A stretch of 64,000 bases of DNA from Paragordius varius (taxonomy: Eukaryota > Animalia > Nematomorpha): positions 9,982,001-10,046,000 of the forward strand of contig OZ176054.1 in the NCBI GenBank assembly GCA_964247055.1, read 5' to 3'. Under the pieces are notes generated by a model that was not told where the DNA came from, did not search any database, and saw only the letters and a program-made list of their open reading frames with translations. A program made the position numbers and the translations under genes. This document shows positions 1 to 64,000 of the stretch, piece by piece; the stretch's first letter is position 1, and each line of letters begins with the position of its first letter.

Positions 1-876
1 GGGTCAAATCTCATAAATTGTATTACCTGGATTTCTACCATCTAATCTTTTTCTACCTATTTCTATCTTTATTTAGAACAACAAATTATGGTTAAGAATT
101 ATATTTAAACCATAAAAATTTTAATATAAATTTTATTACCAGGCCTTGGTGGTTTAATATTCCTATCATCATTCACATTTGATCCCTGTTTATGATCTAT
201 GACGCAAATGTACCGTAATTTGATAGTTTATATTAAATATGATTTATCTATACCTGTTTCTTTAGGAACGTTATCATTGGGTTGATCATCCGAGAGTTTA
301 ACTAATGTCGCATAATATTTTGCACAATTTGTAAATAAATCTTTGAAGGTAATATACGGATTTGTAAAATACGGGATAATTTAGTTTATGTCAAAATTAG
401 TTTTAGGCATTTTATAATTATATCTAATGAAATTTAATTTATTTACAACATTAATACATATATAATGAATTTTCTTTAGTTTTTACCACCTCTATAAATA
501 TTTGATTGTTGAGTGAATAGTTCTTTATTTATTTATGAAAGCATTACTTCTTTTATCATCAGGTTCCCCATCAGAAGAGGTATCATCTGAATGTGGTCGA
601 TTTCGATTCGGGTTGGATGGTCCTAAATATTTTAGAGTGGGAATCGTACCAGCCTCCTCTTCGGGAATCAAACTATCTGCCTCCACGGTTTCTTGATCGT
701 TTAAAACATCAGCCATGTTCTGCAAATCTTTTTTAACAATAATTTTAACAAACATTATAAAAAATGTATAAAATATAACATAAATTCGATATATTTTAAC
801 CAGCCCAATATTTTAATTTTTAAGTCTCTAGATAACTCGAAGATTTTATTTAGATATTTCTCTTATTTATATGCTA

Positions 877-2189
877 CTAGAGTAAATATCGGGGGAAGTA
901 CTTCGGACTTTTTGTGGGGGATGGGGGGGCTATATATATAAGCCCTGTGAATATTGACGGAGGGAACTATATTTATTGCCGAATTTAACTATTGCATATA
1001 GGAATAATAAATTGGGATATTATATATATATATATATATATAAGGTAGGCATGCATAGAACACAATATAAATGTATTAATTTCTGTGGGTATTGACGGGT
1101 GCGCTAAATTTATTGCGAATTTACAAATTCTATTTGATATTATTATATATATAAAAAAGTAATCATGCACAAAATATATAAGGAGGATATATATATATAT
1201 AACCCATGTCTGGAATTATCATAGATCCCATATGTTCATATAAGTTCTTGTAAAATAATTACCAACTAAAATGTTTTATTTTAAGGGGTAATAAATATTT
1301 AAGCCCTTATTGAACTCACATTGACTCTTAGGTTTTCTGAAATTTGGCTGCAAAGTGCTGTGTCGATATTGTGACGCAGTTTTACGCGGGTAGCCACCTA
1401 AAGATGGGGTAACAAAGAAACGCTCGATTAAAATTTTTCTCTTAATTCGGGTATACCTGGAATCATAACTAATACCATATGCTCTCGTGAATTTTCGAAA
1501 AAATGCCTCAAAAACAAAAAGTCATTCTATGGTGGCGCATTTTTCAGGGTGAGGGCCTAATTAACGGCTAATTTTATAAAAACCGGTCCTACATTTTTGC
1601 CTTGTTGGGGCAATATTTTAAGCACCTATTGAAGGCTGGCCTAGGTTTTCTGAAATTTAGCCCCAAAGACACTCTATTTCGATATGACGGGGCAGTTTTT
1701 AGCGGGTATCTCCAGCAGCCAATATAAAAGGGGCACGACTAAAGTTTTGGGCTTTTAACAGAGAAAACCTGGATTCCCTATTTATGCGGTCTCATGAGCG
1801 AAAAATAGATTCAAAAAAATATTTTTTAGACTTAATTCTTATGAAAAAAATGGCATTAGGGAGAGCGAAAAAGAGGGCCTAAATTAAAAAAGCGAGCCGA
1901 CCATGTCCGATCGAAAAATAGTAAAAAAAATCATAATTGAAATCGAATATGGTCCAACACGTTTTCCGGAAAATTGTCTCAAAGACACGATTTTTGTGGA
2001 CTTCTGTTTTCAAAAAAAAACCGTGTTTTACACGGGGCCCGAACTAGGAGCCTAATTTAAAAAGGCGAAGATATTGTTGGGGCATTCATTATTATTGATT
2101 ATATTTTCGCCATTTGGATTCGAATGGTCTACCGGTCCTTCGGAAACAGATCACAAAGCAAGCATTTGTCATTTTTATAAATATATAGA
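877..2189 (-). mobile_element. Non-autonomous Helitron inside an intron of A1
   Basis: On the minus strand: 5' TCTATATATTTATAAAAATG at 2189, 3' CTAG at 877-880, inserted between A and T. Shares its 5' and 3' blocks with the element at 32778-35260. Internal imperfect duplication of about 130 bp at roughly 945-1140. Confidence 0.75.
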
Positions 2190-2244
2190 TTAATATTTAA
2201 AGACCCTCTTAACATATTAAAAAAATTAAATCAAGTTCTACCAT

Positions 2245-2538
2245 ATGAAAACAAAACAAACTATTTACAATGAGGACTTTGAAGTAGAATTCGCATCTAA
2301 TCAAATCTCAACTAATTTTAATCCTCAAATTCAATGTGATAAAATTCTTTCAAAAAGATTCTTGGAAGTTATACACCTAAAGCAATTTAGATAACTAACA
2401 TTTGAAAATTATAGAAAATTTAAATTAATCAAATTAACAAGGGCCATGCCTACCGATAAAATCCTAGTGTTTGGCACATATGCAGTTTATACTCAAAATA
2501 AGTATATTAAAAAATTAATAAATAACTCAAGGCCATAA
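2245..2538 (+). other. Coding-like relic of unknown origin (98 codons, one internal stop)
   Basis: ATG to TAA frame MKTKQTIYNEDFEVEFASNQ...LKQFR*LTFENYRKFKLIKLTRAMPTDKILVFGTYAVY... is broken by a single TAA. No recognisable motif. Confidence 0.25.
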
Positions 2539-3213
2539 AAAAGAATTTTTAGGGCCGCCTGTGGCTTGTGAGCGGTTTGATTACCAATGTCTATATCAGG
2601 GGTGTGCAACATAAATGGCCTTTCGGGCGACATTTTTGTATCAGAAAATCCGTCGAATCGCATTCGCAAAATATATATGCACAAAGAAATATTTTAAATA
2701 AGCACAAGACTGTAAAAACTACAATTTTTTATTTTATGCTAGTTCCAAAATTCGGAACACTTTAAAACATTTGTTTAAAATAATCAATTTTACTTAGATT
2801 GCGTAAATTTTTTATTTAAATTTTGCGAGTATTTTTTATTGTTATTAAAGAATAAAAATTATTTTATAATAATGCAGGAGAATAAAAAGAAAAGTATCGT
2901 ACAATTTAAATAATTGAAAAAGTGTTGGATTTTGATTGGAAGTATTTGGTTGATATAGTATTAAGTTTGGTTGAAAAAAAAATCGAGTTTTTATAATAAA
3001 GGTGTATAAATTAAAAACATTTTAGTAAGATTTCTGGAAATATTTAAGATTTAATAATTATAATTTTATTTATCATGGGAACTGTATTATATTATGAGTT
3101 AATTTATTTATTCTAATTTTTATTTAATTATTTTGCTCATTAATAGAATATAGTGGGAAATTAAATACTTACCGGATGTTAATCCTTCAACAGCTAAATG
3201 ATGAGTTCCAAAA

Positions 3214-3216
<3 letters not shown>

Positions 3217-3258
<42 letters not shown>
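3217..3258. repeat. (AT)n microsatellite
   Basis: Pure AT dinucleotide run. Similar runs near 1020, 6775, 17018, 22728 and 46908. Confidence 0.95.
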
Positions 3259-3266
<8 letters not shown>

Positions 3267-6259
3267 ATATGTATGTATAAATTTCCGATTTTTAAATAAA
3301 ATCCTATGAGTTATTCTCTAGGAACTTGCTGGTTTCTAGATATTTTGAAACCCTCAAAGGAATTATATTAAATAATAAATTTCTTGGAGATTTTTTCAAC
3401 GAAAAATATAAAATATTATATATATAATAAAAAAGCAAATCAATAATTGGTAAATTACAAAATTTAATTTATCTGATAAAAAGGGTATGCGGATAATAAC
3501 ACTTGGACACAAACTTCTACAGTTCTCATGTCGGGCCCTTTAAGGATGAATTAGTTCACTCGATGTAATTTTTAAGTATTAGTTAATAATTATAGTAATA
3601 TATTTAATTATAAAAATAGTTTAGATTAGTAATTTATATATCGAATTCAAAATGTTGCTGAACGTGATTATATACCTGCGTTAAAGTCATCCGATACAAT
3701 GCCTAAAAGTTAAGATTGATTATGATGAAATATACTTTATACATCATCCAACCATGATTCAAGTTCCGCTATACATTATTTTTAATATAATACCGTTCGG
3801 ATTTTCTGCATTCAAAATTTCTAAATAGAGTAAAAAAATTTTTCTCCTTCCATATATATAATTAAAAGTGGGTATAATATGCTTTATAATTTTATATTTA
3901 TTACATTTAAAAAATTAAATAATCATTGGGGTCTAAAATACATTGTTACAATCTAAGTAAAATAACATTATAATGAAAACTGTTACCCACTAAAAGTAAT
4001 GAATTAGATGGACATGTTGTTTAAAAATTATTTTACTAATTGTTTATAAATTACCTTAATTAAATAATTTATATTTTATATAATCTTAAGTTATTTAATT
4101 TGATACCAAATGAAGTTTAATATTTTTCCAAAAAACAGACCAATTATTTTTAAACAGTTAGTTAAGAATTTAACTAAATAAATTATAATTTCATATATAG
4201 CATGAATAATTGAAAATATTAAAGAGGAATTTTGATATAATGGTTTAGGCGTCGAAGTTCTTATTTTTTGATAATTATACAAAGAAAAAGAAACTCTAAA
4301 CTGCATATTATATATAAACATTAGTATATAAATTTATCAATTTGTTTTTATGTATTACCTCCATTAACTAAAAATAATTTACCTTCGTTTTCGTTGATTT
4401 GATCTAAAATATCAAGTATAGAAAAAATTATATAAGACCATTCAAATTGTAAAATAAACAAAAAGAATCCCATGTTTATACATTTGTATGCAATTAATAA
4501 AGTGCCAAATTTAGTATCAAAATGCAGTTAGAGTTCAAAAAAATGGGGCTGTGTTACATATAAGATAAAGTCATAATTTTAAGTCATCCGCTGTTTTCAT
4601 CTTTATTTATAGATGAAAATTGGTATAATAAATTTAAAAAAAATAGATAAATTATAATAGGTGTGTTTCAAGCTGCGCAAAATTAATAAAAAAATACATT
4701 TTCAATGTAAACATATTAAAAATATTAAGTTTTATATATTTTCGTTTCTGAAGTACGAAAGGGTTTTACCTGTTTAAAATACAAAATTCAAACCTAGTAT
4801 AAGCAACAAACCTGATGCCTCCATATTTTACTTCTTTATTCCATTGATTTTATTTTAAAAATCTGTTTTTTTCGAATCTTGCTAAACACAGGCATATTTA
4901 TAATTAAATTTTATATTCCAAAGTTTCGCAGGTATTATTAGTATATATAAATAAATTTATTATAGTGATTCATAAAAACATATGTCTTTAATCATACTTT
5001 ATGTTTTTTTTCCTCATATGTAATGTGACCCCCGTTTTTTCGTGTAAAAATTCGTATTTTCTCCGCCAAAAATATGATTATTGGATAAATTTCAATATTG
5101 GCAATGAATTTCGCAAATTTAATATTTTAGAATGATTTTCAAACAAATATTCATGACTCCACATTTAATTTAAATATATAATAAACAATTGATTTTATAT
5201 ACAATTTTAATAGAAGTCTAAGAGATAGGAGATTGTTCAAGGCGATTTATGTACAGCCAAGTTACCGAAATACTAGTGATCAAACTTAATCACATGTCAT
5301 ATAGTTTAAAAGTTGAAAATTTTATGCCAACATTTTTATGAAAGATTCTGAGTTTGTGATTAAAAAAGATGACCATATGGATTATATAAAATGTAAATTA
5401 AATTTCCCATGACTCATTCATGTAATATTCATATAGGCGAATTCAAGGCTAAACAACTCTATCAACTGATTATTACAAAACCTTGTAATACGAAAATAAA
5501 AGAACCTCGATGACGCTGTGAGTCAAAAAATTAATTATTACACCTCCATTATAAATTTTAAGATTCTTAAAATTATTATAAATGTATGAGATAGATTACA
5601 AAATTTTTGCATATATTTCTCTTATATAGCGATTTTATCCAACTTTCTCTAAAATCTTTTTCTAGCTGAATCTATAAAAATTTGAAATAATCACCCAAAT
5701 TGTGTACACTCAAACAACGTAAATATAAAGAAAAAAATCATCTAAAACTTCCATTCAGCGGGCGGAATATCGTTGGCCCGGGTAGAGGAGATAAATGACG
5801 GCACAGGAGGCCTATCTTCTTCTAGTATTTCTTCAACATTATCCCACATTATATCTGCAACCTCAACATCTTCAATATATGTCGTATATTTTTTAATTAT
5901 TAATATTTAAAAATAATTAATTTGTTGCAAATGAATAAATCAAAGAAATTGTACAAAAATACAAAAAAATTGAAAAATAAAATTAGTTATTTAATTGCTA
6001 ATGTTTTATAGAGCAAAATTATCTTGAGTATAAAGACTATAAATATAGAAATTACCAAAGAAAAATTCATCGATATCATCCTCCAACGCTAGGTCGTTGT
6101 TCAAAAATTTTTCTATATTAGATATCATATCATTTCAATATATATGTGTATCAAACATTTTTTGGAACAGGTTGTGGATACAGTGATTTGGTAAAAAAAT
6201 ATTATTAATGTAATTTATATTTGTCGCCATGGCCATGCATGGGTAAAATTATTTTTAAA

Positions 6260-6731
6260 TTAATTCAAATTTATGCTTGAGGTTTTTGGCAAACAGCACA
6301 GGGGCGTACCGATGGGGGGGCAAGGGGGTGCATCATGCCCCGGGCGCCGTTATTTAGGGGCGCCTAAATGATTTTTAATTAAACTTTAACTATGCACTAA
6401 GAACTTTTAAATGAGATTTTTCAGCAATTTAGGTAATCCCTATAATATATACTCTATTATTCACCTAATTAGTACCACTGAATAAATTTAGTATCATATA
6501 AATATATATATATTTAATAGATTTAAAATTTACATGACTGTGCTGTCTTATCTATGGTGTTTAGGCTACAACGTTTGTATTTTTTTCTAAATTATTTTAT
6601 TGGCTTGGGGTGGGGGGCGCCATAAAAGTCATATGCCCCGGGCGCCGCAAATGCTCGGTACGCCACTGAAACAGCAAAATGAGGTTGCAAACAGTATCAT
6701 CGGGGCCGCAATGGCTGCCACGCCGCGATAC
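6260..6731 (-). pseudogene. Putative terminal transmembrane exon interrupted by a hAT MITE
   Basis: Acceptor ATCAAG at 6732. Removing the MITE and one TSD copy gives YRGVAAIAAPMILFATSFCCLPKTSSINLN* (hydrophobic helix followed by a CC pair). Confidence 0.4.
6299..6668. mobile_element. hAT-type MITE
   Basis: Terminal inverted repeats CAGGGGCGTACCGA / TCGGTACGCCACTG. Perfect 8-bp target duplication AAACAGCA at 6291-6298 and 6669-6676. Confidence 0.9.
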
Positions 6732-8689
6732 CTTGATTGTTTTATCAAAAATGGATGAATATAGATAACATTTATATATATATATATATATATATATATC
6801 TTTTTAGCCAATAATATCGATAGTTGTATTTATCAATTACGGAAAGAATACTAGTTTAACTCAACCTTTATTTGGGGTAAAATGTTGTTTTCATTTAAAA
6901 AATTGCCAACAAAATTTGCCATTAAATAAAAAAAATTTAACCAATTAGACCTGTATTTATTAAAAATTAACTTTGTATTTGATAATTTAATTAAATAGGA
7001 ACATGGGTTGCTTTTATCCAGAACATAACAGCTAATTTATTTCTCCAATTGACAAAAATTGCATATTAAGTAATTTACCGAATACACCGTGTTTTTTATT
7101 TTACATGTTTGGATAGCTTTTCCCTTATATTTAGAACTAGATTTTTTAATACTGTCTTTGATCTCACATTTATATATATTTACACATATAACACTTACCC
7201 AATTCTAAAATATTATAATTTAATTTAATCAATAATTAAATATCATCGACCCAAGGTCCTGGAAATAACCCTGTTAAAAATAGAAAATCATTTCATTAAA
7301 TATCTGTAAAGCTATGTATGAAAAATATAGGTAATAAATTTTTTTCAACACTCGTACATGTTCTTTTGGCCAAAAACTGAATATCGTGTTTTCCTGCTAC
7401 ATTAATTGGTTATATAAAATTCGCCTAATAATAACGGTGAGAATTTTTATTTCTATCTAGGAAGCAGTGATACTAACTATAAAACTTGTCTTAGGGCCCA
7501 AAACCTTATAATACGATAAAAAATAACTATTTTGCTGCATATATTTTAAATTTCATAATAAAATAAGTCGAGAGTATTTCATACATTGATCATAACATAT
7601 GCACGCGTCTCTTTCAATTTAGGTATGATAAAAAGGACAGTTATGAATTTAGTTTAAATCTAATTTAAACAAAATATCGGTTTATATTGTTATTGTTAGT
7701 TTTAATAGGGGATATTAAATAAATGAAAGCTTTGGTAAACTTCTAAGTCATTTTTTAGAATCCTTAATGGATTTTGAATTCTATATAGTATATAAATTCA
7801 AATGAATGATGCCTTGTAACATTTCCTACACTATATCAAGGATACTTAAATCGCTATGGGTCGCATGCGCTACTAAAACGCCAATGGCCCATACTCATTT
7901 AATTTTTTGATGTAATTGTTTGGTGCATGGGTTTCTAACTGGGTACGCGGGCCACATTTGAAAAAAAACATGGGCAATAATATATATTTAAATATATCTT
8001 CATAAGACTGTAAAATGCAAACACAATATATATTTTTTTAGGTCGTATACTAAAAACTTGCTTAAAAATATTAATTTATTAAGATTAAATCATATTTTTT
8101 CAAATTATGTATTTCCAATTTTTTCTCAACCCGCTCATAATGTCTCGGGGGGCCGCGTGTTGGGCAAATGAATAAATATCTGAATATGTCTTAAACAGAT
8201 ATGCAATATTTATCGGTTATATAATGCACTACCCTTGAGACAAGAATAATATTTTATCTTTCGATATTTTTTGGTCTCCGTTGCACTATATGGTAACAAA
8301 ATAAAATTGAGGTGATTGTTTTAATATGCGAACATTATTATCATACCATTTAATGTAGCAGGAAAACGCTATTTTCCGATTTTGGTCAAATATAGATGTA
8401 TGGTTAATATTTTTTGCAGATAAAGAAAAAAATATTATTCTTGCTTTTTATGTATATAACAGTACGGTCATATGCCATAAAACAATTATATTGTAACAAA
8501 TATAATTGGTATATAAAAACATTTATATTCTATTTAAAAATCGGTATTTTTATAAGTTAATTAAAAAAATATGACTTTTGTCGCTTTTTCTTGCATTCAT
8601 GGCATATAACTTTATAAGTGCAAGATCTTAACATTTATATTTTATTCGGTAAAAAACTTATATATTAAAATAAAAATAAAAAAAATTTT

Positions 8690-10180
8690 ATTTTTCATGT
8701 TTTTGTCATTTGGTATTGAGTAGATAAAAAATTACTGTTTTATTTTGGAATCTTACATGAGCGGGAATTATGAAGCATACATTTTAGAACAAAATAAAAT
8801 TAAAAATTTACATGTAATGGAAAAATCAACCAAAAATCCGTACATATCACTGCTCAACAAGGTTTTGTACCACCCCATTATCTTTGCATTTTCTGATACC
8901 TAATGGCATGGAAAGGCCAAATCAAAAAAGAAAATTGAGGCGACCAATAGGATTTTTCCGAAATTTGATTTTTAAATTTGTATTTAATTTAAAAATAACA
9001 ATCATTCCTCGTGTACATATGTTTAAATATTCACACGAACAAGTCGCTACAAGTAATATTCCATGCATGAATAACAAAATTCTAGGCATTAAATAAGATA
9101 CTAAACAAGCTAAGAGTCAAAGTATTAAAAATCTAAAAGGGGCTTATGGATAGTGTGATAGATCCAGGCGGCTGCACATGCTCTGCATATCCCCCAAGCG
9201 ATCCAATTATGCCAGATATGGCAAAGATAACAATAAGTAATCGTAAAGCCCGATAAGAGAGACTTGCAAGCAAACAGGCAAATTGACATGTCAAATTAAC
9301 CAATTCACAGAATAAAGTTAGATAAATTCTACAATTAAATTGAATAAAAAGATTAGGTAAATACAAATGGTCCAATCTAATAGTAAATTTTACTAAAAGT
9401 GGCTACACAACATCCATCTGAAATTAAAAATACAAAACAACCAATAATTTTAAAAAATAAAGTATATCCACTAGGTATAAATAAAGGATTTTTTGTAAGA
9501 ACCAACTCAAGAAAAAAAAGCATAATAAGTACTCGAAAGAACGAAAACTAACAAAAAAATATAGCTTATCTAAAAGCCGAAGGTTTAAACCATAGAATGC
9601 CTTTTTTAGTATTTTTTTAAATTTTTTTTATACGTATTAAAAATTCACTTGAAAGAAAAAGACTAAATTTTGACGTTTAAGTCCGCACTATTTTTTTCTC
9701 TCTGATATTTAAATGACATATTTATATTCAAAAGATAGAGTTTAAAACGCTTTATTAAATGATATTAAGTTTATAATATAATAACATTTTATTATAAAGT
9801 TATATTTGATTTTTTCTCGATTTTCTCTTGTTTTTGAAAATTTGAAACCTATAATATTTCAAAATTCTGATTGGTGGGATCAAAATTTTTTTCACATTCG
9901 GTTTTAAAACACTGATATTAGTCATAATTTAAAAGTTTGAGTGGTGGTGCTCAAAAATGTCCAAATTTGTCGACTAGTGTATTTCACTAAAAATATTTTA
10001 TTGTGTTAAAACAAACTTGTTACAGTAATTTGTAAGGATTGTTGGTTAATATTCCACTACTTTGAAATGCAATTTTGCATAATTTATAATTTCCACTCAT
10101 TTAAGATTCCGAAATAAAACATTAAATTTTTTTAAACACTTAAACCAGATGACAAAAAAATGAAAAAATAAAAAACAACC
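8690..10180. repeat. Inverted pair of foldback-family fragments (about 8690-8850 and 10010-10180)
   Basis: Both match the interior of the 17033-18301 element (gtcatctgg...ggaatcttacatgag...caaccaa..aatcc) and are in opposite orientation. Confidence 0.55.
8900..9260 (-). pseudogene. Multi-pass hydrophobic coding relic
   Basis: Frame reads ...LRLLIVIFAISGIIGSLGGYAEHVQPPGSITLSISPF*IFNTLTLSLFSILFNA*NFVIHAWNITCSDLFV* - hydrophobic segments punctuated by stops. Confidence 0.35.
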
Positions 10181-11100
10181 TAATGATTCAGTAAAATGCG
10201 TGCCGCAAATTATTTTTTTCACGCACAAAATTCAACATGATTACTGAATGTTAAAAATAGGATCCTAATTTTTGGTGGATTTAACTTGTGTGTTTGTCGT
10301 ATAATGTCAGCGAAATGGATCTGTTTTTAATTAATCATCTGACTTTTAGACTCTTAGTTAAATCGAGAGTAACTTCTTACACTTGGTATATTGATATATT
10401 ACGTCCATGCTCTGTTAGCATTAACTTAATCTTTAGGTAAAATATTTTATAATTGATGAATATAAGCTTGGCTTTAATTATAAACTATTCCGTGTATATT
10501 AAAATAATGATCAAAATATGGTGAATCTTAAAATAAAAAGACCTGAATGGCAAATTTTCACCAGAAAAAAAATAAAAAATATATTACACAAAACATTACA
10601 AATAATTATAAACAATATTACTAAACAAAAATTATTTTAATCTAAATACAAATATCCATGTCGTATATATCATTGTTATTAATCAGGGCTCTAAAGAGTG
10701 GTAAGCAGGTGGTTTAAAATTTTGGCTAGAACCTAGGTAGTTTCATACATTGTAATAGTAAATAAATTCAATTTACAAGATTTTTAATTAATTATTTACG
10801 GTAAAATTATTGATGCGTAGATCCAATTGCTTATTAAAACTCGCATAAAACAAACAAAAATATTAATGAAGACTGTATGTGACAATTCTCTTAGGGAAAA
10901 ATTAATTTTACGTAAACCGTATAACAGTAAAATCTATGTTATAAGTAAAATCTGGGATTTAAGGATTAGTGCCTAAATGCACACTTATGATATAATGTGT
11001 TATAATAAAATATTTATAAAAAATTAAAATTTTAAAATCATCCATTTATTTGTTTTATTGCATTAACATATCACAAATTCCTTTCAAATATGCGATATAC

Positions 11101-12330
11101 CAACAACCGAAAAAGCCAATTTCCCATAAAAATTGTTAAGGTTGGGTTTCGGTTTATATACCAAAAAGTATTCATCTTCATCATTAAAAGTTATTCCCTC
11201 TAAGTCCATTTTAAAACAATCTTTATCCTAATACAAAAATATATCGCACATCTTTATAAATTTATATCAAGCATAAGATAATATATCTAGACTAATTTAA
11301 ATGATATAATTTTTTGATAGTTTATTGATAGGAAATATGATTTGTAATAGTTTAAATCATGATATATTTAAAACACTTACACGAGTGATATCGGTAAGCG
11401 TGTCCAATAAAGCTTTACTTTTTGACTCCAAAAATATGTGATATTGGTCGGTTGGATTTAATTCCAAATATTTTGTACATACTTGCAAGATATTATTATT
11501 GATACAACCATAATCATCCTTAAGTATATTTTCGCTTTCTATATCACCAAAAAAGTGTTATTGTAAATAATTAGGGAAATGATTCCTAGTATTTAAAATA
11601 TAGTATTTGTAAAATGGTGCATCGTATGATTTAAACGATGATGCTTCAATATCAATTAGTTTATTTTCCATAGACCACCACTCTAAATACTAAAATATTA
11701 ACACTTTTTTGCATTCTGATTATCTCCATAAGCGAATTAAGAAAATTAAAATATCTTAGACAGATCCTGTGATATTGGGCCAAATTCAAATAAGAAATCT
11801 ACGGCTGGTCCACTATTAAAAAAATATATTTGAAAATTTAAAGGTGGAAATCCATATCTGAAATATATTACCGCTAAATTAATTCTAGGTTTTTGTCAAA
11901 AATAATTATATGATTAAATTTCGGGATTATTTAATGCAATGTATGACCTTTCGCTCGGTCGCACGCGTGGTGCCGAAGAATGGAGTAATATCTTTCTCTT
12001 TCTTTACTTTAATAAGCCTAATTTTTGGATCAGGGGAATTCATTTCAAGCCAAATATTATAATTTTAAAATATCTATATAAACGCTTTCATTTTTTAGTT
12101 TTTTTAAAAAAATTTAGCCAATATGATGTGTCTTTTTTGTTTTTTCTGTTGTCTTTTTGTTCTCTTTATAAATTTAAAATATAGTATCTAAATAAAAACT
12201 ACTTCAAGTATCTAATTCTCTCAACGGTCTAAAAATTTATTATAGATATCTCACAATTACTTGTCCGCCCGGTAACACAGGTGCCAAGACATGTATAAAA
12301 ATCTCCCTTTTTAAACCTTATATTTTATTT
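11101..12330 (-). pseudogene. Ectodomain-like exons, block B (degenerate)
   Basis: Exon 11381-11689 (YLEWWSMENK...DDYGCINNNILQVC...TDITR, donor GTAAGT, one in-frame TAA at 11558-11560) joins in frame to exon 11101-11227 (DKDCFKMDLEGITFNDEDEYFLVY...AFSVVG, donor GTATAT). Further broken frames upstream (IWLEMNSPDPKIRLIK; GLKREIFIHVLAPVLPGGQ). Confidence 0.55.
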
Positions 12331-12771
12331 TATTCTTTACTTTACCATATATTTAGTTCAAAAAATGATAGAATAGATTATAACATTTATTTACACAAAT
12401 TCATATCTTATTTTTGAGTTTAATTGTTTTTTATATGTTTTCTTTTTGATGCTTATATGTTTTCTTTTTGATGCTTATATGTTTAATCTTAGATAATAAA
12501 GTTAAATTCTCTTAAAATATTATAATCAAAATAATTATTTTAATGCATTTTATTGCTTCTTCTATTCACTACCTCCGATATACCCATTATCTCATAATCA
12601 CAGTTAAATGATTCTGTTTATTTTGTTATGTAGATATCTAGTTTATGATATGGTTCATTTTCATTTTTATGTGTATTTAAGATATCTTATAAGCTATTAT
12701 ATAGTTTGTAAACACTCAATCCATACACTACAAGTATCTGATCAAAGCTCCAGCCAATAGTTCATAAAAAT

Positions 12772-15733
12772 ATGCCAAATATTACAATAAATGATAAAAT
12801 ACTTATAAGAATTTGGAACGTCAGGGGAATCCAATTAAACATTTTGGTTATCAATAAAACCCATTACAAGGGCAATAGTGTTTTATAAAATGAAGAAAGT
12901 TGTATTTTATGTCGGATTTAATCCTAGCCCGATTAACTTAACATATATCATTGTGCATGCCCCTACAGCGGACTCCGAAAAAGAAAGAAAGATGCATTTT
13001 ATGAACAGCTCCAAGACTTAATAAACTCTGTACCTAAAAAGGATATTATTATAATAGGTGGTGATTGGAATAGTAAGATGGATCAAGATTACGACATGAT
13101 AGTGCGAAAACACGAAAGGAACGAGGTGAACGATTGATAGAATTCTCTATGATTAATATGTTTGTTGTGAATACATGGTATAAACGACATAAAAGACGGT
13201 TATACACCATGACCTCCCCTTGTGGGAAAATCAAAAACCAAATAGATTTTTTTATAGGACAATAAAAATGGAAAAAGTTTGAATTATGCTAAAACCAAGA
13301 AAAATTGTGACTGCTCAAGCTATGATCAACTATTAATAACAAATTTAATCGCACAATCCCGGAAGAAGGAATAAGATTACAAAGACAACGTAGAATAAAT
13401 CCCTTTATATAAGATAGAAGTAAACAATAGATTTCAATTCCTAGCTAAGACAGATAATTAATCATAAAACCAATGGAATAATATTAAAACAATAATTCAT
13501 GAGACAACACAAAAATATTTACCAAAGAAAAAACATTATATAAAGAGTTATCATATGACTGTATAAAAATAATTGAATAAAGAAAAAGAGTTAAAAATAG
13601 AGGGGAAATAGATTGGTTAAAAAAATAAATTCTAGTCTCCAGAGACAAAAAAGGAAGGGCCTGGAGGAATATTGGAATGAAACGCGATTATTGAGGAAGC
13701 AATCAGAAAAGGCTTAAATAAACCTCTGTTTCAAACCATTAGAATAAGAAATCAATACCAACTTCCAAATTGACGACGAATAGAATTTAGACAAAAATTG
13801 GAAAGTTAGACCAAACAGCTATATAGTGACTCCCAGGTAAAAATGATAAAAACATATATGGGAATGGGGATGATGAGTTGTGTATATGAAGAGGTGGTAA
13901 AAGCTTTATCGATACCAATAAGGAAAGCCTCTGGAATATACCATTTGCACTTCAGTCCTTGAAATGTTCAAGTTGGTTCTTGAACATTTCAAGTTGGTCT
14001 TTGAATTTTTCAAACTGGTGCTTTGACTTTTTAGTTTTATTTTTACCTTTTATCAATCAATGGCATATCATTCATCTATTTTATCTTTTTAACCTATTTT
14101 CTATTATTTAACATAAGTTTTTAATCAATATCAACTTTTAATCATTGAAACCATATATTTTTTAAAAAATATAAAAGTTTTCTGAATTATTTACAATTTT
14201 TTATTGATTAAAAGTTAATAATTTTGTTAAATTGGAAAGAAATAAGTTTGAAACAAAAAAGTAGTTTTTGAACAAATTATTTTAAAATGAATAAATATAT
14301 AATAAATAAAGAAAATTAAAAAAGTAATACCATTAAAAAATACATGCAAAACGACCAACTTGAAATGTTCAACCAATTTGAAGTGTTTAAGAAGACTCTT
14401 GAAGTGTAAATGGTATTAATAATCCCTGGAAATAATAAATGTTATACCTATATCACTTCTGGGAGTCAGTTATTTGGCCAAAACACTGGCAAAGTTCACT
14501 GTCAATCCCAGTTTTTAAAAGGGGAGATAAACAAACTGCGTGAACTATAAATAACTCTTATTAGTCAAAGCAAGGCAAAACAGTTTACATCAAGTGAGAG
14601 CCAGAGAGATTCCAGATGTTCAAGCAGGATTTATAGGGCGTAGCACAAGAGTTCACATTAACGTAAGACGCATAAAAAGCTGTAAATATTAAGTCGAGTT
14701 AGTTATGTGTTGTATTGATTGTACCCAGGCTTTTGACTCGATTGACCAGGTACATTGGCAAAGTTTGGAAGCAATGGGAGTTACAGCAAAGCTTATAACC
14801 TTTCGCAAAAATTTGTATGAACACCAAAAAGCCATAATACCAACCCCGATGGGCAGAACCAACAATATTTCAATACAGATAGGTGTTAGACAAGGATGTT
14901 GCCTCTCACCATACTTGTTTAATATTTGTACAGAAATGATCTTGAGAAAATACTACAGAAAGCCTTAGGATAGGATGGAGAAATCGAAGATTCGCAGATG
15001 ACATGACGCTGATTGATAATGTAGATAGTTAATAATAAAGGTAGTAAGAGAAGACAGTAAAAGATATGGATTGAACCTCAATCCTAGAAATCAAAGTTAT
15101 TAATTTATTAAAAAACAAATCTAATATAACCATAGACGACACCCCAGTAGAAGTAGTAAATGAAATCCTATTCTTAGGCTCTCTAATCGATGTCAACGGC
15201 TCTTCCGCGCATATTAAACACCGCATAGCATTAGCGAAGCCAACTGCGAACAAGCTGACCTAATTATGGTTAAGTAAAGATATCACTATGAAAAAGTGAA
15301 AGTAATAAAATGCGTAGTTTTTCCGGTAGCGACTTAAGCTGCCGAAAGTTGAACACTAAAACTGAATGATAAAAAAGGATTACAGCATTTAAAATGTGTT
15401 GTTAAAGGAGAATGTTGAAAATAAGATGGTCTGATAGGTTAAGAATAAAATTATAAGAGAAATACTAAAATTGAAAGACACTTAATGGGAGCAAAGAAAG
15501 TTCACGTACATTGGGCACATTTGAAGTGGTACATACCTTGAGTAGGATTTGATTTTTGGGAAAGTTGAAGGGAAAAGAAAAAAGGAAGACCCATGTTAAG
15601 ATGGCTGGATACTGTAATGAAGGAATCTGGTAGATTAGGGGATCGAAAGAAGTAGCATGGGAAACGTGGATAGAACTGGTCATTTTAATTTCCAAGGGGT
15701 CGAACTCGTCCTAAAGGAATTACCTACCTACCT
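12772..15733 (+). mobile_element. Degenerate non-LTR retrotransposon (RTE-like LINE)
   Basis: APE motifs IWNVRG, VHAPTADSE..FYEQLQDLINSVPKKDII..GDWNSK. RT motifs AFDSID, GVRQGCCLSPYLFN, RFADDMTL. Ends in (TACC)n. Many stops and frameshifts. Confidence 0.9.
13941..14413. mobile_element. TA-flanked MITE with CCATTT termini, nested in the LINE
   Basis: TIRs CCATTTGCACTTC / GAAGTGTAAATGG, TA on both sides. Splits the LINE KASGI/NNIP motif. Confidence 0.85.
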
Positions 15734-15735
15734 AT

Positions 15736-16050
15736 GATCTGACAACAAATGTTTGGCATTTTTAGAATCAGCTGTTTTTTGATGAGATCCAAATTAAAGT
15801 GTAAATATTTGTTAAAAAACTGTTAAAAATAAATTATGAGTTTATACAATTATATGTTTGATGAATATTTTTTAGCCATAATACCATATAATATTAAATT
15901 ACCAAATGATCACATGAAATTCAAGGTAATGAAGTCAGGACCACTTGTAGCGACAAAACTCAAATCTTAAGATTAAATTGATATATTCTTTAACTTTTAA
16001 CAAATTCGACACACACAAACACACACACACGCACACACACACAGCTACAC

Positions 16051-16092
<42 letters not shown>

Positions 16093-16323
16093 TTTCTTTT
16101 ATGGTTTATAAATATGGCCTCTACTGACATTGGTAAATTTATTATTATTTAAAAAATTTAACAAATTATGGTTTTCAGTATAGTTAATAGATGTTTTTAT
16201 ATTGATTTAAAGTTTATTCATGGTCTGTACTGCAAAATAATCAATATTGAACGTATATTTAAATATGGCTTAAAAGATAGTTTAAATTTAAAAATTTGCT
16301 TTAAATTACTCACCAGTAAGTGT
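15736..16323 (-). pseudogene. Residual exons between blocks C and B
   Basis: DGETLTG with donor GTGAGT (16303-16323); DLSFVATSGPDFITLNFM*SFG phase-1/phase-1 exon with an internal TGA (about 15900-15962); ADSKNAKHLLSDH abutting the LINE 3' tail. Confidence 0.35.
16010..16090. repeat. Compound (CA)n-(TA)n microsatellite
   Basis: Visible dinucleotide runs. Confidence 0.9.
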
Positions 16324-17032
16324 CTCGCCATCGTCTACAGTTTCAATATATATTTTAAAATTCTAGAATTTAAATTAATACAATAAATATAAATAGATTT
16401 GGCACGTTATAATATTATATATATTATTATATAAACATTACATAATTTGTTAATAATTTATAAATAACTATGTCGAGCCCTTAATAAGGCTGAAAGTCAT
16501 ATATCGCTATTATAGGATGAACTGATGTTTAAACCAAGGGTTGTAAACCAAATTGGTTTCGCGGGCCGCATATAGAAAAATGACGGGCGAGTTTATAATA
16601 TATTGTAAAAAAATGAGCCAATAATATTTCGCCAATTTCCTGAAAATTAACAATCATGATTTTTAAAGTTATCTAACTTACCCTAGAACGATCTAGTATA
16701 TTAATGTATATTATCTCAAAAAGATATTTGGCCTGACATCATACATCTTAACGCACCCAAAGTGATGAGATATGTTGACTATATATGCGTTCATTAGCTA
16801 AATGACTCTTATTTCCAAAGGCTATGCTTTAATGTGACGACATTGGTTGGTATACTAGGAAATAAAGCTTTAGGTAAAGCTTATTTCACACACATCCTCA
16901 AATTTAAATTATCAATAATTAAAGTAGCGTATATGTGTAGGAAATGATAATGATGGTTATTTTTTAATATTTTTATTTTTTTATTTATAACATCTCTTGC
17001 AAATTGACAAAATCAGAATATATATATATATA

Positions 17033-18301
17033 TACTATGTGCAAAAAAGAGGGTCATTTTGATTTAACGAAAAAAATTTTTTTTCATGAGATAGCTTATG
17101 ACCAGCGTATTCATTTGCCGCAGAAATTTTTATTTGTTGACAACCTAGTTTTTGGAATATTAAGAGATAATCGAAATAGGGCAAAAAGTGAAAATTAAGG
17201 ATAATCAAGGATAAATCAAAATATAATGATAAAATTTGATATATTATGGTTTATTATCTAGGAGATATTTTCAATATAAAAATAGCCTAAAATCATATAG
17301 TTAGGGTTTCTATAAAATTTAAGCTCAGAAGATGGCGTTTTTCTTTTATCACACTTTTAAAACAAAAAAATATAATGAAAATATATTATAATTTTTTAAA
17401 TAACTCCTAAACTCACTATTAAAATCTTAAGATTCATATTTTATTCAGTAAAAAATACCTATATATCAAAATAAACCCAAAAATATTGTTTTTTATTTTG
17501 TATTTTTTTGTCATCTGGTTTATGAGTGTATAAAAAATTTATACTGTTTTATTTTGGATTTTTACATTAGTGGTAATTATTAAGTATATAATTTATGCAA
17601 AATAGGATTAAAAATTAGTGGAATATCAACCAACAATCCGTACAAATCCCAATACAAATATTAATTTGTCATAAAACATACTTGTTACAGGAAATTGTAA
17701 GGATTGTTGGTTGATATTCCACTACTTTTAAATCCTATTTTGCATAAATTATATAGTTAATAATTCCTAATCATGTAAGAATCCAAAATAAAACAGTATA
17801 AATTTTTTATTTACTCATAAACCAGATGACAAAAAAAAGCAAAAATAAAAAACAATATTTTAATTTTATTTTGATATAGAAGTTTATTTTCCATAATATA
17901 TGAATGTTAAGATTTTAGTAGTGAGTTTTGGTAGTAAATAATTAAAAAAATTTTTTTAATATAGGTTCATTAAAACTTTTTTGTCTTTTAAGTGTGATAA
18001 AAGAAAAACGCCATCTTTTGACCTGAAAAGAAACCCTAACTATATGATTTTAGGCTATTTATATATATAAAATATCTCTTAAAATGATAATAAACGATAA
18101 TATTTTAGATTTTATCATTATTTTTTGAATTATTCTTAATATCCTTAATTTTCACTTTTTGCCCGATTCCGATTTTCTTTCAATATTTCAAAAACTAGGT
18201 TATCAACAAATAAAAATTTTTGCGGCAAATGAATACGCTGGTCATAAGCTATCTCATGAAAAAAAAATTTTTTTTCGTTAAAAATTTTTTTGCACACAGT
18301 G
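17033..18301. mobile_element. Foldback-type non-autonomous DNA transposon (CACTGTGTGC termini)
   Basis: Long imperfect inverted arms (tttcatgagatagcttatgaccagcgtattcatttgccgc and its reverse complement). Same family as 25651-28311. Confidence 0.85.
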
Positions 18302-18642
18302 AATATATATATTGATTGCCCTATGTTTTAGCCTAGTGCATATACTGTATTTTTACAATGATAATAATAAATCATTACTATGGTTTTGAAAAATTTGAAA
18401 TTCAAAGCATTCCTAATAATTTTTATTGGAAGAACCAATATTACTTGTCAAATTAAAAAAATATGGAACAAGAACATGTAACTGCCTATAATATGAGTAA
18501 AAGAATAAACTGTTATTAATTAATATTTATTTTTATGTGATATTATATAGAATTTTAAATTACAATTTTAATTTTATTTTATAGTTTTCAAATATTTCGA
18601 GGAAGTAAAAAATAAGGAGCCGCAGTTACTCATGATATAAAC

Positions 18643-18852
18643 CAGGGGTTTAGCACGGGGCAGTCCGATACATTATGTGCGGCCCGTGAAACAGTTGAAA
18701 AATAATTGAAAATACGATTTCCATACTTTGAATATGCAAATGATTGAGTAAAAAGAATTTTTTATTCTGTATCATTTTTACAAACGAAAAAGAAATTATT
18801 CGTAAAATAAATTACACATATTTTCTGCATTTTTATCGTGTCGGCATCCCTG
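18643..18852. mobile_element. hAT-type MITE
   Basis: CAGGGG...CCCTG termini. 8-bp flanks ATATAAAC / ATTTAAAC (7 of 8 match). Confidence 0.7.
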
Positions 18853-18898
18853 ATTTAAACAAGAATTTTCAAAGCTTAAAATCATAAATTAAACTCAC

Positions 18899-20993
18899 AG
18901 TAAAAAGCTGTTTCTATTTGACGAGATATATCCCTTTCTCTGCCATATTCTGTTTGTAACATTATAGTGTAATTCCCGGGCTCAATGTTTTCTACCACGA
19001 ATCTTGTGTCATTCTATTTTGATTTGTAAATTTTTATGCAATTAAACTATTTTCTTTTAAGATAATTGTAGAAAGCTTTTAAAATTGGTGATCCAGAAAA
19101 TTTTATTATTGAAACAATATGAAATATAAATAAAATTTGAGGTGTATTTTCAGCTATATAGCGGTGATGTATGGCAGGTATTATAATGTTTAAACACAAC
19201 CACATTTATAACCAAAAAAAATTAAGGAGGCCTTAAATTATTTTATTTATCAAGCAAGCGTTTTTACTATGAAAGGTTTATGATAATTATATAATATGCA
19301 TACCAAATAATTAACTCTTGTTATTCGTTTCTTACCATCCAAGTAGAAAATAACCCTGCCATTTTGATCTGAAGCTAGCGATAATTCATATTCAAAAATA
19401 TAATTTCTTCCATTTTCTCCATCCTCAATCCACATATCATAACCTTGAATCCCATAAATTGATGATTTTCTGTCAAAGCAGTTACTTTTGTCCAACACTT
19501 TATGTATATATTATTAGTAATAAATTATTAACGATATTAAATTTACCTTGTTTAAATCAAAATAATGCGTTTCAAATTTATTGAAAATTTACCTGATTTA
19601 ATTAGGTGCAAAAACAGTACACATTATAAAAGATATGTTTTTATAGAAATTTACAACTAATATTAGGTTTCCAGGTCTACTACGTTTTTCAGTAAAATTA
19701 CAGTATGAGTAAATATACATTGCTAGTTTTTCATTAACTATTGCCAAATAGCATATACAGTAAAGGGCAGTATTATTGGCATATAGTTATTATTTCACTT
19801 TTAATTAGCCAATAATAATTCTCGCTGCATAGGCTATTTGGCACTATTTAATAAAAAACTAGCAATGCATAATCATACCGTAATATGTGTTTGTGTTACC
19901 ACCACTTCTTACATTTAAAGACATAACATTTTAATGGACAAAAGCCAAAATATAATTGGTAGAATTAAATATATTTTATATAATAACAATAATAAACAAT
20001 TAAAGCTATTAACCAGTATTGGGTACATCAATTTTGATCGAGAGACAATCATCAGTTTGTGAGATAATAGTTGATGTTACGTTGGAGTTAGAAAAATATA
20101 TATTTTCTTCAGTATCTGTTTTTTACACATAATATTTTACCGTTATATGGCTTTATTGTCGTATCTAAAAACGGATCATTACATAAAAAAATTTTACCGG
20201 CTTGAAAGGATGGGTTTACGGGAACTTTTAGGATAAAACTAGTGACTAGGAAATTTATCATAAATTTTACCATTATCGGTTGCTATATCCACGCATAAAA
20301 ATAGATTTCGTTATGAAGAAGCAATTTAATAAGACAAAATGCATGATAAATATATACTTTCTGTGTCGGATATCGATATATCTTGGTTGGTGTCTGCATG
20401 AAAGAAAATATAATATTAAAATCCTTAAAATCATAATTTTTGTAAAAATGTTTGTTACGAAATCCGATTGGTTTACATCATGCCTAACCAAAAGCAATCG
20501 AAGACCCTTATTATTGCAGATTACAAAAACTGATTTTTTTCTAAATTAAGAATTAACAATAATATTTCTTACTTGAGAAAGATAATCCTTTTGATCCAAC
20601 AAGGCCCCCAATCAAACCTTAAATTTTATCATTTTATATACCTCCAATCGTAGTTATTAGAATGCCTAAATAGTATATCAAAGAAAAATTAACCTCCAGC
20701 CAAGAGTCCGCCTATAAGCATGTTGAGTAAATATAAGAAATATCATTATATTATTTACATTGAAAAGCATACTACCTTTGCTAGCTATAAAAATTTGTTA
20801 TTATAATTTGTAATTAATATCATTTACAATATATATAATATTATGTCATACCTAATGCCAATTTACCTAAATTTTATAAATATATGTTGCGTTGAATTCA
20901 AGGAATAATTAATTAAAATTATCAAAATACCACTTAAGGCTCCTAAAAGGGAGCTTTGAAGCGCCGTTGGAATTTTAGAAATTGATTTGGGTA
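18899..20993 (-). CDS. Micro-exon gene block C: glycine-zipper hydrophobic segment followed by an ectodomain-like region
   Basis: Twelve consecutive phase-1/phase-1 GT-AG exons with no stop: 20931-20993, 20852-20866, 20776-20784, 20694-20711, 20642-20665, 20573-20617, 20489-20506, 20358-20393, 20271-20282, 20198-20245, 20141-20164, 20014-20115. Further clear exons 19336-19497 (LDKSNCFD...RVIFYLDG, GTAAGA) and 18899-19013 (NDTRFVVENIEPGNYTIMLQTEYG..., GTGAGT). The linking exons between these are less certain. Confidence 0.75.
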
Positions 20994-21079
20994 CTAAATA
21001 AAATCACTCATATTAAATATTTGCACAAAACAGATAATTGTTGATCTAACGCGTTCCCCATTTCGAAGTTAGTATATAT

Positions 21080-21334
21080 CAGGGGTGTCCAACGCGCGGC
21101 CCTCCAAAATATATATGCAGCCCGAGAGAAATTTAAAATAGAAATTTTTACGAAAACTAAATTTAATTTATTTTATAATATAATTTTCTTAATAGTTTTT
21201 TCCGAATTTGCAATAATATACAGTAAATTTTACAGTTTCATGCTTAAAATCTAATACAATAATTATTAATGCAAATAATTTCGCTTTTGATAGAAAAATG
21301 CGGCCCACTAAGCTATTTGTGTTGGATGCCCCTG
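21080..21334. mobile_element. hAT-type MITE
   Basis: TIRs CAGGGGTGTCCAAC / GTTGGATGCCCCTG with partly conserved 8-bp flanks. A related left end lies near 2598. Confidence 0.75.
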
Positions 21335-21368
21335 ATATAGATGAAAAACTGTGATCATCAAAATAATG

Positions 21369-22720
21369 TCACATCTTTTTAAAATATACTTTGGAACCTC
21401 GTAATCCTTAAAATTTGTTATTTTAGAAACAATTGGTCGTAAGGGTCTTATATTTAAATACCTGATCTACCATATAATCTCGTTTCTCTACCATTATTTC
21501 TACCATCATTTCTACCTATATTCAAAAAAGATATAAAATATTATTTGAACCATAAATTTAAAAATAAATTTTTTACTGGGTCTTGGCGGTTTACCATTAT
21601 CCTTTTTGTTATTTAAACCCTGTTTGTTATCTATATAAATTAATTAACAATTTAATAGGATGTTGATAATAGAGATCAAATTCATTAGAAATTTCTTGCA
21701 CAATAAGTAAACCTTCTTCTTTAGGAACGTTTTCATTGGGTTGGTTATCAGATAGTTTAACTAATAATATTAAAAATATATATGCCCGGAAAATGTATAA
21801 TATTAAAATTAACGGGAATGAATTAAATGGAAAGATATAAGCATTTATGTATACTCCTAGAAATAAATTTTAGTTATGTGACAAAACATCAACATAATTA
21901 TTAGGGTAAAACCAATTAAAATTTATATACCCATGAATTTTTAATTTAAGTCGATTTCTAAATTTGTATGTGAATTACCTCTTTTATCGTCAGGTTCTTC
22001 TTCGGAAGAGGTGTCGTCTGGACGTGATCTATCTCTATTCGGGTCAGATGGGCCTAAAAATTTTAGCGTAAATCGTACCAGCCTCCTCTTCTTCTGGATT
22101 CGAACTTTCTGCTTCCATCTCGGATTCTTCACTGTCGCTTAAAACATCAGCCATGAGCTCCAAATCTAAAATCAACAAATAAGGATTTGCTAGCTTTTAT
22201 CAGATGCAGTTATATTAAAATAAATTCAATATCCTCATATCTTTATTAACGATCATTTATTACATTACGTAGCAAATAGGGATTCTAAAATGCTATATTT
22301 ATAAATCATATATTATTTGATAGCTATGCTCTCATACAGTTGACAATGTAGAAAAAAGGTATTTTAATTTTTCTGCTATTATTTAAAATCATAAAATCGC
22401 ATTCTTTTCGCCATTAGGTGAAAATAAATGGAGAAAAACGCCTCAACAAATTCCTAATATATATACCATAAAAATACTCTTGAACGCAAAATGTTATTGG
22501 TAAGATATTGAAAATTTAAAAAATCCTTGAACTTCCAGGTACTAATGATAAAAAATTATATTTTGGTGTCAAATTCGAATTGAAACTTGTTATTACACGG
22601 TAAAAGATTTCATATTTTACCCAATATATCGCATTCATGATTTAGGCCTTATATCAAAAAATAATTTTTTGCAACGCACCATCTGGAAGTAGCGTGTAAT
22701 TTTCTCAAGCCTTAAATATA

Positions 22721-22765
<45 letters not shown>

Positions 22766-25700
22766 AAATATATTATAATTCCTTTCCTGTACATATCGAT
22801 GGAGGTAACAAGATCGATCGACTCAGTTTTATTTGGAAAGTTTTTTGCCCAAAACCGCATAATAGACAAAATGGTACCAAAATGCTTAGCAAAAAAACTC
22901 CCAAATTAAAAATCGAGTTAGATTTTTTTTTCTCCATCAAATTGTATAGGAAAGGTGCTATAATACATAAATTGCATGTTTTATTAAAATTTACGCTACT
23001 TCCGCTTTGGTGTAAATAGCAAAAAATATTTTTTCATCGAAGCCTTAAATCAATTGGGTAACTTGAAATACATATGAAATACAGTCATGTAGACTTTATA
23101 TTGTTAAAGATTTACTTTTTTTCGTTAATTGGGTATTAATATTTGGTAAAGAATATAAAAACAAGAGCAATATGGTATTACCATATCATATTCTTTAAAA
23201 AAAAGTAAAAAATGAAGGGGAAGGGCGTCGGAAATCTTTGGTAAAAAAATGGAAATACACTAACTACTAACCCTTCACTTAAATTTGATGGATATTTTGT
23301 AATGTTAAATTTTGAGAATATTATAGCATTATGTTAACATTTGAATTGTTACGTATTTAGATGAGGAATTTTGTGGGTTTTTAATAATAATTTAATAAAT
23401 AGTAAAATGGGTATTTTATTATTTATGATTCATAATTAAATTCAATAATTACTATTTTCAACATGATAAATACCTGTATTAATCGATATTGGTATTATTT
23501 TATATAGTTGTTATTAGTAATTAAAATACAGGTTATATATTTGTTAAAATTTAAGTAGATTTTGGATTGTTTTTGTTTTTATGTTATTTATTGTCAATTT
23601 TTATATTGACATTTTAATCAAGTAAAAATTGCGGTTTTTAAATTAAGTCAAATTTAATTTTTTTTATTTAACATTGTTAATTGTAATTAATTACTACATA
23701 TTTGTAAATTTTAAAAAATACAGGTAAAAATGGCGGTTTTTAACAAATTTCAAATTTAATTTTTTTTTTGTATCATTGTTTTTGTTATTAATTATCAAAT
23801 ATTTTTGACATTTAAAAAACATGTGAAAATTGCGGTTTTTAATAAAATTAATAAAGTTTTAATGTTTTGTTCAACCTTGCTAATTTATTCAAATGATAGT
23901 AATTTTTACCTGTATATATTAATGTACCAAAAATATATAGGACATAATAAATTAGCGAGGTTGAATAAAACATTAAAAATTTTACTAATTTATTAAAAAC
24001 CGCAATTTTTACCTGTATTTATTAAAATGACCAAATAAATTAATTACAATTAACAATGCAAATCCTAAAAAACAAAAACTCAATTTTTATTAAATTTATT
24101 AAAAACTGCAATTTTTACCTGTAATTATTAAATTGTCCACAATATGTAATTAATTAACAATTAAAAAAAATTTGAAACCGCTATTTTTACCTGTTTTTTT
24201 TAAATTTCCAATATGTAGTAATTAATTACAAATAACAATGCAAATCCTAAAAAAGAAAAAATTTAATTTAACTAAATTTATTAAAAACCACAATTTTCAC
24301 CTGTAATTATTAAAATCACAATATGTCATTAATTACAATTAACAATGTTAAATAAAAAATAAAAAAAATTAAATTTGACTTAATTTAAAAACCGCAATTT
24401 TTACCTGATTAAAATGTCAATATAAAAATTGACAATGAATAACATAAAAACAAAAACAATCCAAAATCAACTTAAATTTTAACAAATATATAACCTGTAT
24501 TTTAATTACTAATAACAACTATATAAAATAATACCAATATCGATTAATACAGGTATTTATCATGTTGAAAATAGTAATTATTGAATTTAATTATGAATCA
24601 TAAATAATAAAATACCCATTTTATTTATTAAATTATTAAAGATAAAAACCCACAAAATTCTGCATCTAAATACGTAACAATTCAAATGTTAACATAATGC
24701 TATAATATTCTCAAAATTTAACATTACAAAATATCCATCAAATATAAGTGAAGGGTTAGTAGTTAGTGTATTTTCATTTTTTTACCAAAGATTTCCGACG
24801 CCCTTCCCCTTCATTTTTTACTTTTTTTTAAAGAATATGATATGGTAATACCATATTGCTCTTGTTTTTATATTCTTTACCAAATATTAATACCCAATTA
24901 ACGAAAAAAAGTAAATCTTTAACAATATAAAGTCTACATGACTGTATATGATGGCAAAATTAAAAACTTCTTTTTTCTATACAAAGTTTATTGAATTCGA
25001 ATGTGACGCCAAAGTGTGATTTTAGCATTACTGTAAGCAACCGTCTGAAAATTTTTAAAATCTTTATCGATATTATTTAGCGTGTGTAAGCATATACTTA
25101 TGTTATCAAATAAAATTTGTAATTTTATCCGTTATATTTAATTTCATTCGACCTATTGCACAAAAAGAATGCGATTTTAATGGCAGGAAAAGTTTAGATA
25201 AATTTTTGCGTTCATTGGCACCGCATTTTATTTTAAATATCTTGTTTTAGCTATCAAAGATTTATAATTAGAGCATTGTTGCTGCGCACCCTGTTTTAAT
25301 CCTAAAAAACATTTTATATTATATTATAATATATTTAATATATAATGTAAACAAATTTATTTTCAAAGAGAGTCGCCATTCGACCTCATTAAAATTTTTC
25401 CCATTATTCTTAAAGATGAAGTAAACCGTATACCAAAAAGATTTTAGTGAAGTATTATTTTGATGACAGTTAAATCAATTATTTTGTAGTTTAAGTTAGT
25501 TATTTATAATATTCTATTAATGTTTCAGATAATCATAGCTTTGAGCTTTTGAAATCAGTTATAACTTGGATGACTGTTCATTCTCCAATCTAATATATTA
25601 CTAGACGTTTACAAATAATCGGTTAAAATAATATGAATGATTGAATATAGCACTGTGTGCAAAAATATTTTTAACAAAATAATTTTTTTTCATGAGATAG

Positions 25701-28700
25701 CTTATGACCAGCGAATTTTTTGCCGTAAATTTTATTTGTTGACATAGTTTTTGAAATAATGAGTAAACATCAAAATTGGGCAAAAAGTGAAAATAAAGGA
25801 TAATTAAGGATAATTCAAAAAATAATGATGAAAGTGGAAATTTGGTTTATTATCATTTTAGGACATAAAATAGCCTCAAATCATATAATTACGGTTTCTT
25901 AAAATCTCAAAAGATGGTCTTTTTCTTTTAACACACTTAAACGACAAAAATGTTTTATGTAACTATATTAAAATAATTTTTTTAAATTATTTCCTAGATA
26001 AACGTACTATTATAATCTTAACATTCATATTTTATTTATAAAAAAATACTTATATACCATTTTTCATGCAAAAACATCATTTTTTCAACCAAATGCAACA
26101 TTTTTTCAACCATAAGCAACATTTTTTCAAGCAAAGACAACATTTTTTCAAGCAAACGCAACATTTTTTCAAGCAAAGACAACATTTTTTCAAGCAAACG
26201 CAACATTTTTTCAAGCAAAGACAACAATTTTTCAAGCAAACGCAACATTTTTTCAAGCAAACGCAACATTTTTTCAACCAAAGACAACATTTTTTCAAGC
26301 AAACGCAACATTTTTTCAACCAAAGACAACATTTTTTCAAGCAAAAACAACAATTTTTTAAAAATTAAAAATCATTTTTTTATTTTAAGACATATTAAAT
26401 TTAATATTAATGCAAATCAATTTTAGCGTAGAATTATGATTTTTATTATTTTATCATCAATATGTGATGGTATGATTGATTTTTATACATAATTTTGCCC
26501 ATAAATTGCATTATTTATATTTTTTTCTATACAACAGTTTCACTTAATCAATAAATACAATTAGCGCGGTCTTTGTAGGTTTAAAGTTCCTTTCATTATT
26601 TGCATTTGCAAACAACCGTTATATTTTTTTATATATAAACTAATATTTTTATTTATTAGTATTTGAATCAAAAATAATATTTTTATAGTAAAAACATCTT
26701 TATTTGTTTCGAACTAATTTTCTTTAAATCAATATTATGAACTTATTAATGTTTTAAACTAAATATTACGATTAATAACCCACAAATCCTAGATTTTTAA
26801 TAATGTTAAATTTTTTATAAAAAATAATATGGATATACGGTTCTTTTGAAAGAAAGGTATTCCTTAAAAGTTTAGGAAATAAAGGAAATAAGTTAATGAT
26901 AGGATAGATTATTATATTGCTTGATTAATAAAAGTCAGAATCAAAAAATATTGAAGGACCAAATTGAAGTCTAGGACCAAATTTAAATTTTCAAGGACAA
27001 TCTTGAAGCGCAAAATGTATAGACTGATAAGGATATACTAAAGTTGTAAAAGAAAAAAATAATATAAATAATACAATTTATGGGCAAAGTTTTGTTTGAA
27101 AATCAATCATACCATCACATATTGATGATAAAATAATAAAAATCATAATTCTACGCTAAAATTAATTAGCATTACCATTAAATTTAATATGTATTAAAAT
27201 AAAAAAATGGTTTTTAATTTTTAAAAAATGTTGTTTTTGCTTGAAAAAATGTTGTCTTTGGTTGAAAAAATGTTGCGTTTGCTTGAAAAAATGTTTTCTT
27301 TGGTTGAAAAATGTTGCGTTTGCTTGAAAAAATGTTTTCTTTGGTTGAAAAAATGTTGCGTTTGGTTGAAAAATTGTTGCGTTTGCTTGAAAAATTGTTG
27401 TCTTTGCTTGAAAAAATGTTGCGTTTGCTTGAAAAAATGTTGTCTTTGCTTAAAAAAATGTTGCGTTTGCTTGAAAAAATGGTGCGTTTGGTTGAAAAAA
27501 TGATGTTTTTGCATGAAAAATGGTATATATCAAAATGCAACTAAAATATATTGTTTTTTATTTTTTCATTTTTTTGTTTCTCGGTTTATTACGGTATAAA
27601 AAATTTACTGTTTTTTCGGAATTTCACATGAGCGGAAATATACAGTATATAAATTAATTCAAAATAAAATTCACAAGTATTGGAAAATCAACCAAAAACC
27701 CATACATATCCCAGTAAAAATTTTAATTTGTGTTAATACAAACTCTTTACTGATTTGTAAGAATTTTTGGTTGGTATTTCGCTAATTTAAATCTTATTTT
27801 GCATAAATTACATAATTAATAATTCCCACTCATGTAAGATTCCAAAATAAAACAGTATAATTTTTTATGACAAAAAAATAAAAAAATAAAAACAATATTT
27901 TTTAGTATTATTTGATATATGTTTTTTTACTGATTAAAATATGAGTGTTAAGATTTTAGTGAGTTTAGCTATTAAAAAATTATTTTAATATAGTATAAAA
28001 AAATTTTGTCGTTTAAGTGTGTTAAAAGGACGCCATCTTTTGAACTAAGATTTTATAGAAACCCTAACTACATGATTTTAGGCTATTTATATATGCTCCT
28101 AAAATAATAATAAACCATAATATCTCAACTTTTGTCATTATTTTTAGAATTATCCTTAATTTTCAATTTTTGCCGAATTTTTTCTTAATATATCAAAAAC
28201 TAGGTCGTCAACAAATTAAAATATTTGCGGCAAATGAATATGGTGGTCATAAGCTATCTCATAAAAATTTTTTTTGTTAAAACAAATTAACCATCTTTTT
28301 TGCACAAAGTGTCGTCACTTATAAGCATGCCATATATTTTAGGCTATCAATATTTGTTTTTAACGTCTTTGTTATTCATATTGCGCACCCGTTTCGAGTT
28401 TTAACTTTAAGAAAAATAAAGGTAACATTTAAAAAGCATCAAAAATACGTCAATCTTTAATTTATTTTGTATAGAAAAAATTGTTGTAAAATAAAAAATT
28501 GTATCCATTTTGAATTTATTTAAATACATTAATTTTTAGAAGTTCAACCGAAGCTTTTTACAAGTTTACAAAATATTAAGCATTAAATATTTACCAAATT
28601 GTAGTCCTTCAATAGCTAAATTGTATCGCAAAATAAGTATATTATATATATGTCGCAGTAAAAATAATCAAAAATATAGTTCCGTGTTCAGTATTTTTGG

Positions 28701-31420
28701 ATCTGATCACCAGCCTCAAAACCGTAAAAAATTTAGAGTTACGTTGCATATAAGTAAATAAACTCAATATACTTATTTTAAGCAGTCTGAGAATCGATTT
28801 AATATAATGGCTAAAATGAAAATTTATAGTTAATAGTAAAATTTAATTTTTGTAGTTCAATAAGCTACCACATTTATTTAAAGCGACATAAAGGCGAAAT
28901 CGAATAAAGTCCGTGTTTCATAAGATTTATAAAATATGTGAAAGGACTAAAAACGCTTATGTATAGTAGCTAATTATATGTTTAAAACATGATCGTTCAG
29001 TACCTGAAAAGGAAAATAAAGTATAGGTTTAAGAAATTACTAGTTTATTACTACAATATTTATATTTTAATGAATTATTCCACCTAAAGTATTGAACGGG
29101 GTTCACATGTTTAATATAACTTAAAGGAAAAAGTTTTTTGCAGACACTATTACTTTAATAAAAAATATATTTTAAAATCTCATTTTTAATCAAGCTTTAC
29201 TTCTAAGTAATGTACATTGTCTCCTTATAAATATCCAAAGTTTTAGCCAATTTAATTTATAAATATAATTGTTATGATAAAAAATTTCAGCACTGTCTGG
29301 TTGATAACAGCATTATCATCAAATATGAAAATCGAACAATCGCCCTACATTGTGGCACATTTATTCATTATAGGCTGGCTTATGGTACTGATCATATTGC
29401 GCTTTCCTGATGAATAAAAAAACCAAAGAACGAAAAACATTAGTTGTTTTGAAATACATTCGAAGATATTACAAAAAACTGTATTTGGATAGTATTAAAA
29501 AACACCATTTTTTATTGGAAATAATTTTAAAACGGTGATCACAAATAATTATCTTATTTTATTCTATAGAAAATTTAATTGCCTATCCTATAATAAATAT
29601 TAAAATTTGGCACAAATAGCCTTAATTACTACAAAATCATTGAAAAGAATTATATCCCACACTTATGTATTTCGGTAAGTTACAAATCGTTAATAATTAG
29701 AATTATCGCTTTTTTATATGTATTAATATATGTTTAAATCAATGGTTTCAAAAAAATTGTCATATTATTGAGGAAAATGGATATCGTATAACCAGTCGAA
29801 AAAAGGAAATCAATGAATAGTTGCTGATTAGCCCATAAGTTATTTAAAAAATATTAATTATACCTGCATTAAAATCCTCCGACGTAATACCTATGAAGCA
29901 AAAAATAAAATAAATATATATAATAATAGTAAGAGATTTGATGTTTATATATAAGGAAAAAACTTTTTTTCATCCTATTTAATATAATTAAGTGTGGGAC
30001 CAATTTACATTATAAAACATGATTTCTAATCTTTAAAATTTAAGTTTTTTATTAATAATTATTAATTATAATTAATATATACTTGATACGTCATCCAGCC
30101 ATGCTTCAATTTCCGCTATACATTATTTTTATTCTAATACCATTCAAATTCTGTGCATTCAAAATCTCTAAATAAATTACCAAAATAACTGTAATTATTC
30201 CAAAATAATATGCTAACATTAAAATTAAATGACACTAAAAAATAGGAGAAGAGTCATAAGCAAAAACTAAAATTAGGAGCTGAATTAATGATAGTGTGGT
30301 AGGGTGAGAAGTTATATTGTACCGCCAAAATTCGGATTCTGAAACTATGCAATATGCATCTATCATTTCTGGACAAGCCAGTGTTAAAGCTTTCGCTTTT
30401 ATTTTAACATAAAAAACCCTGACATAATAAGGAAATAAACACTAAACTGGATAGTTACTTACATAATAAGAATCTTATATCGCCTGTATTTACTCTAAAA
30501 AATACCTCCGTTTTCATTGACTTGATCTAAAATATTGAAAATAAATGTTATAATAACTTAAAACAATTAAATTAATTGATTACACTGAAAAAAATATAAT
30601 TATTTAGCTAATGTCAAAGTACTATTAAAGCGGTTTGTCGCTTATTCCTTTAATGAATTTTAAATGACTTATTTCCAATTTTATTCTTGACATCTCAGTT
30701 TTATCTCCTTAATTATAAAAATAAAGTAAAAAAGTAAAAAATGTACTCCATTCAGCAGGAGGACTTTCAAGAGCCTCATCTAATTCAAGTATAGGAGATA
30801 AAGGACGGCGCACCCGATTCCTAAATTCCTCTAATATTTCTTCTACATTATCCACCATCACATCTGCATTCTCAACATTTTCTATAACTGTGAATTAAAA
30901 CTTTATTGAATTATTATAAAGCAAATAATAATATAAAAATAAGAATAAAAGGCAAATCAACAATTAATTATATCTGGCTTCAAATAAATATCAAGAAATC
31001 AAAAACTTTTGCTTTACATCAATTTATAACTAATTAATGTGATTTTTGTCTCTCAGTATATAGCATGTCGATTTGGGGTGAAAATGTAGTTTCGCTAATT
31101 TTAATATTTTTGGCACATTAGCTTGGTCGAAATGAGTTGCAAAAACAGTAATATATTTGACCCTAAATTTGGCGTATATAAAACAATTTCTCACCGCATA
31201 AAACAAACCGATAATTTTCACATAATTGATGACTAACAATGTGCCTATCAAACGTGGATCAGATTAAACCAGAGCTGTGAAACTACCTCAGTGATGTGCA
31301 ATTTAAGGCAAAAATAACGCTTAAAACATACCAATAAATTATTAAGTATGAATATATTTAAATAATTACTTAACATATCACCGTTATCCGCCTGATCTAT
31401 GTCGTCGTTGAGAAATTCTT
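21369..31420 (-). CDS. Acidic micro-exon gene block, copy A2 (open frame; 5' exon not found)
   Basis: Phase-1/phase-1 exons 31370-31420, 30747-30887, 30506-30526, 30141-30167, 30083-30115, 29864-29890, 28595-28615, 22079-22165, 21979-22053, 21713-21760, 21577-21630, 21462-21515, plus a possible terminal exon 21369-21406. They splice into one stop-free acidic, low-complexity frame (EFLNDDID...PPAEW...EIEAWLDDVS...MADVLSDSEESE...KPPRPSRNDGR...). Confidence 0.8.
23082..24944. mobile_element. 1.86-kb palindromic foldback element, Tc1/mariner-type termini
   Basis: CAGTCATGTAGAC...GTCTACATGACTG flanked by TA. About 600 bp of near-identical inverted arms, then degenerate internal subrepeats (aaaaaccgcaatttttacctg) symmetric about a centre near 23920. 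Confidence 0.92.
25651..28311. mobile_element. Foldback element of the 17033-18301 family carrying a nested insertion
   Basis: CACTGTGTGCAAAAA ... TTTTTTGCACAAAGTG termini. Arms match the 17-18 kb copy once 26057-27523 is removed. Confidence 0.85.
26057..27523. mobile_element. Nested TA-flanked element with CCATTT termini; long TIRs contain 21-bp minisatellite arrays
   Basis: TA|CCATTTTTCATGCAAAAACATC ... GATGTTTTTGCATGAAAAATGG|TA. Arrays of CAACATTTTTTCAAGCAAA(GA/CG) at about 26070-26360 and inverted at about 27220-27515. Confidence 0.85.
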
Positions 31421-32777
31421 CTACATTAGATGTCACAGTATTAAGATAAATATGGATATTAAATGAATTTCTATATTATGTTGATGATACAGTGTTCTGA
31501 AATTAGAAAAATGCCTTTCGGGTAAACTCATTTTGTCAATAATCTGTATATCATATGTTTATTTTGTGAAAATGAAATTTTTAGATTAAACTTAGTTTCT
31601 TTTTTTGTCAAATTAGTATCTCTTTAGCTATAATATAAAACTAATATATAAAAAACAAAAGAACAGGAGCTTAGTATCCAATATAGTAATTGGAGATTGT
31701 ACATTCATCAAATTTTTAAAACATTAGCTTTGTTTATAATTTAGACGTAGGAGGTGGTAACCTTGAAAAACTTTTATATCACTTAGAAAAGAGATATTTT
31801 GTTTTAAAATATTCACTGCTATTTATTAATTAGCAAAATGTATACAATTAAATTTTAATATTATATAACTTAATGATATTTTGTAATTTAAATAATTTTT
31901 CATTTTCAAATTAATTATTCGTAATAGAGTATATAGTTTATATTTGCTATTTTAGTTACTCTAATATCATTTATCGACAAATACTATATAAAATTATGTA
32001 ATTTTATAACTGGTAACCCTTCTGCAATATTGTGTCGATTTACACCATTGTTTCTCCACAATACCACCTGCCTTTAAGGATACATATCAACCAAAATTTA
32101 GCGGTAATTTTATTAATTGCTAAAAATAACTACTAACAAGATTTGCCGACAAGTAAAATAAAAAAATGCAATCATACTAAAATCATTATACCTTTAGCTT
32201 AAAATTATTTATAGTTTATGAAATAACATTTGTGTTAAATAGGATCACACGATTTTATGTAAAAATATAACCATTAGTTTATATAGCTAAAAATCGCATA
32301 TATGGGTTTTACTAAATGCAGCATGATCCTTTTTTATATTTTAATTACAATAATTTACAAACGATACTTATGATATACATGTAAATAAAATTATAGTTAA
32401 AACACTTACTGAATTCTAGAAGAACAAAATTAAGCATAATCAATAAATTTATACCATTTTTCGAAGGTCCTTTGAATAAGCCTTTTAAATATAACATAAT
32501 TATATACCAAAAAACATTTTTGTAATCGATAAAAAATTATATCTCGACTCAGAATAATTAATTTAGGTTTTAATCTTAGGAATATCTGAGAAGATAATTT
32601 AGTCTAATCCCACTTTTTTTTGAAATAAACTAACTTGCACTCGCTATTTTTTAGACTCTATATTAATGATTAAAAAGTCTTCTTCAAAAAATTATATTGA
32701 AATAAAAAGGCATTGTATGGATCTTTTGTAAGCCTTATATTAACAATAAAATTCAGTCGACTATTTTTATTCGATTA

Positions 32778-35260
32778 CTAGCGTAAACGTGCTGCTACGC
32801 AGCACGAGGAAATCCTTCGGACTTATGGGGGGGCTATTTGAAATAAGGGACAATAAAATGATCCACATATGTGGATTATTTCGAAACATTATTTAATTAT
32901 GATATTATAGGAATTTTAAAACGGTGCATTCATACTAATATATTGACTTGGGGGAAAAATAGATTTAAAAAATTATTTTTGTGGATTTTGTTTTTTAGAG
33001 GGCCTAAATAAAAAAGGTGAGTCGACTATGTTCGGCGCGATCAAAAATAAGTAAACAAAAATCATATTTAAAATTGAATGATCCAACACGTTCTCCGGAA
33101 AATTGTCTCAACCTGTTTTTTACACGGGGTAGGCCCGAACGGGGGGCCTAATTCAAAAAAAGGGCGAAGCTATTGTCGGGACATTTATTAATGATTATAT
33201 TTTTTCGATATTTGGATTTGATTGGGTTCACCGGTTTTCCGGAAACAGATCACAAAGTTACATGAGGAATGAGTTGTTAGCGGGTAGCTCCTTACCCAGC
33301 AGCTATCATCAAAGAAACGCCTGAATAAAATTGCCTTTTAACAGGGAATACGTGGAATCATATTGAATTTTTACAGTCTCATACCTTAGGCAAAAAAATA
33401 CAATCAAAAAAATTTTTTTGTGGACTATTTTGAAAAAAAATGGCATTTTACGGGGGTAGCGGGTAAAAAGAGGGCCTAAATAAAAAAAGTGAGTCGACTA
33501 TGTTCGGCGCGATCAAAAATAGGTAAACAAAAATCATATTTAAAATTGAATGATCCAACACGTTCTCCGGAAAATTGTCTCAACCTGTTTTTTACACGGG
33601 GTAGGCCCGAACTGGGGGCCTATATCAAAAAAAGGGAGAAGCTATTGTCGGGACATTTATTAATGATTATATTTTTTCGATATTTGGATTTGATTGGGTT
33701 CACCGGTTTTTCGGAAACAGATCACAAAGTTACATGAGGAATCAGTTGTTAGCGGGTAGCTCCTTACCCAGCAGCTATCATCAAAGAAACGCCTGACTAA
33801 AATTGCCTTTTAACAGGGAATACGTGGAATCATATTGAATTTTTACAGTCTCATACCTTAGGCAAAAAAATACAATCAAAAAAATTTTTTTGTAAAATGG
33901 CATTTTACGGGAGTAGCGGGTAAAAGAGGGCCTAAATAAAAAAAGTGAGTCGACTATGTTCATCGCGATCAAAAATAAGTAAACAAAAATCATATTTGAA
34001 ATTGAATGGTAAAACACGTTTTCCGGAAAATTGTCTCAAAGACACGATTTTTGTGGACTTGTGTTTTCAAAAAAAAACCGTTTTTCACACGGGGTGGGCC
34101 CGAACTGGGGACCTAATTCAAAAAAAGGGCGATGCTATTGTCGGGACATTCATTAATGATTATATTTTTTCGATGTTTGGATTTGTGTGGGTCTACCGTT
34201 TTTCCGGTACCAGATCACAAAGCCAGCATTTTCCATTTTTATAAATATATAGATTACCATAAATAATGTTTTATTATCCATATATCTTTTAACATTCTAT
34301 TATGATAGATATTCCTTACTCAGCAGCTATCATCAAAGAAACGCCTGACTAAAATTTTTGCCTTTTAACACTGAATACGAAAAATCCTTACAGTCTCATA
34401 TGTTGGGCAAAAAAATACAATCAAAAAATTATTTTTGTGGGCTTTGTTTTATTTTGAAAAAAATGGCATTTTACGGGGGTAGCGGGTAAAAAGAGGGCTT
34501 AAATAAAAAAAGTAAGTCGACTATGTTCCGCGCGATCAAAAATAAGTAAACAAAAATCATATTTAAAATTGAATGATCCAACACGTTCTCCGGAAAATTG
34601 TCTCAACCTGTTTTTTACACGGGGTAAGCCCGAACTGGGGGCCTAATTCAAAAAAAAGGGCAAAGCTATTGTCGGGACATTTATTAATGATTATATTTTT
34701 TCGATGTTTGGATTAGAATGGGTCTACCGGTTTTCCGGAAACAGATCACAAAGCCACATGACGAATCAGCTTTTAGCGGGTAGCTCCTCACCCAGCAGCT
34801 ATCATCAAAGAAACGCTAGACTAAAATTTTTACCTTTTATGGAATACGTGGAATCCTTATTGAATTTTAATCAAAAAAATATTTTTGTGGACTTTGTTTT
34901 TTGAAAAAATGGCATTTTACGGGGGGAGCGGGTAAAAAGAGGGCCTTAATTAAAAAAGCGAGACGACTATGTTCGGCGCAATCGAAAATAAGTAAACAAA
35001 AATCATATTTGTTGAATGGTCCAACACGTTGTCCAGAAAATTGTCTCAAAGACACGATTTTTGTGGACTTCTGTTTTCAAAAAAACCGTTTTTCACACGG
35101 GGTGGCCCGAACTGGGGGCCTATTTCAAAAAAAGGGCGAAGCTATTGTCGGGACATTCATTAATGATTATATTTTTTCGATGTTTGGATTTGAATGGGTC
35201 TACCGGTTTTCCGGTACCAGATCACAAAGCCAGCATTTTTCATTTTTATAAATATATAGA
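32778..35260 (-). mobile_element. Non-autonomous Helitron with about five internal tandem units of 450-570 bp
   Basis: 5' TC end at 35260 (a second copy at 34253). 3' perfect hairpin CGTGCTGC-GTA-GCAGCACG followed by TTTACG CTAG at 32778-32781. A|T insertion site. Units begin gagggcctaa.. near 32998, 33471, 33926, 34494 and 34940. Confidence 0.88.
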
Positions 35261-35964
35261 TTATATCACTCTAATGCAGATCGTGATTTCTGATTTAGGG
35301 TAAAATATGACCTTATGCATAAAATTAGAATTTATTTTTTCGTTCTTATATATGATTCAACAATTTTTTAATCATAATACCAAGAGGTAAATTAATATTT
35401 GTTCGCATATTTATATAAACAAACGATCGCTTTTTTATTAGTAATGATATTTTATGTTTTCAAGACTTTGAAACTCATGTACACTCCTCTACATTAAGGC
35501 AATAGTAAGTAAAAATTTAAAAATCATAAGATAATATATGTTTATTGGCTAAAAAATTAGGCTACACACTGTTATACTATTGATAAAAAATAATATATTG
35601 ATTAATTACCTGTTATATCACCTAATAAATAATAAAATATATTATATAAATTTCGATCAAAGTTTTTATATAATTATTGTAGAAACCTCTTTTAGAGCGA
35701 TGATGTGTGGATTTCATTAGGACCTGATAAAAAGTGTTTGGTTTATTTCTCGTTTTAGTTCCTACCACGTATACTGAATTATTGGGATACAGAGAGATGA
35801 TAGCGATTCCGGCATGAATTTTATTAATTTTTTGGTATCCTATTTTTTTAAATGAAAATTCAATAATTTTTAACTAAAAAATTGACAAGTATTGAGAAGT
35901 AGGGATTAAATATAGACAAAACTAACGAAAAAGTTAGACTAATATTACAATTATTAAGACAATT

Positions 35965-38450
35965 TATTTAAGGGTATGCTTACGAGTTTTTACGTTTTAT
36001 AACTGTAAATTTAAAAATATCATTATATTTTATTAAAAATATTGTTCATCGGCTACACATTTCATCCATTCTGGATTACCATGCCAGAAAAACTGTTGTC
36101 TTTGCGTGAAACCAAATCAAGTATTTTTTTAACGTCTTCGAAATTGAGTAGCTATTTTTCCAGCGTGTCTCCCATTAAAGCCAGGAAGTAAGAGTCAGAT
36201 GGTGCCTGATCAGGTAAGTACGGCAGATGCGGGAAAAATTTCCATTAAAGCGAGTGTCATTTACAGGTTATGATGTGTTAAATAGATCATTGTCATGTAT
36301 TAAAATCAATTTTCCATGTCTTCTGCCCCATTCCGGTAGTTTTTTACGAATCAATGGTTTAATTATATATTCATAAAAGCGTGACGGTCTTGTGATTCCC
36401 AAATTATTTGGTATATAAAATTAATAATTGCGGCTTCTTTCGTGTACCATCGACCAACCATCGAATCGAAAAATATGACCGAGGTAATTTATTCTTTATA
36501 CCAGATCGTAAAGCAATTCAAGTTTGAAGAAGTTGAAAACCATGAAGATGTGGGCCTTTCAGCCCAGAGTTTTCAGGAAGCGCCACATTAAAAATCAGTT
36601 GGAACGGATGAATTTTTATATTATCACTCGAAAATAGCAACGGGCTAAGGTGTTTCTCCGAATTGTCAGGTGCAATAATGGAGCTAAATATTTGCAATGA
36701 TCGGTTAAGACGATAAAGGAGTCATTGAGTTATAATAGTAACTGCGGACCTTTTAATGATCATTATTTTAGATTTAATTGGTTCAACTTCAGTTATCAAA
36801 TCTGTCTTAATAAGAGTCTGTTCAAAAAATATATAATGTGCCTATGTGATTATCAAGAGAATCGTCGGAGTACCGGAGATGGATATCAGAAGAACATTCA
36901 ATACGTGCTTCAAGTTGTGATACTTACAGTATCCTAGAGTCTCTGTGTATAAGTTGAATAGGAGGGATATGGATAATTCTTGTCCGCTTCGAGAATCGGA
37001 AATACTACAGCTGTTTGTATTGAAAACGATTGTAGCAAAATATGTGAGAAGGTATTGCGGAAGATTGCAAATTGTATGAACAATAGGAAGCTGCGTCTAA
37101 AACTATGCTGATATTTAAAAACAGCAGTGGAAATATTTAGCGAATTTACAGTATCTTTTAATAATAATATGAGGATTAACTATGTGATTCGTAGACATTT
37201 TGATCTGAAGCCAGCTTGTAAATCAGATAACTTATAATCTATGTTAAAAAGCTTTTGGGTATTATCGTAAAAAGAATTTATAGTTTCATTCATACTATAG
37301 TTCTGACGAAGATGGGGATTTTTAAAGAACGGCATGAGAAATGATTTGATTCAGTCGTCAGCTCAAGTGTAGGATTCAGAGACATGTTCAAAGTTATATT
37401 AAATAATTGAGGGGGATTGTGTGTGGAATTGCGATTGGATGTCATTGTATCCTAAGAGAATAGAGGATTAAAAGTTTTGCAAAAATAAGGAGATCAAGTT
37501 CAGAATATTCATTTGGTTTTTGGCATAAATAGTGATATGAAGGAAATATTATTTTATTAATAGAGGAATTAAAGGAACATACGCATAAATAAAATTAGGT
37601 TTCAATAGAGTTTTAATGATTCTGCACTTATTTGATTGATCAGAAAATGAAGCAAAGAATTTGTGAACTATGCCTGCACAGAATCTGCAAAGTCTAACTC
37701 CAGAATAAACATTATGCTTCAAGTCTGTTTTTTAAACCAATTGGAATAGCGTGATTTTTTATCACTATTCGGAGAAGTAGGCATCAGATTCTATTTTTAA
37801 TATTTGATATTATGAGAGCGTTAATATACGTAAAAAAATATAGTAGGATACGAAAGAAAAATGGATTATGAGTACTAAATTGAGACCAACAGAATGAGTT
37901 ACAATTAGTTTAATTTAGGATCAGTACCATCAAGTTAAAGTGGGTACCACCCTTTTCCATCTTGATCATATGCTAACCTATTCATTCTCCAATGCCGCTT
38001 TCCAATAAGTCATAAGCATGGGGAAGCGATGTGGCCTTGGTGTTAATGGCCTGACAAAGTGAAACCACGATTTTTTCCGCTTTGGGTTAAAATATCGCAT
38101 CATTTGTCAGAATTTGTAGCAGTGACGTTTAAGCAAAATTTTACAAGTCACTTTGCGATCTGCCAAGTTTAATAGTCTTTCCCTCTTGTAGACACATATT
38201 GATTGTTTTTTGTAATTAAAATGTTTCTATGAATTTCTGTGGAATTTGAGTGGAGTCATCATCCAATTTATGACTTGTCGTCTTTGTTGTGTGGTCCACT
38301 TCACAGGAAAATTTTCGAGACCATGTTTCATATGTTTTAAATGGTGTATCACCATATGTTTTTGCCAAACAATATAACTTTTAACAACATTTTTTTCTAA
38401 GAATAAAATAAGAAAAGCAATGCATGCCGCATTCTTTTTTAAGGACCAAA
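35965..38450 (-). mobile_element. Degenerate mariner transposase relic, split by a LINE insertion
   Basis: N-terminal MRHALLF (about 38430), YFNPKRKKSW (about 38080), PEWGRRHGKLILIHDN (about 36300), PHLPYLPDQAPSD (YSPDL-like, about 36200), NFEDVKKYL. Many stops. Confidence 0.75.
36700..37900 (-). mobile_element. Highly degenerate LINE reverse-transcriptase relic
   Basis: Remnant motifs LQAGFRS (about 37215), SLLFNLYTETL (about 36950) and RYSDDSL (YADD-like, about 36870). Boundaries approximate. Confidence 0.55.
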
Positions 38451-38750
38451 TTCTATGATTAGTAATATTAAAATAAAATGCTTTGGGAACTCAAATTGGA
38501 TGTACTTGCAGTTTAATGTCAGAAAAACACAATGGGTCTGTATGAAATTGATTGTCTGCGTTACGCCGACCCCTACTTTTAATTAAACTGGAAATTTATG
38601 AACACACTTGGTAAAGATTGATATTTAATTTTTCCTATGTTTCTATAATTTGGAATCGAGACGTAAATTGGTCATACACTGTAATTTTAGTTTTTATTGT
38701 TTTACTTTAAATTTTGTCTATAATATAACTACACTCTAAAAATTATATAC

Positions 38751-41700
38751 TTGGATCATATATTCTCAACACATAGTTTGTGCCAGTATTTCTACGTTTG
38801 ACTCGGTAAGATATCAAAGGAGCCGTTATATTTTCTGTCAAACGTTTATAATAATATTAAAATAAAAATTTATATTTACCTTTTATGAGAAAGGCCTTGC
38901 ATATACTTCTTACATTTCTGGCATTTTGATCAATATCTGTCGGGTTATTAAACAATCGTGAATTAATTATTGATATATTTCAAGAATGTTAATAAAATTT
39001 ATCGTTAAAAATAAGAACAAGTTTAACAATCGTTTTTATTAATGGTAGGCGAGATCACAATATTTAGCGCTAAGCAGGGATAAACCGGAACAACAAACCT
39101 TTTTAAAAGCATTAATAAAAAAGTCTCATCAAGCCGTTTTTTGGAATGGATGGCGGTTTCAAATAAAATTCCTTTTTTATTTTAAAGATACATTCTATTG
39201 TTTAATATTTGTTTGAATCAAAGTATTTACTCGGAGAAGACATATAAAAATATTGATAGCAGCTCGTTATCTGTAATAAAAAAACAAAACACTATCAACC
39301 CAAACCAAAAACAATTTTTTTGGCAAAATGTACTTTTGAACTGTCGCGAACAAAAAGCTATTTACAAAAATAGTATGAAGCTGGGACAATAACTTTTTAT
39401 TATAACTTTTTACTAATCTATACGCCATCATAAACAAAATATTTTAAAATTATTAAGATCAACTTTCTGAATAGTTATATAATGTTACTTTCCAGATTGT
39501 GGTATGTTTTTTCAATCGTGGATCTAAAACCTTTTTTGTGTTTGTATACATAGGCTGTAATTTCGTATCTGATAGCTTTAATATATAAAGTAAATAAGCA
39601 TTATAAAAAATATTTGAATGCGAGAATTATCGAATGCAAAAAGCGTGTTAATCTTTTTCACAGAGAAAAATTACATGTTTTTGTTATCAAGTTGCCGAAA
39701 GTTATGCACAAATCCATTTTCATAATCTATATATTTTTGAAACACAGTGCTAGTAATTGTGAAATTGTTTTAGTGTTGAAACATTATGGGTCGAGTGAAT
39801 GAGCTGTTATGCAACTCGAATTCTATGTGAAAAAGGCATGTGAATCAGCCAGTTTAAAATGGATCTAATCTTTTTACTTGAGGTTACAAAAAATGAGCCA
39901 CAAAAAGAGCGGCTCAACTTTACCCATCTCAACTTTTAGCCATAAGCCATTTGCGTTTAAGTTATTGGCATCACGTGAGCCGGCTCACTAATTAATCAAA
40001 ATTTTTAGCTCAATGGTCATCAATATGGCCCTAAATATAGGTGGTATAATTGTTTTTATTGCTTACTATAAATTACCAATTAAAAGCCTTTTTAATAATA
40101 ATATCCCCAAATGTTATTAAATAAAAACTAATGATTTCGAAAATTTTATGCTAATGACAATAATCTAATTTGGAAAACGACCACAAAGTTACTAAAACAG
40201 CAGATACATCTAAAACCAGTATCTAATTATTTTTGTCAAAATTTGGGTGTATTTATCTTTCTATCCTTCATAAAAAGCGAGAAATTACGCAATATTAAGT
40301 ATACATGCGTACAATATTATATGACATAATTAACAAAGATACGGTAACAAATGTTTACTTAGTATACGTAAAAAGCTTATGCATCTTTAAAAGCTACTTG
40401 ACCTTGGAAATATATAAAAATATATTTTAGAATTCGGGCTTACAAGGAAATAAAGAAATATATATTTTGTTTTTCTATGAAAATTAGGTTTAATGTCTAT
40501 AAAAAACTTAAGTTTTCATTATCATTGACATAATTTGGTTAAAGTTTTAACTTAAAAATGACACAATTATGAGGTGTTTGATATTTTTGCAAAACATATA
40601 AGTTTTAAAAAGAATTTTAAATATATTAATGTAGCGTATTATTGGGATGGACGGTTTTATATGCTATATAACGATCCTTTCACCACTCTTAATAATTACA
40701 TGTCAAATAATAATATTTAGGTGTTAAATAATAATAATATTTAACCTAAATTTGATCAAAAAGTTAACATAAAAAGCATTAAGTTTTAGATATATAACAT
40801 ATTTTTGATATATTGAATTTGTGTCGACAAGGAACAAATATTCACAAGAGCGAAAATGATGATGCGATCAAACGTCAATTTTATAAAAAAAGTTATTATT
40901 TTATTAACCATTTCAGCACTTAATTAATATAATAAAAGTAAAAATGTTTAAGTTAAAATATAATTATCGGCTTTTAAATGAGCACATAAAATGGTTTAAA
41001 ATATATTATATTAATCATACAAAAAATGTTGAAATAAGTTATTTATTTATTTGTCCATATTGTAGTTTTTAACGCTCCTAAAAATATCTTGATTGGTAAA
41101 TTTTTTTTGAAAAATTATCACTGCGGTGTACTGATACATTTTTTATTACAGGCTTTTATAACCGGATACAGTCATGGTCAAGAATATATTGATGATGCAT
41201 TTAAACAGTCTCAAAGTCATACAAATCTATTAGGCAATTAAGAATAAATCGCACCAAAATTAGAAATAAAGGTTCGACTTGCAGACCAAATTTAAAATAT
41301 ATATTATATCTCCTATCCACCGGCTCAGAATTTTCGGTTAATGTAAACATAAATATAATCAATACTTTCTTTGGCAATTTTTAATGGAACTATTTTTAAT
41401 GCTAGGGCAACATGTGAGTACAATTTATTGTGAATAATTTCGTTTACAGTAACTTTTGGATCTCGCCACAAAATAGCGTAAGTTTTCTCGTATAATGGGC
41501 CGAACGTCAAATGATCATGGAAGTAATTGGGTCTCTCCACAACATACAAACCTATATAGATTTTCAAAAATTGCATTTTTATGACATTGGGTCAATAAAA
41601 TTAATAATAAGAATAAAAGTCGTGATTAAATGTTTTGTTAATATGCATCATAACGATACTAAAAAATAATTTTTGGAATGTCTTGAAAAAAAACTTGAAG

Positions 41701-42201
41701 AATTGTAAAAATTGCACTTGGGAATAACTAAAAATATGGCAATTATGCATTAAATGATTTGTATCTTTATTGTACCTATCATATGTTTATTAACACAAAA
41801 TTTACGGAATATATCGCGTTCAAATAAGCCGTATACAATAGAAATTTTTCACTGTCAGAAATAAACATATTTCAAAACCTTATAATATATCTTATAAAAA
41901 AATTTACTGTACATCGATGCAGAAAACTTCTATGACTTTTGGATCTTTTTTATGAGTGAAAAGTTATTCAATAGTTTGGCGCCTTTTAAAATACACCTCT
42001 AAAATATTTTAACAAAATCGATTGAAAACTATATTTTTTGCCAAAAGCACTAGAAATGCTTCTTTTAAAATAGCAGTGATCATTCATTACTGTCAAATTC
42101 ATTAATAAATTTGTAATTGAAACAGTATAAAATTTTATAATATATACATAGTAACAATTACCTTTGACCGAAAATATCAGCGCCAAGTATATAAGAATCA
42201 T
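38751..42201 (-). CDS. Signal-peptide-bearing multi-exon gene D (secreted or surface protein; 3' part degenerate)
   Basis: Exon 42162-42201 MILIYLALIFSVK (GTAATT), then 41997-42089, 41366-41551 (GLYVVERPNYFHDHLTFGP...), 39489-39523, 39231-39270, 38880-38936, 38751-38834. All GT-AG and frame-compatible. The downstream frame (..QIIET*; SRGRRNADNQFHTDPLCFSD) is broken. Confidence 0.6.
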
Positions 42202-42572
42202 TTTTTTTATAAAAAAAATATGGTATGTGGAGATCGATCTTATGTTATTTTTTTAGAGATACGAATGCAATTTAGTTAAGTTATAATTATTAACGACGCA
42301 CTATACTATGCCATATCTCTGTGTAATTGAATCAATATTTATTTTAATCGATAAAAATATATAATTTACCAATTATAATATGTGCTATATATTAACTGTA
42401 TTTTTCTGCGATGGCCGGTATAACCTGCGCCCAAAAAACAAGTATTTAATTGCCGTAAAGCCTTTTTAGATGTCATATATTTATTAACAAATCCGCTACG
42501 TAGAATATAGGGTTGCATCTTTAGTTTACATACCAAGGGTGAAATTTTTTATATTATCATAATTATCATTTA

Positions 42573-43475
42573 TTAGGTGTAGTCCTAAGTCATTACCGGT
42601 TTTACTCAGAGAAGACGCAGTCAAAAGTATGAAATTAATAGACACAGATCTCATTTAGTCTATATGAAATTAAACTAAAACACAATTTTGCGAGAAAGTT
42701 TCGTTATTTTGTCATTCAGTAACATATCGACTTTGGTGCCTGAAAAAAAACATTTGCGGCACGCATTGCTTTTCTTCAGAATAAAAGGCTAAAAGTCGTT
42801 TTATAAAAACAGATGGCGACATGCTTATTCTATCTTATCCTATCAAACATGGGATAATTTGAAAGTTATTATTTCTTGGAGAGAGTGGACTCTCTAGTAT
42901 ATCTGCGAAAGGCATGATGACCCGACTCAAAATTAAAGGAAATTGGAGGAAGCATTACGTATATCGCAAAACAGTAAGGAAAAGGAAAGATTAATTAACT
43001 TGGCAAATGGGTCTGGAACAATTTGAATGAAAGTTAATCGGAAATCGCAGTGAAATGTGAAATCCTGCAACGTACAAAGGAAATTATTTATTAAATTGTG
43101 GTAACCCTGAACCTTTATAACACAACGCTATCGCCAACAAATGATTAATTTGAACCATGCATTCAAAAACGACCGGAATGGGCCAAATAGCATGGCAAAT
43201 TTATTTAGTTACATGCGTTAATCTCACACAGAACGACACCTTGACCTCGCTTTGATGGGAACTTCTTCCACCACCGTACTCCCCTGGTGCTATATGAATA
43301 TTATATTACCTCTTATAAGGCACAAGAACAGAGAAGCACCTCAATAATTTCAACGACGCTAGAAAATGGGTTTAAAAATGGTTGTCTGGAAAAAACATTT
43401 AGTTTTTCTGTCACGGCTTTTGTCCATAACCTGAGAGATGGCGCTCTGTAAAAAGGCAATATTTTGAAAAAATGA
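42573..43475 (+). mobile_element. Internally deleted mariner relic
   Basis: TA|TTAGGTGTAGTCCTAAGTCATTACCGGTTTT mariner-like left TIR. VPEKKHLRHALLF N-terminus. C-terminal ..RKWV*KWLS..FFCHG..GNYFEK remnant. Confidence 0.75.
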
Positions 43476-44832
43476 ATTTTTAATCTTATATTACCTTTTA
43501 GCTAACTGGTTAATTTAGGTAAGCAACTGACATAATAATTACCAATATAAAAAACAGTGTCTAGATATCTGTAATTTCAGTCAGGTAATGTATAAAATAA
43601 AACTACCAATTATATGTTATAAAGTGCACATAATCCTGAAAACAATATGGTGTAGTAGTAAATATATCAGGATTACCATGATGTTTTTGATTACGGATCT
43701 TGAAAATTAGATCAAATTTTATCGTATTTTTCAATATCATAACAATCCAATCTTTCGGTTTATGCAGCCCAAATTTATATAAAATAATATTATATATTAT
43801 ATTTAACAATAATTTTAATTTTCGTATCTGAACTGAATGTCGCACATATTTTAGACCTTAATGACTACTGTCCTTAAAATATGCAAAAAGGCTAAGAGAA
43901 TATTTGAATATATGCTGAAATTTTGTATCTAAAACCAAATACCTTGAAAAAGTTTAAAAATTTTAATCTAAAAAAATTGTTTATTTGAGCATATTTTATA
44001 GCATTGAAAGATGGTAGATATGGGATTAGAACATTGTAAGATATTGAATTTATAATTCATTGCTATTAAAAAAATCTAATACCTTAAAATTTTAATAAAA
44101 CAATATGTTAATTCTAGAATTTAATACCATTTACATTCTTTCAGAGCAAACAAATCTTTTCAAAAAGGAATAGAAATGATCTGAACTGTATTAATGTATA
44201 CCCTTTCTTAAATGTTTTATGATATCGTGTGTACGCTTTAATATTTCATACTTTTATTCAAAGGGTATCCATTTTTGAATTAATGCAACCTGTTATGATT
44301 TGTATTAACTTAATTTTATATAGGCTTTTTTTCACTTTAAGATTACACCTTTTATCGGATTTAAGATGCGACGCATTCTGTGAAAAAAATACGAATTCGA
44401 TTATTGTTTTACCTTTTTGATATAATATACAATTAGGTTTAGAGCATTTATTATCAATCAATAATAAAAATATCACATGATGTGTGCTTAGAATGAGATT
44501 TTTTAATTTTGATTTATTTTATAACATTTTGATATGACCTTCTTAAATGATTGGTAAGGCCCAATACACCGTGGGAATTTTTTGCTTTATTAAAATCGGT
44601 TTTTTAACTGTATAATTATAAAATCCTGTTTAATCTGCTTATCAACTGTAAACTAAAAAATGGAATTGTCTATTGTATATTATTGGATAATCCTCATGTT
44701 GTAAATGAAATTAGGGGTAGGCTATCAATTCCTTTTTAATGAGAAAATATAGGGAAAATTATATTTATTGATATCAATATTATGAAAGAACATCCTAAAA
44801 TGGTTTTTAAAAAATAAATAGTTAAATTTTTT

Positions 44833-45796
44833 TAATAAAGATCTAATTTTCGGTTATATTTGTTTAACCTTTTTCATGATAAGGAAAAAAAATTAAAACA
44901 AAATTAAAAAAATATAAAATGGTGAAAATGATGTGTGGTATAGGTATTTATAACTAGTGAAAAAAACCAGTAAACATTACTGGAAAAAACTAATTTAAAT
45001 ACCGTTAATTAGTGGATGGGTGGATTATACAATTGTTTAATTATAATTGAAATAAGTATAATTAATTGTGTTATGGTTGCATTATAAAATATTATTTAAA
45101 GTTGTAATTCCAAATGTTCGACAACACCATACCGTCGGCACGGTTAAGATTTGCATTTTGCTTTTTAATTTCGATAGCTTCACGTGTAAATCGTTTTGAA
45201 CGATCTTCAATGTTAACCAATACTTCTATTTTAGCTATGTGGTGTGACCTTGAGAACAAATGTGTTCAGCAAGTCCGGAATTAGATTTATTAAAGCGTAT
45301 GTATTGTATATGTAATATGCTTTTAATCTTTGATCAATGGTGCGATCTGTTTCTCCGACATAAATACCATCACAGGAGCACGTAACTTTTAAAAACACCT
45401 GGTCTTTCTTCGCGGGGGATAGAGCTTTATATTTTGTTTTAGTCATGGGATATATTGTACGTATGTTAAAGCTGTTTAATAGGTGACCGATTTTTGTGAT
45501 TACATTTTTAATGAAAGGTAGAGAGGCAGTTCCAACGAATTGATTATTTGATTGTTGTTTAGCTGTGATTTGATTGTGGATTCTATTGAAAAGATGGGGG
45601 TGGTAGCCATTTTGTTGGAAGTTGTCTAAGGTGGATTCCGGGTCGCAGTAATGTTTATTGGTTTTTTTCACCAGTTATAAATACCTTTACCACACATCAT
45701 TATCACCATTTTAAATTTTTTTAATTTTTTTTTAATTTTTTTTCTTGATCCTGAAAAAGGTTATACAAATATAACCGAAAATTTAGATATTTATTA
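44833..45796 (-). mobile_element. 5'-truncated Penelope-like element with inverted terminal arms
   Basis: GIY-YIG C-terminus KVTCSCDGIYVGETDRTIDQRL, SNSGLAEH..GH, REAIEIKK..NLNRADG..LSNIW (about 45090-45660). Arms 44833-44968 and 45660-45796 are inverted copies of each other. Confidence 0.8.
45751..45795 (+). ncRNA. Degenerate hammerhead-ribozyme-like motif in the Penelope arm
   Basis: CTGAAAA-A-GGTTATA-CAAA-TATAACC-GAAA: CUGANGA-like box (G to A), 7-bp stem II, GAAA box. A more degraded copy lies on the minus strand at about 44840-44880. Confidence 0.4.
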
Positions 45797-46907
45797 AATT
45801 AGTTAATTTATTTTTTTAAAATCATCTATAGCGTTTTTGCCATTTACCTTAACTATATCTATAAATGCGTGAAATGTTTCTTTCTTTTATATGATGGATA
45901 ATAAGAAGGATCAAAATTAAAAGGCACATTGTTTAATCATTATAAAAAAATCAATTTTCATTATAGAATTGATTATTATTACTTAATTTAATATAAATGA
46001 TATGTATTGGGTGTGTGTTTTGTCGCTTCAAGCTTGTAACAGAAACTATTTTTTTATTTTTTCCATCACATGCAATACTTGTATATCACATTTATCTTTA
46101 TTTGGTTGCAGAATTAAAGATTTATTAGCACCGAATTTTATATCAATTCGTTGTCAAATGTAATTAAAAGCATTTTAAATTGATTTTTATATATTTTTAC
46201 TTTCCCGTTGCTTAAGGATTTTATAAGGGATATTTGGTGGTTTGAGACACAATCAACATATTTTTTTGTACCAAAAGTTTAAGCATTGATTCCGGATTCT
46301 TAATTGAAATATCAATTTTTCTTGAAACGCGTCAATATAAAATTTAAGTTACATATAAATAAAACGGTTTCGTTCATGTTAATTTTTAATCTTGAGAAAG
46401 ATAATTTTCTTATATTTTGTCACTTAATTGTTAATAATTCAAAATAACTTGAACATTTCCCCTTAAACTATGCGAACCCCTCCTCGAACAATTCGAATAC
46501 CTTATTCAATTTCATTCATAATTTTTCTCTAAAATATATGCCTTTTTTTAATTGAGTCATATTGAAATTAAATTGTTTTTACCATTGTTTATCATTTATT
46601 TGCATATTAATATTCAAAAAAAACTTTTTTCAAGATACCAAAAAAATTCAAATAAATTTCTTAAATATGTTATGACTTAAATTTTGTCAAGGATAGGTTT
46701 TTAACCACTCCACAAATCTAAAGCTGATTGTGACTTTTCTAACTTTCATTAAATTATATTTTAAAAACATTAAAGAAAAAATTGGCTTTTCATATCATAT
46801 TAGAAAAAAATCCTATTAAAGCCCAAAAATCAATTGAATTTAATAGAAATAGAGTTATTGATTTCGTTTTTATTCAATTACAAATGGAAAAGGCTCAAAT
46901 GTTAGAG

Positions 46908-46938
<31 letters not shown>

Positions 46939-47503
46939 CATTACGACGGCGTGAGGTTAATGTACATTACGAAGCAAAGTTCATAAGGATTCAGACTTGT
47001 AATTTATTTAAAAAATATTCACCGTTACATAAATAACAAAACTAAAACCGGCTATTAATGGTAAGAAACCGTAATAAATTTATGATTGGATTTTTCCATA
47101 AAAAAATTAAATTAATTGAATCGGGGAACATTAAAAATATCCTTTAATGATGGACTATGTATCAGAATTCGCATATTGCTGTTATAGGTATTACGAGGAA
47201 CATAACATACCATATAATGGTATTAGTTTAAGTTCAAGTATTGCATATCAGGGCTCGTTAAACTAAACAAAATTTTTTGGTGAAAGATAAATGCTTTAAT
47301 ACCAGAAAATATATCGAAATATTTTCCATTTTAAAAAAACCATAACTATATTAATGATTATTTATAAGTGAGCTACGAAAGTCTTAGTTGGACCTTCTAA
47401 AATGGGCTAGTTGTTTTTAATAACGCTAAACCCTAGAAGTGGGATAAAAATTTTAAATATATGCTTTTGTGACAACAAATTAATTTTGATAAAATGATTA
47501 GAT

Positions 47504-48435
47504 CAGGGCTTGGAACCGGTTTAAAAAAAGTGGAACCGGAACCGGGTCGGTTACTGAACAAGTGGGACAGGAACCGCGTTGGTTCTCAAAAATTAAAAAT
47601 AGAACCAGGCGGTTCCTGTATTTTTGGAACCGGAACAGGGGTGGTTCCCGGGGAAATGGAACCGGAACCGCGTTGGTTCCTTATAAATTTAGCGGTTCCC
47701 GAACCGGTTCTTTACATTGAGAACCGGTTCCATTTTCGGTTCCTAACTTTTGATTAATTGATTTTCTTACAAAATATTTTATCCCAACAGTTGTATTATA
47801 TTATGACTATTTTTTAGAAACAGCCGAATCCAAAATTCAGAGAGTATCGCTAATATAATATTAGGCGCTTAGTTTGAAGTTTTAAGTATGTAATATGTAG
47901 TGGTGCAATCAAATTTAAATAATAGAATAAATTTTTTACAGTAATAATTGACATTATACGGACAAAACATAAAAAAATTAAAGACATTTTTTTTTCAAAA
48001 GACAACCATACTTTTTTAAACCTTAATTTATCCTATTTAAACTATTAATTTATATTGTAATTATATAATTGATTGCATTACAAATTTACATTTCTGTATT
48101 TTACTTTGTAGATTAAAACATGAGTTATATTTAAAAAAAAAATCTTTTTAAAAAATATTTGTTTATTTTTTGTCAGTACTATTCAATTTTTGATGTATAG
48201 TTAAAATCCTTTGGGAACCACTAATTAAGGGGGTGGAACCGAAACCGGGTTGGCTCCTAAAAATTTATAGATAGAATCGGGGTGGTTCCTGAAATTTTGG
48301 AACCTGAACCGGGGTGGTTCCCGGGGAAATGGAAGCGGAACCGCGTTGGTTCCATCCCAATGGAACCGGTTCTTTTCAAAATCCCAGGAACCGGGTTCCG
48401 GTTCCATGCGGTTCCGATTTCGGTTCCAAGCCCTG
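47504..48435. mobile_element. hAT-type MITE rich in GGAACC/GGTTCC subterminal repeats
   Basis: TIRs CAGGGCTTGGAACC / GGTTCCAAGCCCTG. 8-bp flanks GATTAGAT / GTATAGAT. Confidence 0.85.
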
Positions 48436-51400
48436 GTATAGATGCTAAAAAATATTAGCAAATTATGATTAAGCATATACTATGATAATGAAGAGGACTG
48501 GGACGGTATAGAAATACTGTAAAATATAAAAATACTTTTTATAATTAATGCTTAGGTCATTCCCACCTCAATATTTAGACAAAAATATTTGATTACCTTT
48601 GTCTTCAACATATGGTAGAATAACAAATATTGTATCTAAAATAATATGTAATAAATGCTCTGCTCATTTTATATAGAAAATATTTATATAATATCAAAAC
48701 GTGTATTGAACCGTTCCAATCAAACTTAGAATCAATGAACCTAAATCCAAATAAATTTAACTAAGTGTTCTATTAACATTTTTTATATCATGTAATATAT
48801 ATTGGATATTCATATCGCACAATTTCATTGTGTCTTTTTTAGAATAGCCCATTTCGCCTTAAAAAATCAATTTGGAATGAAATGTTTAACTTTCATAAAA
48901 ATTTTATATTATTACCAAGGCCCAAAACCATATATATTTATATAGATATATATATAAATTTATATATTTGCGACATATTTGTGTGGGTTATGTTTTATGG
49001 GGTTTATTATAAAATAGCCTATTGTATTTGTGTTTATAATATGCAGCCCTTAAACCGAGTACCAAAATGTGTGTGCATAGAGGGGACATATTAAAATAAA
49101 GGTTATTATGGATATTATATTTCTTTTTAATATAATTTACTATAATTCAATACATATATTTCGGATAAACACCCAAAAATTTGTTTGGCACAATGTGCTT
49201 TTATTTTGCGATTTCCTATATTAACACTCCATGAGCTTTTCATTAGCGAGCAATTTGAAATATGAACATCTTATAAAGTACTTAAGGTAAAAGCTATATT
49301 TAAAATATGCTTTTTAGCCTCTTAGGCGTATACAAAAAAAATTTTTTAATGTAAAATTATCCTTATCTCAAACTTTTTTGCCGCCATTTTTCTCTATAAT
49401 TTTTTTTAAATTACTAATGCAACTGGCAAATAAATATATATTATGGTGAGAAAATGTAGCGAAAACTTGAAATATCCTGTAATTTAGCTGTTTTTTTTCA
49501 ATCATGTTTTGGAGCTATCCACTATATTAAATTGTGGATGTCACAATCACAAAACTGTAAAAATATTATATTTTTTATCTAATACATGAGAACAATGTTG
49601 ATAAATAAATATTATACAAAATTGAGCTCTGAAAATTACCCCAAAAGGTATTCTAGGACAAAACAGTCAAAGGTAATGAAGTATTAAGCAATAAAAGTGG
49701 ACTAATTATGTGACTCGTTAGGTCTTAAACCAAATGTATACGAGTTTTAATGCAATTTTGTATCAGATTATGCTTTGATTATTCTATAATATATAAATAT
49801 TATATTAGCGGTATACTAAAAAAAATAAAAATATGTGCAGGAACACACTTCCTTGAAATCGTTTTTGAAATTGATTTGCCTTCTTTAAACGATAAATCTT
49901 TTTTATCGTTTATCGATACAGGGAAATTATAATGAAAAGGATAAAATATTATCACTAAACGATAAATATATTTATAAAAATAGCCATATTTTTGGGCTTC
50001 AAAATGAGGAATAAAGATGTTAATTGGTAAGACAGTCTTATGTATATTTCACAATTGGATAAGGATTAAATCAAAATTAACAAAGTATGATTTTAAAAAT
50101 TCATTACCTTTTGGGGGAGTTAACACCGAGGTGTTATAAATTTGAATATATAATAAAGTATTTAAATTTGACCAAATTTAAAAATATGCATTTATTAGCC
50201 TTTTAGGCGCATGATACAAAACTTTTAAAAAATGTGAGAAATCTTTAAATCAACCTTTATCAGCCAGATTTTTTTAAAATTATAATATATCACTAATATA
50301 TAATATATGATTATTGATGAAAATCTAAATAATTAATTTTAATAGCTTTTAGGAAGATTAAGCAGCATATTTTTTATATTTATTGATTTTAAAATCAGCC
50401 GTTTTTTTCATTTTTGGAGCCATCGCAATAAACGGAAGTTAGAAAATTCTAAAAAGTTAAAGTTTTAATCTAATAGGAGAACAGAGTTTAATCATTTTAA
50501 CCGAAAAAAAATTTAATATTTACAAGTTTTAGCTCTGGGACGTAACTACCCAAAATGAAATCGATTACGAAAATTAAAAAAATATTAGTCTACTTAACAT
50601 TTTAATTTTAGATTGCATATTTTACTCAATATTATTCTTTTTACTAATATTGTTTTTATCATATTAAACTCAAAAAACTATTTTTTAGATAACGAGACAA
50701 ACTATTTTTTTGACTAATTTCTAACACAAAGAATCAATTAAAATCAAAGCCAACCGACCAAAAAAATGGAATTAAATTGGAATATAAAATTTGGCAAAAT
50801 TAAAATTTTGGTACGGAAATCGGAACAGTTTTAATTACTATCATTGAAAATTTTTTGATCAATATGATTAGTTATTTTCTTACATATATAATTATGGCGC
50901 TTAATCTCCTAAATTAATTTTAAAACTTGCATCGATTTCCTCAAAACCATTTGGCCATATGACTTGCAGAATTTATACGATAAAATATATATAAAACGGT
51001 CGCAATAATGTTAGGGTGTAAAGTTTTTATAAAATTTAGATATATATAGAAAAATTAATTCAATAATTGCCTGTCAATTTTTTTATTTAATTAAAAATAG
51101 TAATTAATTTAAAAGGTAAGGAAGGATAAAAAGAAATGAGCAGAGTTAGTAAAAGAATAGATATAGACAACATGAAATGTATAGTTGCCAAAAATAATTT
51201 ATTAATCCTTTTTTTGAAAAAAAATTAAAACGTTTCAAATGATATTTTTTTCTTTGGTGATAATTTGTCCTTCAAACGTATCATAGATAATAGAGAATTT
51301 TGTTAAAAAAGAAGATTTACTATATTTTAATTATTTTTTTTTAATTTTACACTTGAATAATTTAAAATTCAAGCGCTCCATGCTTATATAAATGAGTTTT

Positions 51401-52470
51401 ATATTTTAGCTAGCGAGTTCAGGATAAATTAGTTTAATAGTGTTCAGTGGACATGTTATATCTCTGGGGACTAATTATTAAAGGCCACTAAAAAATGTGT
51501 AAAAACAGCCTTTGATATTTTGTGGTATCATTTTAATTTTAATAATAATATCAATAATAATAAATAAAAAAATAATTATTATATGGTATAAATAGTTTAA
51601 ATTAAAATGGCAATTCTATTGATTTTATTTATGTAAATTTTATGGTCTGAAAAACAAATATTAAATAAATGGATTTGACTTTTAATTTCGAATTTGATTT
51701 TTATAATTTATAATACTTTGTCTCTTCTTACAACTATATAATTGCATAGTGAAATATATCTAACTCGGATGAGTACAATACATAGAACCAAATATAACAT
51801 TGAAAATATTTTTTCACCATTACATATGTAGAAAATTCAATCAATATGTTTCAATCTTAATTCCATACATGTATGGAAAGAATATTAAGTACTTTGATCC
51901 CTAAGTAAAATCTAATTTCATGAAAATCTTCCTGGACATAAACCCAAGCTTATGACATTCATGCCAAAAGGCAAATTGATAATAGTTATTCAGAATATCA
52001 AATCCTTGGAATAATATTTACATCCACGTTTTTAATTATTTATGAGTGATTTAATAGTTTAGTGTTTAAACTGGGAATTCAAAAGAATCTCATGATCTGA
52101 CATCGATCACAATTTGATTTTTGCCAAAAATTAACTATGAAAATTTTAATCGGAATTTATATTTTTGTTTGGAAAAGAAATGGTGTCTCACTTTAAACAA
52201 AAATCTTGTAAATTGGATATTATTACAGTCAAATTCATTACGTATTTGTCTAGGTGTATGTATAATTTAGTTTTATCCAAAAGTGCTTTATCTTTTATTG
52301 ATTGAAAATTGATCTTCTTCACAACTATAATTTATATTCCTTTGTTATTTATGTAATATATATATTATTATCATCATCATAATTCTATCATTATTAAAAA
52401 TTATAGTAAAATTTTTACCCAATTGCTTTTGTTATATTGAAAGCACAAACTATTGATTTATGTTTTATAA

Positions 52471-52731
52471 CTACTTTTTATTTTTTTCAGTTTCATATAG
52501 TGTTTGTAATATATATTCATTATTATCATCTTTTAAAAAGTCAAGTGCCTCTTTTATCTTTAAACGATGACAATTAAATTTTACCAACTTTCTGGGTACA
52601 ATATCCGATTTAATCAATGTATTTTCCGTTGTTATTATACGACGATACTGCATAATTGCGCGAAAAAAATATATATTTATAAATGATGGCATCAATATTC
52701 TCCAATAAGGATAAAAAGTAGATCTAATCAA
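52471..52731 (-). mobile_element. Possible Helitron-associated protein relic
   Basis: FNCHRLKIKEALDFLKDDNNEY resembles the F.VRR.KV..AL.WLK..N..Y motif of Helitron Rep-associated proteins. Recalled motif similarity only. Confidence 0.3.
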
Positions 52732-53022
52732 AATTTTATCAAATCTCCTGCTTTTTTATTATTTGTCCCATCATCTTATGCGTTTAAGGATATGATCCCT
52801 AAAGAAACATGGCTACTTGCTTGTGGATAAAAACTGACAAGATTAATATATTAAATTCATTTCATTCCATCTCGGTGTACATCTAATTCAGACGAGGGAG
52901 GGAAGATCTGTCCAAATTGATTTCCCAGTGATTTATTAATATAATCTACATCGACACACAAAAACTATCAAAACATACATTATCTACATATCATATATAT
53001 TAATTTCATTATAATACAAATT

Positions 53023-56000
53023 ATGTTTAGTCCAAAATTATTTCGTATACCTATAACTACATTTAGCAAACTAATTAACCACAAAAATACATCCGTTTCT
53101 TGTTTAATTATTATATGTTTAGCCCTGACATATTTATTAGGGTACAACTCAACGGCGTGCAGCCACAAAAATCCAAATTCCAATAACTCGATCCATATAA
53201 GAACAGATCTAGACAATTTAATAGGGAAATGGATGGAAAGACCAGCAAATTTGAATTTATTTGCAAATAATCCGCTTAATACATCATTTCCCCAACACCA
53301 CAAAAATCCTAATTTTTTAAATCAAAAAGGAATTTTGTCAACCATTCCAATTTTTAAAAGGTTAATAAAGACAAATTTATTAGAAACAAAAAGAAAACGA
53401 TCCTCCGGACTAGGTGGAGAAGTTGAAAAAAATCATTCAAATTACGATGCATTAGTGCGGAAAATGGAGAAATTAAAATATTTTACTTACACACCTATTA
53501 TAACTATTCTAATCATTTTTGGCCTATTTGGAAATTTATCTATCATAGCTGTTTGTTGGTATCAAAATACTCGATCTACGGGTTATATGTAAGTCTTACT
53601 TATTAGATATAAAAACATCAAATGTTAATAATATGATTAGAAAAAAATATATTTTTCTGGTGCATATTCTTATACAAAACAGTATTTTGGGGAGCCATGA
53701 CCTAAAATACATTAAAAAAGTTAAAACACCAATGAATTTAAAATCTTTCAATTTGACAAATAGCGTGTTTGGGTTATATTAAACAAGTTAAAATAATAGC
53801 AAAAGCTTATATTAAATGTGATTTATGTATATTTATCAGAATTTGTTTAATGTATCTTTATGATTATAAATATATAGTTATAACCATGATAATTAAAATA
53901 TAATTGGCCCAAACTTAAGCTTTTAAATTGGATTATTAATTTTTACTAATTTGATAGAGAGAAACATTAGATCGTTGTATATATCTGACCACATTCACCA
54001 TTAATTGATATTTTGTAAATTAATATAATTTTGTGCTTGCCCCTAATTTTCACACGATTGATAATTTTTTAAAACCATAAATACGGTTTTATTTAAAAGT
54101 TATATTTAATTAAATAAAATAAAACCAATACCCAAATAATACTTTAAATAAATTTATCTAACAGAGTTAAATGGTCAATTTTTTATCAACATTCTCGCCA
54201 TTTTCATGAAATTATAATAAATATTCTAAATTAAGTCCACATTTATACGCCAATGATGCGATAAGAATGAATAATTTTATTATTGAAGCTTTAACGGCCA
54301 ATTTTCCTATTTTCTAATCATCAAAGACTGCTATCCATATTGTATGCAGTGTTTTTAGTTAGGGTATTACGAGAATTGTAAATTAATTTTTACGTACGTA
54401 TAATCATTATCTGTAAAAACTGAATTAAAAATACATAATGCTTAGTTGAAATTGTGACAAGGTAAATTTTTGCATCTTTTTCGAATGCTGATATATAACG
54501 AACGAGACATATTGATTGTTAATCCAATTATTTTAAAAACATCTTTTCCTGTTATAAAGCTTCCCCTCTATCTTTGGAATTAAGTGCATTTTCTCCATAA
54601 ATCAATAATAATCATATTTTAAAAATCATTTATTGTATTTTTGGAAATATTGGAAAAGTTATTTAAAACATAGTGAAAATTTTTACAAGCGCGTAGGCCT
54701 CACTAAAAAATATATAGCTGTCTTTTGATAATAATATATTTTAAAAGGAATTCAATTAAATTTAAATTTTACCAAGTCCAAACATATCATTTTAAACTCG
54801 TTAATATATATTTCTTGAAAAACGCAAACAAACATTATTAAGCTTTTTGGATTAAGATTTCAAATTTTTTGGGAAAACAGTTATTAATGCCACACATCGA
54901 AAATGATATAATAGCTTTTTAAAATATTATAGTCATTTCACATCATTTTCAGTTTATTTTTGGAATTTCGTTTTTAACAAATTTTCATGGAGTACCACAT
55001 CTGTTAGAAAGGTTATAAGTTTTGTATAACATCCGGTGTCAAAAATATGCTTCCATAAAATTCTGCTAAAATTTTATAATTGATGTATTTTGGAAAAATA
55101 TGATATTAGCATTTTGCACAGGCACACCTACTTATAAGCGGTTTAGTGATGTTTTAAGATATTTTTTCTGCCCAAATTAATGGAATGAGTTTCGGACCAG
55201 TCAAACTGCCTATGAATGCAGCCATTCGCGCAGTGGCGGAACTATAAATCTCTGCGGAAAGATTTAGACTAAAGGCCCTTTCACTCAGGGCTTCGCTAAA
55301 GAGCTCTTAAAATTTGAAATGGCACAAAATAAAATAATGATATATTTGTATCTAATCGTTTTGAAAGTTCAAATTTTCTTTCATTCAAGTTTCAATTAAT
55401 TTAAGTTTTATTTAAGTTTATTTTTATTATTATATTGACGTAAAATGATATACAAAATTGTTATTTCCGTAATATATTATTTTTTAACTTCATATGGCAT
55501 ATAATTTTTTATGAATCACTAAAAAATAAACAATTTTTTATAATTCTTAGGTGGGATGTATGTAATCCTTAATTTTTTATTTTCTTAATCTCTATCCACT
55601 TTTCAATTTTTTATGAAACAAATTTTACACTTTTTTAATTTTGGCCACACACACGTAAATAATTTTTTTTATAAATTTTTTCATTTTATATTTTTCCGTG
55701 TCTTTATGTATTAAAAATTAACATAATCTGAACGTTAAGAATTTAATTTTTCTCATCAAGTAAATACTTAAGAACTGATCATTGGATATACTAAAAATCT
55801 GGTGTAAATTTACGCAAAGTATTTTGTAATTATTTACTGCATCAGGTTCAAAAAATCTGGTCACATTACGACAAGACCAAAAACTAAATGGATATGAGAA
55901 TGCTGATACATTTTTCTACCATTATAAAATGATTAATATAATTATAATCATATTTTATTCTATCTTCCATATTCTAATTATTAAATATATATGGAAGCCG

Positions 56001-58901
56001 TATATTATTTACTTTAGGGAAGCCTTTTAAAAAAATTTAAAATTTAATTAAAATGTTAGATATTGGAAACATGACTATATAAAGATGACAAATCTTAGAC
56101 TTTAAGAACCGGATAAGGCTTAAAAATTAAAAAATTTATTATTTTTTATTATAATGAAAAAAACGTACATGTTAAAATTTTTTAGCTGATCAACTTGCTC
56201 TAAGATAGAATGACCGTTTAATATACTCAAATTATAATTTAATGCAATAAAATAAGGATTTGATAATAAAAACGAACGAAAAATTTATATTTCATTACAG
56301 TTAATACTCTCTTTTATCTATATTGTGAAAAATTCCCATTGAATATTCCATCGACGTATTTTTTAAAAAAATTATACAAAGGCAATATAAAAAATAATAT
56401 CTTTAAATATTTGTTTAATTGATAGTGAATTAAATATAATTCTAGATTAACTTCAACAGTCCAGTTTATTATATATCATCTTTAAATGATAAAAATTGTC
56501 TTTAAAGCTTGGAGCTAGAATGCAAAGGCTTTTTTACGGTTCTAGCCTTAATATATAAATACAAGAATGCTATTTATTAACAAAATTTTTAAGTCGTTCA
56601 TAATTGTTTACATTCAATGAAGGAGGAATTAAAATATTTTTATGAACGACGATACGAGTCTGATATACTGACTATATAGTGATAAAATTAATTAACATGT
56701 TCAACCACCAATTCCATTTGTCATGCGTTTAACGTTTGTTTTTGAATTAACGATAATTAGATGAAAAAATTCTAAGAAAAATAATGTGCATTTTATCAGG
56801 GCCAGAAACTACATTGTTTCAATCCACTGGTCCTAGTTTTCAAATTTAAAAATATTTGAACCCAGATTTTGCAATTACACTTTTTAAGAATATATTACAG
56901 ATATTTATAACAGGCAAAATTTATTACACATAATTTAATTGTAATGAACATAAGATTTTTTTTGCGTCTAGGTATATTGGTTGTTTAGCGATTTCGGATT
57001 TGTTAGCGTGTATATGCATGATACCATGGCCTGTTATTCATCTCGTAGCAATCCATCACAAATTACCTCTAGGCTATTCATACGGATGGAATTGGTTTTT
57101 AGTGCGAATAACTATAGTTTTGGTGAATTGCTTTATGAAAACTAGTGCACTTTTGACGTGTGCACTAAGCCTGGACCGATATATTGCCTTGCATTACCCT
57201 CACAAATATGCTGCCTTGACGAAAAAACAGATTAACTCCATTTATTCAACCAAAGTAATTGCTTTCATATGTTTTATTGTCTCCCTCATTTTTATGTTAC
57301 CTCGGCTCATGAAATTTGACATTACTCCAATGATTTGTCGGACAAACAGCAATGATTATCAAAGCCAACCTTTAAATAAAAACAATACATCATTCATAAA
57401 GAATATTCCAAATAATATTATAATGCCAACCGATTATATAGAACATGCTATGGATGATATATTACATACGCATACATTGTGGTCTCCACCTTTAGAATTG
57501 CCAATGTATTTATCGCAACAAGCTGTTTTATCTTTTTCAAAACGAGATTTAACATACCGTGAAGGTGCAAATTTTTTAGACAAAAATGATAATATATACA
57601 ACATGTCGACGTCAGCTGCATTAGTCATAAATAATAATGATAAGAGTGGTAAGTCTTGTTACACCTTTAAAATAAATCAAATTTATCATTCCTCAAGGAT
57701 TTATGCAGCTTATAAATGGGCCCGCGAAATTATCTTGACATTGATTCCTTTAATACTTTTGGCGTTTCTTAACATATGCATTATACACAAATATAAAACA
57801 GATATTATGAAACGGAAATATTCAATGATTTTAACATCAAACACGGTTCGAACATCATTGGAGCAAACTACGGTATCAGGATTAAATCGAGTTAATTCCC
57901 AGAAATGGGGAACGAATTTGGCCAAAAATATAAGAAGGAAAACTTTAGCAATGGTCCAAATCAAGCCAAAACCGAGATTAAAGCGATGTTATACAACTGA
58001 AATTAAAATTCGCTTAAATAATGTGGAACAAACGAATAAATTAAAGGAACCTCTGTTAAATGTTTCCCCTGTCACTAAAGATGGGCCAAAAAACCCTGTA
58101 AGAGGCAAAACAGACATTCAAAAATTAAATATTTACAAGGTCGCTCCATCTCTAATAAATGCAAATTTGGGATCTTCCCTAGATAGTGAAATGGGCATGC
58201 ATAAAATCGAAAACACAAGTTTTACTGATGTTCCAGGTACACCACCAAATCTTCGCAAAAACTATATTGTAAAAAATCAAACTTTAGAAAAACAATCCTC
58301 AATAAACCATCGAATAAAGAGTATTCCCAAAAAACGAACGTCTTTTGCCACGATGAATGCTAGAAATTCTGTTCGAATACCAAAAAATCAATCAACCAAT
58401 ATAATTTTACCAAAAACAAGTTCATTTAGACCAGAAGAGAATACAACTACTCAATCACCAAAGCGTAATATGTCACTGGCACGCAGACTTAGCACCATGC
58501 TTGCACACTCTATTAGACAATCTTTAACCCTTAGTTTGGGTGGCAGGACAAATAGTATTCAACGACAAAGTATGTCTGAAGACTTGTGGCAAAAACACAA
58601 ACGTTACATAAAGGATGAGAGAAATCTTACACTCATGCTAATAATAACAGTCCTTCAGCACTGTCTATGTGCCGGACCCCAAGCACTTATTACAATATTT
58701 GATACGGCTGAAAGGAGACAAATCGTGTTACCACTGGAAATCACATTTCTAGTCACAAATTGTTTAGAAGCTTTAAACTATGTGCTCAATTTTTACATAT
58801 ATTGTGCGTTTGTCAAGGATTTCCGAGTCTCATTTTGTCACATGTTAGCTAGCCCATCCCTCCGCTGCAGACGACAAAGGAGAAGAAGTACATATTTTTA
58901 A
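53023..58901 (+). CDS. Class A (rhodopsin-like) peptide GPCR, FMRFamide/sex-peptide-receptor-like group; 2 exons, 831 aa
   Basis: Exon 1 53023-53588 (TM1 FGLFGNLSII, donor AT|GTAAGT). Exon 2 56972-58901 (acceptor TCTAG). The junction rebuilds STGYMYIGCLAISDLL (TM2 LAxxD). LDRY, TM6 CLCAGP, TM7 NYVLNFYIYC. Confidence 0.93.
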
Positions 58902-61372
58902 AAACGGCATAAAAGGTTTGCACATAATATGAATGATGCAATAAACCTTCCGTTCGATGAAAAACATGCAGACGAAAGATGAATATCCGTATATTTTTGC
59001 CTTATATTATCTGATTTACATGTTTTTCTGGGTAAGTTTTACTCGAATAACATGCAACAAAAAAGGGTCAAACTTAAAAAAAATTAATTTTTAAGGGTGT
59101 TTAGCTCAAAAAATATTTATTTTTAAATTCCGAAAAATGTACCACTCAAAAACATCTATAATAGTAAAACATTTCATTAACTTTTCACTTTTATACATGA
59201 CAAATGCATGTTGGGTAATCAAAATCTCGTGCTTTAAATTTGCAAAAAATTAAATATATAAAATATTTTTGTTAAATTATAATTCATTAACTATTTTGTC
59301 GGATCACAAATTATTATGAGTTTTCTAAGCTCAAACTCAAAAAACTTAATAAAACTCATATCCATTTGATCTTAACAGCTGTTAAAATTGATATATATAA
59401 ATTTACTGCTAAAATGCAATTATAATATATAGCAACAAAAAGTTTAAAATAAGCAATTTTTTAATATTTCATTTTGAATATTTTTTTCTAATAGTGCGCC
59501 TATAAGGCTAGAGTATTCATCATTTTAAAGGGTAAAAAACTACCTTAAAGGGTAATGAAACATTAAAAAATACGAATTCTTAAAATTTTCCTAAATGCTT
59601 TATATCTTCGACCGTTATCTACATAAAAAGTATTTTTTTATAATATATTGACAATTTTTTATAGTATTGTAAAAATTAAAACGCAATTTAATTTAAAGGT
59701 GTTTTGTAAATAAAAATCTTCTAAATATATCAACTTATCGCTATCAAAAAGGAAGAACATTTTAAAAATTCTCGACCGCAGCTAAACATTGTTAAAAATG
59801 AGCTTATGTTAACACTAATCCGCTAAATATATATTTGTCAATACTTGTGTCTTAGCCAAATATCATTTTTATCTTTCCCAATGCAAATCATTTTATAATT
59901 TGTGATATCAATATTAATAAATATCCTTCACCCTTTCACAAAAAGGAATCATTTATCATGAATAAAATATCAAATTACATCTTCTATATTATGATAAAAA
60001 TAGCAAAACTGTTTTCCTGCAGGGTGTTAGTTTTCTCATAAGCTAAACTCATGAGCACGAGTAAGGATTGTAAAGTTAGGACACTTTATATACATTCAGA
60101 AATCGGCTATGAAAAAGGCTAAAATAAAAACAAATTATTTATAAATGACTACCGAATATTTTCACTAAAAAGGCTTTTAACTCTATAATAATCTTTCATT
60201 TTTTACACACCATAAAGTTGTTAAAAGATGAGACCGAAGAAGATTTACGGTTTACCGATTGTATATTAGTAGTAAAATGGGTATTTTTTTATGTTTTGTA
60301 ACATATTTCCTTGCAAATTTGAAAACAATTTTTCGACAAGTAATCCTACCTGACTTACAGTTTCTCTCCATTGTTTAAATGATGTGTCTTGAACTGGACG
60401 AAAACCGGAACACATGAAACACTGACCTTATTTTGTTTCAATTACAGTCCCCATACTTACCTAAATAATATTATGATTCCATCTGCAATCGGTAGGAAGA
60501 ACCAATTGAGTTTTGAGCAAAAAATCTCCATTCAGGAAATGTTTAGCTGTTGTTTACTTTTTTTGCGTTTATGGGATTATTTCTATGAGCATTGTTCAAT
60601 AAATCATAGATGATATCTTCTAAGATAATATTCGTATTAAATAGGCTTATTTTTCCTTACTCTATAATCAATGATATAGTTATTAATTTTTAAGGATTAT
60701 TAATTTGGCACATTGAATTTATAATTTAATGTGTCAATAAAGAGTTATCATTACTTTTCTCCCATTTAATTACAACTTTGATTAATTAATATTTTTATTA
60801 ATAACAAACAACACATGTTTTTAAGTGCGCATTGATTATTCCAAAAATAAAAAGTTTAATTGAGAAAATCTAAATTTGCCGATTCAGTATAGAAACTTTT
60901 TAAAATTATAGATTAGGATACAAATGTTGTGGGCCATTATAAAAATTGATAGGCATGCGCACCTGAAACATTTATAAATATAAATCTTAAATGTGATATT
61001 TGGCTTATGATGTCAAATTTAAAAAATAGAAAGTTAAGACATTTTAAAAATATATCGGCAGAAATTTTATTTTATCCATTTTTTTGCACAGACATAAGGT
61101 ATAGTGAAGTAACAAATAAAATAATGAATTGTTTTATATGTAAAGAACTCATGTCCTTACCAAATGTTTGATGATTCAGATCTTTTGAAAGAAAATCTAC
61201 CTTAAATAATCCAGTAATGGCGTTGATATTTAGCATGTAATAAAACGTGATCGTAAAAATAATAAATAATTCATTGACAAACTTATCCACAATAATTTTT
61301 TACGCATCAGACGACTTCTTAGGCCCAACAGCAAAGCATGAGACTGATAGATTTATCTAACATATTATATAA

Positions 61373-62098
61373 GGGTCGGTTCTTTGAACAAGTGGAAGAA
61401 CCGCGTTGGTTCCTTAGAAATTTAGCGGTTCCGGAACCGGTTCCATTTTCAGTTCTTGACTTTGATTAAATGATTTTCTTACAATATTATTATAACAATA
61501 ATAAAACAACCAAATTATTAACAATTATAAATTAAACAATTTTTTATATTCCAAATATATAGAGAAAAAAATATATAGTAGAATAAATGAAATAAATTTA
61601 AAAATATAATATGAAAATGTATAATTACAAAGGTATTGAGTGTTAATTAAGTATGGCATCTAAAAAAAATTTTTATTTAAAATTAAATACTACACCAAGC
61701 AATTCGCTGGTCAAACTGTTTATCAGATCTGAAAATAAAATTAAGGGTGAAAAAACTCTTTCAACGGAGACCTATATATACGAATATATGGAATATAAAT
61801 AAACTGGGAATAAGACTATAAGTTTTTTTGAACAGCCGAATCGCCCAAAATTCAGAGAATATCGCTAATATAATATTAACTTAGTTTTAGGTTTAAAGTT
61901 TGAAGAATATAATATGTAGTGGTACAATCAAATTTAAATAATAAAATAAAATTTTTATAATAAAAATCATATGGGAACCAGTAATTAAGGAGGAACCGGG
62001 TAGGTTCCTGAACGGTTGGGACCGGAACCGGGTTGGTTCCATCCCAATGGAACCGGTTCTTGTTAAAATCCAAGGAACCAGGTTCCGGTTCCGAGCCC
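61373..62098. mobile_element. Terminally truncated copy of the 47504-48435 MITE
   Basis: Shares GGAACC blocks and the internal aacagccgaat..aaaattcagaga.tatcgctaatataatatt segment. Outermost TIRs are missing. Confidence 0.8.
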
Positions 62099-62502
62099 AA
62101 AAGCTTTGATTCGAAAGTGCATTTATAAAAAAACTTTGACTGTAAAAATTATCTTTATAAGAATTATTTCAGCAAATATCTAATAATGCTTATTTGAAAA
62201 ATGCTTAATAATAGCTTGACATGGAATAGGGAATTAATGATTGTTTTAAACAATAATTAAATTTTGCAATTTAGTGTTAATTTAATAATTAAAGTTCAGA
62301 TGATCCTTAACACTGATGCTTATGTGCCTTTTTAATTAGACAATAAAAAACTGTCAATAGGATTGGATGGTTTTAATATGAAGACGCACTGCAATCAGAA
62401 GGCGAGAAAATATAATAACATTAAATCCGCCATTAAAACAAACGTTAATTTAAAATAAATAAAAAATAAAAATTTATAAATTTAAATCATTGATGCATAA
62501 TT

Positions 62503-64000
62503 TCAAAAACTTTTTGAATGATGCATTCCCTTTACCATATCTTCCAAATCCTTGTTCAAATCATCTTTAGTGTTATTTTTATTGCGATTGGATGCTAAGT
62601 CAATTTCATCAAAAGCTTTTGAACGCTCCTCTGGTTTAATTACTATATCATTCTTTGGGTAATTTAATACATGTGAATGTTGGTGGGGATGCTTCATAAT
62701 CCACCAAATAAAAAGCAAAACTACAACTGAACTTATAGGATGTACGGAAAATTTTAAAAAGTTTGCAAAAATATTATAGTTTTCTGTGGGATGACCTTTA
62801 ATCGACCATATGTAGCCAGTTTTAAACACTGTGATACAGTGTGGCAAACACATGCATAGTTGTAATAATGTTAAACCATAAATATAACAACGAGTTGATT
62901 GGTTGTCGATATTGTTTCGAAATTTTTTATGCTTGCTTGGAAAATATCGTAGAATGTATGTTTTGATGTGTAAAATGAATAATACAATGATTATCATAAC
63001 ATTAGCAGCAATTGGGATAACATAGGTTACTAGGATATAATATCTGTCATATTCAGGTGTAAAAACATCATGAAAATTATTCATATCATACCAATAGTAT
63101 GGGCAATAAAAACAATGTTCATCCAACGTATTAAATCTTTTACGTTTACAGGGACTCCGATCCCTACCAAAACTTTTATATTGATAACATTTAAACCCCT
63201 TTTTAATATCCACGTAGAATAGATATGGTAAAGCCATAATAAGGAGGAGAAATGCCAAAAATATTAGGATACTCAAATCTCGTATGAAAGGATTGATGAT
63301 TTGATTCTTTTTTGACATTTGGATTTGAAAATCTAATTTTTCCTTCGTACTAGTGGGCAAAGAATGAGATATAACGGATTTATTTTTGATTTTTTTCATC
63401 ATAGTTTTTTCTTCGTTATCATATATTTCAGTTACTTCTGCATTTTCTGGATAAAGTTGAGAGTTATTGTCACGTTTCCATGTGAGAGTTAATACAGCGT
63501 ACCTTATAAATAGTACGGTTAAAATCCAATTAACATTGGAGGACGTAACTTGTTCCAGGTAAAAAGTTACACGTCCAGCATAAACAATGTAAGATCTTTT
63601 GGATGCTCCTCTGCCCATTGTGTGATACAAAAAGGGGTATAGTATAAGATTAATGGTACCTAACATATTCCAGGTTACAATGGCCAAATTAAATGGATTA
63701 AAACATGATAGAGTTTGTATGGCGTATGGATCCTCGATTTCTTCCAATTGATAATTTTGATTTCGCCATTCTTTACGTTGAGTGCGATATTTTGCCCATA
63801 TATAGTAAAAATATATTTGGGCTATCAGACCAATAAATATAATTGGACCCAATGCATAAACATAATATGTCTTCTCTATCAATGTTGCTTGTCCTGGTAT
63901 ATTATTGCCAGTATTTTGACATTTTTGATATATGTCACAAACATTAGTATGTGTTACAGTAGTTTTGACTACTGGATCGGAAATCACGGTCAAATTAAAT
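62503..64000 (-). CDS. Divergent class A-like 7TM receptor (start lies beyond the window)
   Basis: Frame open from the window edge for at least 498 codons with seven hydrophobic segments. IRY at the DRY position, LPY in TM4, VIP in TM5, CMCLP in TM6. Confidence 0.8.
   Translation of the reverse strand, partial: FNLTVISDPVVKTTVTHTNVCDIYQKCQNTGNNIPGQATLIEKTYYVYALGPIIFIGLIAQIYFYYIWAKYRTQRKEWRNQNYQLEEIEDPYAIQTLSCFNPFNLAIVTWNMLGTINLILYPFLYHTMGRGASKRSYIVYAGRVTFYLEQVTSSNVNWILTVLFIRYAVLTLTWKRDNNSQLYPENAEVTEIYDNEEKTMMKKIKNKSVISHSLPTSTKEKLDFQIQMSKKNQIINPFIRDLSILIFLAFLLLIMALPYLFYVDIKKGFKCYQYKSFGRDRSPCKRKRFNTLDEHCFYCPYYWYDMNNFHDVFTPEYDRYYILVTYVIPIAANVMIIIVLFILHIKTYILRYFPSKHKKFRNNIDNQSTRCYIYGLTLLQLCMCLPHCITVFKTGYIWSIKGHPTENYNIFANFLKFSVHPISSVVVLLFIWWIMKHPHQHSHVLNYPKNDIVIKPEERSKAFDEIDLASNRNKNNTKDDLNKDLEDMVKGMHHSKSF

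What the first reader, a model, noticed from the sequence alone, without database searches (positions are those of the whole stretch)
20014..20993. Twelve consecutive symmetric phase-1 micro-exons: a micro-exon-gene (MEG)-like system
Seen: exon sizes 63, 15, 9, 18, 24, 45, 18, 36, 12, 48, 24 and 102 nt, all multiples of 3, all phase 1, with no stop across the chain. The ORF track misses it entirely. Known: schistosome MEGs use symmetric micro-exons to generate variant host-interface proteins by exon skipping. Inference: any subset can be skipped in frame, so this may be an independently evolved combinatorial diversification system.
Basis: partly seen in the sequence, partly recalled or inferred. 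Interest (0 to 1): 0.88.

Follow-up and report, generated by a model that had tools for sequence, protein, structure and literature searches.

The report
Small-exon membrane protein gene, unproven skipping
The twelve tiny exons are real and form the back two-thirds of a hidden 17-exon gene, one of a duplicated family, that most likely encodes a small membrane-anchored protein; nothing shows that the exons are shuffled to make variants, and no RNA data could be found.

Summary
On the minus strand, 20993-20014 carries twelve AG...GT-bounded exons of exactly the stated sizes. All are phase 1 and open. They are the 3' part of a 17-exon, 241-codon gene (ATG 22154, stop 20011-20009) in which all 16 introns are phase 1 and seven are only 24-33 nt.

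Such a chain alone is not beyond chance in this 27% GC DNA: shuffled sequence gives similar chains. Independent evidence makes the gene real:
- A tandem paralog (716-27) keeps the same exon layout, with dN/dS 0.33.
- Exon length changes between the paralogs come only in threes.
- The model is an outlier for codon bias and for exon-intron GC contrast.
- Differences seen in other contigs (paralogs or alleles) fall mostly on third codon positions.

The product has an acidic disordered head, a glycine-zipper membrane span and a short tail with N-glycosylation sites. It has no signal peptide and no detectable relatives.

It resembles schistosome MEGs and elastin in its frame-neutral exons, but it fails two MEG criteria: only 21% of the CDS lies in exons of 36 nt or less, and there is no signal peptide. 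The short introns favour constitutive splicing. Exon skipping remains untested because no RNA was found. The scan has flagged over 1000 similar notes in this genome, probably a horsehair worm's.

The parts
22079..22154 (-). Exon 1, coding part (76 nt), ATG at 22154: MADVLSDSEESEMEAESSNPEEEEA
   Evidence: ATG and sequence are kept in the paralog. In-frame TGA TAA lie upstream. The donor G|gtacga opens a 25-nt intron that must be removed to keep the frame.
21979..22053 (-). Exon 2 (75 nt), acidic/Ser-rich
   Evidence: The paralog has the same 75-nt exon with the same borders.
21713..21760 (-). Exon 3 (48 nt)
   Evidence: The paralog has the same 48-nt exon. The alternative 144-nt acceptor at 21856 is not conserved.
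21577..21630 (-). Exon 4 (54 nt; donor chosen from the paralog)
   Evidence: The paralog lacks the GT at the shorter donor and conserves coding sequence up to the 21577 donor. Its exon is 57 nt, a difference of 3.
21462..21515 (-). Exon 5 (54 nt), basic Arg/Asn/Gly-rich
   Evidence: The paralog counterpart is 30 nt, a difference of 24 nt, in frame.
20931..20993 (-). Exon 6 (63 nt), first exon of the finding; amphipathic lead-in to the membrane span
   Evidence: AG/GT borders, phase 1. A paralogous contig aligns over the exon but not over the flanking introns.
20852..20866 (-). Exon 7 (15 nt)
   Evidence: AG/GT borders, phase 1. Support is from the model only.
20776..20784 (-). Exon 8 (9 nt)
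   Evidence: AG/GT borders, phase 1. A paralogous contig aligns at 20763-20795.
20694..20711 (-). Exon 9 (18 nt), start of the glycine-zipper span
   Evidence: Skipping it lowers the best hydropathy window from 2.06 to 1.64.
20642..20665 (-). Exon 10 (24 nt), core of the span, flanked by introns of 28 and 24 nt
   Evidence: Both flanking introns carry in-frame stops if retained.
20573..20617 (-). Exon 11 (45 nt), end of the span
   Evidence: Two differences seen in other contigs are both synonymous. This bin has the highest summed contig depth within the gene (about 7000 against about 650).
20489..20506 (-). Exon 12 (18 nt)
   Evidence: AAG acceptor, GT donor, phase 1. Support is from the model only.
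20358..20393 (-). Exon 13 (36 nt)
   Evidence: A paralogous contig covers it without indels, while the adjacent intron has five.
20271..20282 (-). Exon 14 (12 nt)
   Evidence: A paralogous contig covers it without indels.
20198..20245 (-). Exon 15 (48 nt)
   Evidence: A paralogous contig covers it without indels.
20141..20164 (-). Exon 16 (24 nt)
20009..20115 (-). Exon 17 (102 nt of the finding plus GT TAA): end of the CDS, stop at 20011-20009
   Evidence: Three differences seen in other contigs are all synonymous, and the only exonic indel is a net 3 nt. An ATTAAA lies about 75 nt downstream (read). The G|GT at 20014/20013 could instead be a donor.
27..716 (-). 5' part of the tandem paralog (exons 716-650, 622-548, 301-254, 196-140, 56-27); the rest runs off the window start
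   Evidence: It has the same five-exon phase-1 layout, dN/dS is 0.33, and the long introns are no more alike than shuffled sequence.

Best explanation
Window 22154-20009 (minus strand) is a real protein-coding gene of 17 exons and 241 codons, one of at least two tandem copies of a lineage-restricted family.

Predicted product: a single-pass membrane protein with these parts.
- About 100 residues of acidic, Ser-rich, disordered head with no signal peptide.
- A basic juxtamembrane stretch.
- An amphipathic lead-in and a 22-residue glycine-zipper span (GGLLAGGILITTIGGLIGGLVG).
- An 85-residue Thr/Ser/Asn-rich tail with three N-glycosylation sequons.
The likely topology is N-terminus in the cytoplasm and tail outside or in the lumen. 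The glycine zipper probably drives self-association in the membrane.

All 16 introns are phase 1 and all 15 internal exons are multiples of 3. I infer that splicing is essentially constitutive and works by intron definition, because 14 of 16 introns are 24-95 nt. I also infer that the uniform phase is a property of this genome's gene style and not a device of this locus. In this AT-rich coding sequence G sits mainly at codon position 1, so G|GT donors fall in phase 1. Frame-neutral exons also make splicing slips harmless.

Shown: exon chain, gene limits, paralog conservation, coding signal. Inferred: topology, oligomerisation, constitutive splicing, origin of the phase bias.
For: - Exon chain and borders.
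- Complete ORF of 241 codons from a conserved ATG to TAA.
- Paralog with identical exon count and phases. Exon length differences are 9, 0, 0, 3 and 24 nt, while intron lengths differ freely (25/27, 218/246, 82/57, 61/83).
- dN/dS 0.33 with dS 0.59 over 89 codons. The two longer introns are no more alike than shuffled sequence (0.64 vs 0.59; 0.54 vs 0.52).
- Codon-usage log-odds, trained on two unrelated ORFs of the window, is +58 bits in the predicted frame against -17 and -97 in the other frames, and negative for the introns.
- Against 50 stop-free best chains elsewhere in the window, the model is the extreme for log-odds per codon (0.232 vs 0.004 +/- 0.063, max 0.129) and for exon-minus-intron GC (0.161 vs 0.031 +/- 0.035, max 0.103).
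- Of 14 differences inside exons seen in other contigs of run X2 (paralogs or alleles), 9 are synonymous third-position changes. One-base indels fall only in introns, and the one exonic indel is a net 3 nt.
- Hydropathy peak of 2.06 at residues 134-152, three sequons after it, and an acidic N-terminus.
- G content is 33% at codon position 1 against 16% and 10% at positions 2 and 3. 61-76% of protosplice-like sites are in phase 1, and 13 of 16 donors follow a G.
- No Rfam family at the locus.
Against: - No RNA evidence at all. The only RNA-labelled run laid (X6) gave no contig on the locus, and no RNA run held the words.
- The last exon (34 aa) has no match among 1.84 billion protein representatives, so no spliced ORF of this gene appears to be on record there.
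- Five micro-exons (15, 9, 18, 18 nt and partly 24 nt) rest on the model only.
- Composition explains only part of the phase bias: 0.61^16 is about 4e-4 and 0.76^16 about 0.01.
- One paralogous contig has a stop at codon 115, so at least one copy may be decaying or spliced differently.
- Topology and function are predictions from sequence alone.
- Introns of 24-28 nt are below the usual animal minimum. They are supported here only by frame necessity and by the conservation of the 25/27-nt intron 1 in the paralog.
Confidence: 0.6

Rival explanations
1. MEG-like diversification system. The frame-neutral exons are skipped in varying combinations to give a population of protein variants, for example at a host-parasite interface.
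For: - All 15 internal exons are symmetric, and no exon-exon joint can create a stop.
- 12 of the 15 can be dropped without touching the membrane span.
- The gene belongs to a duplicated family.
- The organism is probably a parasite (unchecked notes; GC match).
- Uniform phase 1 is only partly explained by composition.
- Elastin, with the same 1:1 layout, is alternatively spliced in cassette fashion.
Against: - No signal peptide, and only 21% of the CDS in exons of 36 nt or less, against the definitions.
- dN/dS of 0.33 shows no diversifying selection.
- The paralog keeps every one of the five comparable exons.
- Introns of 24-95 nt favour intron definition, under which intron retention is the usual variant, not exon skipping (general knowledge, not tested here).
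- No RNA data either way.
Confidence: 0.12
2. Not a functional gene: a chance chain of AG..GT open segments, or a decaying copy of a gene family.
For: - Random and shuffled sequence yields chains of similar length and exon number.
- No transcript and no protein match.
- One paralogous contig carries a stop in exon 6, and another a 46-nt net deletion in the last exon.
Against: - Intact 241-codon frame from a conserved ATG.
- Purifying selection against the paralog.
- Strong frame-specific codon bias and GC contrast.
- Indels restricted to introns or to multiples of 3.
Confidence: 0.08
3. A very divergent C19orf12-like glycine-zipper protein of organelle membranes (mitochondria, ER or lipid droplets), with the glycine-rich stretch forming a membrane hairpin and not a single span.
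For: Pfam PF20721 (C19orf12-like) is the best match of the 63-residue glycine-zipper segment, at E = 0.0043, residues 19-53 on profile positions 40-74 of 163.
Against: - 17.3 bits is far below the family cut-off of 30, and only 35 of 163 profile positions are matched.
- The match lies in a low-complexity Gly/Leu stretch.
- The C-terminal 76 residues match nothing.
- The long acidic head has no counterpart in that family (from my knowledge of the human protein, not tested).
Confidence: 0.07
4. The 17 exons are one module of a much larger all-phase-1 gene. The G|GT at the end of the last exon would be a donor, and the conserved AG 11 nt before each ATG an acceptor, so that the tandem copies are joined in frame.
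For: Both sites exist and are phase-compatible. The reading from the AG into the ATG is open in both copies. An earlier unchecked note describes tandem arrays with an acidic head, a glycine zipper and FN3-like repeats on the same sequence piece.
Against: - 19 kb of repeats and satellites separate the copies.
- A stop follows at once if the end of the last exon is unspliced.
- Each copy starts with a conserved Met-Ala-Asp-Val-Leu.
- No coding signal was found downstream.
Confidence: 0.04

Closest known systems
Schistosome micro-exon genes (MEGs)
   Same: - Runs of symmetric exons, some as short as 9-18 nt.
- Invisible to ORF finding.
- Member of a duplicated family.
- In-frame removal of any internal exon is formally possible.
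- A few MEGs are membrane-anchored (PMC5825161).
   Different: - MEGs have about 75-80% of the CDS in 6-36 bp exons and a signal peptide. Here the figure is 21%, and the N-terminus is acidic.
- No sequence similarity was found.
- Introns here are mostly 24-95 nt.
- Alternative splicing is not shown.
- Selection is purifying (dN/dS 0.33).
Tropoelastin (ELN) gene
   Same: Every splice site is phase 1:1, so exons are frame-neutral cassettes (bioRxiv 10.1101/2024.12.03.626628). Glycine codons are often split at junctions here: 5 of 16 junction codons are Gly.
   Different: [quoted passage not shown] This gene has no similarity to it, has a membrane span and has no RNA data.
C19orf12-like glycine-zipper membrane proteins (Pfam PF20721)
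   Same: A Gly/Leu/Ala-rich zipper preceded by Lys and Gly; this family is the best Pfam match of the segment.
   Different: The score is below the family threshold, only the zipper matches, and the head and tail are unrelated.
Chicken BG genes (cytoplasmic tail encoded by many 21-nt exons)
   Same: A membrane protein whose tail is encoded one structural unit per tiny symmetric exon.
   Different: There each exon encodes one heptad of a coiled coil. Here exon sizes vary from 9 to 102 nt and no heptad pattern is seen.

Membership tests
Schistosome-type micro-exon gene (MEG) | About 75-80% of the coding region made of micro-exons of 6-36 bp (PMC5825161, PMC4015677) | tested here: not met
   8 of 17 exons are 36 nt or less. 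Together they make 156 of 726 nt, or 21%.
Schistosome-type micro-exon gene (MEG) | Internal exons symmetric (multiples of 3, same phase on both sides) | tested here: met
   All 15 internal exons are multiples of 3 and all 16 introns are phase 1.
Schistosome-type micro-exon gene (MEG) | N-terminal signal peptide; secreted or exposed product | tested here: not met
   The N-terminal 19-residue hydropathy is -0.87 and the first 100 residues are acidic. No conserved upstream exon was found: collinear similarity with the paralog ends about 78 nt before the ATG. An internal membrane span with sequons after it could still expose the tail.
Schistosome-type micro-exon gene (MEG) | Protein variants produced by exon skipping | not testable with these tools
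   No RNA run holds the locus. RNA-labelled run X6 laid nothing.
Schistosome-type micro-exon gene (MEG) | Sequence homology to a described MEG family | tested here: inconclusive
   The last exon has no match in 1.84 billion representatives, and there is no Pfam match. The whole spliced protein could not be searched because it has no reference.
C19orf12-like (PF20721) | Score at or above the Pfam gathering threshold over the family domain | tested here: not met
   17.3 bits against a cut-off of 30; 35 of 163 profile positions matched.
Elastin-like all-phase-1 cassette gene (architecture only) | All splice sites phase 1:1 | tested here: met
   16 of 16 introns; definition.
Elastin-like all-phase-1 cassette gene (architecture only) | Documented cassette-type alternative splicing | not testable with these tools
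   No RNA data.

The most novel reading that the evidence does not exclude
This gene is one visible member of a genome-wide class of all-phase-1 micro-exon genes in a non-flatworm animal (probably a horsehair worm). That class would have evolved independently of schistosome MEGs and would be combined with sub-30-nt introns. Its frame-neutral exons would in fact be used in varying combinations, here to vary the juxtamembrane and outer parts of a self-associating membrane protein.
Probability: 0.12. Interest if true: 0.8.

Novelty: new variant of a known kind. Interest (0 to 1): 0.45.

Why it matters
If RNA confirms the model, the locus shows an animal spliceosome joining exons of 9-24 nt across introns of 24-28 nt. 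One example is 18-nt exon, 28-nt intron, 24-nt exon, 24-nt intron, 45-nt exon. Together these build a single transmembrane helix from three exons. That would be a demanding test case for ideas on the minimum size of introns and exons.

It also adds a well-delimited, paralog-supported example to what looks like a genome-wide style of frame-neutral small-exon genes outside flatworms. I found no paper describing such genes in Nematomorpha in the held library.

Practically, it warns that standard gene finding will miss such genes, and that an "all symmetric, no stop" chain in AT-rich DNA is not evidence by itself.

Tried and rejected
1. RNA support. Two run searches and the single read-laying run gave no RNA contig on the locus.
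2. A cross-species exon/intron divergence test using the runs labelled organism B and C. Their contigs are nearly identical to the window (0-1 differences per 114-305 nt) at depth 2-8, so they give no divergence.
3. A naive chance test of the chain. It does not discriminate, and I replaced it with codon-bias and GC-contrast tests against stop-free chains.
4. Homology. The last exon against 1.84 billion representatives gave nothing. Pfam on the zipper gave only a sub-threshold C19orf12-like hit. Pfam on the tail gave nothing.
5. A search for an upstream signal-peptide exon by paralog comparison found none.
6. Recent tandem exon duplication as the origin of the micro-exons. Only AT-rich chance repeats were found.
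7. The alternative 144-nt form of exon 3, which has a hydrophobic stretch, was rejected because it is not conserved in the paralog.
8. The 36-nt form of exon 4 was rejected for the same reason.
9. A structured-RNA reading: no Rfam match.
10. Not done: searches, structure prediction and exact look-up with the whole spliced 241-residue protein. It has no reference and I did not type it.
11. The DeMarco 2010 and Berriman 2009 papers are not held.

Full report
**What is there**

The window is AT-rich (22-33% GC in 2-kb steps) and eukaryotic. Read on the minus strand, 20993-20014 contains twelve segments of 63, 15, 9, 18, 24, 45, 18, 36, 12, 48, 24 and 102 nt. Each follows an AG and precedes a GT. 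All are multiples of three and all are read in phase 1. The 414-nt chain has no stop. No ORF of 90 aa or more is listed there.

**The gene is larger than the finding**

Upstream on the same strand lie five more exons, again all phase 1:
- 22154-22079, starting with the ATG
- 22053-21979
- 21760-21713
- 21630-21577
- 21515-21462

The last exon reads G|GT TAA. The model has 17 exons and 241 codons. Its introns are 25, 218, 82, 61, 468, 64, 67, 64, 28, 24, 66, 95, 75, 25, 33 and 25 nt. The 468-nt intron holds a MITE-like insert. Thirteen of the 16 donors are GTA and three are GTT, and 13 of 16 follow a G. Acceptors are TAG, AAG or CAG after an A/T-rich run.

**Is it more than chance?**

Not by the pattern alone. 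A dynamic-programming search for the longest AG..GT phase-1 open chain gave these results:

| Sequence searched | Chain length | Exons |
|---|---|---|
| The locus | 942 nt | 16 |
| Its opposite strand | 717 nt | 14 |
| First-order shuffles | mean 572 nt, max 1155 nt | mean 13 |
| Other stretches of the window | median 585 nt | - |

"All symmetric, no stop" is therefore cheap in such DNA. Four independent lines of evidence make this chain real.

1. **A tandem paralog.** It starts at 716 on the same strand and runs off the window start. Its first five exons (716-650, 622-548, 301-254, 196-140, 56-27) have the same order and the same phase.
   - Exon lengths differ from gene A by 9, 0, 0, 3 and 24 nt.
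   - Intron lengths differ freely: 25/27, 218/246, 82/57 and 61/83 nt.
   - Over 89 aligned codons dN is 0.19 and dS 0.59, giving dN/dS 0.33.
   - The two longer introns are no more alike than shuffled sequence. Only the 25/27-nt intron 1 is well conserved (22 of 25), as expected if it is almost all splice signal.
   - The paralog also settled two ambiguities: the acceptor of exon 3 and the donor of exon 4.
2. **Codon bias.** With codon frequencies taken from two unrelated long ORFs of the window, the spliced CDS scores +58 bits in the predicted frame. The other two frames score -17 and -97 bits, and the concatenated introns score between -160 and -290 bits.
3. **Comparison with stop-free chains.** Against 50 stop-free best chains found elsewhere in the window, the curated model is the extreme on both measures.
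   - Log-odds per codon: 0.232, against 0.004 +/- 0.063 with a maximum of 0.129.
   - Exon-minus-intron GC: 0.161, against 0.031 +/- 0.035 with a maximum of 0.103.
4. **Divergent contigs in run X2.** Laying the contigs of a deep DNA run of the same organism at 80% likeness brought in divergent contigs, some clearly paralogous.
   - Of the 14 listed differences that fall in exons, 9 are synonymous third-position changes.
   - One-base indels fall only in introns. One paralogous contig covers exons 13-15 without an indel while their introns carry six.
   - The one exonic indel is a net 3 nt.
   - Summed depth suggests two to three copies for most of the gene and more for the zipper exon and the last exon.

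**What could not be shown**

No RNA was found. Neither run search returned an RNA run holding the locus. The one RNA-labelled run I laid gave no contig. The runs labelled organism B and C carry almost identical DNA at depth 2-8, so they gave no cross-species test. The 34-residue last exon matches nothing among 1.84 billion protein representatives. So no spliced ORF of this gene seems to be on record there, and the family has no close annotated relatives.

**The protein**

- Residues 1-100 are acidic and Ser-rich, with hydropathy between -0.9 and -3. There is no signal peptide.
- A basic stretch follows, then an amphipathic lead-in and the span GGLLAGGILITTIGGLIGGLVG. The best 19-residue window scores 2.06 at residues 134-152.
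- An 85-residue Thr/Ser/Asn-rich tail follows, with three N-x-S/T sequons and one Cys.
- More basic residues precede the span than follow it. With the sequons behind it, this suggests the N-terminus is inside and the tail outside.
- Pfam gives only a sub-threshold C19orf12-like match to the zipper (E = 0.0043, 17.3 bits, cut-off 30) and nothing for the tail.

The span is encoded by exons 9, 10 and 11 (18, 24 and 45 nt), separated by introns of 28 and 24 nt. Both introns carry in-frame stops if retained.

**Comparison with MEGs**

Published definitions require about 75-80% of the CDS in symmetric exons of 6-36 bp, a signal peptide in nearly all members, and variants produced by exon skipping (PMC5825161; PMC4015677).

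- Symmetry is met: 15 of 15 internal exons.
- The micro-exon share is not met: 21%.
- The signal peptide is not met. No conserved upstream exon was found, because collinear similarity with the paralog ends about 78 nt before the ATG.
- Skipping is untestable here. Formally every exon is skippable: all exons end in G or A, so no joint can make a stop. Only skips of exons 9-11 weaken the span, to 1.57-1.64.
- The evolutionary signal is purifying, not diversifying.
- Introns of 24-95 nt are in the range where, from general knowledge of splice-site pairing, the intron is the recognised unit and skipping is uncommon.

The all-1:1 layout is shared with tropoelastin genes.

**Why all phase 1?**

- In this CDS, G makes up 33% of first codon positions but only 16% and 10% of second and third positions.
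- 61% of G|R sites and 76% of MAG|R sites lie in phase 1.
- 13 of 16 junction codons are GNN: five Gly, four Asp, three Val and one Ala.

Composition therefore pushes donors into phase 1, but it cannot alone give 16 of 16 (0.61^16 is about 4e-4). No recent exon duplication is visible. Selection for frame-neutral exons, or the way such genes arise, must contribute. This is inference.

**Context**

Earlier notes of this scan (AI notes, mostly unchecked) report more than 1000 micro-exon observations and many 21-30-nt introns in this genome. They guess a horsehair worm.

- I checked only the paralog lead, which held for its five in-window exons.
- The window's GC content equals the 26.93% published for Gordionus montsenyensis.
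- A neighbouring GPCR ORF is nearest to nematode and arthropod clusters. This is weak support for an ecdysozoan.
- Only two unrelated papers in the held library mention micro-exons together with Nematomorpha.

**Verdict**

This is a real, previously hidden, small-exon gene for an orphan glycine-zipper membrane protein. Its architecture resembles MEGs and elastin, but it is not a member of the MEG kind as defined. The diversification idea is neither shown nor excluded, and on present evidence it is the less likely reading.

Noticed in passing
window 21075-21339: MITE-like insert inside intron 5, with terminal inverted repeats at 21075-21093 and 21321-21339 and TA-rich flanks. Depth in run X2 is 12,000-28,000 against about 650 for single-copy DNA. 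A paralogous contig lacks it (joint 21004->21493).
   Followed up: partly
window 19714-19871: Palindromic element just 3' of the gene, with 47-nt arms that are 87% complementary. Depth in X2 reaches 465,000, which implies hundreds of copies in the genome.
   Followed up: partly
window 22165-22166 and about 728: An AG|ATTTG motif 11 nt upstream of the ATG is kept in both paralogs, and the frame from it into the ATG is open. It could be a 5'UTR intron acceptor, a trans-splice acceptor or the start of a coding exon.
   Followed up: no
window 20958 (exon 6): One paralogous contig, also present in the runs labelled organism B and C, has CAA>TAA at the position of codon 115. An internal TTTTAG|GAGCC acceptor at 20943/20942 would leave a 12-nt phase-1 exon behind that stop. 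This copy is either a pseudogene or uses an alternative 3' splice site.
   Followed up: no
window 623-649: In the paralog, intron 1 is 27 nt, in frame and stop-free, so its retention would add nine residues. In gene A it is 25 nt and must be removed.
   Followed up: partly
window 26036-27540 and 2776-3270: Satellite-like tandem arrays that give long artefactual ORFs on both strands lie a few kb upstream of both paralogs and resemble each other at 60-70%.
   Followed up: no
window 57000-58901 (+) and 62503-63993 (-): Two long single-exon ORFs. The first is a rhodopsin-type GPCR with a long third loop, and its nearest Atlas clusters are nematode and arthropod Srw/FMRFamide-receptor-like. The second is also multi-pass by eye.
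   Followed up: partly
runs X5 and X11 laid on window 19700-22300: Runs labelled as two other organisms hold nearly identical DNA of this locus at depth 2-8. This points to cross-contamination, mislabelling or very close species.
   Followed up: no
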